From contig JAGWOI010000009.1 of NCBI GenBank assembly GCA_028870995.1, forward strand, positions 7,085-71,084: 64,000 bases of DNA, in the 5' to 3' direction. Positions 1 through 64,000 of the stretch are shown here, piece after piece. How positions within the stretch are numbered: position 1 is the stretch's first letter; the number at the start of each line of letters is the position of its first letter. A program made the position numbers and the translations under genes. The DNA comes from Candidatus Omnitrophota bacterium. GTDB lineage: Bacteria > Omnitrophota > Gorgyraeia > Zapsychrales > Fredricksoniimonadaceae. The notes under the pieces were generated by a model. That model searched no databases, had not been told where the DNA came from, and worked only from the letters and a program-made list of their open reading frames with translations.

Positions 1-1
1 G

Positions 2-247
2 TTAGTTCGCAGTGAAAAAGGCACCGTCCTTGAAAAGGACCGCCAGTATCTTTTCCGCGTGGCGCCGTTTGCCACCAAGATCGACGTCAAGCGCGCCGTC
101 GAAGAGATTTACAAGGTCAAGGTCGATTCGGTCAATACCGTCAACATGCCCGGCAAGCTCAAGCGCGTGCGTTACAAGACCGGCTATACGACAGGCTGGA
201 AAAAAGCCATTGTCTCTCTCAAAGAGGGACAGAAAATAGAGGGATAG
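2..247 (+). CDS. rplW: 50S ribosomal protein L23 (5' end lies outside the window)
   Basis: The in-frame translation from position 2 reads [49 protein letters not shown], the L23 signature. It lies immediately upstream of rplB. Confidence 0.9.
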
Positions 248-251
248 GAAG

Positions 252-1091
252 ATGGGCATCAAGCGTTTCAAACCATATACGAACGGTCTTCGCCACGCGG
301 CGCTGCCGGATTACAGCGAGTTGACCAAGGGCAAACCGGAAAAGTCCTTGCTCGAACCTTTGAAGAAATCGGGCGGACGTAATTCCTACGGCCGCATCAC
401 CTCGCGTCACCGCGGGGCCGGGCACAAGCGCATGTACCGTGTCATTGATTTCAAGCGCCAGCGCATTGACGATCCCGCCGAAGTTCTCGGCATCGAGTAC
501 GATCCCAACCGCACCTGCCGCATCGCGTTGATCCAGTACAAGAGCGACAAGACCAAAGCCTATATTTTAGCCCCCGTGGATCTGCGCGTGGGCCATGAAG
601 TCATCAGCACCAATAATGCCGATGTGGATTTTCAGGCCGGCAACTGCCTGCCGCTGCGCAAAATTCCGCTCGGCACCGGTGTCCATAATGTGGAATTGAA
701 ACCCGGCCAGGGCGGCCAGATGGCCCGTTCCGCCGGCACCTCGGCCCAGCTCATTGCCAAGGAAGGCAATGTCGCGCACCTGCGCCTGCCGTCCAGCGAA
801 GTCCGCAAGGTGTCCATCGATTGTCGCGCTACCATCGGTCAGCTCTCCAATGTGGAGAACGAAACGGTTTCCATCGGCAAAGCCGGCCGCAGCCGCTGGC
901 TGGGCCGCCGCCCGCAGTCGCGCGGCGTCGTCATGAACCCCGTCGACCATCCGCACGGCGGCGGTGAAGGCAAGGCGCCTCAAGGCAACCCTCATCCGGT
1001 CACCCCGTGGGGCAAACCGACCAAAGGTTTCAAGACCCGTAAACGTAGAAAATATTCCGATCATCTGATTGTCAAGAGGAGACACAAGTAA
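252..1091 (+). CDS. rplB: 50S ribosomal protein L2
   Basis: 279 aa. N-terminus [15 protein letters not shown]. Carries the conserved [19 protein letters not shown] and HPHGGGEGK motifs. Confidence 0.97.
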
Positions 1092-1092
1092 A

Positions 1093-1380
1093 ATGTCCCG
1101 TTCCGTTAAAAAAGGCGCTTACGTCGAAGAATCCCTGCAGCGCAGGTTTGACAAGGTCGTGGCCTCTGGCCAGCGCCAGCCGATCAAGACCTGGTCGCGC
1201 CGATCCACGATCATCCCCAATTTCGTCGGTTACACCTTTGCCGTGCACGACGGCCGCAAGCATGTGCCGGTGTTCGTCACCGAGAACATGGTGGGCATGA
1301 AGTTAGGCGATTTCGTGGCAACCCGTACGTTCAGAGCCCATGGCGGTGTCAAGGCCAAGAAGGCGATGCAGAAGAAATAA
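1093..1380 (+). CDS. rpsS: 30S ribosomal protein S19
   Basis: [22 protein letters not shown]...[29 protein letters not shown]. The ORF track begins at 1069, but the ATG at 1093 gives the canonical S19 N-terminus. Confidence 0.93.
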
Positions 1381-1464
1381 AGGCCGATTTTGCTGCTAAA
1401 AAATTAAGGAAATCGGCACATTGAATCAGTGGTAAAGGTCGTGGAATTTTTGGAAGGATAATTT
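1381..1464. repeat. Copy 1 of an ~85-bp intergenic repeat family (hairpin GCCGATTTT/AAAATCGGC plus GGAAGGA ribosome-binding site); fills the normally tiny rpsS-rplV spacer
   Basis: About 85% identical to 4841-4921 and 54310-54394. Begins right after the rpsS stop codon and ends at the rplV ATG. Confidence 0.85.
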
Positions 1465-1800
1465 ATGATCGCAATTGCTCGTGGTAAATATTTGAGAATT
1501 TCGTCGATGAAGATGCGCCAGGTCTGCGATGCCCTTCGCGGCAAGGATGTCCGTCAAAGCATGGCCATGCTGGCCCAGATCGAGAAGGGTGCCAGCCAGT
1601 TTGTCAAAAAGGTGCTGGATTCCGCGGTGAGCAACGCCAAGCAAAAAGGCTTGAGCGAAGAGCAGCTGTATATCAAGACCATCACCGCCAATCACGGCGG
1701 GGCCTGGAAACGTTTCCGCGCCGCTTCTTTCGGGCGTGCGACACCGATTTTGCGCCGTACGACGCATTTAACCGTAGGGTTGGATATCAAAACCAAATAA
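1465..1800 (+). CDS. rplV: 50S ribosomal protein L22
   Basis: 111 aa. ARGKYLRISSMKMRQVCDALRGKDV...TANHGGAWKRFRAASFGRATPILRRTTHLTVGL. Confidence 0.93.
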   Translation: MIAIARGKYLRISSMKMRQVCDALRGKDVRQSMAMLAQIEKGASQFVKKVLDSAVSNAKQKGLSEEQLYIKTITANHGGAWKRFRAASFGRATPILRRTTHLTVGLDIKTK

Positions 1801-1815
1801 AGGAGAAAATCACCT

Positions 1816-2562
1816 GTGGGTCAAAAAGTTCATCCGTTAGCCTTGAGACTTGGATATACTAAAAATTGGCGCAGCATCTGGTTTGCCCAGCGTCAGGACT
1901 ATTCCGCAAATATTAAGCAGGACTTCAAGATCCGCCGGTATATCCGTGAAAAATTTGAGCAGGCCGCCGTTTCCATGGTGGTCATCGAGCGCCTGGCCGA
2001 ACAGATCAAGGTCCGCATCCATACCGCGCGTCCCGGCGTCATCATCGGCCGCCGCGGGGCCGACATCGACCGTTTGCGCGCCGAGCTCAAGGACATCACC
2101 AAAAAGGACATGGACAAGCTGGTGGTCGATATCCAGGAGATCAAGAACCCCAATACCGACGCCCAATTGGTGGCCCAGACCGTGGCCTTCCAGCTGGAAA
2201 AGCGCGTGGCGTTCCGCCGTGCCATGAAGCGTTCCATCGAGCAGGCCCGCGCCGCCGGTGCCAAAGGCATCAAGATCCGCTGCGCCGGACGCTTGGGCGG
2301 TGCTGAAATGGCCCGCACCGAGAAGTATCATGAAGGCAAGGTGCCGCTGCAGACCCTGCGCGCCGACATCGATTATGGTTTCGCCGAGGCCAAGACCACC
2401 TACGGTTTGCTGGGGATCAAGGTTTGGATTTATAAAGGCGATGTGATCAAGGACCAGGAAGAGATCGAGGCCAAAGCCGCGGCTGCTGCGGTAGTTCCTT
2501 CAGCCGCACCGGCAGCTGAAGCTCCCGCTGCCGCACCTGTGACGGAAACAGCTCAATCATAA
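1816..2562 (+). CDS. rpsC: 30S ribosomal protein S3 (GTG start, Ala/Pro-rich C-terminal tail)
   Basis: MGQKVHPLALRLGYTKNWRSIWFA... with KH and S3-C domain motifs. C-terminal tail is AAAAAVVPSAAPAAEAPAAAP. Confidence 0.95.
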   Translation: MGQKVHPLALRLGYTKNWRSIWFAQRQDYSANIKQDFKIRRYIREKFEQAAVSMVVIERLAEQIKVRIHTARPGVIIGRRGADIDRLRAELKDITKKDMDKLVVDIQEIKNPNTDAQLVAQTVAFQLEKRVAFRRAMKRSIEQARAAGAKGIKIRCAGRLGGAEMARTEKYHEGKVPLQTLRADIDYGFAEAKTTYGLLGIKVWIYKGDVIKDQEEIEAKAAAAAVVPSAAPAAEAPAAAPVTETAQS

Positions 2563-2588
2563 TTTTGGTAAGGTAGGAGAAATTTGTT

Positions 2589-3005
2589 ATGTTATTAATG
2601 CCTAAGAGAGTCAAGTACCGCAAAACGCAAAAAGGGAAGTCCCGCGGCATTGCGACCACCGGCAACCAGCTGCACTACGGCGAGTATGGTTTGAAAGCCA
2701 TTGAGAACGGGTTCGTTCCGGCGCGCCAGTTGGAAGCTTCCCGTGTCGTGGTGGCCCGTAAACTGCGCGGTTCAGGCAAATTGTGGATCAGCGCTTTCCC
2801 GCACAAGTCCATCACCAAAAAACCGGCGGAAACCCGTATGGGTAAGGGCAAGGGTGATCTGGACCATTGGGTGGCCGTGGTCAAGCGCGGCAAGGTTATT
2901 TTTGAAATAGGCGGTATCCCGGAAGATTTTGCCAAACAGGTCCTGCGCCTGGTGGCCTTTAAACTGTCGGTGAAAACCAGATTTGTGGTCCGCGGGACCC
3001 ATTAA
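2589..3005 (+). CDS. rplP: 50S ribosomal protein L16
   Basis: MLLMPKRVKYRKTQKGKSRGIATTGNQLHYGEYGLKA. Confidence 0.95.
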   Translation: MLLMPKRVKYRKTQKGKSRGIATTGNQLHYGEYGLKAIENGFVPARQLEASRVVVARKLRGSGKLWISAFPHKSITKKPAETRMGKGKGDLDHWVAVVKRGKVIFEIGGIPEDFAKQVLRLVAFKLSVKTRFVVRGTH

Positions 3006-3017
3006 TAGAGGTATCTT

Positions 3018-3221
3018 ATGAAGATGAAGGATTTGACGAATTTAACGGAAGACGATTTGATCACCAAGGAAAAGCAGCTTAAGAAAGAGCTGTTTGACAT
3101 TGAGTCTCATCGCCAGATGGGCCGCGTCGAGAAGCCGGCCAGTTCCCGCAATATCAGAAGGGACATTGCGCGCATATTAACGGTTTTAAATGAGAGAAAA
3201 TCCAATGGAAAAAAGAGCTAA
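3018..3221 (+). CDS. rpmC: 50S ribosomal protein L29
   Basis: 67 aa. MKMKDLTNLTEDDLITKEKQLKKELFDIESHRQMGRVEKPASSRNIRRDIARILTVLNER. Confidence 0.93.
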   Translation: MKMKDLTNLTEDDLITKEKQLKKELFDIESHRQMGRVEKPASSRNIRRDIARILTVLNERKSNGKKS

Positions 3222-3465
3222 CCGCCGTCGGTTTTTAACTGCCGTGGTCATCAGCGATAAGATGGACAAGACCCGCGTCGTCCAGGTCCAGAACGTCCAG
3301 AAGCACGGCAAATATGAAAAGCAGGTGCGTGATTTTACCCGATACAAGGCGCATGATGAGAAAAATGCCGCCAAGGCCGGTGATGTGGTGCGTATCATGG
3401 AAACGCGGCCTTTATCCAAGGACAAGCGCTGGGTCATCAGCGAGATTGTCGGCTCAAAAGTCTAA
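3205..3465 (+). CDS. rpsQ: 30S ribosomal protein S17
   Basis: MEKRANRRRFLTAVVISDKMDKTRVVQVQNVQKHGKYEKQVRDFTRYKAHDEK. The ATG at 3205 is preferred over the track start at 3190. Overlaps the rpmC 3' end. Confidence 0.9.
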   Translation: MEKRANRRRFLTAVVISDKMDKTRVVQVQNVQKHGKYEKQVRDFTRYKAHDEKNAAKAGDVVRIMETRPLSKDKRWVISEIVGSKV

Positions 3466-3476
3466 AAGGGGGGCGT

Positions 3477-3845
3477 ATGATCCAATTAAAGACAATTCTA
3501 GATGTGGCTGACAATACCGGCGCCCGCAAAGCTTCCCTGATCGGCGTTTTGAAATCCAAAGGCAAAGGCTGGGCCAAGGTGGGCGATATTGTGAAGGTCA
3601 ATGTCAAGGAAAGCGCCCCGGATGCCGCCATTAAAAAGGGCAGCATGGCCAAGGGCATCATCGTGCGCACCAAGAAGGCGGTCCGCCGCCAGGACGGCAC
3701 CTATGTGCGTTTTGATACCAACGCGGTGGTCATTATCGACGATGCCGGCAATCCCAAGGGCACCCGTGTCTTCGGTCCCGTGGCCCGCGAGCTGCGTAAC
3801 ATGGAATTCATGAAAATAATTTCTTTAGCTCCAGAGGTAGTATAA
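3477..3845 (+). CDS. rplN: 50S ribosomal protein L14
   Basis: MIQLKTILDVADNTGARKASLIGVLKSKGKG. Confidence 0.96.
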   Translation: MIQLKTILDVADNTGARKASLIGVLKSKGKGWAKVGDIVKVNVKESAPDAAIKKGSMAKGIIVRTKKAVRRQDGTYVRFDTNAVVIIDDAGNPKGTRVFGPVARELRNMEFMKIISLAPEVV

Positions 3846-3922
3846 GGAATTGGACCATTTCCTTAACGTAAATTTATTATTGGAAACGGTCCAAGGGAAA
3901 TAGCAATCTTAAGGAAAATATT

Positions 3923-4234
3923 ATGCTAAGAATCAGACGTGACGATACGGTGATGGTGATGGCCGGCAAGGACAAGGGCAAGACCGGAAAGGTCGTCCGG
4001 GTTTTCCCCAAGGCTGGAAAAGCCATTGTGGAAAACGTCAATGTGGTCAAAAAGGCCGTCAAGAAAAGCGACACCTACCCCCAAGGCGGGTATGTGGAGC
4101 TGGAAAAGCCGCTGGCATTGGCGAATTTGATGCTGGTCGACAAGAAAGCGAACAAGGCGACCCGGTTCAAGGTGAAAGTTTTAAAAGACGGCTCCAGAGA
4201 GCGTATCGCGCTTTCAAGCCAGGAATCCATATAG
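3923..4234 (+). CDS. rplX: 50S ribosomal protein L24
   Basis: MLRIRRDDTVMVMAGKDKGKTGKVVRVFPKAGKAIVENVNVVKK (KOW motif). Confidence 0.94.
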   Translation: MLRIRRDDTVMVMAGKDKGKTGKVVRVFPKAGKAIVENVNVVKKAVKKSDTYPQGGYVELEKPLALANLMLVDKKANKATRFKVKVLKDGSRERIALSSQESI

Positions 4235-4289
4235 GCCCTGTTACTTTGATTGCGTAAGGGGTTAAACAATTCGTTCGGAGGTTAAGGCA

Positions 4290-4838
4290 GTGGCTGCACG
4301 CTTGTTAGAAAAATACCGTAAGGAAGTCATTCCTCAGATGCAGGAAAAATTCAAGATCGCCAATCCCATGGCTGTCCCGCAGTTGTCCAAGATCGTGGTG
4401 AACATGGGGGTGGGTGAGGCCATCGGCGATGCCAAGCTTCTGGACCGCGCCGCCGAGTACTTGGCCCAGATCACCGGACAAAAACCGATCATTTGCCGTT
4501 CTAAAAAGGCGATCTCGAATTTCAAGCTGCGCGAGAACCTGCCCATCGGCTGCAAGGTGACCTTGCGCCGGGCGCGGATGTACGAATTTCTTGACCGCCT
4601 GGTGAACGTGTCCATCCCGCGTATCCGTGACTTTAACGGCACGTCCCGCAAGGGTTTTGACCGTGACGGCAATTACACCATGGGCATCATCGACCAGGGC
4701 ATCTTTCCGGAAATTGATCCGTCGGTCCGCGATTACCGCGTCCAGGGGATGGATATTTCTTTCGTTTTCGAAGGCGGCAACAAGGAACAAAATTTTGAGG
4801 TCTTGCGTCTTTTAGGCATGCCTTTCAGCAAACAATAA
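4290..4838 (+). CDS. rplE: 50S ribosomal protein L5 (GTG start)
   Basis: 182 aa. ...LEKYRKEVIPQMQEKFKIANPMAVPQLSKIVVNMGVGEA... and GMDISFVF. Confidence 0.95.
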   Translation: MAARLLEKYRKEVIPQMQEKFKIANPMAVPQLSKIVVNMGVGEAIGDAKLLDRAAEYLAQITGQKPIICRSKKAISNFKLRENLPIGCKVTLRRARMYEFLDRLVNVSIPRIRDFNGTSRKGFDRDGNYTMGIIDQGIFPEIDPSVRDYRVQGMDISFVFEGGNKEQNFEVLRLLGMPFSKQ

Positions 4839-4840
4839 CA

Positions 4841-4921
4841 AGGCCGATTTTGCTACTAAAAGATTAAGGAAATCGGCACTTCGAATCAATGTAAAAGTAG
4901 TGGAACTTTTGGAAGGAATCT
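4841..4921. repeat. Copy 2 of the ~85-bp intergenic hairpin + ribosome-binding-site repeat; fills the rplE-rpsZ spacer
   Basis: AGGCCGATTTTGCTACTAAAAGATTAAGGAAATCGGCAC...GTGGAACTTTTGGAAGGAATCT then ATG. Confidence 0.85.
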
Positions 4922-5107
4922 ATGGCAAGAAAATCATTGGTCAACAAAGCTCTGGAACCCCCTAAATTTTCCGTGCGCCAGCACAACCGCTGCGGTTTGT
5001 GCGGCCGCCCCCGCGGTTACATGCGCCGTTTCGGCATTTGCCGTATCTGTTTTAGGGAACTCTCCTGGAAGGGTGAAATTCCAGGCGTGAAAAAAGCAAG
5101 CTGGTAA
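4922..5107 (+). CDS. rpsZ: 30S ribosomal protein S14, type Z (zinc-ribbon)
   Basis: 61 aa. [61 protein letters not shown] with CxxC...CxxC. Confidence 0.95.
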
Positions 5108-5124
5108 TAAGAGAGGGTAAGTAA

Positions 5125-5520
5125 ATGTCTGTTTCAGATCCGATCGCCGATACATTAACCATCATCCGCAACGCCGCCCGCGCCCGCAAGGAAACGGTCG
5201 AGTTGAAGGCCTCCAAACTGCTGGAGCGCCTGATGGCCATTTTCAAGAACGACGGTTATATCGAAGATTTCCGTTTATTGAAGGACAACAAGCAGGGCAT
5301 CATCAAGGTCTATTTGAAATACGAGAACAACAAACCGCTGATCCTGGGGCTCAAGCGTATCTCCCGTCCGGGCTTACGCGTGTACGCCGATAAGACCAGC
5401 GTCCCCAGGGTTCTCAACGGTCTCGGAACCGCGGTCATTTCCACCTCCAGGGGGGTCATTACCGACCGCGAAGCGCGTAAATTAAAGGTCGGCGGGGAAG
5501 TCGTTTGTCATATTTGGTAA
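5125..5520 (+). CDS. rpsH: 30S ribosomal protein S8
   Basis: MSVSDPIADTLTIIRNAARARKETVELKASKLLERLMAIFKNDGYIEDF. Confidence 0.95.
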   Translation: MSVSDPIADTLTIIRNAARARKETVELKASKLLERLMAIFKNDGYIEDFRLLKDNKQGIIKVYLKYENNKPLILGLKRISRPGLRVYADKTSVPRVLNGLGTAVISTSRGVITDREARKLKVGGEVVCHIW

Positions 5521-5533
5521 AGGATATTAAAAC

Positions 5534-6073
5534 ATGTCACGTATCGCAAAAACACCGGTAGAATTACCGAAAAACGTCAAGGTTTCCTTCGATAAGTCCG
5601 CGGTCAACGTGGAAGGCCCCAAGGGCAAGTTGTCCATGAGGCTGCCCGGGCAAGTGGCCTTGGAGAACAAGGACAACAAGATTTTCGTCAACCGTGTCAA
5701 CGACAGCAAACAGGCCAGGGCCAATCATGGCACCACCAAGCGCTTGATCGAGAACATGTGCGTGGGTGTTACCACCGGCCATAAAAAGGACCTGGAGATC
5801 CAGGGCGTCGGTTTCCGCGCCGCCGTGCAGGGCAACAAGCTCGTGTTGAACGTCGGCTTTTCCCATCCGGTGGAATATGAATTCCCCAAGGATGTCAAGG
5901 TGACGGCCGCAAAGCCCACGGAAATTTCCGTCGAGGGTGTGGACAAGGCCCTGGTGGGCCTGGTGGCCGCCAAGATCCGCGGGTTCAAACCGCCGGAACC
6001 CTACAAGGGCAAAGGTATTCGGTATGCAGGAGAAGTTGTCAAACGCAAACAAGGTAAACAGGTGACCAAGTAA
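5534..6073 (+). CDS. rplF: 50S ribosomal protein L6
   Basis: MSRIAKTPVELPKNVKVSFDKSAVNVEGPKGKL...; 179 aa with the two-domain L6 pattern. Confidence 0.94.
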   Translation: MSRIAKTPVELPKNVKVSFDKSAVNVEGPKGKLSMRLPGQVALENKDNKIFVNRVNDSKQARANHGTTKRLIENMCVGVTTGHKKDLEIQGVGFRAAVQGNKLVLNVGFSHPVEYEFPKDVKVTAAKPTEISVEGVDKALVGLVAAKIRGFKPPEPYKGKGIRYAGEVVKRKQGKQVTK

Positions 6074-6076
6074 CCT

Positions 6077-6439
6077 ATGCAAAACATCAAGGAACAAAAG
6101 AGGGTTTTTCGCCATCAACGCATCCGCAAGGGGATGACCGGCACCACGGACCGTCCGCGGTTGTGCCTGCACCGTTCTTTAAACAACTTGCAGGCCCAGA
6201 TCATTGACGATTCCGCTGGCAAGGTCCTGCTGGGCAAGTCGACCCTGGCCAAGGATGTCAAGTCTAAATCCAAAACCGGCGGCAATGTCAGCGCAGCCAC
6301 TATCCTGGGTGAAGCCGTGGCCCAGGAAGCCATTAAAAAGGGGATCAAAAAAGTTGCATTCGACCGCGGCGGGTATCTTTATCACGGCCGTATTAAGGCC
6401 TTCGCAGAGGCCGCACGTAAAGCAGGATTGGAGTTTTAA
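6077..6439 (+). CDS. rplR: 50S ribosomal protein L18
   Basis: ...[31 protein letters not shown]...[28 protein letters not shown]. Confidence 0.94.
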
Positions 6440-6443
6440 AACG

Positions 6444-7172
6444 ATGATGAAAGAAATCAAAAAAATTGACGAAAAAGATTTAGCCGTAAAAACCGCGACC
6501 CAGGCCGAGCAGATCCTGGAACAGGAAAAAGAAACCACTGTCCAGGAAGAAACCGCCGAGGCCGCTCCCGCAGGGGCCCAGCCGGAAGCCGGCGCGCCGC
6601 AACGGGGCGGACGCAAAGGCCGCGGGGAGCGCAGGCCTCCTAAGAAAACCACTTCCTTGACGGACAGTGGGTTGATCGAAAAAGTGGTCTCCATCAACCG
6701 CGTGTCCAAGACGACCAAAGGCGGCACCCGCCTGGCGTTTTCAGCCCTGGTGGTTGTCGGCGACGGCAAGGGCAAGGCCGGTTACGGCTTGGGCAAGGCC
6801 GGTGAAGTCGCGGGCGCCATTAAAAAAGCGCTGGCCGCGGCCAAAAAGCAGATGATCCCCATCCCCCGCAGGGGGACGACCATCACCCATGAGATCATCG
6901 GGCAATGCGGTTCAGCCAACGTGTTATTAAAGCCTGCCTCCGAAGGTACGGGCATCATCGCTTCCGGGGCCGTGCGCGCGGTTTGCGACGGGGCCGGGAT
7001 CACCAACATTTTGACTAAGTGCCACCGTTCCAATAATCCTATTAATGTGGTCAAGGCCACCTTTGACGGGCTCTCCCGCTTGAAGGCTGTAAGGGAGGCC
7101 GCACCACTTCCTACGGGAAATGAGAAAGCAGGGAATATATCCAATGCAAGTCCATCAGTTGAAAAGTCCTGA
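6444..7172 (+). CDS. rpsE: 30S ribosomal protein S5, with a ~70-aa acidic low-complexity N-terminal extension and a C-terminal tail
   Basis: The S5 core is [53 protein letters not shown]...ATFDGL. The ATG at 6444 follows the rplR stop; the track's longer ORF from 6204 overlaps rplR and is rejected. The 3' end overlaps rplO by 29 nt. Confidence 0.9.
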
Positions 7173-7617
7173 AGGCTCACGCAAGCGCAAAAAGATCGTC
7201 GGACGCGGCCGCGGCACCGGTCACGGCAAGCGCTCAGGCCGTGGTCAGACCGGTCAGAGGTCCCGTTCCGGACGCGGTGTCATTCTGGCGTATGAAGGCG
7301 GCCAGATGTCCCTGTTGCGCCGGTTACCCAAGGTGGGTTTCCGCAGCAAATGGCCGGTGAAATACCAGATCGTCAATTGCGCAAGCCTCAACACTTTCGA
7401 GGATGGTACAACCATCACCCCTGAACTTCTCAAGAGCCGCCATCTGATCAAGTCCCTGCTCAAGCCGGTCAAGATCTTAAGCGTGGGAGACCTCAAGCGT
7501 AAATTGACGGTGCAGGCCCATTCTTTCTCGACTGAGGCCCGTGAAAAGATCACCAAGGCCGGCGGTACCTTGACAGTCCTGGGCCTCGCGGCGGCCGCTC
7601 ACGGCAGTTCGTCATAA
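7144..7617 (+). CDS. rplO: 50S ribosomal protein L15
   Basis: [43 protein letters not shown]. It directly follows rpsE, so no L30 gene lies between them. Confidence 0.92.
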
Positions 7618-7623
7618 TTTTTT

Positions 7624-9026
<1,403 letters not shown>

Positions 9027-9030
<4 letters not shown>

Positions 9031-9668
9031 AGGTTATTTTATTAGGGCCTCCGGGCGCCGGCAAAGGTTCCCTGGCAGGTTTATTGAAAGAGAAATACCG
9101 GGTTGCCCATATCTCCACCGGAGACATGCTGCGCGAAGAGATCAAGACCGGCAGCGCCCTCGGCGCTGAGATCAAGGCGCTCATCACCAAAGGGGCCCTG
9201 GTGTCCGATGAGCTGGTGACTAGGCTCGTGGAGCAGCGTTTTGCCCATGATCCGGACTTGAAAAAAGGATACATGCTGGACGGTTTTCCCCGGACGGTCA
9301 AGCAGGCCCAGGACCTTGATGTGATATTGACCAGGGTGGGAATGCCTTTGGATTTTGCCTTGAATATGGAAGCGGACCAGGCCCTTTTGCTTAAGCGCCT
9401 GACCGGCCGCAGGGTCTGCCGCCAATGCGGGGCCTTGTTTCACATGACCAATAAGCCCCCTGCCAAAGAAGGTATTTGTGATACATGCGGGGGCCCTCTT
9501 TACCAGCGTTCGGATGATAATGAGGCTACGATCAAGGAACGCATGCGGGTTTACCGCGAGAGCACCCAGCCGATCATCGATTATTATGCCCAGCAGAACA
9601 AGTTGAAAATGCTGGACGCTAATTTGGATACGGACGTCCTCTGTCAATCGCTGGCTGCCATGTTGTAG
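9027..9668 (+). CDS. adk: Adenylate kinase (zinc-lid form)
   Basis: MKVILLGPPGAGKGSLAGLLKEKY... (P-loop). Lid carries CRQCGALFH...CDTCGG. Confidence 0.96.
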
Positions 9669-9677
9669 GCAAGGCCT

Positions 9678-10436
9678 ATGAAGACCGTTCAAGGCATTCG
9701 CATCAAGACAGCTAATGAAGTTGACATTTTAAGAAAAGCTGGTAAAATTTTAAGTTCTATTGTCGCCCAGTTGCAAAGCTCTTTAACAAGTGGGATGTCG
9801 ACGAGAGATATCGACCAGAAAGCGGAAGAATTGATCCGCCGTCATCACGTGGTTTCAGCCTTCAAAGGTTACCGCGGTTTTCCGGGGTTTACCTGCATTT
9901 CCGTCAATGAAGGTGTCGTCCACGGCATTCCCGGTCCCAGGATCATCAAGGGCGGCGATATCGTCAGCCTTGATATGGGCATCATCTATGAGGGGTATTA
10001 TTCGGATACGGCGGTGACCATACCCGTCGGGAACGTTTCCCCCGAGACCCGGCGGCTTTTGGATGTGACCAGTGACTCCCTGTTGCGCGGCATTGAGCAG
10101 GCCAGGCCTGGCAACAAGCTCTCTGATATTTCCTTTGCCGTGCAAAGCTTCGTGGAAATGCACGGATTCTCGGTGGTGCGGGATTTTGTCGGCCATGGGA
10201 TAGGCAAGCAGCTGCACGAAGAGCCGGAAATTCCCAATTATGGAAGGCCCGGCGAAGGGCCCCTGCTGCGGGAGGGCATGGTGTTCGCCATCGAGCCCAT
10301 GGTCAATATGGGCACGCACCGCACCAGGATATTGAACGACGGTTGGACCGTGGTAACAGAAGATGGCAAGCCATCGGCCCATTTCGAGCATACGGTTGCC
10401 ATAACGAGCAACGGACCCGAGATACTGACAAAATAG
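9678..10436 (+). CDS. map: Type I methionine aminopeptidase
   Basis: 252 aa. Metal ligands fall in FKGYRGFPGFTCISVNEGVVHGIP and HFEHTVAIT. Confidence 0.95.
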   Translation: MKTVQGIRIKTANEVDILRKAGKILSSIVAQLQSSLTSGMSTRDIDQKAEELIRRHHVVSAFKGYRGFPGFTCISVNEGVVHGIPGPRIIKGGDIVSLDMGIIYEGYYSDTAVTIPVGNVSPETRRLLDVTSDSLLRGIEQARPGNKLSDISFAVQSFVEMHGFSVVRDFVGHGIGKQLHEEPEIPNYGRPGEGPLLREGMVFAIEPMVNMGTHRTRILNDGWTVVTEDGKPSAHFEHTVAITSNGPEILTK

Positions 10437-10439
10437 CGT

Positions 10440-10658
10440 ATGGCCAAAGAAGATTTGATAGAGGTTGAAGGAACGATCGTGGAGGCATTGCCGAATGCGA
10501 TGTTTCGGGTGGAGTTGGAGAACAAGCACAAGGTTTTGGCGCATGTGTCCGGAAAGATCAGGATGAACTTCATCCGCATCCTGCCCGGGGACAAGGTCAA
10601 AGTGGAGTTATCGCCTTACGATTTAAGCCGTGGGCGCATCACTTTCAGATTGAAATGA
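10440..10658 (+). CDS. infA: Translation initiation factor IF-1
   Basis: [70 protein letters not shown]. Confidence 0.97.
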
Positions 10659-10664
10659 GGGGAT

Positions 10665-10778
10665 ATGAAGGTTAAATCATCGGTCAAAAGAATTTGTTCA
10701 AGTTGCAAGATCATCCGTCGTAACCGGGTGGTTCGCGTCATTTGCACCAACCCCAAACATAAGCAAAGACAAGGATAA
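10665..10778 (+). CDS. rpmJ: 50S ribosomal protein L36
   Basis: Not in the ORF track because it is under 60 aa. Manual translation gives [37 protein letters not shown], the L36 signature with a C..C...C..H zinc ribbon. Confidence 0.9.
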
Positions 10779-10783
10779 ACGTT

Positions 10784-11182
10784 ATGCCCAGAATTTTAGG
10801 TATAGATTTGCCTAAGGAAAAACGGATTGAAGCGGCCCTGCCGTACATCTACGGTATCGGTCCTGCCCGCAGCCGCCAGATTCTGGAACAGGCCCAGGTC
10901 AGCGGCAACAAGCGCGCCAAGGATTTGACCGAAGAGGAGATTTTGAAGATCACCAACCTGATCCAGAAGAACTACGTCACGGAAGGTGATTTGCGCCGCG
11001 AGATCAACGAGAATGTGCGCCGTCATATGGAGATCGGCACCTACCGCGGCCTGCGCCACCGCAAGGGGCTGCCGTGTAGGGGCCAAAGGACAAAGACCAA
11101 CGCCCGCACCCGCAAAGGCAAGAAGCCGGTGGTGGGTCATATTATTAAGAAGGAAGCAGCTCCTGCTGCCAAGAAAGCTTAA
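10784..11182 (+). CDS. rpsM: 30S ribosomal protein S13
   Basis: [35 protein letters not shown]. Confidence 0.96.
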
Positions 11183-11202
11183 CACAGAGCTCAAGGAAAA
11201 TT

Positions 11203-11637
11203 ATGGCCGATACCAAACCTCAAGCAGCAAAAGCAGATCAAGCACAGGCGGTCAAGAAGCCTGCTAAAGCCAAAAAGAAAAACCTTAAGGGTGTCACCTC
11301 AGGCATTGTCACCATCCAGGCGTCATTCAACAATACCATCGTGACCATCGCCGACAAGCAGGGCAATACGATCACCTGGGCATCGCCCGGTTTGGTGGGT
11401 TTTCATGGCTCCAAGAAGTCGACTCCCTTTGCCGCGCAGATCGCAGCGACCGATGCTGCCCGCCGCGCCAAGGAACTGGGGGTCATGAGCGTCGATGTGC
11501 TGGTCAAGGGTCCGGGTTCGGGCCGCGAATCCGCCATCCGCGCGCTGGTTGCCGCCGGTTTACATGTGACTTCGATCAAGGATGTAACGCCCATCCCGCA
11601 CAACGGATGCCGTTCACGCAAGAAACGCAGGGTTTAA
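11203..11637 (+). CDS. rpsK: 30S ribosomal protein S11
   Basis: ...[30 protein letters not shown]...[33 protein letters not shown]. Confidence 0.95.
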
Positions 11638-11735
11638 CATAAAACCTGCCGCTCTCCTTAAGGAGAATCCCATGTTGGGATACGGCTTCTCTCAAGCTCG
11701 GTGCGGCAAAAATGGGAAAGTGAGTAAACAAGTCT

Positions 11736-12362
11736 ATGGGTCGTGATTTAGGACCAGATTGCCGTCTTTGCCGCCGCGAAGGCGAAAAGCTTTTTTTGAA
11801 AGGTACGCGCTGCTACACGCATAAATGCGCCGTAGCCCGCCGTGAATATGCCCCCGGCCAGCATGGCCTGAAAAAGGGCAAGCTTTCCAACTTCGGTATC
11901 CAGATGCGCGAAAAGCAGAAGATCAAGCGCATTTACGGTGTTTTGGAAACCCAGTTCCGCAATTACTTTTTGAAGGCCACCGCCATCAAGGGCGTGACCG
12001 GCCACGTTTTATTGCAGTACCTGGAACGCCGCCTGGACAGCGTCCTGTTCAACGCCGGTTTTGCCAAATCGCGCACCGACGGCCGCCAAATTGTCAGCCA
12101 CAACCACGTTTCGGTCAACGGCCGGCGCGTCAATATCGCCTCATATTTGGTGAAGCCCAACGATATCGTGGAGATCAAGACCGATGCTAAGACCACGGCC
12201 CAGCTTAAGAACAATGTCGAGACGACCAAGGAACGCAAGGTCCCGGCCTGGCTGGAAGCCGACGGCGCCAATTTGAAGATCAAGGTGGTGCGCATGCCGG
12301 TCCGCGAGGACGTGTCTTTCGCCGTCAACGAGCAGCTCGTCGTGGAGTTGTATTCCAGATAA
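11736..12362 (+). CDS. rpsD: 30S ribosomal protein S4
   Basis: MGRDLGPDCRLCRREGEKLFLKGTRCYTHKCAVARR... (zinc finger plus S4 domain). Confidence 0.95.
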   Translation: MGRDLGPDCRLCRREGEKLFLKGTRCYTHKCAVARREYAPGQHGLKKGKLSNFGIQMREKQKIKRIYGVLETQFRNYFLKATAIKGVTGHVLLQYLERRLDSVLFNAGFAKSRTDGRQIVSHNHVSVNGRRVNIASYLVKPNDIVEIKTDAKTTAQLKNNVETTKERKVPAWLEADGANLKIKVVRMPVREDVSFAVNEQLVVELYSR

Positions 12363-12435
12363 AAAAGTTTATTAACTCGTATGACCGCCCGGGTCGACCA
12401 CCTGGGCGGGGACATAAAACCTAAGGAGAGTCATC

Positions 12436-13425
12436 ATGGGTGTCAAATGGCGCGATTTTCAAATGCCGAAACGCTTGGATTGCGAAGAAGCTTCTTATAC
12501 GAACACGTACGGTAAATTTGTGGCAGAACCCTTTGAGCGCGGTTACGGCGTGACCTTGGGCAATTCCTTGCGCCGCATTTTGTTGTCATCCATCGAAGGC
12601 TCGGCCGTGACCTCGATCCGCATCGAAGGGGTAGCGCATGAGTTTTCCACCATGCCCGGTGTTTTGGAATCCGTGACCGAGATCGTCTTGAACATCAAGG
12701 CCCTGGTCATCCGTTCCCATTCCAAGACCCCCAAGACCGTTTATATCAAGGCCAACAAGAAGGGTGAACTCAAGGCGAAAGATATTATCTCCGACGAAAT
12801 GGTCGAGATTTTAAACGCTAATCATCACCTGTTGACCCTGACGCAGGACATTCCCTTCAACATGGAGCTGGAAATTTCCCGCGGCCGCGGTTATGTGCCG
12901 GCCGACCAGAACAAGAAGGAAGGCGCTCCGGTAGGGACCATCGTCGTGGATTCCATTTTCACGCCCATCGTGAAGGTCAATTTCACCGTGGAGAACACCC
13001 GTGTCGGCCAGCGCACCGATTATGACCGCCTGGTCGTCGAGATTTTCACCAACGGCGCCATCAACCCCAAGGAAGCCCTGCTGTACGGGGCCAATATCCT
13101 GCAGCGCCATTTGGATGTGTTCGTGGCCTACGGCCAGCTGCCGGAAGAGGAAGAAGTGGAAGAGGAAGTTTCCGCCGAGGAAGAGGCGTTGTACACCAAG
13201 TTGCGCCTGCCGATCTCCGAGCTGGAGCTTTCCGTGCGTTCTTCCAACTGCCTCAAGGACGCCAATATCAAGACCATCGGCGACCTGGTCCGCCGTCAGG
13301 AAGTGGAATTGCTGGAGTTCCGCAATTTTGGCAAGAAATCATTGACGGAAATCCAGGACATCCTTAAAGCCATGGGCCTGTCCCTTGGTATGAAGGTTGA
13401 TACCAAAAAATTAAGGACCAAGTAA
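12436..13425 (+). CDS. rpoA: DNA-directed RNA polymerase alpha subunit
   Basis: [41 protein letters not shown]. The C-terminal domain carries [22 protein letters not shown]. Confidence 0.95.
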
Positions 13426-13426
13426 T

Positions 13427-13993
13427 ATGAGACACGCGAAGGAAGGCAATCGTTTAAGCCGCAACAAAAGTTTAAGAAAAGCGACCTTGCGCGACATGGC
13501 CCGTGCCGTCCTGGTGCAGGAACGCATTTGCACCACCCGTGCCAAGGCCAAGGAAGCCAGGAAGCTTATCGAGAGATTGATCACCCTGGGCAAGAAGGAC
13601 ACGCTGGCGGCACGCCGCCGGGCTTTCGCCATCCTTTGCGACCATGGGTTGGTTTCCCAATTGTTCAAGCAGACCGCCCCGCGCTTCAAGGCGCGTAACG
13701 GCGGCTATACCCGCATTATCCCTTATATGCAGCGCAGCGGCGACAATGCCGCCCTGGCCTTCCTGGAACTTACCGAGAAATCCAGGGAGATCATCACCGG
13801 TACCAAGCGCGCCAAGGCCGAGAAGGAAGCGGCGGACACCAAGACCGTTTCCGAAGCGGAGACTAAACCCGCAGCGGAAACCAAGCCGGCAGCGCCGGGG
13901 CATTCCAAGGCTGATGTCAAGACCAAGCCTAAGGCTGCGGCCAAGCCCACCGGTGTCAAGAAGCTGTTCCAGCGCAAGACCGGAGGCGAATAA
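13427..13993 (+). CDS. rplQ: 50S ribosomal protein L17 with a ~65-aa Lys/Ala/Pro-rich C-terminal tail
   Basis: MRHAKEGNRLSRNKSLRKATLRDMARAV...GGYTRIIPYMQRSGDNAALAFLEL. The tail is a low-complexity K/A/P/E stretch. Confidence 0.93.
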   Translation: MRHAKEGNRLSRNKSLRKATLRDMARAVLVQERICTTRAKAKEARKLIERLITLGKKDTLAARRRAFAILCDHGLVSQLFKQTAPRFKARNGGYTRIIPYMQRSGDNAALAFLELTEKSREIITGTKRAKAEKEAADTKTVSEAETKPAAETKPAAPGHSKADVKTKPKAAAKPTGVKKLFQRKTGGE

Positions 13994-14023
13994 GCCGCCG
14001 CTTGCGTTAACAAGCAATTCCAG

Positions 14024-14052
14024 CCCCGTCTGAACAAGACGGGGCTTTTTTA
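14024..14052 (+). terminator. Rho-independent terminator after rplQ
   Basis: Hairpin CCCCGTCTGAACAAGACGGGG followed by TTTTTTATT. Confidence 0.8.
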
Positions 14053-14066
14053 TTGCCCTTTTCTCG

Positions 14067-14123
14067 TTGGACCGTTTCCGCGTCAGCCCTTGCTGCTATT
14101 GAGGTTATGATAGAAGTGTCCCC
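14067..14123. repeat. 57-bp bipartite motif TTGGACCGTTTC-N24-GGTTATGATAGAAGTGTCCCC; a second copy lies at 38974-39030
   Basis: Both flanking blocks match block-for-block at the two loci (39 of 41 positions identical) and the 24-nt spacing is the same. Both copies sit just 3' of a conserved gene at the edge of AT-rich DNA. Confidence 0.7.
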
Positions 14124-14129
14124 TTGCCT

Positions 14130-14294
14130 GGTTAAGCCGGTATTGCTCCCGAAACGGGGATATTTTCGCCGTCCGCTACGCTTTACGGCTCGGTTTCTAT
14201 CGCGATAAGGCATACGCGGAAACCTCGCCGTAAAACCTTGCGGACATTTGGCGAAAAATCCCTGAATGTTTCGTTCCGCAATACCGGCTTAACC
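14130..14294. repeat. Giant imperfect palindrome, family 1, copy 1 (165 bp)
   Basis: Terminal arms are GGTTAAGCCGGTATTGC / GCAATACCGGCTTAACC. The core GAAACGGGGATATTTTCGCCGTCCGCTACG...CGCGGAAACCTCGCCGTAAAACCTTGCGGACATTTGGCGAAAAATCCCTGAATGTTTC is shared with the copies at 25634-25810 and 26635-26802. Confidence 0.9.
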
Positions 14295-14313
14295 GTAGAG
14301 GATACCATTTCTG

Positions 14314-14343
14314 TTAGCATATGCAAATCATTCTGGTATAATT
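14314..14343 (+). promoter_or_regulatory. Near-consensus sigma70 promoter with extended -10: TTAGCA, 17-nt spacer ending TGG, then TATAAT
   Basis: -35 TTAGCA (14314-14319), 17-nt spacer, TGn extension, -10 TATAAT (14338-14343). This lies 15 nt upstream of the island's first ORF. Confidence 0.7.
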
Positions 14344-14357
14344 AGAAATTCCTAAAT

Positions 14358-14768
14358 ATGACACTAAAGCAGAAAAAATTTCTTGGTCGAGAGAGCCTTA
14401 GAGAATCTTGGGTTAAAAGCACAGATACTCCTTTACGTTTTTTTGTTCAGCTATTATTTATAATTGAAGGAACTCTGGGGCTGGTATTTATTGCAGGAGT
14501 TAAATATAATTTGGACAAAACTATTTTAATTTGGATCTTTTTGTCCTTAGTTGGACTTGGCGGACTTGCTTTAATAATGGTTTTTCTACTTGTTGTTTTT
14601 TTTCCAAAGAATTTAGTGTTTGATAAAGATGCTCATTTATTTGAAAGAGCTTTAGAATACGGAGATGACGCGCATATAATGGCGTATTCCCAGTTAAGAA
14701 GTGTGGAATTAATATCTCCTCCAAAACAAATTACAAATCAACGTCAGGAAGGAACTATAAATGAGTAA
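14358..14768 (+). CDS. Hypothetical small membrane protein (2 predicted TM helices); AT-rich
   Basis: 136 aa. Hydrophobic segments FFVQLLFIIEGTLGLVFIAGV and ILIWIFLSLVGLGGLALIMVFLLVVFF. First gene behind the island promoter. I recognise no family. Confidence 0.6.
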   Translation: MTLKQKKFLGRESLRESWVKSTDTPLRFFVQLLFIIEGTLGLVFIAGVKYNLDKTILIWIFLSLVGLGGLALIMVFLLVVFFPKNLVFDKDAHLFERALEYGDDAHIMAYSQLRSVELISPPKQITNQRQEGTINE

Positions 14769-15036
14769 GGCTTTCCTGATAACATATGACTTAAAATATA
14801 AGTCCACACAGAATTATGTGCCTTTTTTTAATGCTATAAGGACTGCTAAATGGTGGCATTATCTTCCAGATGCATGGATTATTATAACTGATAAAGATGC
14901 TACTTATTGGCAAAACACACTGGTTCCACTAACGTTTCAAGGAGATTTTCTACTAATCATTGAAGTAAAACGACAATCTGGCGGGTGGCTTCCTTTAGAA
15001 GCCTGGAATTGGATAAATGAAAATATTCCAACATAA
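14761..15036 (+). CDS. Hypothetical 91-aa protein, translationally coupled to the upstream membrane protein (ATGA overlap)
   Basis: MSKAFLITYDLKYKSTQNYVPFFNAIRTAKWWHYLPDAWIIITDKDATYWQNTLVPLTFQGDFLLIIEVKRQSGGWLPLEAWNWINENIPT. Trp-rich, with no recognisable family. Its start overlaps the stop of 14358-14768. Confidence 0.55.
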   Translation: MSKAFLITYDLKYKSTQNYVPFFNAIRTAKWWHYLPDAWIIITDKDATYWQNTLVPLTFQGDFLLIIEVKRQSGGWLPLEAWNWINENIPT

Positions 15037-15221
15037 TTGAATATATTTAGTTTTAGAACGAGCCGGGTCCCTGAAAGGGGATAGGTCTGTTTGAATTGAC
15101 AGCCGATCCCCGTCGTGATATTCTACATGCAGAACAAGAAGCATTCCGACCGTAACCATCCCCGCCGCTTCTTATTATCAAACCCCCTTTAATTCGTAGC
15201 AACGACGAAGGATTTACTTTC

Positions 15222-15632
15222 ATGAAGAATAAATCAAGAAAGTCAGGGGAGGATTTTAACCATTGGAACCAGCAGAAGCAAAAGACGCATTTCGACAAGC
15301 AAAGGCCTTTTTTCCATGAACAGGAAGTATGGTTTTGTGCGCTGGGAGTTAATATTGGTTTTGAACAAGATGGCCGGGGCAATGGATTCTTACGACCGGT
15401 TCTGATCCTAAAGAAATTTAATAACGAAATATTCTGGGCTTTGCCCATGACTAAAAATTTAAAGCAAGGGACGTATTACGCTGCCATTTCATTTAGAAAA
15501 AATACCCAAAGCACCTTAATTCTTTCTCAAATTCGCTTAGTTGATGCAAAAAGACTGGTATATAAAGCAGGAGCTGTTAAACAGCAGGATTTTGAATCGA
15601 TTAAAGAGAGGGTTAGGCAAATACTTGCCTAA
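15222..15632 (+). CDS. PemK/MazF-family endoribonuclease toxin-like protein (divergent, with an N-terminal extension); no cognate antitoxin ORF detected
   Basis: ...QEVWFCALGVNIGFEQDGRGNGFLRPVLILKKFNNEIFWALPMT...LILSQIRLVDAKRLVYKAGAVKQQDFESIKERV. This parallels the MazF pattern of a G-rich loop, RPxLIL, then ADQVKSID-KRL...G.L....I. Confidence 0.6.
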   Translation: MKNKSRKSGEDFNHWNQQKQKTHFDKQRPFFHEQEVWFCALGVNIGFEQDGRGNGFLRPVLILKKFNNEIFWALPMTKNLKQGTYYAAISFRKNTQSTLILSQIRLVDAKRLVYKAGAVKQQDFESIKERVRQILA

Positions 15633-15708
15633 AAAAATTAACCCCCGTTCTTGACGGGGGAGGGCCTTTCAGCCATTTGTGGTTTAAGTATAACATGGCA
15701 TATGATTA

Positions 15709-15953
15709 TGTCAAACGTTAAAAAGAGGTGTCACATGGGAAAAACAAAAAGTTTTCTGTTTGACGCAAAAGAAACGAAATATTTGTGGAGATATTCGGAT
15801 GATGCTATGCGTACAACAAGAAGGTTAAGTGAAATGTATCCAGATATCCCTAAGAAGCTCGATGCTGTAGTACATGTTATCGAATTTCACAAGTTAACAA
15901 GTATACCAAGGAGTAAAAGAACAAAAATATTGAATTGGTTAGATAAGGAATAA
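15709..15953 (+). CDS. Hypothetical protein (start ambiguous; the ORF track gives 15651-15953)
   Basis: MSNVKKRCHMGKTKSFLFDAKETKYLWRYSDDAMRTTRRLSEMYPDIPKKLDAVVHVIEFHKLTSIPRSKRTKILNWLDKE. The track start at 15651 overlaps the upstream hairpin, so an internal ATG (15709 or 15736) is more likely. Confidence 0.45.
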
Positions 15954-15965
15954 AAGGGAGGGGAG

Positions 15966-16397
15966 ATGCCCAAAAAGCCCGTCAAAAAATGCTGCATGTG
16001 CGGCAAGCCGGTCTTCTCGCCCAAATCCATCTATTGCCGTGACTGTTCTCATTTCAGCGCCCGGATGTCCGATGAAAGGTTTTCACCGGAAACCCGCCAA
16101 CAGCTTTGGAATTACGTCCGCCGTAACAAAGGCTTTTACTGTTATTACACCGGTTTAAAACTCGATGTGTTTGATTACGCGAGTCCTTATTTCCTGGAGT
16201 TTGACCATGTCACACCGCAAAACCCCAAGAAGATCGTGATGTGCTGCGCCTGGTTCAATGAAATTAAAGGGGACATGACCTTAAACGAATTAAAGGGTTC
16301 TGTTAAGCAGCTCTTTAACTACTGGTTTAAGGGTATAAAAATAAAAAAGCGAAAATTCCGCTATTGGTACCGCCTTATCCCTGATTTTTGTAAATAA
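15966..16397 (+). CDS. Small free-standing HNH endonuclease with an N-terminal zinc ribbon
   Basis: N-terminus CCMCGKPVFSPKSIYCRDCSHF (a 4-Cys motif). The HNH core is EFDHVTPQNPKKIVMCCAWFNEIKGDMTLNEL (His...Asn...Asn/Lys). Confidence 0.7.
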   Translation: MPKKPVKKCCMCGKPVFSPKSIYCRDCSHFSARMSDERFSPETRQQLWNYVRRNKGFYCYYTGLKLDVFDYASPYFLEFDHVTPQNPKKIVMCCAWFNEIKGDMTLNELKGSVKQLFNYWFKGIKIKKRKFRYWYRLIPDFCK

Positions 16398-16430
16398 TTT
16401 TGCTCCTCTTCGTAGTGCCCTCGGGAAGGG

Positions 16431-16459
16431 TTGACTTGCCCCTATAATTTCTATATAAT
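16431..16459 (+). promoter_or_regulatory. Consensus sigma70 promoter TTGACT-17-TATAAT upstream of lysS
   Basis: -35 TTGACT at 16431-16436, exact 17-nt spacer, -10 TATAAT at 16454-16459, 47 nt before the lysS start. Confidence 0.7.
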
Positions 16460-16506
16460 GCCCTGTCCAGATATTCTTATATTAATTTTATATAATATGG
16501 TGGTCT

Positions 16507-17955
<1,449 letters not shown>

Positions 17956-17957
17956 TC

Positions 17958-19154
17958 ATGAATTTTGAATGGTGGCTGACATTCAGGTATCTGCTGGCCA
18001 AGAAGGACAAGTTCCTGGCCATCATCAATATTGTCGCCATCGCCGGCATTGCCATCGGCGTCATGGCCCTGATCGTCGTCATCGGCGTCATGACCGGCTT
18101 TGACCATGACCTGCGCGCCAAGATCGTGGGGGCCAATGCCCATGTGTTTGTGGAGCGCGAGACAGGCATCAAGAATTACGAAGAGCTGGACAAGCGCCTG
18201 AGGGCCATCCCCGGCGTCATTGCCGACACGCCCTATATCCACGGCAATATTTTTTTGGAGACAGGCACCCGGGCGGCGAGCCTCATCCTGCGGGGCGTGG
18301 CCCCGGCCACCGAGGGCAAGGTGACCATGATCAACAGTTACCTGGCCCAGGGCAAGATCGAGAATTTAAAGGATGATGAGGTTATCATCGGCAATCAGCT
18401 GGCTTCCTATTATGGTTTTAACGTCGGGGACACCGTGACGCTCGTTTCTCCGGCATCAGGCATGGCCGGCAAGGGCTGGCGCTACAAATTCAAGGTGGCC
18501 GGGATCTTCAAGTCCGGCATGTACGATTATGACATGAACCTGATCCTGGTGACCTTGAAGGCGGCCCAGCAGATCTTTAATATCGGCGGCTCGGTCAGCG
18601 GCATAGGCCTCAAATTGGCCAACCCGGACATGGCGCCGGCGATCAAACGCGACATCTACAGCATCATCGGCTTTAGTTACCTGGTGCGCACCTGGATGGA
18701 GAGCAACGCCAACTTTTTTGCCGCCCTGGCCCTGGAAAAGTACGCCATGTTCGTCATCTTGACGCTCATCGTGCTCGTGGCCTCGTTTAATATCGTCAGC
18801 ACCCTGATCGTGACGGTGACAAGCAAGATCAAGGACATCGGCATCCTGAAATCGATCGGCGCCTCCAAGGCGCTCATCCACCGGATCTTCACCTGGCAGG
18901 GGCTTGCCGTCGGCGCCATAGGGACATTTTGGGGATTTTCGTTGGGGCTGGCCATCGTTCTGCTCTTGAAGAAATACCAGTTTATCAAATTGCCGCAGGA
19001 TATTTATTACATCGACCATCTGCCGGTGCTGGTGCAGGCCTCGGATGTGGCGGTGATCGTGGGTGCGGCGATGGTGATCACCTATGCCGCCACTGTATAC
19101 CCGGCCATCAAGGCGGCAAACCTGGAACCCGTGGAAGCGCTGAGATATGAGTAA
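17958..19154 (+). CDS. lolC: Lipoprotein-releasing system permease, LolC/LolE (FtsX) family
   Basis: MNFEWWLTFRYLLAKKDKFLAIINIVAIAGIAIGVMALIVVIGVMTGF..., 4 TM segments around a periplasmic domain, 398 aa. Confidence 0.88.
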   Translation: MNFEWWLTFRYLLAKKDKFLAIINIVAIAGIAIGVMALIVVIGVMTGFDHDLRAKIVGANAHVFVERETGIKNYEELDKRLRAIPGVIADTPYIHGNIFLETGTRAASLILRGVAPATEGKVTMINSYLAQGKIENLKDDEVIIGNQLASYYGFNVGDTVTLVSPASGMAGKGWRYKFKVAGIFKSGMYDYDMNLILVTLKAAQQIFNIGGSVSGIGLKLANPDMAPAIKRDIYSIIGFSYLVRTWMESNANFFAALALEKYAMFVILTLIVLVASFNIVSTLIVTVTSKIKDIGILKSIGASKALIHRIFTWQGLAVGAIGTFWGFSLGLAIVLLLKKYQFIKLPQDIYYIDHLPVLVQASDVAVIVGAAMVITYAATVYPAIKAANLEPVEALRYE

Positions 19155-19839
19155 GAAGGTATTGATCGAAGCCAATAATATTCACAAGACCTACCCGGGG
19201 CCTTTGCACGTGCTCAAAGGCATTGATCTGACCATCGCGCAAGGGGAGGTGGCGGCCGTCATCGGCCCCTCGGGAGCCGGCAAATCCACCCTTCTTCATA
19301 TCCTGGGTGGTCTGGATGCGCCCAGGGAGGGCCAGGTGCTTTTCGGCGGCCAGGATTTGTACGGCATCAGCGACGCCAGGCGCGCGCAAATACGCAACAG
19401 TGCTATGGGATTTGTTTTTCAATCATATCATTTATTGCCGGAATTGACCGCGCTGGAGAATGTGATCCTACCGGCCATGATCGGTAAAAATTTAGGAAAA
19501 ACAAGCGCTTTGGAATCCCATGGGTTAAAATTACTGCAGCAGTTGGGGCTGTCGGCCCGCGCCACCCATAGGCCCAACCAGCTTTCCGGCGGGGAGCAGC
19601 AGCGGGTGGCGATTGCCCGGGCGCTTATGAACGGGCCCAAGGTGGTCTTCTGCGACGAGCCCACCGGCAACCTGGACTCAGTCAGCGGCGAGATAGTCAT
19701 GGACGTGCTTTTAGGTTTGAATAAGACGCACGAGACGGCAGTAGTCATCGTCACGCATGACGAAAAGATAGCGGCCCGCGTGGGACGTGTCATCGGCATG
19801 AAGGACGGTTTATTGGAGCAGCCGTTGGGAGCAAGGTAA
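19147..19839 (+). CDS. lolD: Lipoprotein-releasing ABC transporter ATPase
   Basis: Walker A GPSGAGKST, signature LSGGEQQRVAIARAL, Walker B VVFCDEPTGNLD. Translationally coupled to the upstream permease. Confidence 0.9.
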   Translation: MSKKVLIEANNIHKTYPGPLHVLKGIDLTIAQGEVAAVIGPSGAGKSTLLHILGGLDAPREGQVLFGGQDLYGISDARRAQIRNSAMGFVFQSYHLLPELTALENVILPAMIGKNLGKTSALESHGLKLLQQLGLSARATHRPNQLSGGEQQRVAIARALMNGPKVVFCDEPTGNLDSVSGEIVMDVLLGLNKTHETAVVIVTHDEKIAARVGRVIGMKDGLLEQPLGAR

Positions 19840-19859
19840 TTTAATTACGAAAGGCCCTT

Positions 19860-20729
19860 ATGAAGATATACCTGAACGGAAAATTGGTGGACAAGCGGGA
19901 GGCCAAGGTGTCGGTGTTCGATCACGGCTTTCTTTACGGCGATGGTGCTTTTGAAGGCATCCGTTCCTATAACTGCCGCGTGTTCCGCCTCAAGGAGCAT
20001 ATCGACCGTTTGTATGAAACCATGCATACGCTCATGATCGATCCCCATTTGACCAAAAAGCAGATGAACGATGTGGTGCTGGCCACCCTGCGCGCCAACA
20101 AGATCAAGGACGGCTATATCCGCCTCATCGTCAGCCGCGGCGAAGGGGACCTCGGCCTCGATCCGCGCAAATGCTTCGGCCGTCCCAACGTGATCTGCAT
20201 CACGGACAAGATCACTTTGTATCCGCCGGAGCTTTATCAACAGGGGATGGCCATCATCACGGTGCCGACGGTCAAGAATGTCCCCAATGCGCTTAATCCC
20301 CAGCTTAAGTCGCTTAATTATTTGAACAATATCCTGGCCAAGATGGAGGCCACCCATTGCGGGTATAATGAAGCCGTCATGCTTGAAGAGAACGGCTATA
20401 TCGGCGAGTGCACGGGGGACAATGTTTTTATTTATAAAGACGGCGTGTTGTCGACCCCGCACTTGGGAAGGCTAAAGGGGATCACGGCCGCTGCCATCCT
20501 GGAGCTGGCCGCCAAAATAAAAATCAAGGTGTTTGAAGGTTACATCACCCGCCATGAGATGTATAATGCTGGCGAGTGTTTTTTGACGGGCACGGCTGCG
20601 GAGCTCATCCCTATTGTGAAGGTGGACGGCCGTACGATCGGTGAAGGCCGGCCAGGGCCTGTGACCAAAAAGCTCCTGGACGCCTTCCATCAATTGACCA
20701 AAAAAGACGGTGTTAAATACAGCTTTTAA
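19860..20729 (+). CDS. ilvE: Branched-chain (or D-) amino-acid aminotransferase, fold type IV
   Basis: 289 aa. VFDHGFLYGDGAFEGIRSY...RLYETM. A class IV aminotransferase pattern, with the PLP-Lys region present. Confidence 0.85.
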   Translation: MKIYLNGKLVDKREAKVSVFDHGFLYGDGAFEGIRSYNCRVFRLKEHIDRLYETMHTLMIDPHLTKKQMNDVVLATLRANKIKDGYIRLIVSRGEGDLGLDPRKCFGRPNVICITDKITLYPPELYQQGMAIITVPTVKNVPNALNPQLKSLNYLNNILAKMEATHCGYNEAVMLEENGYIGECTGDNVFIYKDGVLSTPHLGRLKGITAAAILELAAKIKIKVFEGYITRHEMYNAGECFLTGTAAELIPIVKVDGRTIGEGRPGPVTKKLLDAFHQLTKKDGVKYSF

Positions 20730-20741
20730 TGAAAGAGCATT

Positions 20742-21272
20742 ATGACCTGTGATATTTGCGGCAAAAAGAAAGCCACGGTCCATTTGACGGAAATCGTGGA
20801 TGACCAGATGTCCGAGATGCATCTGTGCGAAGAATGCGCCCGCCAGAAGAGCTCCCAGATGGAACAGCAGTTCGGGCTGGCGGACTTGTTGGCAGGCCTG
20901 GCTGATCCCGGCAAGGCAGCGGCCAAGGAAAGCGAGAAGAATGTTCTTAAATGCTCTCGCTGTGCCCTGTTATACGAGGATTTTCGTAAATTCGGCCGCC
21001 TGGGCTGCAGCGAGTGTTACACTTCGTTTAAGGAGCACTTAACCGGACTTTTGCGCAAGATCCACGGGTCAAATAAATATTTAGGCAAGACCCCCGGGGC
21101 TTCCCAGGAGAGTGGCGGGAAGGGGCTGGCAGAGAAACCCGTGGCCTTGCTGCCGTCGGACGATTTGCTGGACCTAAAGCAGCAGTTGAAGACAGCCATT
21201 GCGGCCGAGGATTTCGAGAAGGCCGCCATCATCAGGGACAAAATCAGGAATTTGGAACAGAAAGAACAATAA
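20742..21272 (+). CDS. mcsA: McsA-like activator of the protein-arginine kinase (zinc fingers plus UVR domain)
   Basis: Two CxxC pairs (CDICGKKKA...CEECAR; CSRCALLY...CSECY). C-terminal UVR motif AIAAEDFEKAAIIRDKIRNLE. Confidence 0.85.
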   Translation: MTCDICGKKKATVHLTEIVDDQMSEMHLCEECARQKSSQMEQQFGLADLLAGLADPGKAAAKESEKNVLKCSRCALLYEDFRKFGRLGCSECYTSFKEHLTGLLRKIHGSNKYLGKTPGASQESGGKGLAEKPVALLPSDDLLDLKQQLKTAIAAEDFEKAAIIRDKIRNLEQKEQ

Positions 21273-21278
21273 AAATAT

Positions 21279-22343
21279 ATGCGCATCGAAGAATTGTTAA
21301 ACCATACAGGTGAGTGGCTCAGGGGCACGGGGCCTTCGGCCCATATTGTCATGAGCTCGAGGGTGCGTCTGGCCCGTAATCTGGAAGACTGGACCTTCCC
21401 GGGACGTTCCGGGAAAAAAGAATTGGAATCGGTTTTAAAAGCTTTTACGGAGGCCGTGGGACGCATCAATGCCTTGAAAGGCTCGACCCTCTTCGACATG
21501 ACCCAGATCGACCAGGTGGACCGCCAGCTTTTGGTGGAACGGCATTTGATGAGCCACGAGCATGCCTCCAATCCCGAGGGTAAAGGGCTTTTGGTCACCG
21601 CCGAAGAGGTGGTTTCCATCATGGTCAATGAAGAAGACCATCTGCGCATCCAGGTGATGCGTTCCGGATTGAACTTAAGCGAGGCCTGGGAGATCATCAA
21701 TGCCATTGATGATGCCTTAAGCCGCGAGCTTCAGTTTGCCTTCAATCCGGCCTGCGGATTCCTGACGGCCTGCCCTACCAATACCGGCACGGCCATGCGC
21801 GGCAGCGTCATGATGCATTTGCCGGCGCTGGTCATGACCAAGCAGATCAACAAGGTGCTGGCCGCCATTTCCAAGTTAAGCTTTGCCAGCCGCGGTTTTT
21901 ACGGCGAAGGCACGCAGGCTTCAGGGAACTTTTACCAGATCTCCAATCAGGTCTCCCTGGGGCACAGCGAGCAGGACATTATTCAGAATATCAACGGATT
22001 GATCCGCCAGGTCATCGAGCAGGAAGAGCAGGCCCGCCAGGCCCTGCTCCTGCAGAACAAGCCCATGCTCGAGGACAAGGTGTGCCGCTCCTGGGGGCTG
22101 TTGAAAAACGCGCGGATCATTTCAAGCCAGGAAGCCATCGAACTTTTTTCCATGGTGCGTTTGGGCCTGGACCTGGGGTTGTTGAAGCACGTTGACCATA
22201 AGGCGCTCAACGAGCTGTTCATCATGATCCAGCCGGCCCATCTGCAAAAGATCGAGGGTAAAAAACTAAACGCGTTCGAACGCGATACCAAAAGGGCGGC
22301 TGTCATCCGCCAGAAGTTAGGCCGTTCATCCAATAATGATTAA
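21279..22343 (+). CDS. mcsB: Protein-arginine kinase McsB (ATP:guanido phosphotransferase family)
   Basis: 354 aa. NPACGFLTACPTNTGTAMRGSVMMHLPAL is the phosphagen-kinase active-site signature. It directly precedes clpC. Confidence 0.9.
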   Translation: MRIEELLNHTGEWLRGTGPSAHIVMSSRVRLARNLEDWTFPGRSGKKELESVLKAFTEAVGRINALKGSTLFDMTQIDQVDRQLLVERHLMSHEHASNPEGKGLLVTAEEVVSIMVNEEDHLRIQVMRSGLNLSEAWEIINAIDDALSRELQFAFNPACGFLTACPTNTGTAMRGSVMMHLPALVMTKQINKVLAAISKLSFASRGFYGEGTQASGNFYQISNQVSLGHSEQDIIQNINGLIRQVIEQEEQARQALLLQNKPMLEDKVCRSWGLLKNARIISSQEAIELFSMVRLGLDLGLLKHVDHKALNELFIMIQPAHLQKIEGKKLNAFERDTKRAAVIRQKLGRSSNND

Positions 22344-22398
22344 GGTAACGGCACTTCTCCAAAATAAGATTTATTAATTAAGTAGAAGGAGGCCCAAG

Positions 22399-24825
22399 AT
22401 GTTTAACCGATTTACAGAACGAGCCCGTAAAGTCATTGTTTATGCCAAGGAAGAAGCCAAACGTTTTAACCATGATTACATCGGCACCGAGCACCTGTTG
22501 CTCGGCCTGATCCGCGAAGGCGAAGGTGTCGCCGCGGCGGTGCTGCAAAAACTCGGGCTTGATCTGGAGACGATCAGGCTTGAGGTCGAGAAGCTGGTCC
22601 AGCCCGGCCCTGCCACCCAGGTGGTGGGCGATATCCCCTTTACCCCGCGTTCCAAGAAAGCCCTGGAGCTTTCCGCTGAGGAGGCCCGGGCCTTGGGCCA
22701 TAATTACATCGGCACCGAGCATTTGCTCCTGGGGCTGGTCAAGGAAGGCGAAGGCATGGCCTACCGCGTGCTGTTGAATTTGGGGCTGGATCTGGGCAAA
22801 TTGCGCAACGAGGTCATGGAATTATTGGGCAGCGGCATCCCCGGCTACGGCCAGCAGCAGGAAACGTCCAAGACCGGCAAGACACCGGCCATCGATGCCT
22901 ACGGCCGCAATTTGAATAAACTGGCCCGCGAAGGCAAGCTTGATCCGGTGATCGGCCGCAAGAATGAGATCGAGCGCGTGATCCAGATCCTCTCCCGCCG
23001 CACCAAGAACAACCCGGTGCTGTTGGGCGAGGCCGGTATCGGCAAGACCGCCATCGTGGAGGGCCTGGCCCAGCAGATCGTCGGGGGGGACGTGCCCGAA
23101 CTGCTGCGCGACAAGACCATTGTGGTGCTGGATCTGGCCATGATGATCGCCGGCACCAAGTACCGCGGCCAGTTCGAGGAGCGCATCAAGGCCGTGATGG
23201 ATGAATTGAAACGCTCCGGCAAGATCGTGCTGTTCATCGACGAGATCCACACCCTGGTGGGCGCGGGAGCGGCCGAAGGCGCCATTGACGCCGCCAATAT
23301 CCTGAAACCGGCCCTGGCCCGCGGCGAGATCCAGTGCATCGGGGCCACCACCATGGACGAGTACCGCAAGAATATCGAGAAGGACGCGGCCCTGGAACGC
23401 CGGTTCCAGACCATCATTGTGGAGCCGCCGTCGGTGGAAGAGACCATCCTCATCCTTAAGGGTTTGCGCGACAAATACGAGGCCCATCACCGCGTCAAAT
23501 ATTCCGACGAGGCCCTGGAAGCCTCGGCGCGCCTCTCGGACCGTTACATTTCCAACCGTTTCCTGCCGGACAAGGCCGTGGACATCCTGGATGAGGCCGG
23601 GGCCAAGGCCCGCCTGCAGGCCATGGTCGTTCCCGATGACATCAAGGAGCTCGAGGAAAAGATCGAGCAGCTCAAGAAGGAAAAGGAATCCTATATCAAG
23701 ATCCAGGATTTCGAGCGCGCGGCCAAGATGCGCGATCAGGAACGCGAAGTGCGCGAGCAGCTGGAGCGCAAGCACGCCGAATGGATGCAGAAGCGCGATG
23801 ACGTCTCCTTGACCATCACCGACGATGATATCGCCAAGGTGGTGTCCCAATGGACCAAGATACCCTTGATCCGCCTGGAACAGAAGGAAAGCGAGAGGCT
23901 CTTGAAGATGGAAGACCAGATGAAAAAATCGGTGGTCGGCCAGGACGAGGCGGTCTCCGCCATCTCCCGCGCCGTGCGCCGTTCCCGGGCCGGCATCAAG
24001 AACCCGCGCCGTCCCATCGGTTCCTTCATCTTTTTGGGTCCGACGGGTGTGGGCAAGAGCCTGTTGGCCCGTATCCTGGCGGAATTCATGTTCGGCGACC
24101 AGGACGCCCTGATCCAGATCGACATGTCGGAATACATGGACAAGTTCAACGTCTCGCGCTTGATCGGCGCGCCGCCGGGTTATGTGGGCTACGAAGAAGG
24201 CGGGCAGCTGACCGAGAAGGTGCGGCGCCGTCCTTATTCCGTGGTGCTTTTGGATGAGATCGAAAAAGCCCATCCGGATGTGTTCAACATCCTGCTGCAG
24301 GTTTTTGAAGACGGTCAGTTGACCGACAGCCTGGGACGCAAGGTGGATTTCCGAAATACCATCATCATCATGACCTCCAACGTGGGGGCCGAAACGATCC
24401 GCCAGGCAGGTTCGCTGGGTTTCGTGGCCCAGGCGGAAGACACGTCGTACAATGCCGTCAAGGACCGCCTGCTCAATGAGGTCAAGAAGGCCTTTAAGCC
24501 GGAGTTCCTTAACCGTATCGACGATATCATCGTGTTCAGGAGCCTGACCAAGGCTGACCTGACCGCCATTATTAAGCTGGAAGTCAACGAGGTGGTCGAC
24601 CGCCTCAAGGACAGGGGCATCGATATCGCCCTGTCTCCCGAGGCCATGGATTTCCTCATGGAAAAGGGTTATGACCCCCTCTACGGGGCCAGGCCTTTGA
24701 AGAGGACCATCCAGCGCTATGTGGAAGACATGCTTTCCGAGGAGATCATCTCTGGACGGTTCAAAGAAGGCAGTAAGGTGACGGTTGTCCGTAAGGAAGA
24801 CAATCTGGCGCTTGCGACGGCATAA
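22399..24825 (+). CDS. clpC: ATP-dependent Clp protease ATP-binding subunit ClpC
   Basis: 808 aa. Two N-terminal Clp-N repeats, two AAA+ modules ([15 protein letters not shown]; [15 protein letters not shown]) and a UVR-like middle domain. Confidence 0.96.
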
Positions 24826-24838
24826 ACTTTAAGAACCC

Positions 24839-25624
24839 ATGAACATTGCGGCTTCCAGGATCCCAACCTCTATAACGGATTGGGTGCGTTATGTGGGGCA
24901 GCTTTCCCTGCTGCTTGGCCAAACAGTGGCCAGCGCACTGACCCCGCCGTTTAAAGGCACCCGCTCGTTGATCCAGGCCTATCGCATCGGGCCGGGAAGC
25001 TTTATGATTTCGGCCCTGGTGGCTTACTTTGTAGGCATGATCATCGCCCTGCAGATGGCCTACCAGATGATGCAGCTTTCCGCCGAGCTTTATATCCCTA
25101 ACGTGGTCGCCGTGGCGTTGACAAGGGAATTGACGCCGGTGTTGACCGCCCTGATCGTGGCCGGCCGCGTCGGCGCGGGCATCGCCGCGGAAATCGGGTC
25201 AATGGTGGTGACCGAACAGGTGGACGCGCTGCGGGCCTTTGCCGTCAATCCTGTCAAGTACCTGGTCGTGCCGCGGTTCCTGGGGCTTATCATCATGCTG
25301 CCGGTGTTGACCATGCTTTCGGACATGATCGGCATCTGGGGCGGCTATGTGATATGCGTTTACAAATTGCATATCAGCCATGAGATGTTCTGGAAGATGA
25401 CCTTTCACGCCCTGACGATGAAGGACATCATCACAGGCTTGACCAAAACCGTCTTTTTCGGCGGCATCATCGCCATCGTGGGATGCTATCACGGCTTGTC
25501 GGTCAAGGGCGGGGCGGACGGGGTGGGTAAGGCCACCACCACGGCCGTGGTGCGGTCGTTTATCCTGATCATCGCCACAGATTGCCTTATCACCTTTGTG
25601 TTTTACTTTTTGTTGAATGTTTAA
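24839..25624 (+). CDS. mlaE: Phospholipid ABC transporter permease MlaE
   Basis: 261 aa, 5 TM segments. The MlaE-family pattern ...ELTPVLTALIVAGRVGAGIAAEIGSMVVTEQVDAL. Confidence 0.9.
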   Translation: MNIAASRIPTSITDWVRYVGQLSLLLGQTVASALTPPFKGTRSLIQAYRIGPGSFMISALVAYFVGMIIALQMAYQMMQLSAELYIPNVVAVALTRELTPVLTALIVAGRVGAGIAAEIGSMVVTEQVDALRAFAVNPVKYLVVPRFLGLIIMLPVLTMLSDMIGIWGGYVICVYKLHISHEMFWKMTFHALTMKDIITGLTKTVFFGGIIAIVGCYHGLSVKGGADGVGKATTTAVVRSFILIIATDCLITFVFYFLLNV

Positions 25625-25633
25625 GCTCTTTGA

Positions 25634-25810
25634 GCGTATAGGTTAACCGGTATTGCTTCAGAAACGGGGATATTTTTGCCGTCCGCTACGGTTTACAGCT
25701 CGGCTGCTATCGCGATAAGGCATTCGCGGCAGCCTCGCTGTAAAGCCTTGCGGACATTTGGCAAAAAATCTCTGATCGTTTCTGAAGCAATACCGGCTTA
25801 ACCTATACGC
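25634..25810. repeat. Giant imperfect palindrome, family 1, copy 2 (177 bp)
   Basis: Arms are GCGTATAGGTTAACCGGTATTGCTTCAGAAACG / CGTTTCTGAAGCAATACCGGCTTAACCTATACGC. The core is shared with copies 1 and 3, with compensatory changes between the arms. Confidence 0.9.
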
Positions 25811-25837
25811 AAGAAATATAGCGGCATCAGCCTGGTA

Positions 25838-26596
25838 ATGGTTTACGAACTTAATAGATTCGTGAGTAACGACAAGTATGTTGACAAAAAAGACATTATT
25901 GACGCAATACGTAAAACCGCAAAACAGAACGGCGATAGCCCTTTAGGCGTCGGTAGATTCGAAAAAGAGACAGGAATAAAAAGTTATGATTGGGGAAAAT
26001 ATTGGGCACGGTTTGGGGATGCACAAAAGGAGGCTGGTTTTAAGTCAAATCAGTTACAAATTGCCTATACTGACGAGTTTATTATTGAGAAGATAATTGG
26101 TGTGATTTGTAAGCTTGATAAATTTCCAACCCTACGCGAAATGGTGGTAGAACATCATAACGATTCTGAGTTTCCGAGTTATAGTGTTTTTAGACGCTTA
26201 GGTACGAGGGAACAAATTGTAAATAAAGTAATGGAATATTGTAAGGATAAGAGTGCTTACGATGATATTGTTACTCTTTGTGGATCAATTCTTGGGAGTT
26301 CCAAAGATGAAAAGGTTATGGATGAGTCTAACATTCAGATTGGAGAAGTATACCTTTTCAAGTCGTGTCGGTATTATAAAATTGGAAAAACATATGACAC
26401 CGTGAGGCGGGGCAGTGAACTTAGGATTCAATTACCAGAAAAATGCGAATTAATACATTCTATTAAGACTGATGATCCAAGTGGTATCGAAGCTTATTGG
26501 CATAAACGATTTGAGACGAAAAGGATGAATGGTGAGTGGTTTGACTTAAGCTTTGCTGAAGTAAAGGCATTTAAGCTTTGGAGACGTATAAATTAA
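25838..26596 (+). CDS. Free-standing homing-endonuclease-like protein: two N-terminal HNH/homing-endonuclease-associated repeats plus a C-terminal T5orf172/GIY-YIG-like nuclease domain
   Basis: C-terminus is GEVYLFKSCRYYKIGKTYDTVRRGSEL...LIHSIKTDDPSGIEAYWHKRFETKRMNGEWFDL (the GIY..YIG..R..E..N pattern of T5orf172). N-terminus has two repeats of ...P..FGxxxxA..EAGF type (SPLGVGRFEKETGIKSYDWGKYWARFGDAQKEAGF). AT-rich. Confidence 0.7.
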   Translation: MVYELNRFVSNDKYVDKKDIIDAIRKTAKQNGDSPLGVGRFEKETGIKSYDWGKYWARFGDAQKEAGFKSNQLQIAYTDEFIIEKIIGVICKLDKFPTLREMVVEHHNDSEFPSYSVFRRLGTREQIVNKVMEYCKDKSAYDDIVTLCGSILGSSKDEKVMDESNIQIGEVYLFKSCRYYKIGKTYDTVRRGSELRIQLPEKCELIHSIKTDDPSGIEAYWHKRFETKRMNGEWFDLSFAEVKAFKLWRRIN

Positions 26597-26634
26597 GATG
26601 TATTTATGGCAGGGAGCAGATATGTGCATGGAAA

Positions 26635-26802
26635 GGATGGATAGGTAGGATGTTTTCAGAACGGGGATATTTCCGCCGTCCGCTACGGTTTATGGCTCGG
26701 TTTCTATCGCAATAAAGCATACGCGGAAACCTCGCCATAAAACCTTGCGGACATTTGGCGGAAAATCCCTGAATATTCTGAAAACATCCTACCTATCCAT
26801 CC
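26635..26802. repeat. Giant imperfect palindrome, family 1, copy 3 (168 bp)
   Basis: Arms are GGATGGATAGGTAGGATGTTTTCAGAA / TTCTGAAAACATCCTACCTATCCATCC. The core is conserved while the outer arms differ from copies 1 and 2 yet remain perfectly self-complementary. Confidence 0.9.
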
Positions 26803-26838
26803 GTCCAAGCGTAAGATGGGAAGCGTGTAAGGCGTACA

Positions 26839-27612
26839 ATGATTGAGATACGGAATCTATATAAGACCTTCGGCAAACAGATGGTGCTTAATAATTTGAG
26901 CCTGAACATCCGCCGGGGGGAGACCAAGGTGGTCATCGGCCGGTCAGGGGCCGGGAAAACCGTGCTTTTGAGGAATATCGTCGGGCTGGTGCGGCCGGAC
27001 AGCGGCTCGATCAAGATCAACGGCACGGAAGTCACCGCCCTCGGGGAGAAGGAATACGACCGCCTGCGCATGGAGATCGGCATGGTGTTCCAGGGCGGGG
27101 CGTTGTTCGATTCCATGAATGTCGCCGACAACGTGGCCTTTGTGCTGAATGAGTTCATGAACCTGGATAAAAAGACCGTTGCCGACAAGGTGCGCGACTC
27201 CCTGGCCCTGGTGGGCCTCAAGGACGTGGAGCACATGATGCCCGCCCAGCTGTCCGGCGGCATGCGCAAGCGCGTCAGCCTGGCGCGCGTCTTGTGCATG
27301 GAACCCCACATTATTTTGTACGATGAGCCGACCACCGGTGTCGACCCTATCACCGCCGCGGCCATCAATCATTTGATCATCGAGCTGCGCAACAAGCTTA
27401 AAGTGACGTCCATCGTGGTGACCCATGACATGAATTCCGCCTATATGGTGGCGGATTCCATCGCCATGTTTTACCGGGGGCAGATCATTGCCGACGGCAC
27501 GCCGGATGAAATCAGGAATTCCAAGCATCCGGTCATTAAACAGTTTATCAATGGCGAGGCCCATGGGCCCATCACCGAGGATGAAAGCCTGATTTTTGGC
27601 CATGTTAAATAA
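26839..27612 (+). CDS. mlaF: Phospholipid ABC transporter ATPase MlaF
   Basis: Walker A GRSGAGKTV, signature LSGGMRKRVSLARVL, Walker B ILYDEPTTGVDP. Confidence 0.92.
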   Translation: MIEIRNLYKTFGKQMVLNNLSLNIRRGETKVVIGRSGAGKTVLLRNIVGLVRPDSGSIKINGTEVTALGEKEYDRLRMEIGMVFQGGALFDSMNVADNVAFVLNEFMNLDKKTVADKVRDSLALVGLKDVEHMMPAQLSGGMRKRVSLARVLCMEPHIILYDEPTTGVDPITAAAINHLIIELRNKLKVTSIVVTHDMNSAYMVADSIAMFYRGQIIADGTPDEIRNSKHPVIKQFINGEAHGPITEDESLIFGHVK

Positions 27613-27628
27613 TTAGGGGAGAGCTGAT

Positions 27629-28321
27629 ATGTCCCAAGAAAACAACGGACTGGAATTGAAGGTGGGTTCATTCGTGCTGATGGCGATCTTGGCGCTGACC
27701 TTTTTCATCATTTCCGTCAGCGATCTTTCGATTTTCGAGAAGGGGCGCCATCTTCAGGTGATCTTCGGGTTTGCCAGCGGCCTCAAAGAGGCCTCGCCGG
27801 TGCGCCTGGCCGGGGTGGAAGTGGGCATGGTCAAGAAATTGCAGGTTTTTACCGACCCCAAAGACGGGGGGAAGACCAAGGTGCGGGTCAACGCCTGGAT
27901 CAAGGATAATATCGCCATTCCCGTCGACTCCAGCATCACCATCAACCAGCTCGGTATCCTGGGGGAAAAATACCTCGAGATCATCCCCGGCCATTCGAAG
28001 GAGCAGCTTTCGGACAATGCCGTGATCGTGGGCCATGACCCGGTGCCCATTGAAAAAATTACTGAACACCTTGATTTATTGATGTCCAAATTGGATACGA
28101 CGGTGGACGGCATCAACAACGGTATTTTAAGCGCAAAGAATAAAAAATCCCTCGAGGCGGCCCTGGAAGGGTTCGGCGCCGTCGGCACCGACTTAAAAGA
28201 AGGCCGGGGCACCTTGGGTAAATTATTGACCGACGAATCCATCTATAACAATCTTGATGATATGACCGCTGATTTGAAGAACAATCCCTGGAAGCTGCTG
28301 TACCGGCCCAGACCGAAATGA
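27629..28321 (+). CDS. mlaD: MlaD (MCE-domain substrate-binding protein)
   Basis: N-terminal TM anchor plus the MCE domain VIFGFASGLKEASPVRLAGVEVGMVKK. Confidence 0.88.
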   Translation: MSQENNGLELKVGSFVLMAILALTFFIISVSDLSIFEKGRHLQVIFGFASGLKEASPVRLAGVEVGMVKKLQVFTDPKDGGKTKVRVNAWIKDNIAIPVDSSITINQLGILGEKYLEIIPGHSKEQLSDNAVIVGHDPVPIEKITEHLDLLMSKLDTTVDGINNGILSAKNKKSLEAALEGFGAVGTDLKEGRGTLGKLLTDESIYNNLDDMTADLKNNPWKLLYRPRPK

Positions 28322-29691
28322 AAACCAAGACCGTATTCGTTTGCCAAAGTTGTGGTTCCCAGTCCCCGCGTTGGGTGGGCAAATGCCCCAATTGCGAAGA
28401 GTGGAATTCCTATGTGGAGGAGGCTTTTACTGAGCCTGCCGCCAAGGGGAGCGTGCGGGCGGCCTTGGCCGCCCAGGTAACGGCGGCACCGGTCCTTCTT
28501 AAAGAAGTTGACATCGCCGCAGACACGCGTTACAGGACCCATATCGGGGAATTTGACCGGGTCATGGGCGGCGGGATCGTGCCCGGATCCGTGACTCTCA
28601 TCGGCGGGGACCCCGGTATCGGCAAATCAACCATTATTTTGCAGGCGGCGGCGGCCCTGGCGGCCGGTGGCCTGAAGGTTTTGTACATCAGCGGCGAGGA
28701 ATCCGTCAAGCAGGCCAAAATGCGCGCGGACCGCGTGGCCGGCCAGGCTAACGAGAATTTTTTTATTGTCAATGAGATCGACGTTCAGGCCATCATCGGC
28801 TACATCCATGAATTGGCGCCGCAAGTCGTCATCATTGATTCCATTCAGGTCGTCCACCTGGCGGAAATTTCTTCGTCGCCCGGATCGGTGGCCCAGGTCA
28901 GGGAAAGTGCTGCCGTGCTGACCCAGGCGGCCAAGCGCGCGGCCCAAGCGCTTTTTCTCATCGGCCATGTGACCAAGGAAGGCATGCTGGCGGGGCCCCG
29001 GGTGCTGGAGCACATGGTGGACAGTGTGCTTTATTTTGAAGGCGAGCGCTATTCATCCTACCGCATCCTGCGGGCCAACAAGAACCGTTTTGGTTCCACC
29101 AATGAGATCGGTGTTTTTGAGATGACCGCCAGGGGGCTGCAGGAAGTATTGAACCCCTCGGAGATTTTTTTGTGCGAGCGCCCTCGGGATTCTTCGGGGT
29201 CGGTGGTGGTGCCTATTCTCGAAGGGACGAGGCCTTTTTTGGTGGAGATCCAGGGACTGGTTTCCCGCAGCGCCTTCGGCATGGTGCGCCAGAAAGCGCA
29301 GGGGTTCGATGCCAACCGCTTAGGGCTCCTGGCCGCGGTCTTGGAGAAAAGATTGGGATTGAATCTGGGGGACAAGGATATTTTTTTGAATGTGGTGGGC
29401 GGGGTAAAGGTCGAAGACCCGGCGGCAGACCTGGGCGTTACGCTCGCCATTGCTTCGGCGCTCTTGGACAAGGTGGTCAGCCACGAGACGGCCGTCTTGG
29501 GGGAGGTCGGGCTTTCGGGAGAGGTACGCAGCGTCTCCCAAATCGCTTCCCGCGTTAATGAAGCGCAGAAGCTGGGGTTCACCCGCTGCCTGGTGCCTAA
29601 AAACAATCTAAAGAACAAGGATGATTTCAACCCGTCGGGTATCAAGCTGGTTGCGGTCACGACTGTCAGGGAAGCGTTGGATAAGTTATAA
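28318..29691 (+). CDS. radA: DNA repair protein RadA/Sms
   Basis: N-terminal zinc finger CQSCGSQSPRWVGKCPNCEEW, RecA-like ATPase GGDPGIGKSTIILQ, and a Lon-like C-domain. Confidence 0.95.
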   Translation: MKTKTVFVCQSCGSQSPRWVGKCPNCEEWNSYVEEAFTEPAAKGSVRAALAAQVTAAPVLLKEVDIAADTRYRTHIGEFDRVMGGGIVPGSVTLIGGDPGIGKSTIILQAAAALAAGGLKVLYISGEESVKQAKMRADRVAGQANENFFIVNEIDVQAIIGYIHELAPQVVIIDSIQVVHLAEISSSPGSVAQVRESAAVLTQAAKRAAQALFLIGHVTKEGMLAGPRVLEHMVDSVLYFEGERYSSYRILRANKNRFGSTNEIGVFEMTARGLQEVLNPSEIFLCERPRDSSGSVVVPILEGTRPFLVEIQGLVSRSAFGMVRQKAQGFDANRLGLLAAVLEKRLGLNLGDKDIFLNVVGGVKVEDPAADLGVTLAIASALLDKVVSHETAVLGEVGLSGEVRSVSQIASRVNEAQKLGFTRCLVPKNNLKNKDDFNPSGIKLVAVTTVREALDKL

Positions 29692-29706
29692 ACAAGAGGA
29701 GTCCAC

Positions 29707-30690
29707 ATGATGACACTGTTATTCATCCGTGCTTTTTTCTTGATCATCAGCGCCGTTGTCGGCTACCAGATCGGGGCCATTAACGGCGATGCCTTCACCG
29801 GTGTTATCGTTGGTGTTTGCGGCGGGGCCTTGCTGATCGTCGTCGAAGCCAATTTGAAACAGGTGTCGGTGCGCGGGCTTTCCAGCATGGTGTTCGGCCT
29901 TTTGCTTGGTATTTTCATGGCCAACCTGGTCTCGGATATTATTTCCCTGCTGCCGCTGGGGGACGTGCTGAAGCCGGTCTTAAGGGTGGTATTGACCCTG
30001 GTGTTCTCTTATTTGGGGGCGGTCATGGCCCTGCGCGGCAAGGATGAATTCAACCTGATCATCCCTTATGTGCGTTTTAAGCGCCAGGACCTAAGAGAAG
30101 GCGTGATCATTTTGGATACCAGCGCCATCATCGACGGCCGCGTGGGGGATATTTTCAAGACGGGTTTTTTGGCCGGGCGCCTGGTCGTGCCGCGTTTTGT
30201 GTTGCACGAACTGCAGCGCCTGGCGGATTCCGAGGATGATCTCAAGCGCCAGCGCGGCCGCCGGGGCATGGAGATCCTTAAAGGCATGCAGAAAGATACG
30301 GCCGCCGACGTGCGCATTCATGAAGACGATTTTTCAGGACCGGAATCCGTGGACACCAAATTGGTCAAGCTTTCCAAGATCATGGACGCCCGCATCTGCA
30401 CCACGGATTTTAATTTAAGCCGCATTGCCTCCTTTCAGGGAGTTGAAATGCTCAATATCAATGACCTGGTCAATGCTGTCAAGCCGGTGGTATTTACCGG
30501 TGAGGAGCTGGAGATCCGCCTGGTCAAGGAAGGCAAGGAGGCCGGCCAGGCCATCGGGTATCTGGAAGACGGGACCATGGTGGTTGTCAGCGACGGCCGC
30601 AAGGCCTTGGGGTCAACCGTCAAGGCCTATGTGACCTCGGCCCTGCAGACCCAGGCCGGGCGCATGATCTTTGCCAAGATGGAGAGATAA
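29707..30690 (+). CDS. PIN/TRAM-domain membrane-anchored protein (YacL-like)
   Basis: Two N-terminal TM helices, then a PIN domain (VIILDTSAIIDGRV...), then a C-terminal TRAM-like domain. Sits at the Firmicutes-like radA-yacL-ispD-ispF position. Confidence 0.8.
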   Translation: MMTLLFIRAFFLIISAVVGYQIGAINGDAFTGVIVGVCGGALLIVVEANLKQVSVRGLSSMVFGLLLGIFMANLVSDIISLLPLGDVLKPVLRVVLTLVFSYLGAVMALRGKDEFNLIIPYVRFKRQDLREGVIILDTSAIIDGRVGDIFKTGFLAGRLVVPRFVLHELQRLADSEDDLKRQRGRRGMEILKGMQKDTAADVRIHEDDFSGPESVDTKLVKLSKIMDARICTTDFNLSRIASFQGVEMLNINDLVNAVKPVVFTGEELEIRLVKEGKEAGQAIGYLEDGTMVVVSDGRKALGSTVKAYVTSALQTQAGRMIFAKMER

Positions 30691-30721
30691 TTTTTAAAAA
30701 GTGCTAAGCGGTAAGCGATAA

Positions 30722-31405
30722 GTGGTAAGAGAACCGGTAAAGATAGAAGTCATTATTGTAGCGGCGGGGGCCGGGCAGCGGCTGAATTCCAGAGTCCCGA
30801 AAGCGCTGGTATTGCTTCGGGATAAACCGCTGGTCAGCTATAGCCTAAAGGCCTTTGAGGCTCATCCTGATGTCGGCGGCATCGTGGTGGTGGCTCCGCA
30901 AAAGCATCTAAAGGCTTTTGAGCGTATCACCCGGGCCTTTAAGAAGGTGCGCTTTGTGGTGGCTGGGGGACAAAGCCGCGCGGATTCCGTCAAATGCGGT
31001 CTTGCAGTCCTTTCATCCAAGGTCCGTGCCGTGCTGGTGCATGACGCGGCCAGGCCGTTTATCGATGCGGGCATGATCAGTCGGTTGACGGCGGCATTAA
31101 AGAGATCCAAGGCCGCTATTGTCGGGGTCCCGGTCAAGTTTACCGTCAAAAAGGTCGACGGCCGCACGCTGAACATTCAGGAGACACCCGCCAGGGAATT
31201 GCTTTGGGAGGCGCAAACCCCCCAGGGGTTTCATAAGGATATCCTGGTCAAGGCCCATGCCCAAGGCATTGGCCCAGAGGCCACGGATGACGCTGTGCTG
31301 GTGGAGCGTTTGGGGCAAAAGGTCAAAATGGTCATGGGCAGTTACCGGAACATCAAGGTCACGACCCCGGAAGATTTGGTATGGGCCAGACAATTGTTGA
31401 GGTGA
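30722..31405 (+). CDS. ispD: 2-C-methyl-D-erythritol 4-phosphate cytidylyltransferase (GTG start)
   Basis: IIVAAGAGQRLNSRVPKALVLLRDKPLV...VHDAARPF. Start codon is uncertain. Confidence 0.85.
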   Translation: MVREPVKIEVIIVAAGAGQRLNSRVPKALVLLRDKPLVSYSLKAFEAHPDVGGIVVVAPQKHLKAFERITRAFKKVRFVVAGGQSRADSVKCGLAVLSSKVRAVLVHDAARPFIDAGMISRLTAALKRSKAAIVGVPVKFTVKKVDGRTLNIQETPARELLWEAQTPQGFHKDILVKAHAQGIGPEATDDAVLVERLGQKVKMVMGSYRNIKVTTPEDLVWARQLLR

Positions 31406-31409
31406 AGCG

Positions 31410-31889
31410 ATGGATTACCGTGTGGGCATAGGCCAGGATGTGCACCGCCTGACGGCAGACCGCAAGCTGGTGCTGGGCGGCGTTGAGATCCCGCACACCC
31501 ACGGCCTGGAGAGCCATTCCGACGGAGATGTGGTCCTGCATGCCGTCTGTGACGCCATCCTGGGCGCAGCCGGGATGGGCGATATCGGTGAACATTTTCC
31601 CGATACCGATCCTGGTTACAAGGGAGCGGCCAGTTCTGTTTTCTTAAAAGAGGTCCGCCAAAAGGCCGCCGCAGCAGGATGGGCGGTCGAGAACGTGGAT
31701 GTGGTGATCCTGGCCCAGGCGCCGAAATTAAAGGAATTTAAGCCGAAAATGAAGTATCATATGAGCCGCCTTTTGGGGGTGGAAGAGGCGCGGGTCAATA
31801 TCAAGGCCGGCACTAATGAGGGGCTTGGGTATATCGGCGCCCATGAAGCCATTGCCGCTTACGCGGTGGTGCTGTTGAAGAAAGGTTAA
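31410..31889 (+). CDS. ispF: 2-C-methyl-D-erythritol 2,4-cyclodiphosphate synthase
   Basis: RVGIGQDVHRL...HSDGDVVLHAVCDAILGAAGMGDIGEHFPDTDP. Confidence 0.95.
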   Translation: MDYRVGIGQDVHRLTADRKLVLGGVEIPHTHGLESHSDGDVVLHAVCDAILGAAGMGDIGEHFPDTDPGYKGAASSVFLKEVRQKAAAAGWAVENVDVVILAQAPKLKEFKPKMKYHMSRLLGVEEARVNIKAGTNEGLGYIGAHEAIAAYAVVLLKKG

Positions 31890-31892
31890 GGT

Positions 31893-32600
31893 ATGGCTTT
31901 ACTTATCATCGTTGCCATCATTTTACTTGTTTATTTTATATTTGCCGAAGAGATCCGTACGGTCAAGGACCGTGATCCCGCGGCCAAGAGCGTATTGGAA
32001 GTGCTTTTACTGTATCCGGGCCTGCATGCCCTGGTGTTTCACCGGATCGCCCATGCCTTCTGGGAGTGGAGGGTGCCTTTTATTCCCCGCTGGCTTTCAC
32101 AGATGGCCCGGTTTTTGACCGGCATCGAAATCCATCCCGGGGCCACCATCGGCAAACGGTTCTTTATCGACCACGGGATGGGGGTGGTGATCGGCGAAAC
32201 CGCCATCGTGGGGGACAATGTCCTTTTGTACCAGGGCACGACCCTGGGCGGCACCGGCAAGGAAACAGGCAAGCGCCATCCCACCCTGGGCAACAATGTG
32301 GTCGTGGGCACAGGCGCCAAGATCCTGGGCAACATCACGATCGGGGACAATTCCTATATCGGCGCCAACGCGGTGGTCATCAAGAGTGTGCCGCCCAATT
32401 CCACGGTCGTCGGTGTCCCGGGAAGGATCACCAAGCAGGAGGGCCGCAAGATCGACATGGAGCTGGACCATATCCATGTCAACGACCCGATCATGGAACA
32501 TATGCACAAATTGCTGGGACGCATCAAGGCGCTGGAAACCAAAACCGGTCACGAAGCCTCCAAGAATGAACGCGATAGTGAGAACGATTTTAAAATTTAG
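31893..32600 (+). CDS. cysE: Serine O-acetyltransferase
   Basis: Hexapeptide-repeat left-handed beta helix. [31 protein letters not shown]...[34 protein letters not shown]. Confidence 0.9.
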
Positions 32601-32608
32601 ATAGGCAT

Positions 32609-34009
32609 ATGCAAATTTACAATTCCTTAAGCGGTAAAAAAGAAAATTTCTCTCCGCTGGTAGGCAATGACGTCAAGATGTATACCTGCGGGGTCACGGT
32701 GTATGACCGTTCCCATATCGGCCACGCCCGCAGCCTGTATATTTTCGATGTGATCCGGCGTTACCTGAAGTTCCGCGGGTTTAACGTCACCTTTGTGCGC
32801 AATATCACCGATATCGACGATAAGATCATCGACCGCGCCAATGAGACCAAACGGCCGGCCAGGGATGTCAGCGAAGAGCAGATCCGTCATTATTATGAGG
32901 ATTTGAAAGCCCTGAATGTCCTTCCCGGCGACGTGGAGCCCAAGGCCACCGACAATATCCCTGAGATGATAAGCCATATCCAGGGCCTGCTGGGTAAGGG
33001 CTTTGCCTACGCCATCCCCGGCGGGGATGTGTATTTCGATGTGCGGGCTTTCAAGGATTACGGCAAGCTCTCCGGACAGAGCATCGACAAGATGCATGAA
33101 GCGGTGCGCATCGAGAAGGATTCCCGGAAGAAGGACCCGCTGGATTTTGTTTTATGGAAGGCCTCCAAGCCCGGTGAACCGGCCTGGGACAGTCCCTGGG
33201 GCAAAGGCCGCCCCGGCTGGCACATCGAATGTTCCTGCATGAGCATGAAGCACCTGGCAACCCCGACCCTGGACATCCATGCCGGCGGTAGGGACCTTAT
33301 CTTTCCCCATCACGAGAACGAGATCGCCCAGTCCGAGGCCCTGACCGGCACGCGTTTTGCCAAATACTGGATCCATCACGGGCTCTTGACGGTCAACGGC
33401 CAGAAGATGTCCAAATCGCTGGGCAATTTCATGACCGTCCAGGAAGCGTTAAGCAAATACACGGCGGATGAGATCAAGATGTTCTTTTTGTTCTCCCACT
33501 ATGCCAGTAACATCGATTTTTCCGAGGAGAAGATCCTCGAGGCCCGCAAGGCGCTGGGTAAATTCGACGTGCTGTTCTGGCGGGCTGCGGAGCTTTTGAA
33601 GGGCAGGCAGGCCGAGCCGGTGCAGGCGGGCTTTGTGAGCAAATACAAGCACGAGTTCATCGAGGCCATGGACGATGATTTCAACACGCCTAAGGCCCTG
33701 GCGGCACTGTTTAATTTGCTCAATGACACCAACACCTATATCGATCAAAACAGCGATGATCCTAATTATTGGGGGGTCATTTATCATGCTGTGGACATTT
33801 TAGAGAGCCTGGCGCGCGGTATATTCGGCTTATTCTTGCAGGAAAAGGACAAGGAGTTGTCGCCGGAGCTGCAGTCACTTTTAGACGAGCGTGCCCAAGC
33901 CCGGGAGCTTAAGAATTTCAAACGTTCCGACGAGTTGCGCGCGTTGTTGAAGGAAAAGGGTGTGGCTGTCGAGGACGGCAAAGCCGGACAGACCTGGAGA
34001 TGGATTTGA
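32609..34009 (+). CDS. cysS: Cysteinyl-tRNA synthetase
   Basis: HIGH motif (CGVTVYDRSHIGHARS), KMSKS motif (QKMSKSLGN), and zinc ligands. Confidence 0.96.
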   Translation: MQIYNSLSGKKENFSPLVGNDVKMYTCGVTVYDRSHIGHARSLYIFDVIRRYLKFRGFNVTFVRNITDIDDKIIDRANETKRPARDVSEEQIRHYYEDLKALNVLPGDVEPKATDNIPEMISHIQGLLGKGFAYAIPGGDVYFDVRAFKDYGKLSGQSIDKMHEAVRIEKDSRKKDPLDFVLWKASKPGEPAWDSPWGKGRPGWHIECSCMSMKHLATPTLDIHAGGRDLIFPHHENEIAQSEALTGTRFAKYWIHHGLLTVNGQKMSKSLGNFMTVQEALSKYTADEIKMFFLFSHYASNIDFSEEKILEARKALGKFDVLFWRAAELLKGRQAEPVQAGFVSKYKHEFIEAMDDDFNTPKALAALFNLLNDTNTYIDQNSDDPNYWGVIYHAVDILESLARGIFGLFLQEKDKELSPELQSLLDERAQARELKNFKRSDELRALLKEKGVAVEDGKAGQTWRWI

Positions 34010-34623
34010 ACGGCAAGTTTATCACATTTGAAGGCGCGGAAGGTTCCGGCAAAAGCACGCAGGCAGGATTGGTCCTTAATTATTTGGAATCAAAAAAACT
34101 GCCGGTTACGCTGTTGCGCGAACCCGGCGGCGTCAAAATTTCTGAAAGTATCCGCAAGCTTTTGCTGGATGTGAAAAATACGGGCATGGGGGATGAGTGC
34201 GAGACCCTGCTGTACATGGCGGCGCGCGCGCAGATGGTCAAGGAAGTGCTTCAGCCGCAGTTGAACTCGGGCAAGATCGTCTTGTGCGACCGTTTTTTGG
34301 ATTCCACCATCGCCTATCAGGGATACGGCAACGGGATCGATGTCAAAACCATTGAGCAGCTGGGCCTTTTTGCCGCCAAGGGTATTGCGCCCGATCTGAC
34401 CATTCTTTTCGATATCCAGCCCGAAAAAGGTTTAAGCCGCGCCGGTACAAAAAAAGACCGTATCGAATCCCGTTCCCTGGAGTATCACGGCCGCGTGCGC
34501 GGCGGTTACCTGGATTTGGCCAAGAAATATCCCGGCCGCATTAAGTTGATAAAGGTGGACGCAGACAAGGAAGAAATTTTTAAAAGGGTCAAGTCCCATA
34601 TCGATGCCCTGCTGGCCATATGA
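34000..34623 (+). CDS. tmk: Thymidylate kinase
   Basis: FITFEGAEGSGKSTQ (P-loop), LLREPGG, DRF...STIAYQG. Confidence 0.94.
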   Translation: MDLNGKFITFEGAEGSGKSTQAGLVLNYLESKKLPVTLLREPGGVKISESIRKLLLDVKNTGMGDECETLLYMAARAQMVKEVLQPQLNSGKIVLCDRFLDSTIAYQGYGNGIDVKTIEQLGLFAAKGIAPDLTILFDIQPEKGLSRAGTKKDRIESRSLEYHGRVRGGYLDLAKKYPGRIKLIKVDADKEEIFKRVKSHIDALLAI

Positions 34624-35582
34624 TCGTGATGAATACCGCCCAAGTGAACCAGGATGTTTTGAGCCGCTTTAGCCGTCTTGCCGGACAGCACCGCCTGGCG
34701 CACGCCTATTTGCTGGTCGGTCCACGGGATTCGGGAAAGACCCAGACGGCTTTGGCCCTGGCCCAATTGGTCAACTGCGAAAGTCCTGAGGCGAAGCCAT
34801 GCGGCCAATGCCCGCCCTGCCGCAAGATCGCCTCGGGCAACCATCCCGATGTCCATATTTTAGGCAGCGACGATACACAGACGATCAAGATTGAGGAGGT
34901 CCGCCATTTGTTGGGCCGGGTGGCGTTGATGGCCTTTGAGGCCAAACAGAAGGTCTTTATCCTCCGCAATATCGAAACCATGACAACCGATGCCGCCAAT
35001 GCCTTTTTGAAGACTCTGGAAGAGCCGGCGCCCAATACCCTGATGGTCCTGACCACGAGCCTTCCCGAAGCCAATCTGGATACCATCAAATCCCGCTGTC
35101 ATATCGTGAAATTTTTCCCTTCGCCGGTCAACCGGGTCGCCCACGTGCTGGCGGAAGAGGGCCTTAAAGATGCCGATGCCCGTTTTCTGGCCCTTTACGC
35201 GGAAGGATGCCTGGGGCAGGCCCGCAAATTAAGGGACCAGGAGATTTTCCGGCAGCGACGAAAAATCTTGGATGAAATGCTCTTAAACCGCTATAATGAT
35301 ACCTTTCTCAAGGAGCTTGTCACGGACCGCCAGGCCACGGCCCAGGCGTTACAGCTGCTGCTGAGTTTTTTCAGGGATGTGCTTTTATTGAAGAACGGGA
35401 CCCCGGCCTCGGAGCTGCTCAATCAGGATTTTTTAAAAGAGGTGGAGAAATTTGCCGGCCGCAGCAGCGAGGATTTGGGCCAGATCGTGGGCCAGATCGT
35501 CGAGACCAAAAGACAAGTGGACGAGAATTTGAATGTTAAGATGTCCTTGAGCCTTTTAAGGGAACATTTATGGGTCAATTAG
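34620..35582 (+). CDS. holB: DNA polymerase III delta-prime subunit
   Basis: AHAYLLVGPRDSGKTQTALALAQLVNC...CGQCPPCRKIASGNHPDVHIL. An AAA+ clamp-loader subunit with a zinc module. Confidence 0.88.
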   Translation: MIVMNTAQVNQDVLSRFSRLAGQHRLAHAYLLVGPRDSGKTQTALALAQLVNCESPEAKPCGQCPPCRKIASGNHPDVHILGSDDTQTIKIEEVRHLLGRVALMAFEAKQKVFILRNIETMTTDAANAFLKTLEEPAPNTLMVLTTSLPEANLDTIKSRCHIVKFFPSPVNRVAHVLAEEGLKDADARFLALYAEGCLGQARKLRDQEIFRQRRKILDEMLLNRYNDTFLKELVTDRQATAQALQLLLSFFRDVLLLKNGTPASELLNQDFLKEVEKFAGRSSEDLGQIVGQIVETKRQVDENLNVKMSLSLLREHLWVN

Positions 35583-36379
35583 TACAGATCAAGGTGGGAG
35601 AATACCGGCCGGTGATGTTGGCCGATACCAATGGCGTGGAGATCCGCCGCCACGATATGGTGATCCTGGAGGTGGAGAGGAACCTGGAATTCGGCAAGGT
35701 CATCTCCGATCCCGACAAGGCCTGCGCCGGTAAGACGGAGGCGGCTGTCGGCAAGATCATCCGTTTGGCCAGCGACGGTGATCTGCTTCAGGTGGTCAAC
35801 AACCAGATGAAGTCCGGCGAGGCGATAAAGACCTGTGCGCGAAAAGTGGCGGATAGCCGCATGGAAATGCAGCTGGTCCAGGCGGAATATACCTTCGATG
35901 CCACCAAGATATTGATCTATTTCACCGCCGAAGGCCGGGTGGATTTCCGCAACCTGGTCAAAGACCTGGCCAAGGCCCTGCGCGTGCGCATCGAGCTCAA
36001 GCAGATCGGGGTGCGCGACAAGGCCAAGATCGTGGGCGGTTACGGCGTCTGCGGCCGCCAACTGTGCTGTTCGTCGTACATGAAGGATTTCCACCCGCTT
36101 TCCATCAAGATGGCCAAGGACCAGGGGCTGCCGCTGAATCCTCAAAAGATTTCCGGCGTCTGCGGCAGGGTCAAATGCTGCATGGCCTATGAATTCCAGG
36201 TTTACCGCGAGTTTTCCAAGACCCTGCCCAAGATGGGCGCCAGGGTCACCACACCGGAAGGCGACAAGGGCCGGGTGGTGGCCATGGACATCCTCAAGCA
36301 AGTGGTGAGCGTGGACTTAGGCGAAGGCAAGCTCGTCAGGGTCAAGTATCCGCTAAATGCCGCGCAGCAATCTTCATGA
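35570..36379 (+). CDS. PSP1 C-terminal domain protein (YaaT/RicT-like)
   Basis: ...GGYGVCGRQLCCSSYMKDFHPLSIKMAKDQGLPLNPQKISGVCGRVKCCMAYE.... A PSP1 domain with a Cys cluster, in the conserved tmk-holB-yaaT order. Confidence 0.85.
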   Translation: MGQLVQIKVGEYRPVMLADTNGVEIRRHDMVILEVERNLEFGKVISDPDKACAGKTEAAVGKIIRLASDGDLLQVVNNQMKSGEAIKTCARKVADSRMEMQLVQAEYTFDATKILIYFTAEGRVDFRNLVKDLAKALRVRIELKQIGVRDKAKIVGGYGVCGRQLCCSSYMKDFHPLSIKMAKDQGLPLNPQKISGVCGRVKCCMAYEFQVYREFSKTLPKMGARVTTPEGDKGRVVAMDILKQVVSVDLGEGKLVRVKYPLNAAQQSS

Positions 36380-37878
36380 GCAAATTTTTCGTCACAACCC
36401 CCATTTATTACGTCAACGATGCCCCGCATATCGGCCATGCGTACACCACCATCCTTGCCGATGTGCTGAGCCGTTATCACCGTACCGTCGGAGACGAGGT
36501 CTTTTTCCTGACCGGCCTGGATGAGCACGGCCAGAAGGTCAAGCAGGCTGCGGAAAAACGCGGACTTTCACCCCAAGCCCATTGCGATGATCTGGCCCCG
36601 AGGTTTTTGAATTTGTGGAAAACCCTGGATATCCGCTACGATGATTTTATCCGCACGACCCAGGAGCGGCACAAAAAGATCGTCCAGCTGTGCCTGCAGC
36701 AGGTCCATGACAACGGTGATATCTATTCGGATGAATATGAGGGCTGGTATTCCGTGGCTGAAGAGCGCTTCATCACGGACACCGAATATGAATCCGGCCA
36801 GTTCCGCGATGTCAAAAAGCTCAAAGAGAAGAATTATTTCTTCAAGATGAGCAAGTACCAGCAAAGGCTCATCGACTATATCCAAGCTCATCCCGGCTTT
36901 ATCCGTCCCGAGCACCGCAAGAACGAGATGCTGGGTTTTTTGCGCCAGCCGCTGGGGGACCTGTGCATTTCCCGCCCCAAGGCGCGCATGGATTGGGGCA
37001 TCGAGATCCCCTTTGATAAGGATTATGTGACCTATGTCTGGTTTGACGCCCTGGTCAACTACATTTCCGTGCCGGGTTACGGCAGCGACGAGGTTAAATT
37101 TAAAAAGTGGTGGCCGGCCGACGTGCACCTGATCGGCAAGGACATTCTCACCACCCATTCCATTTACTGGACGACCATGCTGTTTTCTCTGGGGCTGCCG
37201 CTGCCGGAAACCATCTTTGCCCACGGCTGGTGGCTTATTGGCGAGACCAAGATGAGCAAGTCCCTGGGCAATGTGGTCAATCCGTTGGATCTCACCAATA
37301 CTTACGGGGTGGATGCGGTGCGTTATTATTTGATGCGTGAGATGGTGCTGGGTCTTGACGCCAATTTTACGCCGGACTCTTTTATCAAATGTTTTAACAG
37401 CGACCTGGCCAATGATTTCGGCAATCTGCTCAACCGCGTCAGCGGTCTTATTCAGAAGAATCACGGCGGTCAAATACCTCAACCCGGTGATTTGACGGCC
37501 GTCGAACAGGATATAAAGCAGCAGGCGGACAGCCTCTCAGGCCGGATCAAAGATTTAATTAATGAATTCAAGGTGCAGGAGGCGGTGAGCTCCACGCTGG
37601 ATTTTGTCCGCATTCTTAACAAGTATATGGAAACCCAGGCGCCCTGGAAGCTGGCCAAGACCGACATGAAAGCCGCCAACCGGGTGCTGTATACGGCGGC
37701 CGAAGGTTTGCGTATAGCGACGATCATGTTGGCGCCTGTCATGCCGGAGAAAACGGCCGCGGTTCTGTCTATTTTAGGCGCCGAGAACACCCGGCCCTCC
37801 TGGGGCCAATTGAGACCTGGAACAGCTTTGCAGGCCCATCCGCCGCTGTTCCCCAGGATCGAAGTGGAGAAACCATAA
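36376..37878 (+). CDS. metG: Methionyl-tRNA synthetase (short form, without the C-terminal tRNA-binding domain)
   Basis: FFVTTPIYYVNDAPHIGHAYTTILADV (HIGH motif). KMSKSLGN (KMSKS motif). Confidence 0.96.
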   Translation: MSKFFVTTPIYYVNDAPHIGHAYTTILADVLSRYHRTVGDEVFFLTGLDEHGQKVKQAAEKRGLSPQAHCDDLAPRFLNLWKTLDIRYDDFIRTTQERHKKIVQLCLQQVHDNGDIYSDEYEGWYSVAEERFITDTEYESGQFRDVKKLKEKNYFFKMSKYQQRLIDYIQAHPGFIRPEHRKNEMLGFLRQPLGDLCISRPKARMDWGIEIPFDKDYVTYVWFDALVNYISVPGYGSDEVKFKKWWPADVHLIGKDILTTHSIYWTTMLFSLGLPLPETIFAHGWWLIGETKMSKSLGNVVNPLDLTNTYGVDAVRYYLMREMVLGLDANFTPDSFIKCFNSDLANDFGNLLNRVSGLIQKNHGGQIPQPGDLTAVEQDIKQQADSLSGRIKDLINEFKVQEAVSSTLDFVRILNKYMETQAPWKLAKTDMKAANRVLYTAAEGLRIATIMLAPVMPEKTAAVLSILGAENTRPSWGQLRPGTALQAHPPLFPRIEVEKP

Positions 37879-37905
37879 AAAGGGGACAGTCCCCTTTTTA
37901 AAAAG
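37877..37905. terminator. Bidirectional rho-independent terminator
   Basis: AAAAGGGGACAGTCCCCTTTTTAAAAA: a perfect stem with an A-run before and a T-run after it. Confidence 0.8.
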
Positions 37906-37913
37906 CGAATATC

Positions 37914-38954
37914 ATGGCTGTTGAAACTATTAAATGGATCAATGGTGCGGCCCGTATCATTGATCAAACCAAACTTCCCCGTCAATTTAAATACCTCTAT
38001 TGCCGCGACGTCAAAACCATGTGGCAGGCCATCAAGCGCCTGCAGGTGCGCGGCGCGCCAGCCATCGGTGTTGCTGCCGCCTTTGGCGTTTTGTTAGGCA
38101 TTCAGAAATTCAAGGGTTCGGATAAAAGGAAGTTCCTGCAATTGTTCCATGAAACCTGTGATTATTTGAGCACATCCCGCCCGACGGCGGTGAATCTTTT
38201 CAACATGCTCAATGAAATGCGTGCCGTCGTGACGCATAATCCTCAGGCCGATGTGGCCACCTTAAAAAAGGCCCTGTTCCTGCAGGCCATGACCATTTTT
38301 GAGGCGGACCGCGAGGTCTGCCGGCAAATGGGGGAGCACGGTGCCAAACTGATCAAGAACGGCATGCGCTGTTTGACGGTTTGCAATGCCGGGGCCCTGG
38401 CTACTGTTGATTACGGCACGGCTCTAGGCGTTTTTTACAGTGCCAAGGGGCGGGGCAAGAAATTCAGCGTCTATTCCTGCGAGACCCGTCCCTTATTGCA
38501 GGGGGCAAGGCTCACCTGTTGGGAACTGCTGCAGCAGAAGATCGATACCACGCTTATCTGCGACAATATGGCTGCGACCCTGATGGCGCAGGGGAAGGTG
38601 GACATTATTTTTACCGGTGCTGACCGCATCGCCTCCAACGGGGATGCCGCCAACAAGATCGGCACCTACATGCTGGCGGTCCTGGCCCGGCATCACGGCA
38701 TTCCTTTTTATGTGGTGGCGCCCAGCACTACCTTTGATTTGAAGATAAAGTCCGGCAGGCAGATCCCCATCGAAGAGCGGCACAGTGATGAAGTCACGCA
38801 TTTTGCGGGAGTGCCCACAGCTCCCAAGGGCGTTAAAGTCTATAATCCGGCCTTTGACGTGACGCCGGCTAAGCTCATTGCCGGCATCGTGACCGAACAC
38901 GGCATCATCCGAGCGCCTTTTGTCAAAAATATCAAACGTCTTCTCTTAAATTAG
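37914..38954 (+). CDS. mtnA: S-methyl-5-thioribose-1-phosphate isomerase (eIF-2B alpha/beta/delta family)
   Basis: 346 aa. RGAPAIGVAAAFGVLLG...CNAGALATVDYGTALGV...GADRIASNGDAANKIGTY. Confidence 0.85.
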   Translation: MAVETIKWINGAARIIDQTKLPRQFKYLYCRDVKTMWQAIKRLQVRGAPAIGVAAAFGVLLGIQKFKGSDKRKFLQLFHETCDYLSTSRPTAVNLFNMLNEMRAVVTHNPQADVATLKKALFLQAMTIFEADREVCRQMGEHGAKLIKNGMRCLTVCNAGALATVDYGTALGVFYSAKGRGKKFSVYSCETRPLLQGARLTCWELLQQKIDTTLICDNMAATLMAQGKVDIIFTGADRIASNGDAANKIGTYMLAVLARHHGIPFYVVAPSTTFDLKIKSGRQIPIEERHSDEVTHFAGVPTAPKGVKVYNPAFDVTPAKLIAGIVTEHGIIRAPFVKNIKRLLLN

Positions 38955-38985
38955 TTGGACCGTTTCAAATTAGTTGGACCGTTTC
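38948..38985. repeat. Perfect tandem duplication, 2 x 19 bp (AAATTAGTTGGACCGTTTC), which includes the mtnA stop codon
   Basis: 38948-38966 and 38967-38985 are identical. The second unit begins the 57-bp motif (38974-39030) that is shared with 14067-14123. Confidence 0.85.
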
Positions 38986-39285
38986 TACGGGAACCTATGA
39001 GACTCTTAGGGTTATGGCAGAAGTGTCCCCAAAACTTGAAGGGAATGGACCAAGTAGAGTCAATTCACCTTCTCCCAAGGGTTTCATATAATTTCCCAAT
39101 TCGATATCACAGTTTGTGATCTTAAGTCAGGGTGGTTCGCGCAAACCGCGACAAAAAGATTATCTCCATATTCCAGGCCATTAAGGCCTTATTGTCCAAC
39201 AAAGAAGTGAAATCGAGAAAACGGGCGCCTTTGGGATTTCAAATACCGAAGGGAATTAAGTAGCTGTTTTATTCTTCTCTTGTAG

Positions 39286-39300
39286 TATAATCATCGCATG
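39286..39300 (+). promoter_or_regulatory. -10 element TATAAT only 6 nt upstream of the thiL ATG; implies a leaderless transcript
   Basis: TGTAGTATAATCATCGCATG. There is no Shine-Dalgarno sequence between the -10 element and the ATG. Confidence 0.45.
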
Positions 39301-40173
39301 CAAATTTCCAAACTCGGTGAATTCGGCCTCATTGAGACGCTGAAAAAGCATGCGCCGGTGTCCAAGGCGGTCATCAAAGGCATCGGCGATGATGCTGCGG
39401 TCCTGCCTTACAGCCAGAGTAGATATTTGTTGTTTACGACTGACATGCTGGCTGAGGGCATTCATTTCACCCGCCGCATGGCACCTCAAGCCATCGGCCA
39501 CAAGGCCATGGCCTGCAACATCAGCGATATTGCGGCCATGGGGGGATATCCAACTTTTGCGGTGGTTTCCATCGGCGTTCCTAAAGCGCTGCCGGTTCGT
39601 TTTGTCAAAGAGATTTATCAGGGAATGGAGCGCCTGGCCAAAGCCTTTAATGTCAGCATTGTCGGCGGTGATACCATCAAGTCCGATAAGATCGTCATCA
39701 ATGTGGCCTTGCTGGGACTGGTGGAAAAGAAAAACTTGGTCACCCGCAGCGGTGCCAGGCCGGAGGACTGGATCTTTGTCACCGGCGCCCTGGGCGGCTC
39801 CTTGAAGAGCGGGCATCATTTGAATTTTACCCCGCGCCTGGATCAAGCCAGGTTCCTGGTCCGCAAGTTCAAGCCCAGCGCCATGATCGATATTTCCGAC
39901 GGGTTGAGCGGCGACCTGGGCCATATCCTCAAGGCAAGCGGGGTCGGCGCTTTTTTGGATTATCATCTGATACCAAGGAACAAGGGGGCGGCTTTGCCGC
40001 AGGCCCTCAATGATGGCGAGGATTTCGAACTTTTATTTACACTGCCTGCCAAACGCGCCTATGCGCTCATGACCTGGCAGGACCGCCAAAGATTAATGTA
40101 TTTCTATCCAATAGGAACGATCACGGACAATGTCAACAAAAGACCTGACGCTAAAAGCTTCGCTCACTTCTAA
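39298..40173 (+). CDS. thiL: Thiamine-monophosphate kinase
   Basis: GEFGLIETLKKH...IGDDAAVL...LLFTTDMLAEGIHF. AIR-synthase-related fold, ThiL family. Confidence 0.9.
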   Translation: MQISKLGEFGLIETLKKHAPVSKAVIKGIGDDAAVLPYSQSRYLLFTTDMLAEGIHFTRRMAPQAIGHKAMACNISDIAAMGGYPTFAVVSIGVPKALPVRFVKEIYQGMERLAKAFNVSIVGGDTIKSDKIVINVALLGLVEKKNLVTRSGARPEDWIFVTGALGGSLKSGHHLNFTPRLDQARFLVRKFKPSAMIDISDGLSGDLGHILKASGVGAFLDYHLIPRNKGAALPQALNDGEDFELLFTLPAKRAYALMTWQDRQRLMYFYPIGTITDNVNKRPDAKSFAHF

Positions 40174-40189
40174 GAGCGAAGAGGAGACC

Positions 40190-40606
40190 ATGCAATGCGC
40201 CCGGGGTTTTGCGGCCCGGCTGAAGGCAGGGGACATTGTCTTTTTGCAAGGCCAATTGGGTGCCGGCAAAACTACCTTTGTCAAAGGCCTGGTGCAGGCC
40301 TTTAAGCTCAGCCCTAAAAAGGTCAGCAGCCCCACCTTTGTGCTGATGAACTGTTATGAGGGCAGGCTGCCTATTTATCACTTTGACCTTTACCGCCTGG
40401 AGAACCCCCAAACGCTCGATACCGTTGATTTCGACGACTATTTCTACGGGGAAGGCATCAGCCTTATCGAATGGCCGGAACGTTTAGGCGGATACGCGCC
40501 TGAACATTATTATTTAGTGGAATTCCAACATCAAGGGGAGCAACAGCGAAAAATATGTATTTCCTGTCCTTCGAAACCTCGACTAAAATCTTCTCCCTCG
40601 CGTTAA
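40190..40606 (+). CDS. tsaE: tRNA threonylcarbamoyladenosine biosynthesis protein TsaE
   Basis: GDIVFLQGQLGAGKTTFVKGL...SPTFVLMNCYEG...YHFDLYRL. The ATG at 40190 sits behind a GAGGAG ribosome-binding site. The track start at 40130 overlaps thiL and is rejected. Confidence 0.88.
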   Translation: MQCARGFAARLKAGDIVFLQGQLGAGKTTFVKGLVQAFKLSPKKVSSPTFVLMNCYEGRLPIYHFDLYRLENPQTLDTVDFDDYFYGEGISLIEWPERLGGYAPEHYYLVEFQHQGEQQRKICISCPSKPRLKSSPSR

Positions 40607-41262
40607 GCTGCGATGAGAAGGTCCTGCGTTACCGCAATATCAAGACCGCCCTGGTGCTGGAAAACTCCATGCTGCCGGCGATGGACAAACTTTTGGACAG
40701 TGCCGGAATCAAATTTAACCAGATTGACGGCTTTGCCATCGCCTTAGGCCCGGGGTCTTTCACCAGCCTGCGGGTGGGGCTCTCCACGGTGAAAGCCTTC
40801 TGTCTGGCCACAGGCAAACATGTGATCGGCATCCCGACCTTGGATATTATCGCCCAAGGCGTTGCCGGCCGGTATGCCTGCGATCAGATCTGTGTCATCA
40901 GCGATGCCCGCCGCCAGAAAGTTTATGCCTGCCTTTACGGGGCCGACGGCCGCCGGCAAAGCGATTATTTATTGACCTCCTTGAGTGATATTTTGGATAA
41001 GGTGAAAGACGCCACCCTTTTTGTCGGCGATGCCGTGGGGCTTTACCGCAAGGAGATCCAGGGGGCCTACCGGAAATGCAGCTTGGATGCTTGCCAATGC
41101 CTTTTTGCTGACGAAAAATGGTGGCATCCTCAAGCCAAGGTGATGGCGGGCCTCGCTTACAGGCGTTTTTCCGGTAAGCACTATGACCAAGCGGAAAAGC
41201 TTGTGCCGATTTATTTGTACGCGCAGGATTGCCAGGTTTCCGTGCATGAAGCAAAAACGTAA
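40555..41262 (+). CDS. tsaB: tRNA threonylcarbamoyladenosine biosynthesis protein TsaB (inactive Kae1/YgjD paralogue)
   Basis: MYFLSFETSTKIFSLAL...GFAIALGPGSFTSLRVGLSTVKAF. Confidence 0.88.
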   Translation: MYFLSFETSTKIFSLALSCDEKVLRYRNIKTALVLENSMLPAMDKLLDSAGIKFNQIDGFAIALGPGSFTSLRVGLSTVKAFCLATGKHVIGIPTLDIIAQGVAGRYACDQICVISDARRQKVYACLYGADGRRQSDYLLTSLSDILDKVKDATLFVGDAVGLYRKEIQGAYRKCSLDACQCLFADEKWWHPQAKVMAGLAYRRFSGKHYDQAEKLVPIYLYAQDCQVSVHEAKT

Positions 41263-43558
41263 GAAGATCCCCCAACAGCCTAAACCTAAGTTCAGCGGTC
41301 CCCTAAGCCCTGCTGTTGCTGCCAGGCCGTTAAATAAATTTTTTGTGTTCTTATCCTGCCTGCTCATTGCGGCCTTGGGGCTGGTAATTTATTCCAATAC
41401 CTTCCGGTCACCGTTTCATTTTGATGACAATCTCTTCATAACCAATAACTTGTCCATAAGGAATATCCGGGATTTGGCGGCCATCTGGGCGTACCTGCCT
41501 TGCCGTTTTATTCTTTACCTTTCCTTTGCCTTGAATTATCACTTCAGCCACTTTCATGTTGCAGCTTATCATTTTTTTAACATTGCCGTTCATTTGACTT
41601 CCGCGCTGCTGGTCGCCTGGCTTGTGCTTTTGACGCTTGCAACACCGGTGATGAAGGAAAATGAGATCAGCCGGCATGCCGGCATAATTGCGCTCTTGTC
41701 CGGGCTGGTATTTGTCAGCCATCCGCTCCAAACCGAGGCAGTGACCTACATTCTGCAGCGCGCCGCATCCCTGGCGGCTTTGTTTTATTTGGCGTCCCTG
41801 TGTTTCTATATCAAGGCCAGGTCCCTGCAGGAAGCCCGATCGGCAGGGGCTAGGTTCTGTTATGCGGCTTCCTGGGTGGCGGCCATCCTGGCCATGTTCA
41901 CCAAGGAAAATACCATTACCCTGCCGTTGATGGTGCTGCTTTATGAGGTATGCTTTTTCAGGACAGATCGCGGCCTTAAGCTCCGCTACCTGCTGGGATT
42001 TTTACCGGCCCTTCTTATCATTCCTTTGACCATGTTGCTGACCAAGGCCGGGCATGCCGTCAGCACCCATGAAATGAAAATGGCGCTGGAAGGCGCCACG
42101 CCGATTAGCCCGTCGCAATATCTTTTCACTGAATTCAGGGTGATGGTCACCTATATCCGGCTCCTGTTTCTTCCTATCCATCAGAATGTGGACTACGACT
42201 ATCCTGTCTTCAAAAGTTTTTTTGAAGGTCCGGTGGTCTTTGGCTTTTTATTTTTGACGGCCGTCCTTGGGACAGCCGTACGTCTTTTTTCCAAATACAG
42301 GTTGATTGCGTTCTCGGTCTTCTGGTTCTTCCTGACGCTTTTGCCGGAATCGAGCATTTTCCCCATCCAGGACGTCATTTTCGAGCACAGGCTTTATTTG
42401 CCGATGGCCGGATTCAGCATGTTCCTGGCCGGCGGCTTGTATTATCTCCTGGGTCGGAAATCGATCAAAATGATGGTCGGCATACTGCTGGTGATCATAA
42501 CTCTTAATTCTGTTTTGACCTATCAAAGGAACAAAATTTGGAGAGACGACATTACGTTTTGGTCTGATGCCCTTAGCAAATCGCCCCATAAGGCTAGGCC
42601 TTATAACAATCTCGGCAAGGTCTATCTGGACCAGGGCCATGCAAAGAAAGCTCTGCCATATTTCAACAAAGCCATTGAATTGAATCCGTATGACGGCCAG
42701 GCATATTATAATCGCGGTCTTATTTTTAACGGCGAGGGGCATTATGACCGTGCTGAGGCGGATTTCGACAGGGCCATTGCCATCGATCCGATCTCGTGGG
42801 AAGCGTATAATGACCGGGGGATCTCCTACATTAATCAAGGGCGTTTGGACGAGGCCATGGCCGACCTTAATAAATCCATCGGGATCCATCCGGACGCCAG
42901 GAGTTACTATAACCGGGGGATCATATTTGACAAGAAGGGACGATTGAACCGGGCCATTGAGGATTTCAATAAAGCCATTGTGCTTAAAGCTGACTATCCC
43001 CAAGCCTACCTCAATCGCGGCCGTGATTACAGCCGCCGGCAGGATTTCAAGCGGGCCATTCTTGATTTCAAGCAAGCCATTAAGCTCAAGGCCGACTATC
43101 CCTTGGCCTATAATAATTTGGGCCTTATCTATCAGTATAAGGGCGATTACAGTCAGGCCATTCTGGATTTCGGCAGGGCCATCGCTCTTAAAAGGGATTA
43201 TGCCGAAGCTTATAATAACCGTGGATTTGCCAATGAAGACAAAGGGCATTACAATCAGGCTATTTCAGATTATAATAAAGCCGTTGAACTTGATCCCAAG
43301 GATGCCGAAGCTTATGCCAATCGCGGCAGGGTCTATGGCAGGAAGAAAAATTTCAGCCGGGCCATTGAGGATTTTAATAAGGCCATTGGACTTGCCCCTA
43401 AATTTACGCAGGCCTATATCAACCGGTCCGTGGCTTTTTATTTCATGAAGGACTACGCCCAGGCCTGGAGGGACGTGCATCAAGCAGAAGACTTAGGCGG
43501 CCGTCTTGATCCCCAATTTATCGCCGGCCTGGAAGGTGCTTCTGGAAGAGATCATTAA
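41246..43558 (+). CDS. TMTC-like protein: N-terminal multi-pass membrane domain (DUF1736/PMT-like, FHFDD motif) fused to about 12 C-terminal TPR repeats
   Basis: YSNTFRSPFHFDDNLFITNN, then about 10 TM helices, then repeated AxxxYNxGxxYxxxGxYxxAIxDFxKAIxL TPR units. Start is at the ATG at 41246; the track's 41183 start overlaps tsaB. Confidence 0.8.
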   Translation: MKQKRKKIPQQPKPKFSGPLSPAVAARPLNKFFVFLSCLLIAALGLVIYSNTFRSPFHFDDNLFITNNLSIRNIRDLAAIWAYLPCRFILYLSFALNYHFSHFHVAAYHFFNIAVHLTSALLVAWLVLLTLATPVMKENEISRHAGIIALLSGLVFVSHPLQTEAVTYILQRAASLAALFYLASLCFYIKARSLQEARSAGARFCYAASWVAAILAMFTKENTITLPLMVLLYEVCFFRTDRGLKLRYLLGFLPALLIIPLTMLLTKAGHAVSTHEMKMALEGATPISPSQYLFTEFRVMVTYIRLLFLPIHQNVDYDYPVFKSFFEGPVVFGFLFLTAVLGTAVRLFSKYRLIAFSVFWFFLTLLPESSIFPIQDVIFEHRLYLPMAGFSMFLAGGLYYLLGRKSIKMMVGILLVIITLNSVLTYQRNKIWRDDITFWSDALSKSPHKARPYNNLGKVYLDQGHAKKALPYFNKAIELNPYDGQAYYNRGLIFNGEGHYDRAEADFDRAIAIDPISWEAYNDRGISYINQGRLDEAMADLNKSIGIHPDARSYYNRGIIFDKKGRLNRAIEDFNKAIVLKADYPQAYLNRGRDYSRRQDFKRAILDFKQAIKLKADYPLAYNNLGLIYQYKGDYSQAILDFGRAIALKRDYAEAYNNRGFANEDKGHYNQAISDYNKAVELDPKDAEAYANRGRVYGRKKNFSRAIEDFNKAIGLAPKFTQAYINRSVAFYFMKDYAQAWRDVHQAEDLGGRLDPQFIAGLEGASGRDH

Positions 43559-43560
43559 AC

Positions 43561-44754
43561 ATGAACGTTAAAATATTAAATTACGAGACGGTCACCCATC
43601 CGCCGGTGTGGTGCGAACTTAACCTTCCGGCCCTGGGCCATAATTTCCAGGAATTGCAGAAGCTGTCTGCCAAACACATGTCCCATGCCAGGGGCATCAT
43701 GCCGGTCATCAAAGCCGATGCCTATGGCCATGGGATGATGCAGGTGGCGGAGGCCTTGAATAACGCCGGGTGTAAGTATTGGACGGTTTCCAATACGGGT
43801 GAGGGGGTGAGCCTGCGGGCCATGGGCTTTAAGGAACAAAAAATCCTGTTGATAGAGTCCACCTTGACCCTGGAGGCCAAGGAAATCGTGGCCTACAATC
43901 TCACCCCGACGGTTTGCAATATCGAGATGGCCCAGGCGCTGGACTATTGGGCTGCCGAGGCCGGCAAGCAGGTCCCGGTCCATATTAAGGTGGATACGGG
44001 AATGGGCCGGTTGGGCGTCACCGAAGAAGAGGCCCTGGATTTTGTCGAGACCGTCAGAAGGGAATGCCCGCATTTGATCCTGGAAGGCATTTACACGCAT
44101 TTGCCCCTGGCGGATACCGACCGTGATTTTACCGTGGCCCAGATGCGCCGTTTCCGGGATATTGTCTTTGCCCTTGAAAACCAGGATCTGACCTTTACCT
44201 ATGTCCATGCCAGCAACAGCATGGGATTGGGGGATTATAAATCAGAGCTTTTTAATTTGGCCAGGCCGGGCATTATGCTCTACGGCATCTATCCCCGCGA
44301 AGATTTAAAGGAAAAAGTGCATTTAAAGCCGGTGATGTCGATCAAGGCCCGGATCTTGTTTGTGCAGCCCATTGCCAAGGGCCGGGGCATCAGTTACGGT
44401 CACACCTTCAAGGCCAAGGAAGACATGATCGTCGCTGTTTTGCCTATTGGTTACAGTAACGGTTACCTGCGCGCTTTGTCCAACAAGGCCTTTGTGCTGG
44501 TGGAAGGGGTGCGCTGCCCGGTGGTCGGCCGCGTGACCATGGACCAGATCATTGTGGACATAACACCGGTGACCCTTTCCGGCCAGGTGCCCAAAATCGG
44601 GGATGAGGTGGTCATTATGGGATCCCAGAAAGACGAATGTATCGGCGCCAATGAACTGGCCCATTGGGCGGACACCATCAGTTATGAGATCCTTTGTTCC
44701 CTCGGCAACCGCTTGCCCCGCATCTATCTGCCCTTTGACTACCTGAAGATCTGA
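43561..44754 (+). CDS. alr: Alanine racemase
   Basis: MPVIKADAYGHGMMQVAEAL (PLP-Lys motif) and a C-terminal beta domain. Confidence 0.9.
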   Translation: MNVKILNYETVTHPPVWCELNLPALGHNFQELQKLSAKHMSHARGIMPVIKADAYGHGMMQVAEALNNAGCKYWTVSNTGEGVSLRAMGFKEQKILLIESTLTLEAKEIVAYNLTPTVCNIEMAQALDYWAAEAGKQVPVHIKVDTGMGRLGVTEEEALDFVETVRRECPHLILEGIYTHLPLADTDRDFTVAQMRRFRDIVFALENQDLTFTYVHASNSMGLGDYKSELFNLARPGIMLYGIYPREDLKEKVHLKPVMSIKARILFVQPIAKGRGISYGHTFKAKEDMIVAVLPIGYSNGYLRALSNKAFVLVEGVRCPVVGRVTMDQIIVDITPVTLSGQVPKIGDEVVIMGSQKDECIGANELAHWADTISYEILCSLGNRLPRIYLPFDYLKI

Positions 44755-44826
44755 TTTGTTTTTTCCTTTCCTGTATGTTATCCTTGTAACGAATTCTTTT
44801 CCAAACCAAAGCCAGAGCTATTCTTA

Positions 44827-47800
44827 ATGTTACGACGCCTTCTTTCTGTTTTGGTGTTGTTTTGCTTTATGGCGACATCGGTCATCCCGCCCGCCGGTGC
44901 CCAGTCTATTTCCCGTATTTTTTCAGGCCTGCCGTTTGCTTTCCCTAAGCCGGGTACCAGGGTGGACTTGAGCCGGCCTTTCACACCGGTGCTGCTCAGG
45001 GGCCTGAAGGTCCATCCCGAAAATCCTTTTCTTTTTGATTTTATCGTAGCGCCCGGCGACGAGAAATTAAGCGAGAACAAGCTTCGGCAGACCTCAAAGC
45101 GCCTGGTTAATTATTTTTTGGCGGCCTTGGCCGTGCCTCAAAAGGACCTGTGGGTCAATTTATCACCGGTGGAGAAGCACCATATCATCCCGCAAGCGCT
45201 CAACAAAACCGAGCTCGGCCGCGACCTGCTGGCCGAAGATTACATGCTCAAGCAGGTGAGTTCTTCCCTTATATATCCGGAAAGCCGTTACGGTAAGGCC
45301 TTTTGGTCCAAGGTCTATGAGGAGGCTTGGGCAAAGTTCCATGTCACCGAGGTCCCTGTCAATATATTCAATAAAATTTGGATTCTTCCCCAGAAAGCTT
45401 CGATCTACCAGAAGGGTGATACGGTTTATATCACCCAAGCGCACTTGAAAGTGATGCTCGATGAGGATTACCTGGCCGAAAGCAAGCTGGGCAAGCATGT
45501 CCCCCAGGCCAATCCGGTCCCGGTCAAGGACATCTCCAAGCAGGTCCTGCGCCAGGTCGTGCTTCCGGCGATCGAAAAAGAGGTCAATGAAGGCAAGAAT
45601 TTCGCGCGGGTCAGACAGGTGTTTTATTCCCTGATCCTCGCACAATGGTACGAGGATAATTTTAAGAAGTCGGTCCTCGACAAAGCGTATGCCGGCCGGG
45701 AGAAGGTCGGCGGCATTGATCTTAATGACCCTAAAAACAAGGCGCTGATTTACCAGCGGTATCTCGCCGCTTACAAAAAAGGGGTATTTAACTATATTAA
45801 GGAAGAGAAGGACGCTGACAACCAGGTCATACCCCGGAAATATTTTTCCGGAGGTTTTGTGGACCAGCATATCAATTTTGCCATGGCCACACAAGCAGAA
45901 CTGCTTTCGGCCAGGGGCAGGGGCAGTGTCGATATTCAGGTTGTTTTCAATCCTACTGTCGCTGAACCTCTTTCAAGCTGGTATGACCTTAAGAGACCGT
46001 GGAATATTTTTGATGAATTAAATGGCCTTATAAGGAACGGTAAATTCGACCGTCAAGGGCTTTATGCGCTTATCGACAAATATTCAGCCTATGTGAATGC
46101 CCAAACCTTATATCCCACCCAATCAGCCTGGCCGGTGCTCAAGGCGATCACCCTGTTGTCAAGGAGCGAGGAGAATGATTTGGTTGCCGCCCTTCAGCAA
46201 AGGTATCAAGGGAAGGTGCCCCCGGTATTGGTGGATAAGATTTTCCTGATGAACCGTATTTTTGACAAGGACAAGTGGCTGGCCGAGCGGCTGCCTGATC
46301 TGCAAGACCGGGCCATTTATATGCTGGCCGCGGAGATCCATTATTGGACAGGCGGTTTGGGGCCTGTCATGGAATTCCACGGCAAGGGGATGAAAGAATT
46401 GGGTGCGAATCCCAAATATATTGAACCCTGGTACCAGTATGACATTAGCGGTAACCCCTTGGACTATACGCATCCAAATCAGGGTCTTCGCAATTTGGAC
46501 GAAAATTTTATGCAGTTCTACATACGGCTGGGGAACCCCGATGGGCGTACCTTCCGGCGTGTCTATGTGAAGGTGGCCAGGGGGATCGATAAGAACGGCA
46601 TTCCTAGTTATCTTATCCGTGATGTCCAGCCGGACGGCAGTTCTTATTTCACCAAGATGCTTTATAATTACAGCGCTAAGAATAATCCGGTCAGTAAAGA
46701 AGAATCCATGGCCTTTATCAATGTGGCCAGCGCCGAGTTGATCAAACGCCTGGAAACAAAGAGAAAAAAAGATATGGAAGCAAAGGGAGAGGTGTGGCGG
46801 CCGGCCATCGTGCACGGCAACGACGGCCAGTTAGGTCCTCTGGAAGCCGTGACCATGAGCAGGTATGGTTCGGATGATGTCATCAAGCCTATTTTATGGG
46901 GTTATACCACCCATACTGATCTCAACCGCGGGGGAAACGGGGATGTCCAATGGGCGGTCAATGTTTTCTTAAAACATATGATGGGGATCAAGGATTATTA
47001 TATCAATGCTTTTAGAAGGGGTCCCCAATATATTGACTATACCAGCGGGGGCGGAAGGCTGGCCGATTTCTACGGGGCCGTGGCCAACAGCCATGCAGAC
47101 CGCATGCGGGGCAATGATCCAAACTCAATTTTGACCGCGGTCACCAACGGCGCGGTGCCGGAGGAGATGGCAGAGGTATATCATCAGGAGTTCAAAAATC
47201 TACGCGAGGAAGGAAGCATCTCCCGGGACGCTGACGTTCAAAGGCCGACGGCCCGGCAATTGGCATTGACCAAAAGAGAAGATAAAATAAGGCTCAATGA
47301 AACCGGTATCAAAATAGCTAACGGCGGCGTGGTGAAGGTTGATTTAGACAAGCCTCTCTTAGGCTATGCCCGGCGGCTCGTGCCTGAGAAGGCGGGACGG
47401 GAACGGGCCTTGACGGATGACAATATTTGGATGCTGGTGCAGCTCGGGTTTAATGTGGTTTTATTGGGCAATAATCAGCACACGGATAAGAGTGAGCAGC
47501 TTGCGGCGGGCTTGAAAGATCTTGAACGAAGGATCGCGGATGAGAAAAGGAAAAGGCCCAATGATTTCCCGGGGAACTTTCAATTTGTCGAGACTGTTAC
47601 ACGCCAACAGAAGATCATATTGTTGGGAGCTCTCGACGTCGAGATCCAGGATTCGGACAACAATGAGGCCAACGGCGCCTGGGAAGAAGACGGGGCGGCC
47701 AATGGGGCTTATGTGGGGACAGGCACTTGGAGAACAGGGGTCCTGGCGGATCAAGGGTCACCGGTGGACTTTAACCAGCCGGGCAAGGGGAACATATTGA

Positions 47801-48618
47801 TGCCGCACCAGGACACGGCCACTTCCTGGCTGGATACGGTGTATAAACCTTTAATGCAATTATGGAAAAAGGACACCGATCATGTGGATTTTTATCGCAA
47901 TTCAGCATTGGGGCCGCGCCTGAACCGTATCGCCTATTATTTACTGACTTCAGCGGATTATTTGAGGCAATATAAAGAGGCCATTGAACGCAAGGCCCAG
48001 GAAGCGAAACTGGATGAAACCACCGAGGTTGAGATCGGCCGGGATATTGGCGATGACCGGGGGACGGTGGAGGGCATCTTATATAATGGCCGCAACGGGG
48101 TCCCTTCGTTTAAATTCAGTATTGTAGGCGTACCGGAAGATTATGTGGCCACGGGAAGCGGGCTTATAGCATTTTTGAATGAAGAAGAAAGCCTGGAAGA
48201 TGAATATGGGTATAATGCTTTGCTGCAATTTTATCAAGGGGGGCAGTTTCAAACATATATGGAAGGCCTTTTTGACGGTACGGACTCCGGAGTCTTGGTG
48301 AAAGCTTGGTTGAAGAATTTGGAGAATGACAAGGAGTTGTCCATAGAAAGAAAAGAGGCGCGATTCAGGCGGTTCGTGAAAGGGCTTATCACAGTATTTG
48401 AAAACCGATTGCAGAAGCTCAACGGCTCCAATCCGGCCATGGCCGCCAACCCCGGCGGTATCAAATTCGACCATATCAACATGGATGTGCAGGGTGCCTT
48501 GTCGGCCCACGCGGTCAGCGACAAGGCGCTGGAAACCCTGCTGGCCCGTGCCCGCGGAATTTATGGGACCATCGTCGGCATGGCTCCCATTGCCGATCTT
48601 GCCGATTTTATCCGTTAA
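44827..48618 (+). CDS. Large (1263-aa) secreted hypothetical protein; the C-terminal half shows weak GT-B glucan-phosphorylase/synthase-like motifs
   Basis: N-terminal signal peptide MLRRLLSVLVLFCFMATSVIPPAGAQS. Motifs WTGGLGPV, VHGNDGQ and YTTHTD are reminiscent of YSGGLG / HLNEGH / TNHT in alpha-glucan phosphorylase-like GT-B proteins. No PLP-Lys motif is recognisable. GC is about 50%. Confidence 0.5.
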   Translation: MLRRLLSVLVLFCFMATSVIPPAGAQSISRIFSGLPFAFPKPGTRVDLSRPFTPVLLRGLKVHPENPFLFDFIVAPGDEKLSENKLRQTSKRLVNYFLAALAVPQKDLWVNLSPVEKHHIIPQALNKTELGRDLLAEDYMLKQVSSSLIYPESRYGKAFWSKVYEEAWAKFHVTEVPVNIFNKIWILPQKASIYQKGDTVYITQAHLKVMLDEDYLAESKLGKHVPQANPVPVKDISKQVLRQVVLPAIEKEVNEGKNFARVRQVFYSLILAQWYEDNFKKSVLDKAYAGREKVGGIDLNDPKNKALIYQRYLAAYKKGVFNYIKEEKDADNQVIPRKYFSGGFVDQHINFAMATQAELLSARGRGSVDIQVVFNPTVAEPLSSWYDLKRPWNIFDELNGLIRNGKFDRQGLYALIDKYSAYVNAQTLYPTQSAWPVLKAITLLSRSEENDLVAALQQRYQGKVPPVLVDKIFLMNRIFDKDKWLAERLPDLQDRAIYMLAAEIHYWTGGLGPVMEFHGKGMKELGANPKYIEPWYQYDISGNPLDYTHPNQGLRNLDENFMQFYIRLGNPDGRTFRRVYVKVARGIDKNGIPSYLIRDVQPDGSSYFTKMLYNYSAKNNPVSKEESMAFINVASAELIKRLETKRKKDMEAKGEVWRPAIVHGNDGQLGPLEAVTMSRYGSDDVIKPILWGYTTHTDLNRGGNGDVQWAVNVFLKHMMGIKDYYINAFRRGPQYIDYTSGGGRLADFYGAVANSHADRMRGNDPNSILTAVTNGAVPEEMAEVYHQEFKNLREEGSISRDADVQRPTARQLALTKREDKIRLNETGIKIANGGVVKVDLDKPLLGYARRLVPEKAGRERALTDDNIWMLVQLGFNVVLLGNNQHTDKSEQLAAGLKDLERRIADEKRKRPNDFPGNFQFVETVTRQQKIILLGALDVEIQDSDNNEANGAWEEDGAANGAYVGTGTWRTGVLADQGSPVDFNQPGKGNILMPHQDTATSWLDTVYKPLMQLWKKDTDHVDFYRNSALGPRLNRIAYYLLTSADYLRQYKEAIERKAQEAKLDETTEVEIGRDIGDDRGTVEGILYNGRNGVPSFKFSIVGVPEDYVATGSGLIAFLNEEESLEDEYGYNALLQFYQGGQFQTYMEGLFDGTDSGVLVKAWLKNLENDKELSIERKEARFRRFVKGLITVFENRLQKLNGSNPAMAANPGGIKFDHINMDVQGALSAHAVSDKALETLLARARGIYGTIVGMAPIADLADFIR

Positions 48619-48619
48619 A

Positions 48620-49729
48620 TCAAAAATTCCTGAAGATAATAAAGAGGCCCGTGAGGGAAAAGAGGATGGGGGTGAGCCATGCGCCTTCCCACGGCAGCAG
48701 GGCTTCGCCTTTGGCCAGGGCCAGCCCCACGGCATCGGACACGTAGTAAAGAAAACCGATGACGAGCGCTATGGCGATGGACGTGAAGGTCATGGCCTTG
48801 CGTTTGCCCACGGACATGAGGGCGAACGGCAGGCCGACCAGGATGATGACGAAATTGCGCAAGGGGAAGGTGATCTTCTGGTGCATGTCCACCCGCAGGT
48901 CATTGATGGTTTTGATGGCCCCGCTGCCGGAAAAGCGTTTGATGTAGCTGCGCAGTTGGCTCAAGTTCATGGATGAAAGGTCCATGCGTTGCCTCAAAAA
49001 GTCCTTGGGGCTTTCCGGGATGTCCATCAATTTTTCCGAGTACATATGCACGCCGGTGACGGCGTTGGCAATACGGCTGCTGTAGGTGGTTATCTGGCAA
49101 TTGTAAAATTTCCAGGCAATGCCGGTCCAGACGCCCTTGAAGGCCACGATCTTCTCGACCGGGTTTTGGTTATGGTCATGCCCGATGATGGTGATCCCGC
49201 TTAGGTTGTAGTTGTTGGGATCAAAGGTGTCGATGAAGAACAGGCGGTTTTTAAGGCCGTAGAAGGTCAGGTTATGGATGACCGGCACGCCTTTGCCTTT
49301 TTGGCCGATCGTGACCTTGATCTGGGTGTCCCGTATCTGCTGGTTGATCATCGAGGATTGCGGCACGTATTTTTCGTTGACCAGGAAAACCAGGGCCGAA
49401 ATAAACAGGGCGAAGACCAGCGCCGGACGGGCGATCTGCCAGAAATTCATGCCGGAGGCGCGGATGGCAATGATCTCGTTATGGGCATTAAGGTTGCTGT
49501 AGGTAAACAGGACCGCGATCAGGGTGGCCATGGTCGAGGTCTGCACGATGATGGAAGGCAGGAAGGTCATGTAATACTGCGCGATCACCTTGATGCCGAC
49601 GCTTTTTTCGATGAAGTCCTGAAGGTTGGTGAACATGTCAATCAGAATGAACAGGAAGGCAAAGGTAAACACCGTGCCCAGGAAGATGACGAAAATGGAT
49701 TTTAAGATATAGCGGTCTAAAATGCGCAT
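48620..49729 (-). CDS. lptG: LPS export permease, LptF/LptG (YjgP/YjgQ) family
   Basis: MRILDRYILKSIFVIFLGTVFTFAFLFILIDMF...EIIAIRASGMNFWQIARP, 369 aa, 6 TM segments. The F-versus-G assignment is arbitrary. Confidence 0.85.
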   Translation of the reverse strand: MRILDRYILKSIFVIFLGTVFTFAFLFILIDMFTNLQDFIEKSVGIKVIAQYYMTFLPSIIVQTSTMATLIAVLFTYSNLNAHNEIIAIRASGMNFWQIARPALVFALFISALVFLVNEKYVPQSSMINQQIRDTQIKVTIGQKGKGVPVIHNLTFYGLKNRLFFIDTFDPNNYNLSGITIIGHDHNQNPVEKIVAFKGVWTGIAWKFYNCQITTYSSRIANAVTGVHMYSEKLMDIPESPKDFLRQRMDLSSMNLSQLRSYIKRFSGSGAIKTINDLRVDMHQKITFPLRNFVIILVGLPFALMSVGKRKAMTFTSIAIALVIGFLYYVSDAVGLALAKGEALLPWEGAWLTPILFSLTGLFIIFRNF

Positions 49730-49736
49730 CGGTTTC

Positions 49737-50825
49737 CTAATGCAGGCAAAGCTTCCAGTTTAAGAAAATAGCCACGGCAAGGGCAATGATATCCGGTACC
49801 CACATTAAAAATACCGGATTAAACACATTTTGGGTAGCCATGCCCTGACAGGCCAGGGATATAATGTAATAGGGGGCGGCAAACAACAGGGCGTATAAAA
49901 GGTTGGCGGATTTGGCCCGGCGGTGCGTGATGGCGGCAAAAGGGAAACCCAGCAGGATAAACAAGAGCGGGGACAAAGACCAGGCCAGCCGGCGCTGGTA
50001 TTCGGCCACCAGCGGCGATGGATCGATGGACATCTTGCGCAGGGATACGATCCGCTGGTGCAATTCCTTTAACGTCATTTCCTTGGATTTTTTCTGCCCC
50101 TGGGCCTTTTTCTTGGAAAGGTCCATGGTGATAAAGGAGGTTTGGAAATTGAGTTTGTAAAAATTGTTGGGGTTTTGCAAATCCGGCTCATCCGAAGTGC
50201 CGTCGATGAGCTTGAGCATGATCTGGTCCTTGCCGGGTACGTGGACGAACTCTCCCTGCTGGGCAATGATGGTGCGGGTGGGCTTGTTGGGCTGAGGCTG
50301 ATAGATCCTCACCCCGTAAAGCATATCGCCTTCCATGCGGTAAATAAAAACGATATATTTATCAAAAGCGTTGATAAAGCTGCCCGGCTCCAGCATGGCG
50401 GAAGGGTCCTGGCTGCCGGTCTCCTGCAGAATACGCTTTTGGGCGACATAAGCATTAGGGATGACGCGGTCGTTGAGGATGAAAACCAGCAGGCACAGGG
50501 CCATGCCGACCACGATCAGGGGCACGAGCAGCCGCATTAAATGGATGCCGGAAGCGCGCATGGCCAGGATTTCGTTTTCAGAGGACATATGGCCGAAGGT
50601 CAGGATGACCGTGATCAGGCAGGCAATAGGCAGGGTGTAGCCCAAGAGGATCGGTACGTAATAGAGAAAGATCTGGCTCATGGCCGACAGGGACACGCCG
50701 TTATTGATGACCTTGTTGGCCAGCTGCGGCAGATAGCCCAAAAGAAAGACGCTGGTCAGGACGCTGATGGACAGCGAGAAGGGCTGCAGGCATTCTTTTA
50801 AGATGTAATTTCTCAGGATACGCAT
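49737..50825 (-). CDS. lptF: LPS export permease, LptF/LptG (YjgP/YjgQ) family
   Basis: MRILRNYILKECLQPFSLSISVLTSVFLLGYL...EILAMRASGIHLMRLLVP. Confidence 0.85.
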   Translation of the reverse strand: MRILRNYILKECLQPFSLSISVLTSVFLLGYLPQLANKVINNGVSLSAMSQIFLYYVPILLGYTLPIACLITVILTFGHMSSENEILAMRASGIHLMRLLVPLIVVGMALCLLVFILNDRVIPNAYVAQKRILQETGSQDPSAMLEPGSFINAFDKYIVFIYRMEGDMLYGVRIYQPQPNKPTRTIIAQQGEFVHVPGKDQIMLKLIDGTSDEPDLQNPNNFYKLNFQTSFITMDLSKKKAQGQKKSKEMTLKELHQRIVSLRKMSIDPSPLVAEYQRRLAWSLSPLLFILLGFPFAAITHRRAKSANLLYALLFAAPYYIISLACQGMATQNVFNPVFLMWVPDIIALAVAIFLNWKLCLH

Positions 50826-50828
50826 AGG

Positions 50829-51512
50829 TCAAACCGTGATGCTGAATGTCAAGGCGGCCACCCTGCCTGCCCCCGCGTCCTTCAAGGTTTGGGCGGCGGC
50901 ATTGAGTGTTGCGCCCGTGGTGAACAGGTCATCAACCAGGACAATATTTTTACCTGCCAGGTCCGTCGAAGTTTTCATTCTAAAAGCGCCTTCCATATTT
51001 GTCCAGCGTTGTTTTGCCCCTAATTCCGTCTGGGTGTGGGTCATTTTTCGGCGCGCCAGTAGGGTTTGCGTATGGGCGATCCCGTAATGCCGGCTTAGGC
51101 CCAAGCTTAGAAGAAGGGACTGATTGTAACCCCTTTCCCTTAATCGGGCCGGATGCAGGGGGATGGGAGTGATCAAATCAAATTCGTTGAAGGGCAGGCG
51201 GTGGCGGTCGATAAAATCGATCATCAGGGCAACGAAGGTCTTGCTGAGGGACGTCTTAGCGTTGTATTTAAAGGCATGCAGCAGCTTTTTGGCGGTGTCA
51301 TTATACAGGCAGGCTGACCAGGCCTGGTCAAAAGCAAAACCAACGGCTGTTGAGGCGGTCTTTGGGTTGAATTCCAGGCACTCCAGGCAATCGGGGCACA
51401 GCTGCCGTTGGTGGCGGCTGTTGAGGAAGCGCCGGCACAACAGGCAATTATCGGGGAAAAAAATCCCGCAAGCTGCCCGTAAAAAGGCTTGAAGCATGAC
51501 GTATGTTACCAT
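50829..51512 (-). CDS. comF: ComF-family protein (zinc finger plus phosphoribosyltransferase domain)
   Basis: CLLCRRF...CPDC, and NIVLVDDLFTTGATLNAAAQTLKDAGAGRV (PRT motif). Confidence 0.85.
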   Translation of the reverse strand: MVTYVMLQAFLRAACGIFFPDNCLLCRRFLNSRHQRQLCPDCLECLEFNPKTASTAVGFAFDQAWSACLYNDTAKKLLHAFKYNAKTSLSKTFVALMIDFIDRHRLPFNEFDLITPIPLHPARLRERGYNQSLLLSLGLSRHYGIAHTQTLLARRKMTHTQTELGAKQRWTNMEGAFRMKTSTDLAGKNIVLVDDLFTTGATLNAAAQTLKDAGAGRVAALTFSITV

Positions 51513-51550
51513 ATAATTGACTGATTCATAAGATTTTAAATGACCAGGGA

Positions 51551-51853
51551 GTGCCTATGTTTAAAAGGTTTGCTTTAGCCATGATGTTGGTTTTGAGTTT
51601 GACTTCGTTTGTGAGGGCCGATTTCCCTTCAGATGTGACCATCCTGGACAAGCCAGCTATTACCAAACTGACCGACGACCAGCTTATTGATGCCTACGAA
51701 AACACCGTGGTCGAGCTTGATGCCAGCAAGCTGTTTCACACAACCTCCGGTTTCAGCCCCAAGGAGTACAAAGACTACAAGGCCTTGCTTAAGTACAGGC
51801 TCCAATTATTGGTCGAGATCCATAACCGCAACCTGGAAATTCCCCAATTCTAA
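51551..51853 (+). CDS. Hypothetical secreted protein (100 aa, signal peptide)
   Basis: MPMFKRFALAMMLVLSLTSFVRADF... I recognise no family. Confidence 0.5.
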   Translation: MPMFKRFALAMMLVLSLTSFVRADFPSDVTILDKPAITKLTDDQLIDAYENTVVELDASKLFHTTSGFSPKEYKDYKALLKYRLQLLVEIHNRNLEIPQF

Positions 51854-51855
51854 TT

Positions 51856-52413
51856 ATGCCGGCCTCTATTGATACGGAACGTGCCGAATTATTCCGCTTG
51901 CTTAAGAGCCAGGCTTTCTTCCGCGGGAAGTTCACCCTCTCTTCGGGCAAAGAGAGCGATTTCTACCTCGATGCCAGGCTGGTGACCTTATCGGCGCCCG
52001 GCGCCTATTTGACCGCCCGCCTCATGCTGGACATGATCAAAGACGATCAGTTGGATGCGATCGGCGGCCCCACCCTGGGCGCTGACCCCATGGTCGGCGC
52101 GGTGGCTTCCTTAAGCCATCAGCAGGGACGCCCCTTAAACACCTTTATCATCCGAAAGCAGCCCAAGGCCCACGGCAAGCAGCAGCAGGTCGAAGGTCCG
52201 TTGCTTAAAGAGGGCGGCAGTGTGGTGATCATCGACGACGTGGCCACGACGGGAAAAGCTTTCGTGGAGTCCATCGAAGTGCTGCAGAAGATGAATATCA
52301 AGATCAAGAAGGCCATTTGCGTCATCGACCGCGGCGAGGGCGCCCGTGAAGCCCTGGCCAAATATCAGGTGCCTTTAGAGTCCATTTTTACCATCTCAGA
52401 ATTTCTTGCATGA
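51856..52413 (+). CDS. pyrE: Orotate phosphoribosyltransferase
   Basis: FTLSSGKESDFYLDARL...VVIIDDVATTGKAF. Confidence 0.92.
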   Translation: MPASIDTERAELFRLLKSQAFFRGKFTLSSGKESDFYLDARLVTLSAPGAYLTARLMLDMIKDDQLDAIGGPTLGADPMVGAVASLSHQQGRPLNTFIIRKQPKAHGKQQQVEGPLLKEGGSVVIIDDVATTGKAFVESIEVLQKMNIKIKKAICVIDRGEGAREALAKYQVPLESIFTISEFLA

Positions 52414-52988
52414 AACGGATCATCCTGGCTTCGCAAAGCCCCCAGCGCCGGAAACTCATGAAGATACTTGGGATTCCTTTCGAGGTGCGTCCTGCCCGTG
52501 TGGAGGAGGTTTCCCGCATGACTAAGGGCTGCGCGCACCTGGTGAAGGTTAACGCCCTGCTCAAGGCCCGTGAGGTGGCCGGGCATTACGGCGACGGCCT
52601 TGTCATCGGCACCGATACCGTGGTTTATTTATCCAAAGGACGGATCGTCCTCAAGCCCAAAGACCTCAAGGAAGCCAAAAAGAACCTCAAGGAATTGATG
52701 GCCAGGCCGCATTGGGTCTATTCAGGCGTGGCGGTCATTGATGCCGCCACCGGCCGCGAAGAGGTGGGGGTTGAAAGAACCAAGGTGTTCATGACAGGGC
52801 TTTCGGACAAGCAGATCGACCGCTATCACCGCATGGTTTCCCCCCTGGACAAGGCCGGCGGTTTTGATATCGAAGGCAGGGGCGCCCTTTTTATTCCGCG
52901 AATTGAGGGGTGTTATTTTAATGTGGTGGGCCTGCCGTTGGCGAAATTGGTTGTCATGTTGAAGAAGTTTGGAGTGTCGGTATTATGA
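52410..52988 (+). CDS. maf: Maf-like nucleoside-triphosphate pyrophosphatase
   Basis: ILASQSPQRRKLMKILGIPFEV...GTDTVV. Confidence 0.9.
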   Translation: MKRIILASQSPQRRKLMKILGIPFEVRPARVEEVSRMTKGCAHLVKVNALLKAREVAGHYGDGLVIGTDTVVYLSKGRIVLKPKDLKEAKKNLKELMARPHWVYSGVAVIDAATGREEVGVERTKVFMTGLSDKQIDRYHRMVSPLDKAGGFDIEGRGALFIPRIEGCYFNVVGLPLAKLVVMLKKFGVSVL

Positions 52989-53419
52989 GGCAAGGGCTTT
53001 GTTTTTTATTCCTTTTCTTAAGTTGCGCCTGTGTTCAGGCGGCGCAGCCCCAAGTCTGTCATGACCATGATTGCGTCTCCGTCGAGGTTGTTTCCAAACA
53101 GGTGGACATGGAACGGGGACTGATGTACCGCACCGGCCTGGCGCCCAAGGCGGGCATGCTTTTTATTTTTGCCTCCGAGGGCCGGCAGTCCTTTTGGATG
53201 CAGAACATGCGTTTCAATCTGGATATTCTATGGATCGACTCCCGGAGGCGCATCGTTTATATCGGCCGCGGAATTCCCGCCTGCCGTACGGATTCCTGCC
53301 CCGTTTATACGCCGGATGAGCCGGCCCGCTATGTCTTGGAAGTCAACAGCGGTTTTAGCGATGCCCATCACTGGAAAGAGGGGGATAAACTCATCTTTAA
53401 TGATATTTTAAAAAAATAA
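52985..53419 (+). CDS. DUF192-family secreted protein
   Basis: Signal peptide, then GMLFIFASEGRQSFWMQNMRFNLDILWIDSRRRIV. Confidence 0.7.
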   Translation: MRQGLCFLFLFLSCACVQAAQPQVCHDHDCVSVEVVSKQVDMERGLMYRTGLAPKAGMLFIFASEGRQSFWMQNMRFNLDILWIDSRRRIVYIGRGIPACRTDSCPVYTPDEPARYVLEVNSGFSDAHHWKEGDKLIFNDILKK

Positions 53420-53456
53420 ACTGGTTTTTTCCGCTTTACTATTTAAAATAAAAACA

Positions 53457-54335
53457 ATGCATCCCGTTTTTGCCATCATCGACATTCTTCTTCTTTTTAC
53501 CTTATGTTGGTTCTTCCTGCAAAATATCCGGCTCAACCGCGAACTTAAAGAGAAAAACAGGGAATTGGAAGCTGCCATCAAGGAGCTTAAGGATGCCCAG
53601 GTCAAATTGATGGACAGCGGCAAGAAAGGCGCCGTCGCCGCCCTTAGCGCCGGTCTTTTGCATCAGATCAGTCAGCCCATCACTGCCATTCATGGGTTTT
53701 TGCGCTTCATGAAAAAGGAAATGGACATCAATTCCCCTTTTTACAAGCCGGTCTGCGTCATGGATGAGCAGTCTTTTTATATCAAGGACATGCTGGCCAA
53801 TTTGATGGAGCTGATCCGCCACCGTAAGATCCAGAAAGCGCCGATCAACATCAATACGGTGATCCATCGCGCCATGAATTTGCTTTTGGACGAACTGCGT
53901 ATCCGCCGTGTCGGTTGGGACATGCAGTTGGAAGAGAAGATACCCATGGTTTACGGGGATGCCCTGCATTTGCAGCAGGTCTTCATGAACCTTGTGGTCA
54001 ATGCCATGGAAGCTTTGAGCGAATTGCCTCACGGGCAGGCGCGCGCCCTAATCGTCGCTTCCGCCTACGGGGCCGCCCGCCAGGAAGCGGTCATTACCTT
54101 CAAGGACAACGGCCCGGGCATCGACAGCCAGCACCAATCCAAGATTTTCGATCCATTCTTCTCAACCAAGACGCAGGGGTCGGGCATAGGATTGGCCCTG
54201 TGCCACGATCTGATCAACGAGCACGGCGGCCATATCAGCGTCCAGAGCGGCAAGGAGGGGACCATCTTTACGGTGACATTGCCATGCATGAGGTCCGGCA
54301 AAATCCAACAGGCCGATCTTGCTACTAATAATTAA
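53457..54335 (+). CDS. Sensor histidine kinase (one N-terminal TM helix, HisKA plus HATPase_c). The last 8 codons are contributed by the 85-bp repeat
   Basis: H-box AALSAGLLHQISQPITAIHGF, N-box LQQVFMNLVVNAMEA, G-boxes DNGPGI and GSGIGLAL. Confidence 0.85.
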   Translation: MHPVFAIIDILLLFTLCWFFLQNIRLNRELKEKNRELEAAIKELKDAQVKLMDSGKKGAVAALSAGLLHQISQPITAIHGFLRFMKKEMDINSPFYKPVCVMDEQSFYIKDMLANLMELIRHRKIQKAPININTVIHRAMNLLLDELRIRRVGWDMQLEEKIPMVYGDALHLQQVFMNLVVNAMEALSELPHGQARALIVASAYGAARQEAVITFKDNGPGIDSQHQSKIFDPFFSTKTQGSGIGLALCHDLINEHGGHISVQSGKEGTIFTVTLPCMRSGKIQQADLATNN

Positions 54336-54394
54336 GGAAATCGGCACCTTGAATCAGTGGAAAAGCTAGTGGAATTTATGGAGGGAGGCTGGAC
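54310..54394. repeat. Copy 3 of the ~85-bp intergenic hairpin + ribosome-binding-site repeat (overlaps the histidine-kinase 3' end and supplies the response-regulator ribosome-binding site)
   Basis: AGGCCGATCTTGCTACTAATAATTAAGGAAATCGGCACCTTGAATCAGTGGAAAAGCTAGTGGAATTTATGGAGGGAGG. Confidence 0.85.
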
Positions 54395-54766
54395 ATGAAA
54401 CATCTTAATATTTTGGTGGTGGATGATAAAAAAGTGATCGGGGATTTTTTTGACCTGACCATGGGCTATTACGGCCATCATATTACCGTGGCCCGTGATC
54501 TGGACCATACCCTGCAGGCCCTCGAGGCTGAAAAATTTGATATTGCCTTTATGGACATGATGATGCCGGACAACGACGGGGTGAAGGTCCTTCAAGAAGT
54601 CAAACAGCGCGTGCCCGCCTTGCCCGTGGTGATGATGAGCGGTTACAGCCTGGAAGAAAAGATCCTGCAGGCCGGCCGGCTGGGGGCGGTGAATTGTTTG
54701 AAGAAACCTTTTGAAGTCGACGATATACGCCGGGCGGTGTATGAGGCTATCGGCCAGGAAATTTGA
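54395..54766 (+). CDS. Single-domain response regulator (CheY-like receiver)
   Basis: ILVVDDKKVI...FDIAFMDMMMPDNDGVKVLQEVK...KPF. Confidence 0.88.
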   Translation: MKHLNILVVDDKKVIGDFFDLTMGYYGHHITVARDLDHTLQALEAEKFDIAFMDMMMPDNDGVKVLQEVKQRVPALPVVMMSGYSLEEKILQAGRLGAVNCLKKPFEVDDIRRAVYEAIGQEI

Positions 54767-54785
54767 CCTTTCCTTATCCTTCCTC

Positions 54786-56216
54786 ATGCTAAAGAAAGTT
54801 GCCCTTATCCTCATTGTCTTGGCGGTATTGGTATTTAACGCGCTAAGGTTCTGGAAGCTCGACACCATCCCTTATGGATATCATGTGGATGAGACGGGTT
54901 CAGCGGACACCGTGCAGTGCATGGCCCAAATAGGCTGCGATGCCGAGCTTACTCATTGGCCGTTGTTCGCTTTTATGCAATACGGTCAGGACAAGCCGCC
55001 CACCTATATTTATCCGGCGATCATCTGGGCGAAGGTATTCGGGACAACGGTGGCGAGCCTAAGGGCCTACAGTGTTTTTGGGCTGTTGGTCGGTATTATC
55101 GGGTTGTTTTTTCTGGCCAGGCTGCTTTGGGGCTCATCCGCGGCTCTGGTTGTTGTCTTGGCTGCCACCTGTTCCCCGTGGGCATGGGTGGTGACGCGGG
55201 TGGCCTTGGAATCTTTTTTTGCGCCTGTCTTTGCTATTTTGGGGTTGTATTTCTTTTGGCGTTCAAGGCGGAGCTTCGATTGGGGCATCGCCGCTTTTCT
55301 TTTTGCCTGCGCCATGTATTCTTACCCGCCGGCCCGCATGCAAGTGCCGCTGATGATCCTAACCCTGTCCGTATATCATTGGAAACAGCGTCCGGTCCAA
55401 TGGCGGCCCTACCTTAGCTTCGGCATGGTCTTTGTCCTGTCCCTGATACCCATGCTGCCTCAGTACCTGAACGGCACGCTGGCCCGCCGTTTTAATCTGA
55501 TCAGCATCGCCAACCAGGATTACCTGCATTCCATAGGTGCCACGGGAACTCCCTGGGACCTTGTATGCATTTTTATTCATAATTACTTCCTGCATTTAAG
55601 CCCTGATTTTCTTTTTTTTACCGGCGATCCTTCCTATGTCCATTCCACCCGGCATTTGGGGACATTGAGCTGGTTTGATACGGGAGCGCTGGTCATTTTT
55701 TTGGTGTTTCTGGTCCTGATTTTCCTGCGGCGTACCTGGGGGGACAATCCTGTGATCAGGCACCGGCGGATGCTTATATTTTTAGCCGTTAATTTTTTTA
55801 TCGGCATTATCCCTTCGGCCCTGACCAATCAGGAGCTGCCGCATGCCTTGCGCATCTGCGGTTCCTGGCCGTTTGCCATGTTGTTCTCCGGGCTTATGTG
55901 GTACTCGGCGGCGGAATGCCTGAAGGCCCTATGGCCTCTCCTGGCCCTTGTGGGAATTTTGTCCGGAGGGGTATTGGTCTGGCAGTATTTTACGGTTTAC
56001 CCGCAGGAGAGCAAGGGCATGTTCGATTACTGGCTTAAGGACGCCGCCGATAGCCTGAAAACTCAGCAAGACTGGCAGAAGTTCCTGCTGGTCTTTCACC
56101 GCCGCAACTACCAATGCATGTACTTCATGGAACACCGGTTAGGCATGACCTGCAAACAGGCGCACGACGTCTGGTGGCAGCTTTTGCGCGAACTCCAAGC
56201 CCGCGGGCAATGGTAA
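54786..56216 (+). CDS. GT39/GT83-like integral membrane glycosyltransferase (ArnT/PMT fold)
   Basis: About 12 TM segments. N-terminal periplasmic-loop region YHVDETGSAD and the general ArnT/PMT_2 architecture. Start is at the ATG at 54786. Confidence 0.65.
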   Translation: MLKKVALILIVLAVLVFNALRFWKLDTIPYGYHVDETGSADTVQCMAQIGCDAELTHWPLFAFMQYGQDKPPTYIYPAIIWAKVFGTTVASLRAYSVFGLLVGIIGLFFLARLLWGSSAALVVVLAATCSPWAWVVTRVALESFFAPVFAILGLYFFWRSRRSFDWGIAAFLFACAMYSYPPARMQVPLMILTLSVYHWKQRPVQWRPYLSFGMVFVLSLIPMLPQYLNGTLARRFNLISIANQDYLHSIGATGTPWDLVCIFIHNYFLHLSPDFLFFTGDPSYVHSTRHLGTLSWFDTGALVIFLVFLVLIFLRRTWGDNPVIRHRRMLIFLAVNFFIGIIPSALTNQELPHALRICGSWPFAMLFSGLMWYSAAECLKALWPLLALVGILSGGVLVWQYFTVYPQESKGMFDYWLKDAADSLKTQQDWQKFLLVFHRRNYQCMYFMEHRLGMTCKQAHDVWWQLLRELQARGQW

Positions 56217-56221
56217 GCAAT

Positions 56222-56441
56222 GAAACAGGATAAATTTATTGTTTCTTGCTCCTGCCCGATTTTTTAACGCCGACGATCCTCGCTCACTTGGTGACTAAAC
56301 AACTCGCCTTGAATTTCTCTGGAAATTCAAGGCTCAAACATGTTTGGTCAGCCCTCGGCTTTCGCCTCGGGCTTCCCTCGTTCGCTCGGCTGCGTCGGCT
56401 AAAATCGGAAGTCGCTTCGAAACAACAAATTTATCCTGTTT
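56222..56441. repeat. 220-bp compound palindromic element between the convergent GT39-like gene and lpdA
   Basis: Outer inverted repeat AAACAGGATAAATTTATTGTTTC / GAAACAACAAATTTATCCTGTTT. Inner pairing CCGATTTT..GCCGACG / CGTCGGC..AAAATCGG. Central perfect hairpin GCCTTGAATTTC-TCTG-GAAATTCAAGGC, plus the 12-bp palindrome CAAACATGTTTG. Confidence 0.7.
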
Positions 56442-56511
56442 TTTCCACGCGTTAAAGACTATAGGTTTCCGAAATAGATATAGCGAGACTTCCAAAGGCG
56501 AGCTGTATTAC

Positions 56512-57924
56512 TTATTTTCTAGGCTTAAAGATATCGGTGCTGGTGCCGAAGAATATCTCGGCGGCGCCCATGCTGGTTTCCGACAGGGTGGGATGCGGAT
56601 GGATGGTCATTTCCAGGTCTTTGGCCAGGGCCCCCATTTCGATGGCCAAAACCCCTTCAGCGATCATTTCGCCGGCATGAACACCGGCAATACCGACCCC
56701 CAGCACGCGCTGGGTCTTGGTATCGATGATGAGCTTGGTCAAACCGTCCTGGCGGTCCAGGGTAAGCGCGCGGCCTGAGGCGCCCCAGGGGAATTTGGCC
56801 ACGGTCACGTCAAGCCCGGCCTTGGCGGCATCGAGCTCGGTCAGACCGCACCAGGCGATTTCCGGGTCGGTAAACACGACCGCAGGGATGGCCTGGGGGC
56901 CGAAAGCGACCTTGTGCCCGGCGATGGCTTCCGCGGCGACACGGCCTTCATGGGTGGCTTTATGGGCCAGCATCGGGTCCCCGGCGATGTCGCCGATGGC
57001 ATAAATGTTGGGGTCGGTCGTCCGTCGCTGGTCATCGACTTCCACAAAACCGCGGGGGGTGAGTTTTACCTTGGTGTTTTCCAGCCCCAGGTTTTCCGAG
57101 TTGGGCCTGCGGCCGATGGACACCAGGACCTTGTTGTAATTCTCCTTGAATTCCTTGCCTTCCTTGTCCGTGAAGGTCACGGCAACGCCGTCGGCAACAG
57201 CTTCCATTTTGGCAACCTTGGTCTCAAGCATGACCTTGGTAAACAAATTTTTCACGCGTTTATTCAAGACATCCGCCAAATCGCGGTCAGCACCGGGCAA
57301 TAGGCCCGACATCATTTCCACCACCGAAACCTTGGAGCCCAATTCGCGGTAGGCGGTGCCCAATTCCATGCCGATATAGCCGCCGCCCACGACCAGGAGA
57401 TTTTCGGGAATGGTTTCCAGATTCAGGGCCGCGGTGGAATCCCAAATGTGGGGGGACTGCGGGATGCCGGGGATCATGGACGGCCGGGAACCGGTGGCCA
57501 GGATCGCTTTTTCAAACGTGAGTTCTTCCTGGCTGCCGTCGGCTTTTTTGATCTTAAGGGTATTGGAATTTAAAAAGGAGGCTTCGCCCTGGAAATATTT
57601 GATCTTGCGGGCGCGGGCCAGGGCGCCCAGGCCGCCGGTGAGCTTGGCCACCACACTTTTTTTCCAATCGCGCAGTTTATCGATATCAATATGCGGCGTG
57701 TTGTATTCGATGCCGAAGTTTTTGGCGTGCCTGGCCTCGGAGATGATCTTGGCCGCATGCAGGAAAGCTTTGGAAGGAATGCAGCCCCGGTACAGGCAGA
57801 CGCCGCCCGGGTTGGCTTCTTTCTCGACAATGGCGACCTGCATCCCTAAGTCTGCGGCCAAAAAAGCAGCGGCATAACCGCCTGGGCCGGCGCCGATCAC
57901 GACGACTTGAACGGAAGAGCTCAT
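56512..57924 (-). CDS. lpdA: Dihydrolipoyl dehydrogenase (E3)
   Basis: VVIGAGPGGYAAAF...GGVCLYRGCIPSKA (redox-active disulfide), FAD/NAD folds, 470 aa. Confidence 0.95.
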   Translation of the reverse strand: MSSSVQVVVIGAGPGGYAAAFLAADLGMQVAIVEKEANPGGVCLYRGCIPSKAFLHAAKIISEARHAKNFGIEYNTPHIDIDKLRDWKKSVVAKLTGGLGALARARKIKYFQGEASFLNSNTLKIKKADGSQEELTFEKAILATGSRPSMIPGIPQSPHIWDSTAALNLETIPENLLVVGGGYIGMELGTAYRELGSKVSVVEMMSGLLPGADRDLADVLNKRVKNLFTKVMLETKVAKMEAVADGVAVTFTDKEGKEFKENYNKVLVSIGRRPNSENLGLENTKVKLTPRGFVEVDDQRRTTDPNIYAIGDIAGDPMLAHKATHEGRVAAEAIAGHKVAFGPQAIPAVVFTDPEIAWCGLTELDAAKAGLDVTVAKFPWGASGRALTLDRQDGLTKLIIDTKTQRVLGVGIAGVHAGEMIAEGVLAIEMGALAKDLEMTIHPHPTLSETSMGAAEIFFGTSTDIFKPRK

Positions 57925-59534
57925 TTGTTTAATTCCAATAAGAAAGGTTGTTGGATCGCCTCAACCACCCAGCGGATAAAACGCGCACCGTCCGCGCCAT
58001 CGACCAGGCGATGGTCATAGGACAAGGACAGGGGAAGCATCAGCCGTGGGACAAAGTGCCCGTCCGTGTAGACCTGTTCCGTGGCCCCGCGGGATAGCCC
58101 CAAGATGGCCGCTTCAGGCCAATTCACGATGGGCGTAAAATAGGTTCCGCCGATGCCGCCCAAATTGGAAATGGTAAAGCACCCGCCTTGCATTTCCTCG
58201 ATGGTAGTTTTACGCAGGCGCGCCCGTTCCGCCAGGGCGGTCAATTCATCAGAAATCTGCAGGATGGACATCTTGTCGACATTTTTCAAGACCGGAACCA
58301 AAAGCCCCCGGTCGGTGTCGACCGCCACCCCGATATTGACATAATCCTTGAAAATAATCTCTTGGGTGGACATGTCCACGCTGGCGTTGAATTGCGGGAA
58401 TTTCTTCAGCGCCTGGGCCACGACCTTGATGATAAAAGGTGTTACGGAAATTTTTTTATTGCTGCCGGAAATGGATTTGCGTAATTTTTCCAGCTCCGTG
58501 ATATCAACTTTGTCGAATTGGGTCACGTGAGGGATGGTATTCCAAGCTATGGACAAGTGCTCCGCGGTTTTCCTGCGGACATTGCTCATGGCTTCCCGCC
58601 GTGTTGCGCCCCATTTGGTGAAATCCGGCAAAGGCTGGGCGGCAGCAACGGCACCGCCGCCGGCAGAACGGGCAGTGTTGAGTGTTTTACAATAGGCTTT
58701 CACATCAGCAGCGGAAATGCGACCACCAGGTCCAGAGCCGGGGACTTGTCCGATGTCGATCCCCAATTCACGGGCCAGCAAGCGCACCGACGGTGCCGCG
58801 GGAACATCTTTGTGGACCGCAGGCTGGGTTGCCGCCGGCACCGCAGCTTGAGAAACGGGGGGCTGAACCACCGGAGGCGGCGGGGTCGTTGTCTTTGTAC
58901 CGGCAGGCGCTTCTTTGGCCGCTGAAATGCCGCTGGCAGGTTTGGCAATCGAAACCGTGCCTTCGATCTTGAAAACTGGCTGGCCGACCTTGACCACTGT
59001 ACCGGGCTTGATGAGGACCTCTTTGACGACACCTTCAGCCGATGAAGGCACATCCAGCACGGCTTTATCGGTTTCCACCTCTAAAATGTTTTTACCCTTC
59101 TCCAGCCGGTCCCCTGCCTTCACATAAATCTTGGTGACCGTGCCTTTTTCGATATTCTCGCCCAGGGTCGGCAGGATCATTTCAGTGACACCGCCGGAAG
59201 CGGCTGCTGCGGTTGACGGTTGGGCCGGCTGGAGAGATGAGGCCTCAGGTTTGGCCTGGGCTGCCGGTTTTTCCGGGGCCGCGGAGGGCGCAGCGGTCGA
59301 AGAGCCGCTTAAGGTGAATACCGGCTGCCCGACCTTGATGACCGCGCCGCTTTTGACCATGATCTGGCCGACCACACCTTCCACGTTGCAAGGCACTTCA
59401 AGTACGGCCTTGTCCGTCTCCAGTTCCAACACGTTCTGGCCTTTTTTGACCGTATCGCCGCTTTTAACCAAAATTTTGGTGATCGTTCCCTGGGTGATGT
59501 TCTCGCCCAGTTCAGGGAGTTTGAATTCAGCCAT
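57921..59534 (-). CDS. aceF: Dihydrolipoamide acetyltransferase (E2) with two lipoyl domains
   Basis: Two lipoyl domains (...LELETDKAVLEVP...; ...LEVETDKAVLDVPS...), Ala/Pro linkers, and a catalytic domain with DHRLVDGA. Confidence 0.9.
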   Translation of the reverse strand: MAEFKLPELGENITQGTITKILVKSGDTVKKGQNVLELETDKAVLEVPCNVEGVVGQIMVKSGAVIKVGQPVFTLSGSSTAAPSAAPEKPAAQAKPEASSLQPAQPSTAAAASGGVTEMILPTLGENIEKGTVTKIYVKAGDRLEKGKNILEVETDKAVLDVPSSAEGVVKEVLIKPGTVVKVGQPVFKIEGTVSIAKPASGISAAKEAPAGTKTTTPPPPVVQPPVSQAAVPAATQPAVHKDVPAAPSVRLLARELGIDIGQVPGSGPGGRISAADVKAYCKTLNTARSAGGGAVAAAQPLPDFTKWGATRREAMSNVRRKTAEHLSIAWNTIPHVTQFDKVDITELEKLRKSISGSNKKISVTPFIIKVVAQALKKFPQFNASVDMSTQEIIFKDYVNIGVAVDTDRGLLVPVLKNVDKMSILQISDELTALAERARLRKTTIEEMQGGCFTISNLGGIGGTYFTPIVNWPEAAILGLSRGATEQVYTDGHFVPRLMLPLSLSYDHRLVDGADGARFIRWVVEAIQQPFLLELNK

Positions 59535-59555
59535 AAGAATTCTTTCTAGAGATCC

Positions 59556-62231
59556 TTAAGAGATCATGGGGTTGGGTTTATTGGGATTGATCTTCAATTC
59601 CCCTTGAGCTTTGGATAAGACCTCGTCACTGACCTGCTTTTGTTCATGCAAACTTGTCAACGTGGCCCAAACAATGTGTTTGGCGTCCACTTCAAAGAAA
59701 TCGCGCAAAGCCTCGCGGCTTTCCGAACGGCCAAACCCATCGGTACCCAGCACCGTATAAGGGCCGGGGATCCATTGGCGGATGGAATCGCCCAGGACCT
59801 TCATGTAATCGGAGGCCGATATAAAAACGCCTTTTTCATTGCGCAGCGCCTGGGAGATATAAGGGACGCGTATTTTTTTGGCATTGAGCAAATTTTCACG
59901 CTCGGCGTGCAGGGCCTCGCGGCGCAGTTCATTGTAGCTGGTTACCGACCAGACATCCGCGGAGACATTATATTTTTCTTCCAGGATCTTCTGGGCTTCC
60001 AGCACCTGGTTCATAATGGCGCCTGAACCGAATAAATGCGCTTTCAAATGCGAGGCCTTGGCCGATTTGCTGAAACGGTAAAGCCCCTTGATGATGCCTT
60101 CTTTGGCACCTTCCGGCATGGGCGGCATGGCGTAATTTTCATTGCCCACGGAAATGTAATAAAAGACGCTTTCTTGTTTTTCATACATGCGCTCGATGCC
60201 CTGGCGGATGATCACCGCGATCTCATAAGCAAAGGCAGGATCATAGGAGATCAGGTTCGGCACGGTCGAGGTCAAAAGGTGCGTGTGGCCGTCCTGGTGC
60301 TGCAGCCCTTCGCCGTTGAGCGTGGTGCGGCCGGAGGTGCCTCCTACCAGGAATCCCCGGCAGCGCAGGTCGCCGGCGGCCCAAACCAGGTCTCCGACAC
60401 GCTGCGGACCGAACATCGAATAATAGGTATAGAAGGGGATGGCGTTGATAGCGTGGTTGGCATAGGCCGTACCTGCTGCGATAAATGAGGAGAACGCACC
60501 GGCCTCGTTGATCCCTTCTTCCAGGATCTGGCCGTCCTTGGCTTCCTTATAATACATCAGGCTGTCGGCATCCACGGGTTCATAAAGCTGGCCTACATGG
60601 GAGTAAATACCGCACTGCCTGAAGAGGCCTTCCATACCGAAGGTGCGGGCTTCGTCCGGGATGATGGGAACGATCAATTTACCGACGGTTTCATCGCGCA
60701 GCAGCTTGGAAAGCACGCGCACATACGCCATGGTGGTGGAGACCGCCCGGCCTTCGGTGCCTTTGTAAAATTCTTCGAAGATCTCTTCCGCAGGAGTTTT
60801 AAGTGTCGAGGATTTGGCCCGGCGGGAAGGAAGGTGTCCTCCCAGCGCCTCGCGGCGTTCCTTCAGGTATTTCATTTCCGGGGAGTCCTCCGGCGGCCTG
60901 TAGAACGGCGCCTTGGCCACAACATCATCGGATATGGGGATATTGAAGCGGGAACGGAATTCCCTCAGTTCCTGCTCATTGAGTTTCTTTTGCTGATGGG
61001 TGATATTCTTGCCTTCACCGGATTCGCCCAGGCCGTAACCTTTGATGGTATGGGCCAGAATGACCGTCGGTGCGCCTTTATATTCAACCGCGGCCTTATA
61101 AGCGGCATAGACCTTTTCAGGGTCATGGCCGCCGCGTTTCATGGTGTTGATCTGCTCATCGGACAAATGCGCCGCCATTTCCAAAAGGCGGGGGTCTTTG
61201 CCGAAAAATTTCTCACGGATATAGGCGCCGGAGGAGACGGAGTATTTCTGGTATTCGCCGTCCACCACCTCGCCCATGCGGCGGGCCAGGAGGCCTTCCG
61301 TGTCCTTTTCTAATAAGCTGTCCCAATCGCTGCCCCAGATGACCTTGATGACGTTCCACCCGGCGCCGCGGAAAAGGGCTTCCAGTTCCTGAATGATCTT
61401 GCCGTTGCCGCGCACCGGACCGTCCAGGCGCTGCAGGTTGCAGTTGATCACAAAAATCAAATTATCGAGTTTTTCCCTGGAGGCCATGGTCAGGGCCCCT
61501 AAGGATTCGGGTTCATCGCACTCGCCGTCGCCCATAAACACCCAGACCTTGGCATCATCCTTGAGTTTCAAACCACGGTCTTCCAAATAACGGCTGAAGC
61601 GGGCTTGGTAAATGCCCTGGATGGGCGCCAGCCCCATGGAGACCGTGGGGAATTGCCAGAAATCAGGCATCAGCCACGGGTGAGGGTAGGATGACAAGCC
61701 GCCGCCCGGAGAAAGCTCCCGGCGGAAATTATTCAGGTTCGTTTCCGATAAGTGGCCTTCCACAAAGGCGCGGGAGTACATGCCGGGAGAGGCATGGCCT
61801 TGGAAATAGACCAGATCCCCGCCGTGTTTTTCTGAAGCCCCGCGGAAGAAATGGTTATAGCCGATTTCATAAAGAGTGGCGGAAGAAGCAAAGGTGGAGA
61901 TGTGGCCGCCGATGCCGTCCGCCATTTTATTGGCACGCACCACCATGGCCATGGCATTCCAGCGGATGATGGACTTGATACGGCGTTCCAGTTCCCTGTT
62001 GCCTGGGAAAGGCGGTTGTTTTTCTTTGGGGATCGTATTGATATAAGGGGTATTATAGGTAAAGGGAAGGGTGACGCCTGATTCTTGGGCCCGTATCTGC
62101 AGCTGCTGCAAAAGGAATTGTACCCGGTCGGGCGTTCCGCTGGATAATACATAATCAAGGGAAGCCAGCCACTCCTTAAGCTCGACTTCATCCATGGCCC
62201 CGGTTTTCTTTACATTTACGTCGTCACTCAT
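59556..62231 (-). CDS. aceE: Pyruvate dehydrogenase E1 component, homodimeric AceE type
   Basis: 891 aa. YINTIPKEKQPPFPGNRELERRIKSIIRWNAMAMVVRANK...GGHISTFASSATLYEIGYNHFF matches the AceE N-terminal region. Confidence 0.93.
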   Translation of the reverse strand: MSDDVNVKKTGAMDEVELKEWLASLDYVLSSGTPDRVQFLLQQLQIRAQESGVTLPFTYNTPYINTIPKEKQPPFPGNRELERRIKSIIRWNAMAMVVRANKMADGIGGHISTFASSATLYEIGYNHFFRGASEKHGGDLVYFQGHASPGMYSRAFVEGHLSETNLNNFRRELSPGGGLSSYPHPWLMPDFWQFPTVSMGLAPIQGIYQARFSRYLEDRGLKLKDDAKVWVFMGDGECDEPESLGALTMASREKLDNLIFVINCNLQRLDGPVRGNGKIIQELEALFRGAGWNVIKVIWGSDWDSLLEKDTEGLLARRMGEVVDGEYQKYSVSSGAYIREKFFGKDPRLLEMAAHLSDEQINTMKRGGHDPEKVYAAYKAAVEYKGAPTVILAHTIKGYGLGESGEGKNITHQQKKLNEQELREFRSRFNIPISDDVVAKAPFYRPPEDSPEMKYLKERREALGGHLPSRRAKSSTLKTPAEEIFEEFYKGTEGRAVSTTMAYVRVLSKLLRDETVGKLIVPIIPDEARTFGMEGLFRQCGIYSHVGQLYEPVDADSLMYYKEAKDGQILEEGINEAGAFSSFIAAGTAYANHAINAIPFYTYYSMFGPQRVGDLVWAAGDLRCRGFLVGGTSGRTTLNGEGLQHQDGHTHLLTSTVPNLISYDPAFAYEIAVIIRQGIERMYEKQESVFYYISVGNENYAMPPMPEGAKEGIIKGLYRFSKSAKASHLKAHLFGSGAIMNQVLEAQKILEEKYNVSADVWSVTSYNELRREALHAERENLLNAKKIRVPYISQALRNEKGVFISASDYMKVLGDSIRQWIPGPYTVLGTDGFGRSESREALRDFFEVDAKHIVWATLTSLHEQKQVSDEVLSKAQGELKINPNKPNPMIS

Positions 62232-62257
62232 AAGGTTCCTATTCTATAGAAAGATAT

Positions 62258-62342
62258 TGGTGCCGGAGGAGAGATTTGAACTCTCAAGGGTTTCCCCATA
62301 CGCTTCTGAGACGTACGCGTATACCAATTCCGCCACCCCGGC
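62258..62342 (-). tRNA. tRNA-Leu (anticodon CAG), 85 nt with a long variable arm and encoded CCA
   Basis: The reverse complement reads GCCGGGGTGGCGGAATTGGTATACGCGTACGTCTCAGAAGCGTATGGGGAAACCCTTGAGAGTTCAAATCTCTCCTCCGGCACCA. It has a 7-bp acceptor stem, an anticodon loop CTCAGAA, a long variable arm and a T-loop GTTCAAATC. Confidence 0.85.
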
Positions 62343-62488
62343 AGCTTACATCTTGGATTTTAGCCAGACTGGCACCTCTGGCAGGATTTCCAGTATAGCT
62401 TCATGAAATTCACCTGTCAACCCTGTTACTTTAGAAGTTGTCATATTCCCTGTTGCTTGGGGTCCCGCCCTAGGTTATCATATTCGTC

Positions 62489-63439
62489 ATGCTGATAACC
62501 TTTCAGACAACGGCGGCAGCCGTGGCGCAGATTTTCGCCATGGGCGCCCTGGGCTTTTATCTGATCAAAAGCCGCCTTATCCACGAGTCCGGGCTTAGAA
62601 TACTGTCTTTTTTAAGCGTTAATGTCTTTTTCCCTCTATTTATTTTTAACCAGATCCTTAAGAACTTCGATTTGAGCCGCATGCCGTTCTGGTGGCAGTT
62701 TCCTCTGATCAATATCAGCCTGGTGGTAACAGGACTGGGGATCGCCTTGCTGGCCTCCTGGCGGCACCGCGGCCATCAGAAGGATGGATTTGTGGCGGCA
62801 TCGGCCCTGCATAACGCCGGGTATATCCCGTTGTTGATGTTAATGTCCCTGCCATTGGGGCCGGCAGCAGGCGAGCTTTATGCCTGCATAATTCTTTCGA
62901 TTATCGGTTTTGATACGTGCTTATGGTCTTTAGGGGTGTGGCTGATGACTCGAAGCCAGTCCCCGCACATGGATTTTAGGAAAATGATCAATCCGCCCTT
63001 GGTGAGCATGGCGGCCGCCATTATCATTACCCTGGTCTTTGGACGAGGCTGCATCCCGGAAGCTGTTTTAAAACCGGTCAAGATCTTGGGCGATGCGGCC
63101 ATGGGTGTTGCCATGATCGTCATCGGCGGTAACCTGGCCTTGTCGAGTTTAAAGCAGGTGAATTGGCCGCGGGTCACGGGTGCAGTGCTGATCAAATTAA
63201 TGCTTCTGCCTTCCCTGGCCCTGCTGGTTGTTCCCCTGCTGAAATTAAATCCCTGGGTGGCGCTGGTGGCGATGATCCAATCGTGCATGCCCAGTTCCAT
63301 CACCCTGTCGATCATCGGACGCAACTATGAAACCAAGAACCAGGACCTGGTCAATCAAATCATTTTTATGACGCATTTTTTGAGTATAATAACCATACCT
63401 GTTTTTTTAGGTCTATATGGCAAACTGACCCATTTTTAA
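62489..63439 (+). CDS. AEC-family (auxin efflux carrier-like) membrane transporter
   Basis: 316 aa, about 10 TM segments. N-terminus ...VAQIFAMGALGFYLIKSRLI is typical of the AEC/malate-permease family. Confidence 0.75.
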   Translation: MLITFQTTAAAVAQIFAMGALGFYLIKSRLIHESGLRILSFLSVNVFFPLFIFNQILKNFDLSRMPFWWQFPLINISLVVTGLGIALLASWRHRGHQKDGFVAASALHNAGYIPLLMLMSLPLGPAAGELYACIILSIIGFDTCLWSLGVWLMTRSQSPHMDFRKMINPPLVSMAAAIIITLVFGRGCIPEAVLKPVKILGDAAMGVAMIVIGGNLALSSLKQVNWPRVTGAVLIKLMLLPSLALLVVPLLKLNPWVALVAMIQSCMPSSITLSIIGRNYETKNQDLVNQIIFMTHFLSIITIPVFLGLYGKLTHF

Positions 63440-63442
63440 ACA

Positions 63443-63892
63443 ATGTCGACCCTTGTCACCAACAAAAAGGCTTTTCACCATTACCATTTTCTGGAGAAAT
63501 GGGAGTGCGGGATTTCTTTAAGCGGGGGAGAGGTCAAATCGCTGCGCAGCGGAGGAGCGAGTTTTGCCGATGCCTTTGCCCATATCGACAAGGGCGAACT
63601 GTATCTTTACAATCTCCATATCGTTCCTTACGAGCAGGCCTCCTATCTCAACAAGGACCCGAATCGGCCCCGTAAGCTTTTGGTCCATGCCAAGGAGCTG
63701 GAGCGCATCCAGGGACGGTTGGCCGGCAAAAGTTTGACGCTCGTTCCCACCAAAATTTATTTCAACCAGCGCGGTTGGGCCAAGGTGGAGATCGCCCTGG
63801 CGCAGGGTAAAAAGATTTACGATAAGCGGGCGGACATCAAGAAACGGGAGATCAAAAGAGAGATAGACAGGTCGGTCAAGCACGGAAAATAA
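63443..63892 (+). CDS. smpB: SsrA-binding protein SmpB
   Basis: KKAFHHYHFLEKWECGISLSGGEVKSLR...GELYLYNLHIVPYEQ...LLVHAKELERIQG. Confidence 0.95.
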   Translation: MSTLVTNKKAFHHYHFLEKWECGISLSGGEVKSLRSGGASFADAFAHIDKGELYLYNLHIVPYEQASYLNKDPNRPRKLLVHAKELERIQGRLAGKSLTLVPTKIYFNQRGWAKVEIALAQGKKIYDKRADIKKREIKREIDRSVKHGK

Positions 63893-64000
63893 GCGTCCGC
63901 CAACCTCTGGCGGAAAGTATGGCAAGGGCTGTTACCATGGGCACGCGGAAGCGGGCCCCCACACCCCATCCGATGGCCACAATGGTCACGCAAACAAAAT

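Follow-up and report, generated by a model that had tools for sequence, protein, structure and literature searches.

A 73–74-nt non-coding repeat inserted in the Shine-Dalgarno region at three gene junctions of an Omnitrophota bacterium

Why does the same short sequence precede two ribosomal protein genes and, some 50 kb away, a response-regulator gene in a Candidatus Omnitrophota bacterium? A first, sequence-only reading of the 64-kb stretch of DNA analysed here (the window) had described three near-identical intergenic elements, about 85% identical, and proposed either a mobile or duplicative insertion that brings its own translation-initiation region or, alternatively, a shared regulatory RNA co-opted at unrelated genes. 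The three copies, as first delimited, lie at positions 1381-1464, 4841-4921 and 54310-54394, all on the + strand, and alignment bore them out: pairwise identity across the insert is 83.8–86.5%, with the three copies about equidistant, and with a profile made from the three of them each copy scores E = 1e-24 to 1e-25 in the 64-kb window. A 16-mer search allowing up to three mismatches gave 7 matches versus 0.75 expected, a number reached by 0/100 shuffles. The inserts have 39% GC, versus 53% in the window. The gene contexts were also as first described, namely the rpsS-rplV junction, the rplE-rpsZ junction (rpsZ being here the 61-aa gene for a zinc-type S14 protein) and the junction between the genes for a HATPase_c histidine kinase and a receiver-domain response regulator. 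Searches with nhmmer, with all filters off, retrieved no fourth copy, even a diverged one, from the 64-kb window or from 168 kb of loci from relatives.

Whether these sequences were inserted or are ancestral can be read from the relatives, all of them Omnitrophota, which we reached through ribosomal protein S3 (81–93% amino-acid identity) and through the kinase. The spacer between rpsS and rplV measures 7 nt in both L017 and the JGI contig of P0001, 9 nt in L024, 14 nt in L021-L023 and also in L025, and 20 nt in L057-L062; that between rplE and rpsZ measures 7 nt in L057, L058 and the JGI contig of P0001, 9 nt in L024 and in L025, and 14 nt in L019. Two relatives (L019 and L020) have unrelated or only partly related inserts at ribosomal junctions. 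At the third locus, three MAGs with an 80% identical kinase (L026-L028) show a 14-nt overlap of the kinase and regulator genes, and kinase homologues finish in ...QEAGHEAS; 5 of the 11 aligned kinase homologues end in ...HE(A/T)(S/P), an ending imposed when the kinase frame runs through the regulator's ATGAARCATCTTAA. In all 168 kb of these loci, the element is missing. Because the loci of the relatives lack the element and have short spacers or an overlap, the long spacers are derived in this lineage. The sequence-only reading would have taken long conserved spacers in related genomes as a sign of an ancestral leader, and the relatives are without such spacers.

Comparison with the relatives also trimmed the unit, which had been put at about 85 bp: it is indeed an inserted repeat, but its length is 73–74 nt. 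The three inserts are as follows.

1384..1457, + strand: copy 1, a 74-nt insert between the rpsS stop (1380) and the rplV ATG (1465); the junction slides by 2-3 nt; relatives' spacers, 7-20 nt
4844..4916, + strand: copy 2, a 73-nt insert between the rplE stop (4838) and the rpsZ ATG (4922); relatives' spacers, 7-14 nt
54313..54385, + strand: copy 3, a 73-nt insert where the kinase 3' end and the regulator Shine-Dalgarno sequence (SD) formerly overlapped, by comparison with L026-L028

At the copy 3 site relatives read ...CAGGAGGCGGGACATG, and the window reads CAACAGG, followed by the insert (CCGATC...ATGGAGGG) and by AGGCTGGACATG; the ancestral sequence would then be CAACAGG^AGGCTGGACATG, with the insertion point at the caret. 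Removal of 73 nt from copy 3, with a positional ambiguity of 2 nt, yields CAGGAGGC and a kinase tail of KIQQ plus EAGHETS, equal in length to that of the homologues. A 3-bp AGG duplication would leave this tail one codon short, and the exact length that is restored argues against a 3-bp target duplication at copy 3; in copies 1 and 2, AGG...AGG can be read either way in this respect. With the same boundaries, copy 1 reads TAA-AGG, 74 nt and ATAATTT-ATG, and copy 2 reads TAA-CAAGG, 73 nt and AATCT-ATG, so that the ancestral spacers would have been AGG^ATAATTT and CAAGG^AATCT, each of 10 nt; these implied spacers hold an AAGGA SD and resemble those of the relatives. Each copy is a derived, sense-oriented insertion in the AGG^A core of an SD, 5-9 nt upstream of the start codon. 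Since the same unit occupies three unrelated loci, the element was copied. The empty sites and the three unrelated loci support the duplicative or mobile insertion put forward in the sequence-only reading; that a transposase drove this mobility is something we infer. A close dating of the insertions is not possible, because the nearest genomes with empty sites are about 16% diverged in rpsC DNA.

All the copies start with CCGAT and finish with GGARGG, and in 3/3 the junctions read AGG/CCGAT...GGARGG/A. From left to right, the unit consists of a left-subterminal hairpin, an A/T-rich tail of 35 nt and the GGARGG right end, with the following features.

1383..1417, + strand: left-subterminal hairpin of copy 1, GCCGATTT/AAATCGGC, with 19 nt between the arms; -11.7 kcal/mol, z -2.7
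4843..4877, + strand: left-subterminal hairpin of copy 2; -11.1 kcal/mol, z -3.1
54312..54345, + strand: left-subterminal hairpin of copy 3, with 6 bp, a C-A mismatch and 2 bp; -9.4 kcal/mol, z -2.0
1403-1419, 4863-4879 and 54331-54347, + strand: invariant 17-nt core ATTAAGGAAATCGGCAC, identical in 3/3 copies

Energies and z-scores are those of the hairpin folded alone, as RNA. The arms GCCGATTT/AAATCGGC form 8 bp plus a U-G pair around a loop of about 17-19 nt, with a distance of 19-22 nt from arm to arm, and this internal left-end hairpin is the sole inverted repeat conserved in the three copies. The stem reported in the sequence-only reading is real, although it had been assigned a different arm (...AAAATCGGC). 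The stem is preceded by AAAG, CAAG and ACAG, the hairpin is followed by CAYYGAATCA, and the invariant 17-mer spans the end of the loop and the 3' arm. Copy 3 has lost one stem pair through an uncompensated T-to-C change, and its fold as a whole element is no better than that of shuffled sequences (z = +0.2). A second conserved hairpin, in the tail, was considered and rejected, as the right-hand AAAAGT/ACTTTT hairpin occurs in copy 2 only, being weak or missing in the other two.

The insertions rebuilt the translation signals at the three junctions, and at the third one also the end of the upstream gene.

1452..1458, + strand: rebuilt SD of rplV, GGAAGG plus a native A, 6 nt before the ATG
4911..4917, + strand: rebuilt SD of rpsZ, GGAAGG plus a native A, 4 nt before the ATG
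54380..54388, + strand: SD region of the response regulator, GGAGGG from the element plus native AGG, from the reading of the junction
54312..54335, + strand: new kinase C-terminus, ADLATNN and TAA, encoded by the element; it replaces the ancestral EAGHETS, which overlapped the start of the regulator

The right end of the element and the native A together make GGAAGGA or GGAGGGAGG, with the spacing to the ATG kept as it was. Each copy had been thought to provide the whole 5' UTR with its ribosome-binding site; GGARGG does come from the element, but the last 5-9 nt before the ATG are native and the SD is a hybrid. The kinase ORF (53457-54335) ends within copy 3, where it is now terminated by the element TAA after seven new residues, and the regulator ATG is at 54395. 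Of the QQADLATNN and stop that the element was first said to encode, ADLATNN and the stop are its own, and both Q codons are native. Stop codons close 8/9 forward frames inside the element, with stops in nearly every frame within its first ~42 nt. Consensus scans revealed no sigma-70-like promoter or intrinsic terminator within any copy. Two further candidate signals were discarded: a sigma-54 promoter, CGGCAC-N-TTGAAT, was rejected by eye against the GG-N10-GC spacing, the -12 GC being missing, and a leader mini-ORF, TTG-AAT-CAG-TGG-stop after an internal AAGGA, was rejected with copy 2 lacking the start and the internal SD buried in the stem.

By its protein matches, the organism is a Candidatus Omnitrophica (Omnitrophota). 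The same three insertions are found in a second assembly, the MAG GCA_028865175.1, two contigs of which cover positions 774-7105 (99.26% identity) and 52785-59154 (98.3–99.8%) of the window. All three copies are present there unchanged, at the same positions and with identical profile scores; with a strain divergence of 0.7–1.7%, the 0 changes over the ~250 nt of the copies are not significant. No recent filled/empty polymorphism for the element was seen. Copy number, orientation and target rule all derive from n = 3, within the 64-kb window and the two 6-kb contigs of the species.

Searches of larger collections did not extend the family. The 19-base core pattern AAGGAAATCGGCACNNNGAATC retrieved 5 loci from 185,579 GTDB species representatives and 9 loci from the JGI metagenome contigs, all of them chance matches with no flanking element. 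Likewise, the 28 matches of a 16-mer in IMG/VR were every one within unrelated coding sequence, blastn of the element against plasmids gave no match, and no called protein reading through the element, in its forward and reverse open frames, was a candidate in a collection of 5.8 billion clusters. Within the reach of these searches, the family is confined to one species, in two assemblies; and, because the core pattern matched no copy in the GTDB representatives or the JGI contigs, it is rare and not demonstrably active. By size and number (73–74 nt, non-coding, three copies in 64 kb), the element has in common with MITEs that it is small, non-coding and multi-copy.

Other repeats occur around it. 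In the window, the rplN-rplX junction has another derived hairpin spacer, of 77 nt versus 1-46 nt in relatives, one arm of which recurs at 14066, 38953 and 38973; no similarity was detected between the element and the other repeat families of the window. In addition, a MITE-like sequence of ~290 nt (56218-56510), with imperfect terminal inverted repeats (TIRs) of ~23 nt, is present in the window and absent from the 98–99% identical sister assembly, and this difference shows recent turnover of small elements in this species. L019 has two different repeat families at four ribosomal protein junctions, and L020 has three different palindromic inserts. Clearly, the lineage tolerates insertions like the element, other hairpin repeats occupying ribosomal protein spacers in the window, L019 and L020.

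The L020 insert at rpsS-rplV is a different double palindrome, of which the 3' part, TGTAAAGGTAGTCGAA-AGG, agrees with the element's right end in 15/17 nt. This is the only match with one mismatch at most to the 16-nt consensus in ~143 kb of the relatives' loci; by a hand estimate, the chance expectation for a fixed 16-mer is ~0.003, a figure that is too favourable, since the motif was chosen after the match had been seen. The match hints at a modular family to which both inserts may belong or, else, at a shared old insertion.

How does the element compare with known repeats? A scan against Pfam of 20 ORFs of the window, those uncharacterised or adjoining a repeat or element copy, identified no transposase, including RAYT and TnpA. 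The closest functional analogues are the Neisseria REP2 (contact-regulatory element) and the Borrelia IR, dispersed repeats without TIRs that have 5' stem-loops and, located directly upstream of ORFs, provide the downstream gene with its ribosome-binding site and 5' UTR (PMC3184786). Our element is likewise devoid of TIRs and has a 5' stem-loop, a position upstream of an ORF and a ribosome-binding site, which here is hybrid. REP2, with 120-150 bp, its own promoter and ATG, and two stem-loops, is present in 23-26 copies per genome (PMC3184786), whereas the element has 73–74 nt, one conserved hairpin, no promoter consensus, a native ATG and three known copies. Unlike REP2, it also lies inside operons, at stop/start junctions, and we recognised no sequence relationship between the two.

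In its target and left end, the element is reminiscent of IS200/IS605, which, without duplicating the target, joins its left end to the 3' side of a constant tetra- or pentanucleotide (PMC5027513) and whose two ends bear subterminal imperfect palindromes (PMC3201880). It shares with them a left-subterminal hairpin, a fixed 5' target (after AGG and before A in 3/3, with n = 3) and the clean insertion of copy 3, and, as in these elements, its copies lie in one orientation, on the lagging-strand template by GC skew. It differs in that only the left hairpin is conserved and in that its target, of 3-4 nt, was deduced from three sites. IS200/IS605 elements and their derivatives go with a TnpA gene somewhere in the genome, and there was no TnpA among the window ORFs scanned.

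The element also resembles the REP/BIME sequences, which are intergenic or intercistronic palindromic repeats that are co-transcribed and can affect mRNA stability (PMC2817692; PMC3184786), in being short, non-coding, hairpin-bearing and intercistronic. In REPs, a GT(A/G)G head immediately precedes a GC-rich palindrome whose loop has 2-4 nt; they are 20-40 nt long and number more than 100 per genome, often as inverted pairs (PMC2817692). By contrast, our element has no GT(A/G)G head (AAAG, CAAG or ACAG instead), a ~17-nt loop, a 35-nt tail and 39% GC; its three copies are in the same orientation, none of them paired, and there is no RAYT among the 20 ORFs scanned. MITEs, in turn, have terminal inverted repeats and target-site duplications as their defining features. 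Those such as ERIC, Correia/CREE and RUP are co-transcribed and form RNA hairpins, and some alter the decay of mRNAs or lengthen genes at their 3' ends (PMC3184786). Copy 3, which rewrites the kinase C-terminus, is comparable to the latter; unlike in MITEs, the ends of the element are not complementary, that is, there is no TIR, and copy 3 has no target duplication. We class the element as a new family of the known small non-autonomous dispersed repeats. Its insertion into, and regeneration of, an SD, as seen at the three sites, is a potentially distinctive trait.

Taken together, we consider it rather likely that the three sequences represent a single insertion element of 73–74 nt, which is lineage-specific, non-coding and non-autonomous and is tolerated since translation signals are restored. 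Copies would survive in tightly coupled junctions through the translational self-sufficiency of the unit: its stops would terminate an upstream ORF that formerly overlapped the next gene, and its right end, together with the native A, would recreate an SD at the original spacing from the ATG. The cost would include the loss of stop/start coupling, the addition of a stable intercistronic hairpin to the mRNA (about -11 kcal/mol) and, in the kinase, the replacement of a C-terminus of 7 residues. As to its spread, an enzyme acting in trans may recognise the hairpin and a short target and copy the unit, and the pattern would be most like a single-strand Y1/HUH insertion (IS200/IS605- or RAYT-like), 3' of a fixed short target and with no duplication. 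Cumulative GC skew rises over the entire window, in which case the target strand would be the lagging-strand template; the strand bias of the copies is confounded with gene orientation. Two things weaken the likeness to Y1/HUH elements: no right-end hairpin is conserved, and no enzyme is known. Also, the apparent targeting of SDs could be a survivorship effect among three copies, because native spacers are of ~10 nt and any insertion that survived had to be near an SD.

The main rival for the mechanism is a spread independent of any transposase, in which template switching at microhomologies, or gene conversion, would link SD regions (AGG / GGARGG); the unit would then be a segmental copy of the leader of one gene and no mobile element. 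We regard it as unlikely, if worth weighing. The 2-3 nt by which the junctions are ambiguous (GG/AGG) could be the microhomology, but such a homology is very short for precise repeated switching, and the boundaries of 73–74 nt were repeated three times to the nucleotide, at distances of 3.5 kb and ~50 kb. Copying of this kind is in agreement with the lack of a TIR, of a second hairpin, of a target duplication and of a nearby transposase, as well as with the few copies known, none of them beyond the species and all roughly equidistant from one another; against this, the right-end motif recurs in another genome on another hairpin, which suggests a modular family.

For the function of the element, the main rival is the alternative already raised in the sequence-only reading, a co-opted cis-regulatory RNA leader that would act as a shared operator bound by an RNA-binding regulator, or as a thermo- or ligand-sensor, and place the translation of rplV, rpsZ and the response regulator under one control, for instance through a CsrA-type binder of GGA motifs. 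This we hold to be improbable. The copies are strictly sense and directly 5' of start codons, share a 17-nt core without variation and contain three or four GGA motifs (AAGGAAA where loop and stem meet, GTGGAA and GGARGGA), but every relative examined is without the element, which is not, therefore, an ancestral regulatory feature, and rplV, rpsZ and the response regulator together have no obvious functional logic. That the copies are unchanged across two strains would also fit a regulatory role, although this is not significant given a strain divergence of 0.7–1.7% over ~250 nt. A long-range helix is possible between CNYYGAA and the U-rich stretch that directly precedes the SD, and it includes one nominally compensatory pair; among three sequences, a single such pair does not suffice as an argument for selection on RNA structure. 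Essentially no covariation is present in the three, the pair broken in the copy 3 stem is uncompensated, and the whole-element fold of this copy is, at z = +0.2, like that of shuffles. Nor did Rfam yield a match, permissive thresholds included: at gathering thresholds the covariance models matched only a tRNA elsewhere, and in E-value mode they gave only chance-level overlaps. In all, nothing that we found positively supports a regulatory reading. Lastly, an artefact of assembly or chimerism, conceivable in metagenome-assembled genomes, is ruled out because a slightly different second, independent assembly (0.2–1.7% apart) holds the same three insertions at the same positions, and the copies moreover differ by 13–16% among themselves and lie between intact flanking genes colinear with those of relatives.

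Beyond the insertion element itself, which remains our preferred reading, we can advance a bolder version of it only tentatively, as possible and yet doubtful: a selfish, 'Shine-Dalgarno-homing' element, with AGGA on the mRNA-sense, lagging-template strand as its target, that would carry frame-independent stops and a replacement SD and so colonise overlapping or tight junctions in the compact genomes of Omnitrophota practically free of cost. A modular family with a conserved right end (TGTAAARGTAGTSGAA...GG) and interchangeable hairpins may also include it, as the L020 insert at the rpsS-rplV junction hints.

The ribosomal protein spacers of Omnitrophota have been colonised repeatedly by different hairpin repeats, as seen in the window, L019 and L020; our literature search on intergenic repeats of Omnitrophota returned nothing relevant, with no paper found on such a colonisation of spacers in the phylum. 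This colonisation affects gene calling, the starts of rplV and rpsZ being mis-called or missed in L019 and L020, and also the use of spacer length as a conserved trait. At present the element counts as a repeat of a generally familiar kind, low in copy number and restricted to one species, and its immediate importance is for this reason modest. If SDs are truly its target, this would be an unusually clean mobile element, in which target and cargo are both a translation-initiation signal, and it would explain how repeats invade the most conserved and tightly coupled operon of a streamlined genome while the host survives. The element would then constitute a natural 'decoupling cassette', made up of stop codons, a hairpin and an SD.

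The r-protein operon of the window is entered by a second repeat family, represented by the hairpin repeat of the rplN-rplX spacer and present at three sites:

Window 3846-3922, in the rplN-rplX spacer
Window 14066-14123
Window 38953-39030

The rplN-rplX spacer spans 77 nt in the window, whereas those of relatives measure 1-46 nt, and it contains a 13-bp hairpin (TTGGACCATTTCC...GGAAACGGTCCAA). The hairpin arm GTTGGACCGTTTC is found again 3' of rplQ and also near 38953/38973, there in the form of a partial tandem. The spacers rpsK-rpsD (11638-11735; 98 nt) and rpsD-rpoA (12363-12435; 73 nt) are also long and carry GC-rich hairpins, such as CCGCCCGGGTCGACCACCTGGGCGG, which could correspond to an S4-type autoregulatory leader or to processing sites.

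Inserts were likewise found in the r-protein operons of two Omnitrophota relatives, L020, a close relative of the window species (93% identity in S3), and L019, a 1.29-Mb contig:

L020 1628-1710, palindromic insert, L4-L23 junction
L020 3121-3184, palindromic insert, rpsS-rplV junction
L020 3542-3687, palindromic insert, rplV-rpsC junction
L019 8138-8458, 9408-9581, 10724-10905, 12610-12764 and 13514-13627, inserts at five r-protein junctions, roughly 110-320 nt as called

The three inserts in the S10 operon of L020 are unrelated, and the 3' 17 nt of the one at rpsS-rplV are shared with the hairpin-bearing window element, matching at 15 positions. In L019, one insert family, a long imperfect palindrome (GTCACAAG...), occupies rpsS-rplV and rpsZ-rpsH, and another (GTCATTCTGAGCGAAGCGAAGAATC... 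plus AAAAGGCCCNATTTCTTCGACRTCGAAA) occupies rpsC-rplP and rplX-rplE. The short motif AAAAGGCC...TCGAAAG also occurs twice shortly past the start of the L019 rplV, whose gene call looks wrong there; rpsZ was missed entirely among the gene calls of this contig.

Immediately past the rplQ terminator lies a low-GC island (14000-16400; 39% versus 53% GC) with five short ORFs, one encoding a PemK/MazF-type toxin (15222-15632) and the other four without a Pfam match. It probably represents an integrated island of mobile or toxin-antitoxin type.

The window also has three copies, 84-88% identical to one another, of a ~165-nt element that forms a long and almost perfect palindrome; GGTTAACCGGTATTGC... 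termini are common to two of them:

Window ~14130-14295
Window ~25634-25810
Window ~26636-26803

ORF 25838-26596 separates an MlaE permease gene from one for an ABC ATPase; it has a copy of this palindromic element on either side and matches MUG113/T5orf172 (GIY-YIG-like) and HNH-repeat. Together with the bracketing palindromes, it looks like a mobile insertion interrupting an mla-type operon.

At the kinase locus, insertion of the third copy of the window element left a kinase (53457-54335) of 292 aa, exactly the length of its closest homologue, P0123, with seven ancestral residues of the tail swapped for seven encoded by the element. A further sequence was identified between a PMT_2-family gene and a dihydrolipoamide-dehydrogenase-like gene:

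Window 56218-56510, MITE-like sequence, ~290 nt

Its ends are imperfect terminal inverted repeats of ~23 nt (AAACAGGATAAATTTATTGTTTC ... GAAACAACAAATTTATCCTGTTT), and a related sequence occupies the same spacer, in reversed orientation, in the relative L026 (12717-12992). Because it is present in the window and missing from L001, a 98-99% identical contig from a second assembly (a MAG) of the same species, it looks like a MITE whose presence or absence varies at the strain level.

What the first reader, a model, noticed from the sequence alone, without database searches (positions are those of the whole stretch)
14067..16400. AT-rich 2.3-kb island directly after rplQ carrying a membrane/small-protein pair, an orphan MazF-like RNase and an HNH endonuclease behind a strong promoter
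The conserved rplQ terminator is followed by the 57-bp motif, then giant hairpin copy 1, then an extended -10 sigma70 promoter, then five ORFs with foreign composition (33-45% GC against ~60% in the flanks).

The ORFs are:
- a 2-TM protein of 136 aa;
- a translationally coupled 91-aa Trp-rich protein;
- a PemK/MazF-like protein with no upstream antitoxin ORF;
- an ~80-aa hypothetical protein;
- a zinc-ribbon HNH endonuclease.

A nuclease/toxin-rich mosaic with its own promoter, and with no integrase or transposase, looks like a defence or selfish cassette island. The 2-TM plus small-protein pair has no family I recognise and could be an unrecognised effector module.
Basis: partly seen in the sequence, partly recalled or inferred. 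Interest (0 to 1): 0.75.

Follow-up and report, generated by a model that had tools for sequence, protein, structure and literature searches.

The report
Toxin-type gene cassettes after rplQ
The AT-rich stretch between a ribosomal-protein gene and lysS in this Omnitrophota genome is a hotspot for imported toxin-type cassettes, and its first gene pair belongs to an apparently undescribed family in which a small Cas2-shaped protein partners many different toxic effectors.

Summary
A 2.3-kb segment of 32-45% GC (flanks 51-61%) lies between rplQ and lysS of a Candidatus Omnitrophota MAG, with five co-directional ORFs.

It is a mosaic of independent cassettes, not one unit. The closest relative keeps rplQ and lysS but has a different 6.7-kb low-GC cargo there (RES fragment, BrnT/CopG, RelE/HTH). 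Only ORF5 is shared.

ORF1+ORF2 is a self-contained two-gene cassette with its own promoter. ORF1 is a 2-TM protein. ORF2 (91 aa) models at pLDDT 94.6 as a Cas2-like ferredoxin fold.

In 114 related loci, ORF2 relatives usually lie immediately downstream of varied effector-type proteins: 2-TM families, RelA/SpoT, patatin and SIR2. In phages they are often solo. Unrelated partners share a C-terminal [YFW]G[ST][DE] tail. A SIR2 partner and a 2-TM partner have 78%-identical ORF2 proteins and alignable tails.

My reading is a toxin-antitoxin-like or abortive-infection module, with ORF2 docking on the effector tail. This is inferred, not shown.

ORF3 is a MazF/PemK-family protein without a protein antitoxin, as in plasmid and prophage relatives. 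ORF5 is a divergent zinc-ribbon HNH-like protein. No known defence system was detected.

The parts
14022..14046 (+). rplQ intrinsic-terminator-like hairpin followed by a T-run; left edge of the variable region
   Evidence: 10 pairs, 7 of them GC, tail TTTTTATTGC. rplQ (Pfam Ribosomal_L17, E 5.9e-31) ends at 13993.
14066..14123 (.).
   Evidence: second copy at 38973-39030, 74% identical. That copy also lies just after a gene end. Absent from relatives' loci.
14134..14290 (.). 157-nt imperfect hairpin repeat (D1, 'giant hairpin copy 1') at the left boundary of the low-GC DNA
   Evidence: dG -56.8 kcal/mol, z = -7.1; copies at 25647 and 26644, 84-88% identical, with paired changes. Those two copies flank the only other low-GC gene in the window. 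Absent from relatives' loci.
14314..14342 (+). Promoter-like site of the ORF1-ORF2 cassette (TTAGCA-17-TATAAT, TG-extended)
   Evidence: 10 of 12 matches with TG. A TAnnATAAT-like element sits at the same place upstream of ORF1 homologues in L002 and L113, although the flanks are otherwise unrelated.
14358..14768 (+). ORF1: 136-aa 2-TM protein. Helices lie at about 28-48 and 56-82. The N-terminus is basic and the C-terminal tail (83-136) is predicted cytoplasmic, carrying P-x-NL-x-FD-x-x-HL and YGDD motifs. Proposed membrane effector or toxin.
   Evidence: hydropathy and family conservation; 68 representatives at 50% identity with E <= 1e-3; no Pfam hit. PADLOC PycTM only 16.5 bits; family members sit immediately upstream of ORF2 relatives and all 23 non-redundant ones carry the tail motif.
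14761..15036 (+). ORF2: 91-aa Trp-rich protein with a Cas2-like ferredoxin fold, overlapping ORF1 by 8 nt. Proposed neutraliser or sensor that docks on the effector tail.
15096..15221 (+). Promoter-like site (15096-15124, TTGACA-17-TATTCT) and leader of the ORF3 cassette. The part from about 15133 is conserved with an independent copy and contains the inverted repeat AAGAAGC...GCTTCTT.
15222..15632 (+). ORF3: PemK/MazF-family protein of an N-terminally extended subfamily, with no adjacent protein antitoxin
   Evidence: PF02452, 39.3 bits against a 23.1 cut-off; phrog_9567, E 6.4e-20; no upstream ORF of useful size; relatives on Campylobacterota prophages and plasmids also have no annotated partner; an 86%-identical copy lies downstream of an ORF5 homologue in L190.
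15642..15714 (-). Conserved element downstream of ORF3. It has a minus-strand promoter-like site (15714->15687, TTGACA-16-TATACT, TG-extended) and a minus-strand terminator (15660->15642 plus a T-run). Candidate ~50-nt RNA convergent with ORF3; low confidence.
   Evidence: window; same arrangement in L190, with a different spacer and loop; alignment; folds are not significant, z = -1.5 and -2.0.
15735..15953 (+). ORF4: 72-aa orphan protein with a good Shine-Dalgarno sequence and no detectable relatives. Not linked to ORF3 or ORF5 elsewhere.
   Evidence: no family hit; singleton cluster; no tblastn hit in any fetched locus; none in viral contigs.
15966..16397 (+). ORF5: 143-aa protein with an N-terminal zinc ribbon (CxxC...CxxC) and a divergent HNH-like core (C-x-Y-T, E-x-D-H, N-E-x-K-G-D). 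It is the conserved resident of this locus in related Omnitrophota.
   Evidence: PHROG endonuclease VII 3.5e-7 and HNH families; invariant C12 C24 C59 T62 E78 D80 N98 E99 K101 D103; near-invariant C9 C27 H81; model pLDDT 78; the top 7 Foldseek hits are all HNH nucleases but with probability <= 0.28; homologues in L006 and L190-L194 at the same locus.
16431..16459 (+). Promoter-like site of lysS (TTGACT-17-TATAAT); right edge of the variable region
   Evidence: 11 of 12 matches. lysS at 16507-17955 matches Pfam tRNA-synt_2 at E 1.4e-88.

Best explanation
The rplQ-lysS gap of this Omnitrophota lineage is a hotspot that accumulates small, self-contained, horizontally acquired toxin-type cassettes. 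They sit next to a resident zinc-ribbon HNH-like gene (ORF5). In this genome the cargo has three parts.

(1) A two-gene operon with its own promoter.
- ORF1 is a 2-TM inner-membrane effector.
- Its cytoplasmic juxtamembrane region and tail carry a conserved docking motif (NL-x-FD-x-x-HL ... [YF]G[STD][DE]).
- ORF2 is translationally coupled and has a Cas2-like fold. It binds that tail and keeps ORF1 inactive.
- Loss or titration of ORF2, for example during phage infection or after loss of the cassette, would free ORF1 to damage the membrane and stop growth.
- This makes the pair toxin-antitoxin-like or abortive-infection-like.

(2) A separately mobile, solitary MazF/PemK-type RNase cassette (ORF3). 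Its control is not by an adjacent protein antitoxin.

(3) An orphan 72-aa gene (ORF4).

Shown here:
- The foreign composition of the segment.
- The variability of the junction among relatives.
- The independence of the cassettes.
- The fold of ORF2.
- The pairing of the ORF2 family with many effector types.
- The shared tail motif.

Inferred:
- Physical binding of ORF2 to the tail.
- Toxicity of ORF1.
- Neutralisation by ORF2.
- Any anti-phage role.
For: Composition and junction:
- The island is 0.32-0.45 GC against 0.51-0.61 in the flanks.
- Sister species L006 (RpoA 94% identical, LysS 92%) has a different 6.7-kb low-GC cargo between rplQ and lysS. It holds a RES fragment, BrnT/CopG-type, RelE/HTH, an ORF5 homologue and a 1140-aa protein.
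- L192-194 carry rpoA-rplQ-BrnT pair-Gp49/HTH-ORF5 homologue. L191 carries two ORF5 paralogues upstream of lysS.

Cassette autonomy:
- DNA similarity to L002 and L113 covers only ORF1, ORF2 and the promoter-like element.
- The ORF3 cassette recurs with conserved flanks in a different position in L190.

ORF2 fold:
- pLDDT 94.6.
- An Asp at the end of strand 1 is near-invariant.

Pairing across 114 ORF2-family hits:
- 36 have an ORF1-family gene immediately upstream on the same strand; the gap is -17 to +12 nt in all but one, which shows an apparent 82-nt overlap.
- 62 have an upstream partner of at least 100 aa within -20 to +15 nt.
- Other partners include further 2-TM families, two of them remote ORF1 relatives by hhalign (90% and 63% probability).
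- Partners also include RelA_SpoT, Patatin and SIR2_2 proteins.

Shared tail:
- The motif [YFW]G[STDEN] falls in the last 60 aa of 23/23 ORF1-family partners and 10/32 other partners.
- Background is 7%, giving binomial p = 6e-5 for the non-ORF1 partners.
- The SIR2-type partner in L132 and the 2-TM partner in L137 have ORF2 proteins 78% identical. Their tails align (score 52) while the rest is unrelated (score 25).

Mobilome and defence context:
- Relatives lie in prophage early regions, next to transposases, and next to a CBASS operon.
Against: - No experiment or complex model supports ORF2-tail binding.
- No PADLOC model matches any of the five proteins convincingly, so a defence role is unproven.
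- About half of the ORF2 relatives have no coupled partner in my ORF calls, and phage copies are solo. ORF2 must therefore also work alone.
- In L149 and L175 the upstream partner is a HicB antitoxin within a hicA-hicB-ORF2 operon. That does not fit a simple 'upstream gene = toxin' rule.
- The tail motif is short. It is absent or altered in RelA/SpoT partners and several other partners.
- The conserved Asp and the Cas2 fold leave a nuclease role for ORF2 open.
- My ORF calling is naive, and most of the loci are short, unclassified metagenome contigs.
Confidence: 0.6

Rival explanations
1. Type V (GhoT/GhoS-like) system. ORF1 is a small membrane toxin. ORF2 is a Cas2/GhoS-fold endoribonuclease that prevents toxin synthesis by cleaving the ORF1 mRNA. 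The neighbouring MazF-like RNase might sit above it in a cascade, as MqsR does for GhoST in E. coli (the MqsR relationship is from my own knowledge).
For: - The partner is a 2-TM protein.
- The Asp at the end of strand 1 is near-invariant, as expected for a Cas2-type metal site.
- An RNase toxin gene lies next door.
Against: - Cas2 proteins match better than GhoS.
- The gene order is effector first.
- ORF2 relatives pair with unrelated effectors that share a peptide tail, with 78%-identical ORF2 across a SIR2/2-TM swap. That argues for recognition of a protein segment rather than of one mRNA.
- ORF3 moves independently of the pair.
Confidence: 0.12
2. ORF2 is itself the toxin or effector, a Cas2/VapD-like nuclease. 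The upstream proteins are its antitoxins, anchors or sensors.
For: - The fold is Cas2/VapD-like.
- VapD-type TA systems exist in which a Cas2-like protein is the toxin (PMC11980593).
- A HicB-type antitoxin lies directly upstream in L149 and L175.
- Solo copies appear as opposite-strand 'moron'-like genes in prophages.
Against: - Most identifiable partners are domains normally used as toxins or effectors: RelA_SpoT, patatin, SIR2 and 2-TM.
- Solo copies in phages and plasmids are evidently tolerated without a partner.
- No Pfam Cas2 or VapD model matches.
Confidence: 0.12
3. The island is a decayed remnant of one larger integrated element, such as a prophage or integrative island. It would not be a hotspot filled by independent cassettes, and the ORFs would be leftovers without a current function.
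For: - The composition is low-GC throughout.
- Relatives of ORF2 and ORF3 occur in prophages.
- Signs of decay exist elsewhere: a RES fragment in L006 and a frameshifted ORF1 in L001-L003.
Against: - No integrase, att repeats or phage structural genes are present.
- Each cassette has its own distribution and its own conserved boundaries.
- All five ORFs are intact, and ORF2, ORF3, ORF4 and ORF5 have recognisable ribosome-binding sites while ORF1 does not.
- GC differs between parts, 0.33 for ORF1-2 against 0.43-0.49 for ORF5.
Confidence: 0.1

Closest known systems
Hyperpromiscuous antitoxin systems (PanA/Panacea; the NetFlax TA network, PMC10440598)
   Same: One small partner domain is found next to many unrelated toxin domains, including membrane-depolarising TM toxins and RelA/SpoT-type toxSAS. 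These are two-gene operons found on mobile elements and in defence contexts (for the paper; for ORF2).
   Different: - ORF2 has no Pfam match, so it is not DUF4065/Panacea. It has a Cas2-like ferredoxin fold.
- It is almost always the downstream gene.
- The partners share a C-terminal peptide motif. I did not see such a motif in the passages of that paper that I searched.
- I could not check whether ORF2 is a node of the NetFlax network.
GhoT/GhoS type V toxin-antitoxin system
   Different: - The gene order is reversed.
- No sequence similarity was detected.
- ORF2 pairs with many different effectors through what looks like a protein tail rather than one mRNA.
Cas2 / VapD superfamily (including VapD-VapX/Y/W TA systems, PMC11980593)
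   Same: The fold and the conserved Asp after strand 1.
   Different: - No Cas2 or VapD profile match.
- No cas1 or CRISPR next to it; the neighbours are rplQ and lysS, and Rfam finds only a tRNA in the window.
- A distinct invariant WWHY ... GWL..AW.W signature.
- The partners are effector-type proteins rather than SH3-fold VapX/Y.
MazEF / PemIK type II toxin-antitoxin
   Same: ORF3 passes the Pfam PemK_toxin threshold.
   Different: - It has an N-terminal extension of about 30 aa, shared with phrog_9567.
- No MazE/PemI-type gene is adjacent here or in plasmid and prophage relatives.
- There is a conserved convergent promoter and terminator element instead.
HNH (beta-beta-alpha-Me) endonucleases such as McrA, the Cas9 HNH domain and phage endonuclease VII
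   Same: ORF5 has a conserved D-H ... N core and cysteine pairs. It hits PHROG endonuclease VII and HNH families. The best Foldseek matches are all HNH nucleases.
   Different: - No Pfam HNH model matches.
- The Foldseek probabilities are low (<= 0.28).
- The first CxxC of the HNH core is replaced by C-x-Y-T.
- The gene is locus-anchored in one bacterial lineage rather than phage-borne.

Membership tests
PemK/MazF toxin family (Pfam PF02452), for ORF3 | Profile match above the curated threshold | tested here: met
   39.3 bits against a cut-off of 23.1, E 8.2e-10, covering profile positions 4-109 of 109; phrog_9567 'MazF-like growth inhibitor', E 6.4e-20.
PemK/MazF toxin family (type II MazEF module), for ORF3 | Adjacent, co-transcribed protein antitoxin (MazE/PemI type) | tested here: not met
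   the longest upstream same-strand ORF is 25 aa and has no ribosome-binding site; the copy in L190 has different neighbours, so ORF4 is not an obligatory partner; relatives also have no annotated partner.
PemK/MazF toxin family, for ORF3 | Catalytic residues and RNase activity | tested here: inconclusive
No residue-level check was possible and activity cannot be tested with these tools.
Cas2 family, for ORF2 | Ferredoxin-like beta-alpha-beta-beta-alpha-beta fold most similar to Cas2 | tested here: met
Cas2 family, for ORF2 | Sequence-profile membership and association with cas1/CRISPR | tested here: not met
   no Pfam or NCBIfam hit; no PDB sequence hit; the neighbours are rplQ and lysS, and no CRISPR repeat family reaches its gathering score in the window.
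GhoT/GhoS type V TA, for ORF1-ORF2 | GhoS-family antitoxin that cleaves ghoT mRNA; operon order ghoS-ghoT | tested here: not met
Pycsar effector PycTM, for ORF1 | PycTM profile match and an adjacent pyrimidine cyclase | tested here: not met
   PADLOC PycTM at 16.5 bits, E 2e-3, over the TM region only; no Pfam PF18967 hit; hhalign of the ORF1 family against PycTM-like neighbours of ORF2 relatives gives probability 0.2%. No cyclase gene is present in the island.
Type II-like toxin-antitoxin module, for ORF1-ORF2 | Two small co-directional, overlapping genes, conserved as a pair and patchily distributed on mobile DNA | tested here: met
   overlaps of 8 or 4 nt; 36 ORF1-family plus ORF2 pairs; similarity limited to the pair; mobilome contexts.
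Type II-like toxin-antitoxin module, for ORF1-ORF2 | Toxicity of one partner, and neutralisation by direct binding of the other | not testable with these tools
Only indirect support exists, from the shared tail motif.
PanA/Panacea hyperpromiscuous antitoxin | DUF4065 (Panacea) domain | tested here: not met
   no Pfam hit for ORF2; no Pfam domain on record for any of the 38 relatives.
HNH endonuclease, for ORF5 | Profile match to HNH families | tested here: inconclusive
   no Pfam HNH hit. PHROG endonuclease VII 3.5e-7; HNH families 1.8e-4, 3.6e-3 and weaker; weak Cas9 hit over residues 58-134 (E 0.033).
HNH endonuclease, for ORF5 | Conserved D/H-H ... N catalytic core on a beta-beta-alpha fold, with zinc-binding cysteines | tested here: inconclusive
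   E78 D80 N98 invariant, H81 near-invariant, and C9/C12/C24/C27 conserved; strands at 76-80 and 91-94 followed by a helix at 95-103. The top 7 Foldseek hits are all HNH nucleases, but E is 0.5-1.5 and probability <= 0.28.
Known anti-phage defence systems (PADLOC-DB v2.0.0) | Match of the component proteins to the models of a defined system | tested here: not met
   no hit for ORF2-ORF5, and only the weak PycTM hit for ORF1.

The most novel reading that the evidence does not exclude
The ORF2 family (about 90 aa, Cas2-like fold, WWHY/GWL..AW.W signature) may be an undescribed, widespread 'tail-docking' partner. It would recognise a short C-terminal peptide ([YF]G[ST][DE]...L) that can be grafted onto many unrelated effectors: 2-TM pore-formers, RelA/SpoT, patatin, SIR2, and even a HicB antitoxin.

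That would define a new modular toxin-antitoxin or abortive-infection superfamily comparable in reach to Panacea. Solo phage copies would act as counter-defence decoys.
Probability: 0.4. Interest if true: 0.75.

Novelty: new variant of a known kind. Interest (0 to 1): 0.62.

Why it matters
If the reading is right, a common small protein would become the marker of a modular conflict system. That protein currently has no Pfam, NCBIfam or PADLOC model and sits in a PHROG of unknown function.

The partners of such a marker would point to new effectors, several of which here are uncharacterised membrane proteins. A short peptide tail that is sufficient for control by a Cas2-fold protein would be a compact, transferable regulatory handle. 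It would also add to the few known cases where the Cas2 fold acts outside CRISPR adaptation.

The locus itself shows that, in this Omnitrophota lineage, the end of the ribosomal-protein/rpoA operon is a recurrent landing site for toxin-type cassettes. This phylum has almost no experimental genetics, so such a landmark is useful for reading its MAGs.

The practical limit is that every function here is inferred from sequence and context.

Tried and rejected
Checks that came back negative:
- **PycTM/Pycsar membership of ORF1.** The PADLOC hit is weak, Pfam is negative and hhalign is negative.
- **ORF2 as a SinR-type regulator.** NCBI and UniRef label two relatives 'SinR family protein'. No NCBIfam model supports the label, and the fold is not helix-turn-helix.
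- **ORF4 as the antitoxin of ORF3, or as a partner of ORF5.** It has no relatives anywhere I could search. It is absent next to the ORF3 and ORF5 homologues in L190-L194 and L006.
- **A type III (ToxIN-like) RNA antitoxin upstream of ORF3.** I saw no tandem repeats on reading the leader. I did not run the tandem-repeat tool.
- **Rfam.** Nothing reaches threshold in the island, and the sub-threshold hits are noise.
- **D1 and D6 repeats in relatives.** I searched for them at the same junction and found none. They are specific to this genome.

Checks I could not complete:
- **Complex prediction of ORF1+ORF2.** The AFDB Foldseek library was unavailable.
- **The validated pVir type I system CjrA/CjpT.** I tried to link the Campylobacter pVir MazF-like relative to it. 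The primary paper (PMID 27291507) is not held. It stays an unverified lead.
- **Literature searches** for a Cas2-like partner of toxSAS, patatin, SIR2 or TM toxins found nothing relevant. This is absence in the held library only.

Full report
**1. What is there**

The window comes from a Candidatus Omnitrophota MAG. All five island proteins are exact matches to NCBI entries MDE2027542-46. Four are singleton clusters at 90% identity and the ORF3 cluster has two members.

The gene order is as follows:
- rpoA at 12436-13425 and rplQ at 13427-13993.
- A terminator-like hairpin at 14022-14046.
- A 58-nt repeat at 14066-14123.
- A 157-nt hairpin repeat at 14134-14290, with dG -56.8 kcal/mol and z = -7.1.
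- A TG-extended promoter-like site at 14314-14342.
- Five co-directional ORFs.
- The lysS promoter-like site at 16431-16459, and lysS at 16507-17955.

GC is 0.32-0.45 across 14300-16400 and 0.51-0.61 on both sides. Only one other segment of the 64 kb is comparably AT-rich. The flanks are about 55% GC rather than 60%. ORF4 is 72 aa. The HNH call is weaker than stated.

**2. The junction is a variable hotspot**

I scanned species-representative genomes with RpoA and recovered eleven Omnitrophota relatives. Only the closest, L006 (RpoA 94% identical, LysS 92%), keeps lysS within 10 kb of rplQ.

In L006 the gap is 6.7 kb, again at 0.34-0.49 GC apart from one 300-nt window at 0.51, with different genes:
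- an 86-aa RES-domain fragment;
- a BrnT-like plus CopG-like pair;
- a UPF0093 membrane protein;
- a RelE plus HTH pair;
- a 55%-identical ORF5 homologue;
- a 1140-aa protein.

Contigs carrying other ORF5 homologues show the same theme:
- L192-194 have rpoA-rplQ-(274 aa)-BrnT pair-Gp49/HTH-ORF5 homologue.
- L191 (LysS 90-92% identical) has two ORF5 paralogues upstream of lysS.
- L190 has an ORF5 homologue followed by an 86%-identical ORF3.

ORF5 is thus the resident gene of the locus. It is also the least AT-rich part, at 0.43-0.49 GC. Toxin-antitoxin-type cassettes come and go around it.

**3. ORF1-ORF2 is a conserved cassette**

ORF1 has two hydrophobic helices (about 28-48 and 56-82), a basic N-terminus and a 54-residue C-terminal tail. 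It has no Pfam or NCBIfam family. An exhaustive search found 68 cluster representatives with E <= 1e-3, nearly all 83-170 aa long.

ORF2 overlaps ORF1 by 8 nt. It matches phrog_1090 (function unknown) at E 2.4e-14, and nothing in Pfam, NCBIfam or PADLOC.

DNA similarity to two independent copies (L002, L113) covers only the two genes and a promoter-like element just upstream. The pair therefore travels as a unit with its own promoter.

**4. ORF2 fold**

An alignment of 36 relatives has these invariant positions: W31 W32 H33 Y34 L35 G75 W82 W84. T8 Y9 D10 L11 are near-invariant.

The AlphaFold model has pLDDT 94.6, with strand-helix-strand-strand-helix-strand-helix order.

| Search | Result |
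|---|---|
| Foldseek vs PDB | Ranks 1-8 are Cas2 proteins (TM 0.54-0.62, E from 8e-3) |

The ferredoxin-like fold is common. I therefore treat 'Cas2-like fold' as shown and 'Cas2 homologue' as likely but unproven. The Asp at the end of strand 1 is where Cas2 proteins carry their metal-binding Asp (this point is from my own knowledge).

**5. The ORF2 family is a promiscuous downstream partner**

I collected 114 ORF2-family hits from encoding contigs, viral contigs and metagenome contigs, then called ORFs and searched them with profiles.
- 36 hits have an ORF1-family gene immediately upstream on the same strand. The gap is -17 to +12 nt in all but one, where my naive ORF call gives an apparent 82-nt overlap. 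No ORF1-family gene lies downstream of an ORF2 hit.
- None of the 15 viral-contig hits has an ORF1-family gene upstream.
- Overall, 62 have an upstream partner of at least 100 aa within -20 to +15 nt.

Partners outside the ORF1 family include:
- several other 2-TM families, of which two are remote ORF1 relatives by hhalign (probability 90% and 63%);
- RelA_SpoT proteins (E about 1e-15);
- a patatin phospholipase (E 1.3e-25);
- a SIR2_2 protein;
- larger proteins with one to three hydrophobic segments;
- HicB, inside hicA-hicB-ORF2 operons.

Two loci instead have a PycTM-type protein overlapping downstream. In phages phi4B1 and CP51 and in a Brevibacillus prophage, the gene stands alone on the opposite strand in the early region. 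In Cereibacter sphaeroides 2.4.1 it sits next to a CBASS operon.

**6. A shared tail**

The partners share a motif about 20-40 residues from the C-terminus, [YFW]G[STDEN].

| Set | With motif in last 60 aa |
|---|---|
| Non-redundant ORF1-family partners | 23 of 23 |
| Other partners | 10 of 32 |
| Background ORFs | 7% |

The binomial p for the non-ORF1 partners is 6e-5. Variants such as GPVG....EL and EKG..IP..EL occur in other clusters.

The clearest case is a swap. The SIR2-type partner in L132 (381 aa) and the 2-TM partner in L137 (111 aa) have ORF2 proteins that are 78% identical. Their last 45 residues align with score 52 (KAPFGTDLKTVPNKDDL against KAVYGTEKSPINNIDTL). The rest of the two proteins is unrelated, with score 25.

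Within the ORF1 family, the best-conserved segments are PLGFFVL..E at the start of TM1, the P-x-NL-x-FD-x-x-HL segment just after TM2, and the G of the tail motif (one search lists F28, V75, L86, H93 and G102 as invariant in the paired set). I read this as a 'tail plus ORF2' unit that has been combined with different effector heads.

**7. Mechanism proposed**

Shown:
- cassette structure and translational coupling;
- the fold of ORF2;
- effector-type partners;
- the shared tail;
- mobilome contexts.

Inferred:
- ORF1 inserts with both ends in the cytoplasm (positive-inside rule).
- ORF2 binds the juxtamembrane/tail segment and holds ORF1 inactive.
- Loss of ORF2 releases a membrane-damaging effector.
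- Solo phage copies may be decoys.

I could not test binding. The HicB-partner operons and the many solo copies show that the rule 'upstream gene = toxin' is not universal.

**8. ORF3**

ORF3 passes the PemK_toxin threshold. It belongs to an N-terminally extended subfamily, phrog_9567, E 6.4e-20.

No upstream ORF could encode an antitoxin. Relatives have no annotated partner either:
- in Campylobacter CJIE4 prophages, where the gene lies between the terminase and portal genes;
- on Helicobacter suis, Nitratiruptor and C. jejuni pVir plasmids.

Comparison with L190 shows that the cassette is conserved from about 90 nt upstream of the start to about 65 nt past the stop, and then diverges.

The downstream conserved part has a minus-strand TTGACA-16-TATACT site and a minus-strand terminator. 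Both are present in both copies despite different spacer and loop sequences. This could give a ~50-nt RNA convergent with ORF3. The folds are not significant and there are only two sequences, so this remains a lead.

**9. ORF5**

Seventy cluster representatives at 52-78% identity exist, none with a Pfam domain.

The conserved residues fit a zinc ribbon followed by a degenerate HNH core: C9/C12/C24/C27, C59-x-Y-T62, E78-x-D80-H81 and N98-E-x-K-G-D103.

The model has pLDDT 78. Its seven best Foldseek matches are all HNH nucleases (Cas9 HNH domains, Gme HNH, EcoKMcrA, a type II enzyme), but E is 0.5-1.5. Together with the PHROG hits, I accept 'HNH-like' as probable.

**10. Known systems**

PADLOC models give nothing except a 16.5-bit PycTM hit on the TM region of ORF1. 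Pfam and hhalign do not confirm it.

The behaviour of ORF2 resembles hyperpromiscuous antitoxins such as PanA (PMC10440598). The domain is different.

Searches of the held literature found no description of a Cas2-like partner of such effectors.

**11. Verdict**

- The island is real and is a hotspot mosaic of mobile toxin-type cassettes.
- The ORF1-ORF2 pair belongs to a widespread and apparently undescribed modular family.
- Its function as a toxin-antitoxin or defence module is well motivated but unproven.

Noticed in passing
window 25647-26779: The only other low-GC island in the window is a single 252-aa gene (25838-26596; Pfam MUG113/T5orf172, with a weak HNH_repeat hit). It is flanked on both sides by the other two copies of the 157-nt D1 hairpin (25647-25782 and 26644-26779). 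It sits between an MlaE permease gene and an ABC ATPase gene. Both foreign islands in the window thus abut D1 hairpins and contain a homing-endonuclease-type nuclease gene.
   Followed up: partly
window 38953-39030: The second copy of the 58-nt D6 motif lies directly after a gene end. It is preceded by a tandem duplication of TTAGTTGGACCGTTTC.
   Followed up: partly
window 1399-1458, 4859-4918, 54327-54386: A 60-nt direct-repeat family (AAAAATTAAGGAAATCGGCAC...TGGAAGGA), 72-88% identical and widely spaced. I did not examine it.
   Followed up: no
L001 392-628; L002 265-674; L003 150-559: The closest ORF1 homologue (its ORF2 is 74% identical) is split into 71-aa and 78-aa pieces. A one-base difference in a T-run causes the split. 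The same split is seen in three independent assemblies (JGI, NCBI, Logan), while ORF2 stays intact.
   Followed up: partly
L149 107-1132; L175 375-1411: Three-gene operons hicA-hicB-ORF2 family. Here the HicB antitoxin (HicB plus RHH domains) carries a C-terminal extension with a PFG/WGS motif and overlaps the ORF2 relative.
   Followed up: partly
L199 2495-5246 (Cereibacter sphaeroides 2.4.1 plasmid pDE): A solo ORF2 relative lies directly upstream of a CBASS-type operon (nucleotidyltransferase, a hypothetical protein, a SAVED-domain protein) and next to an ImmA/IrrE gene.
   Followed up: no
L198 2477-2764; L200 815-1102 (small Klebsiella and Citrobacter plasmids): Divergent ORF2-like genes, with GWCHPL in place of WWHYL and unannotated in PLSDB, occur on 4.9-5.8-kb plasmids (ColRNAI replicon in Klebsiella). 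A 56-65-aa two-helix hydrophobic ORF lies about 350 nt upstream.
   Followed up: partly
L128 2265-2711; L132 3317-4027: HNH-motif proteins lie just downstream of the patatin+ORF2 and SIR2+ORF2 modules. This echoes the HNH-like ORF5 downstream in the window.
   Followed up: no
L191 2778-3230 and 5001-5432: A close relative (LysS 90-92% identical) has two ORF5 paralogues upstream of lysS, with unrelated genes between them. Its lysS is split into two ORFs, possibly a sequencing error.
   Followed up: no
L197 1480-2000 (C. jejuni 81-176 pVir): The MazF-like relative on pVir also has a minus-strand TG-extended promoter-like site about 90 nt past its stop. pVir is reported to carry a validated type I system, cjrA RNA/CjpT (PMC7826846). 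I could not establish whether this gene is cjpT.
   Followed up: partly
P0021, P0026: Two ORF2 relatives are labelled 'SinR family protein' by NCBI or UniRef. No NCBIfam model supports the label, and the predicted fold is not helix-turn-helix. The label looks like a propagated misnomer.
   Followed up: yes

Follow-up and report, generated by a model that had tools for sequence, protein, structure and literature searches.

Long Palindromic Hairpins in an Omnitrophota Genome Probably Represent a Dispersed Intergenic Repeat Family

INTRODUCTION

REP and REPIN elements are mobilized by RAYT Y1 transposases, and mosaic BIMEs exist among the REP elements. ERIC sequences have been reported in both orientations within transcribed spacers between genes; their variants are said to be insertions at fixed internal points, and the elements to persist at orthologous sites. 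The termini of classical MITEs are conserved, and these elements are flanked by a direct target-site duplication and have a cognate insertion sequence (IS); PATE elements carry different subterminal hairpins at their ends, have no inverted termini, and insert 3′ of a fixed tetranucleotide. REPINs are composed of conserved inverted units with a hairpin-forming spacer, and compensatory changes in them are common (PMC3116915).

The Omnitrophota are uncultured, and our literature searches turned up no account of the repeats in their genomes. Here, we analyzed a 64-kb stretch of DNA (64,000 nt; referred to as the window) from a Candidatus Omnitrophota bacterium. A first-pass annotation had marked three giant palindromes in it, with covarying arms and neighboring AT-rich inserted genes, and had offered as roles a hairpin-recognizing cassette mobility mechanism of attC-like or IS200/605-like logic, a MITE/foldback element, or a structured RNA insulator or terminator that travels with the cassettes. 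The hairpins are probably copies of a dispersed, noncoding, nonautonomous palindromic intergenic repeat family of the Omnitrophota. In kind, this family is REP/BIME-REPIN-, ERIC-, and MITE/foldback-like and is not a new cassette-mobility system. Of the roles offered, the MITE/foldback element fits best; the family is apparently undescribed.

RESULTS

Three hairpins of one repeat family in the window

A repeat search of the window recovered the three palindromes where the first-pass annotation had placed them and showed that they share a 136-nt core as members of one repeat family (Table 1). A covariance model run over the 64 kb with its filters off found no copy besides these three. All of them are on the + strand, and the copies are polar, scoring 117 to 124 bits on the + strand versus 25 to 30 bits for their reverse complements. 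Each is predicted to form one long hairpin, with z values of about −10 to −12. The annotation had called for folding of both strands; copy 1 forms a single long hairpin on either one, with RNA folding energies of −91.1 kcal/mol (z, −10.2) for the + strand and −99.1 kcal/mol (z, −11.4) for the − strand. Its fold with DNA parameters gave −58.1 (z, −12.2), and none of 200 shuffles matched the fold of this copy. The compensated stem segments that had been listed are all in the sequence (TTTTCGCC/GGCGAAAA, TTTTTGCC/GGCAAAAA, and TTTCCGCC/GGCGGAAA), as are the compensated inner stems (GGTTTC/GAAACC versus GGCTGC/GCAGCC; ACGG/CCGT, ACAG/CTGT, and ATGG/CCAT). Two details of the description had to be corrected. 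The supposed perfect palindrome at the apex, TATCGCGATA, is off-center, the predicted apical loop lying within ATAAGGCATA, and its symmetry is broken in copy 3, which reads TATCGCAATA. The outermost 17 to 27 bp, described as self-complementary and different in every copy, are indeed self-complementary, but they are mostly subfamily arms, and only the last 3 to 7 bp are copy specific.

TABLE 1 Positions of the hairpin copies and neighboring features in the window
Feature	Position	Strand	Remarks
rplQ	13427-13993		
Intrinsic-terminator-like hairpin of rplQ	14022-14046	+	Upstream of copy 1
Copy 1	14130..14294	+	A-type arms GGTTAAGCCGGTATTGC, apex type 1; 3′ of rplQ and its terminator
Copy 1, perfect outer arms	14130-14146/14278-14294		17 nt
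Copy 1, 136-nt core	14137-14272		
Copy 1, covariance-model match	14148-14278	+	117.5 bits
Low-GC island	14300..16500	+	From copy 1 to lysS (16507); GC 0.32-0.44; five ORFs
Promoter-like site	14314-14342	+	TTAGCA-17-TATAAT with upstream TG; consensus match only; 20 nt after copy 1
MazF/PemK-like toxin ORF	15222-15632		In the low-GC island
HNH/EndoVII-like nuclease ORF	15966-16397		In the low-GC island
Copy 2	25634..25810	+	A-type arms, apex type 1; between mlaE stop codon and T5orf172 gene
Copy 2, outer extension			GCGTATA/TATACGC; copy specific
Copy 2, 136-nt core	25647-25782		88% identity to copy 1
Copy 2, perfect outer arms	25647-25666/25777-25796		20 nt
Copy 2, covariance-model match	25658-25788	+	121.4 bits
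T5orf172/MUG113 gene	25838-26596	+	GIY-YIG-type T5orf172/MUG113 plus HNH_repeat, homing-endonuclease-like; GC 0.37; Pfam
Copy 3	26635..26802	+	Diverged B-like arms, apex type 1; between T5orf172 gene and mlaF
Copy 3, perfect outer arms	26635-26661/26776-26802		27 nt, 27/27 complementary
Copy 3, 136-nt core	26644-26779		84% identity to copy 1
Copy 3, covariance-model match	26656-26785	+	124.2 bits
Long palindrome of a second, unrelated family	56223..56441		219 nt; between convergent PMT_2 and lpd

The surroundings of the copies agree with what the annotation had reported. Copy 1 opens a low-GC island behind rplQ and is followed by a promoter-like consensus, and copies 2 and 3 bracket a homing-endonuclease-like gene, identified by Pfam, inside the mla operon (the order is mlaE, copy 2, T5orf172/MUG113 gene, copy 3, mlaF). 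The products of the T5orf172 gene and mlaE are 100% identical to proteins of a “Candidatus Omnitrophica bacterium” MAG at NCBI. The ORFs of the low-GC island matched nothing in ncbifam or PADLOC. No transposase, RAYT, Y1 enzyme, or integrase was found by Pfam among the window ORFs at 14 to 18, 24.8 to 27.6, and 39 to 64 kb; the rest of the window holds ribosomal-protein operons and genes judged by synteny with annotated relatives. The 219-nt palindrome of the second family is 80% identical to positions 2707 to 2935 of another locus (L072). Its presence in the window shows that long palindromic repeats are characteristic of this genome in general.

The family is multicopy and recurs in Omnitrophota MAGs and in metagenomes

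Sequence collections were scanned with a two-block pattern, GTCCGCTAC ... TTGCGGACATTTG[G], adopted because a scan of viral contigs with a single 17-mer had given chance matches only. This pattern yielded 6 loci among 185,579 species genomes, five of them in records of Omnitrophota/Omnitrophica MAGs and one in a record labeled Planctomycetales, and 59 loci in JGI metagenomes, one of which is probably a chance match; viral contigs contained no match to it. Together, the exact-pattern scans gave 69 matches with 54 distinct cores, again including one probable chance match. The covariance-model search that the annotation had suggested was then possible on these metagenome and genome loci, with a model built from 56 distinct copies after removal of identical duplicates; once diverged copies found by the model only were added from the loci and a syntenic relative, the count rose to 65 matches, 63 of them distinct. 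In the sequence examined, this amounts to roughly one copy per 20 to 60 kb. Several contigs carry more than one copy in mixed orientation (three in L044; two each in L018, L022, L046, L064, and L068), with up to 3 copies per 14-kb locus.

The annotation had recognized no described element in the hairpins, and the searches agree with it. In Rfam 15, a tRNA is the sole match in the window at the gathering threshold, and positions 14050 to 14400 have no match even at an E value of ≤10. No match was obtained by blastn against plasmids and phages or, at a word size of 11, against 5,426 Escherichia coli genomes, and no description of the hairpin family was found in the literature.

A conserved bulged mid-stem between exchangeable arms and apices

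In every copy, the unit is a long, imperfect palindrome of 165 to 180 bp, except in one subfamily, where it exceeds 330 bp. Its conserved mid-stem is GCCGTCCGCTACGGTTTAC ... GTAAA-N-CCTTGCGGAC-ATTT-GGC, in which the 5′ arm reads TTTT-GCC-GTCCGC-TAC-GG-TTTAC and the 3′ arm reads GTAAA-N-CC-TT-GCGGAC-ATTT-GGC-AAAA; a second 3′-arm bulge, CTGAAT or CTAAT, is located farther out. The asymmetric bulges lie on one and the same arm in every copy, and this conservation makes it plausible that a protein reads the core, as DNA or RNA. The invariance of the mid-stem is partly forced by the search pattern, and in copies found by the model only, the “invariant” stem covaries (GTCCGC/GCGGAC, GTCTGC/GCAGAC, and GTGCGC/GCGCAC). 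The bulge is fixed in position and variable in length, with ATTT replaced by 14 to 23 nt in L083, L068, and L018. Within the stem, CCGT-CCGCT-ACGG forms a mini-palindrome, whose − strand reads GTAGCGGAC; this tag is inside the long stem and not at a free 5′ end.

Around this core, at least four types of outer arm could be distinguished, A, (TAT)ATGGTTAAACGGTATTG..., B, GATGAACAGCTATTATGTG..., C, and D, the C-type arms being part of the palindrome of >330 nt. The apices fall into at least six types, and most combinations of these with the arm types were seen, the modules being interchangeable. For instance, the interior of copy 1 is, by eye, nearly identical to that of the copy in L033, whose arms are wholly different, and the arms of copy 3 depart by eye from the B consensus at about one-third of positions, yet they remain complementary over their full length. 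In many copies, the palindrome is lengthened by a further 3 to 7 bp that are copy specific (e.g., TTAGGAT/ATCCTAA, ATGAAT/ATTCAT, TGAAAC/GTTTCA, and the extension of copy 2), and the complementary run of these flanks averages 3.9 with their own partner versus 1.3 with mismatched partners. The only recurrent flanking sequence is the self-complementary TA, which borders many A-type ends. No direct target-site duplication was found at the flanks; the extensions are inverted rather than direct repeats, and they are thus not ordinary target-site duplications. Template-switch quasipalindrome correction, an established mutational mechanism, would yield exactly this inverted pattern if it acted at the foot of the hairpin, and flank capture by a hairpin intermediate would do likewise. 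AGCGTA was considered as a target-site duplication of the whole copy 2-gene-copy 3 block; it is present on both sides, but it recurs nearby and was judged to be due to chance.

Arm symmetry is statistically strong and almost free of wobble pairs

In the model-based alignment, 97.3% of cells hold standard pairs, compared with 85.4% in shuffles, and 19 of the 30 pairs have changed on both sides. Covariation was scored at 0.363 versus 0.140 for shuffled alignments, with none of 500 shuffles reaching the observed value, and it falls to 0.06 to 0.14 when the partners are slid by 1 to 3 columns. The earlier proposal that the arms covary and that the hairpin structure is maintained therefore withstood the statistical test that had been recommended for it.

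Structured RNAs usually evolve via, and tolerate, G-U pairs. In helices 2 to 4, about 6 wobble cells were counted versus about 200 of 220 double-change cells, helix 1 being left out of the count on account of its compromise register. In the outer arms, the + strand has 1,766 Watson-Crick pairs, 7 isolated G·T mismatches, and 26 isolated A·C mismatches, several of which are common by descent and represent few independent events. The − strand folds better in 52 of the 56 copies, and the counts of G·T and A·C lean the same way, which we did not take as decisive. The near absence of G-U suggests that the symmetry is made or kept at the DNA level, and together with the occurrence of both orientations (see below), it points to a structure kept in DNA and not in a strand-specific RNA. 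The likely sources of this symmetry are palindromic modules that are exchanged whole or one arm that is copied from the other.

Copies occupy short spacers between housekeeping genes

For 42 copies, genes were called on both sides; 25 copies lie between two genes in the same direction as the element (++), 13 between two genes in the opposite direction (−−), and of the remaining 4, the flanking genes are convergent for 3 and divergent for 1. Thus, 38 of the 42 are located between codirectional genes, at a sense-to-antisense ratio of about 2:1. The spacers are short, the copies often lie <30 nt from stop and start codons, and the element often occupies the entire spacer. GC skew, used as a proxy for the replication strand, is positive in the orientation of the element for 35 copies and negative for 16, about 2:1 as for gene direction. 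This split, and the opposite orientations on single contigs, indicate that no strict strand rule applies. A role as a terminator was rejected, since rplQ has its own terminator upstream of copy 1, so that the repeat is not the terminator of that operon, and most copies, by eye, have no T-run after the hairpin.

The neighbors that were identified, from Pfam or from their translations, are housekeeping genes (rplQ, murG, Peptidase_MA, murC, mreC, argS, nadC, uvrB, cysS, cysD, scpA-ruvB, lpd-mdh, and ispDF-cysE-cysS), and no neighbor gene family recurs besides orthologues. Where two copies bracket a pair of genes outside the window, these are likewise housekeeping genes of normal GC content. Among 102 flanks of 56 copies, only 7 are >0.08 below the GC content of their locus, and 3 of these 7 are the window's own; 7 of 8 low-GC flanks are on the 3′ side of the element. 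The annotation had the copies bounding AT-rich cassettes, and this is true of the three window copies but not of the family, of which 95 of 102 flanks have normal GC. Given these flanks, the housekeeping neighbors, and the absence of homologues of the window's nuclease genes from the 65 pattern-found loci (see below), a “cassette border” is not a property of the family, and the cassette link of the window is local. What emerges is close to the outcome that the annotation had named as ordinary, namely, a genome-wide repeat of the REP kind that is not enriched beside foreign genes, and the element is largely ordinary in kind.

Gain, loss, and inversion between relatives

Close relatives with syntenic contigs, in which MlaE is 85 to 87% identical and the gene order is the same from lysS onward, allow the sites to be compared. 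The mlaE-mlaF site is empty in L079 to L083, with spacers of 14 nt (L083) and 73 nt (L079 to L082), and in L078 it contains an unrelated 154-amino-acid (aa) ORF and no hairpins; the empty site indicates that the 1.2-kb copy 2-T5orf172-copy 3 block was inserted in the lineage of the window. Conversely, L083 has a diverged copy and an AT-rich 71-aa ORF between ABC_tran and Aminotran_4 genes, where the spacer in the window and in L079 is about 20 nt without a copy. The post-rplQ site is occupied in the window and in L012, L020, and L027, whose hairpins at this site are of the C subfamily. At the murG site of L009, L050, and L059, the flanks and outer arms are collinear, and the core of L009 is inverted, with a different apex, relative to those of L050 and L059. 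No insertion event with exact junctions was caught among the loci compared. As a separate observation, the persistence at the orthologous rplQ and murG sites and the 2:1 sense excess could reflect a host function and not selfish spread.

Nuclease genes beside palindromes

Both AT-rich islands that adjoin window copies encode nucleases, namely, the T5orf172 gene and the HNH/EndoVII-like ORF. The T5orf172 family has 2,953 database matches, and those listed, which are 60 to 78% identical, include CPR bacteria and DPANN archaea; a homologue of the HNH/EndoVII-like ORF, 66% identical, is located in L079 to L081 within the variable island that precedes lysS. No T5orf172 or HNH homologue was found in the 65 pattern-found hairpin loci (L006 to L070; 59 from metagenomes and 6 from genomes), and no member of the window hairpin family was found at T5orf172 homologue loci elsewhere. 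Nevertheless, of the 5 other distinct genomic contexts in which T5orf172 homologues were seen, 3 have long palindromes from different families next to the gene (two palindromes in L072, one in L085, and a REP doublet in L087), and one of these palindrome families is also represented in the window, at positions 56223 to 56441 (Table 1); contexts L075 and L089 have no palindrome. The palindromes may draw nuclease genes, or the same spacers may merely tolerate both; the sample is small.

DISCUSSION

The features described above can be brought together in a model of how such a repeat family is maintained. The inverted arms would permit copies to recombine or to undergo gene conversion whatever their relative orientation; since each arm is the inverted repeat of its partner, a donor could recombine with a resident copy either way, which would produce mosaicism and orientation flips. 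Arm-to-arm templated repair, i.e., quasipalindrome correction or intra-palindrome conversion, may keep the arms in Watson-Crick register, selection for hairpin or cruciform formation may also keep them complementary, and the same repair and selection could let the palindrome creep a few bases into its flanks. By analogy with REP/REPIN and RAYT, the bulged core may be recognized by a DNA-binding protein that acts in trans, for instance, a transposase or recombinase. Elements transcribed within operons must form long RNA hairpins, probably as a side effect, and the two nuclease-bearing AT-rich islands would be separate insertions into the same permissive spacers.

A rival reading is that of a cis-acting structured RNA, such as an operon insulator, an RNase III processing site, or an mRNA stabilizer, selected at the RNA level and cotranscribed with the flanking genes. 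Very strong covariation with conserved internal loops, the placement of nearly all classifiable copies between codirectional genes, often as the whole spacer, the sense orientation of about two-thirds of them, and occupancy of the same sites after rplQ and murG across species would all suit such an RNA. We nonetheless consider it unlikely: one-third of the copies run antisense, both orientations occur at the orthologous murG site, and the conserved bulge sequences would read differently in each; G-U pairs are almost absent, the + strand even having fewer G·T than A·C mismatches. The elements are also multicopy, mosaic, and present or absent among close relatives, have no Rfam match even at the relaxed threshold, and do not act as the terminator of rplQ or, from the lack of T-runs noted by eye in most copies, as terminators in general. 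An attC-like system, in which the folded single strand is the substrate for insertion of AT-rich gene cassettes, is highly improbable, although each of the three copies in the window has low-GC inserted genes beside it, an AT-rich ORF follows the copy of L083 where relatives have an empty site, extrahelical bulges are confined to one arm as in attC, and the low-GC flanks are nearly all on the 3′ side. Across the family, 95 of 102 flanks have normal GC, and the genes bracketed by two copies outside the window are housekeeping genes; the copies occur in both orientations and form no arrays, no integrase is present among the Pfam-scanned window ORFs, and the R″/R′ consensus is absent, with A-type ends in the reverse order. 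Moreover, it is the mid-stem that is conserved here and the stem base in attC, and other small ORFs occupy the same junctions without a hairpin in relatives (L078).

Two further readings give nucleases or another enzyme the leading part. The palindromes could be landing pads: as cruciforms or hairpins, they would be cleaved by the GIY-YIG/HNH nucleases that the islands encode or by host SbcCD, and repair of the break would capture homing-endonuclease-like genes alongside. Both window islands encode nucleases (T5orf172 and HNH/EndoVII-like), and most of the other T5orf172 contexts lie beside palindromes of other families, one of them shared with the window; yet the 65 pattern-found loci lack either homologue, two T5orf172 contexts have no palindrome, the sample is small and lacks a background frequency of palindromes in spacers, and palindromes and nuclease genes could merely share permissive spacers, all of which makes this reading very unlikely. 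It is also conceivable, if quite unlikely, that an undescribed enzyme reads the bulged mid-stem as a folded single strand or cruciform, moves the interior either way, and copies flank to flank, the palindromes then being preferred entry points for T5orf172/HNH selfish genes. Such a hairpin-reading enzyme would explain why the flanks are extended as inverted repeats, why modules are swapped, and how an interior came to be inverted in situ, and if there were a dedicated enzyme of this kind, the conserved asymmetric core would offer a defined substrate for finding it.

A dispersed palindromic repeat family, which we regard as the probable explanation, has several consequences. The family can be used as a marker for binning and strain typing of the Omnitrophota, and it offers an explanation for assembly breaks. 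As natural long hairpins within essential operons (ribosomal, dcw, and mla), the copies must affect transcripts and replication. In addition, very strong “compensatory” covariation need not mean a functional RNA, which is a caution for structured-RNA screens.

When the hairpins are compared with the described systems, at least one of the features tested disagrees with each named family. They resemble attC sites in the conservation of structure over sequence, the confinement of extrahelical bases to one arm, and the variable apex, but they have no R or L boxes, no arrays, and no integrase in the scanned part of the window, are of mixed orientation, and mostly have no cassette alongside. An attC reading of GGTTAA...TTAACC was examined and rejected, as the A-type ends, GTTAAGC...GCTTAAC, show the boxes R″ (RYYYAAC)...R′ (GTTRRRY) in reverse order and the B, C, and D subfamilies lack the motif. 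An IS200/IS605-derived PATE was likewise rejected; the element is one palindrome with inverted termini, and no constant tetranucleotide was seen to flank it.

The likenesses to MITEs such as Correia/NEMIS are broader. The elements are small (165 to 180 bp), noncoding, intergenic, and dispersed, have perfect inverted-repeat outer arms of 17 to 27 bp in the window, show presence/absence polymorphism, would give rise to hairpins in transcripts, and can enclose genes between two copies. Unlike those of MITEs, their termini are copy specific and extended as inverted repeats without a direct target-site duplication, and the middle is conserved instead of the termini (an invariance partly forced by the search pattern); no cognate full-length IS was found in the Pfam-scanned window ORFs, and no neighbor recurs across loci that could supply one. 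With ERIC/YPAL, they share the size class (127 to 170 bp in enterobacteria), the single long imperfect palindrome, the intergenic location in both orientations, insertion variants at fixed points, and persistence at orthologous sites. The Omnitrophota elements differ in belonging to another phylum, in having no sequence similarity to ERIC by blastn against the E. coli genomes, and in their far more interchangeable arms and apices around a conserved asymmetric bulged core.

REPINs and BIMEs are matched in architecture by the inverted conserved half-sites and by apex spacers whose stems covary over at least six apex types, and in habit by the extragenic, multicopy occurrence in either orientation and the higher-order mosaics. 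The Omnitrophota unit is two to four times longer than a REPIN, its conserved halves are in the mid-stem, beneath subfamily arms of 30 to 45 bp, and the hairpin has no clear REP with a 5′ GTAG/CGTC tag; no RAYT (Y1 HUH) gene was found in the sequence examined, which comprised the Pfam-scanned window ORFs and about 5 to 10 kb around each copy. Judged by analogy, then, the closest system in logic is the REPIN, and the closest in size and habit are ERIC/YPAL and the MITEs.

Additional palindromes and repeats

Besides the hairpin family represented by copies 1 to 3, the window carries a member of a second, unrelated family of long palindromes, which is flanked by the convergent genes PMT_2 and lpd. 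A hairpin with 80% identity to this palindrome lies in a different organism, immediately upstream of a homologue of the T5orf172 homing-endonuclease-like gene (locus L072), and the differences between the two apex stems are compensated here too. In the palindrome downstream of the same homologue, a putative tRNA gene (- strand, recognized by eye) is paired with part of its own 5' half, repeated in inverted orientation (GCCCCCGTAGCATAA...TTATGCTACGGGGGC); the arrangement could be left over from an integration event at a tRNA gene. In the 64-kb window itself, a tRNA gene was the only Rfam match at the gathering threshold. Two members of the hairpin family, one of the diverged GTGCGC-core type and one of the standard C type, are arranged head-to-head in locus L068, with a gap of only ~130 nt.

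Shorter repeats were also found. The intergenic spacers of four other loci (L079, L055, L083, and L087) repeatedly contain a small REP-like hairpin and a GTCATTGCGAGCGnAGCGAAGCAATC unit related to it, in some cases as inverted doublets, and several repeat families are present in these lineages. In the window, an ~85-nt element contains the hairpin GGCCGATTT/AAATCGGC and ends with a ribosome-binding-site-like GGAAGGA immediately before gene starts; possible readings are a shared leader, a promoter, and a further repeat family. One copy of a 58-nt repeat is located directly upstream of hairpin copy 1, and the other, preceded by a partial tandem TTAGTTGGACCGTTTC, follows a gene ending at 38954.

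Features in the window and in related loci
Feature	Location	Strand	Description
Long palindrome, 219 nt	window 56223-56441		arms AAACAGGATAAATTTATTGTTTC / GAAACAACAAATTTATCCTGTTT
Related hairpin	L072:2707-2935
Palindrome, 192 nt	L072:3757-3948
tRNA gene	window 62261-62342	-
Hairpin, GTGCGC core	L068:1048-1184	+
Hairpin, C type	L068:1311-1446	-
REP-like hairpin and related unit	L079:10790-10860, L055 flanks, L083:4950-5000, L087:3241-3320		hairpin GTCATTCC(C/T)GCGAAAG...GGGAATCC
~85-nt element, three copies	window 1399-1458, 4859-4918, 54327-54386		AGGCCGATTTTGCTACTAAAA.ATTAAGGAAATCGGCAC.TTGAATCAGTGGAAAAG.TAGTGGAATTTTTGGAAGGA
58-nt repeat, two copies (74% identity)	window 14066-14123, 38973-39030		GTTGGACCGTTTC...GGTTATG.YAGAAGTGTCCCC
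MazF/PemK-like toxin gene	window 15222-15632
HNH-type nuclease gene	window 15966-16397		CxxC...CxxC, EFDHVTP...CCAWFNEIKG; phrog "endonuclease VII" (3.5e-7)
154-aa ORF	L078:10852-11316		mlaE-mlaF junction
71-aa ORF	L083:4609-4824		ABC_tran-Aminotran_4 junction

Accessory genes in spacers and the rplQ-lysS gap

The small ORFs found at two gene junctions of close relatives (L078 and L083) differ from each other, and neither has a Pfam match; small accessory genes are acquired repeatedly in the short spacers of the conserved gene array. Copy 1 is followed by a low-GC island with genes for an HNH-type nuclease and a MazF/PemK-like toxin. In three relatives (L079 to L081), an HNH gene 66% identical to that of the window occupies the equivalent position upstream of lysS, and the toxin-antitoxin pair beside it is Gp49/HTH, unlike the toxin of the window. 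This makes the gap between rplQ and lysS a variable island in the lineage of the window.
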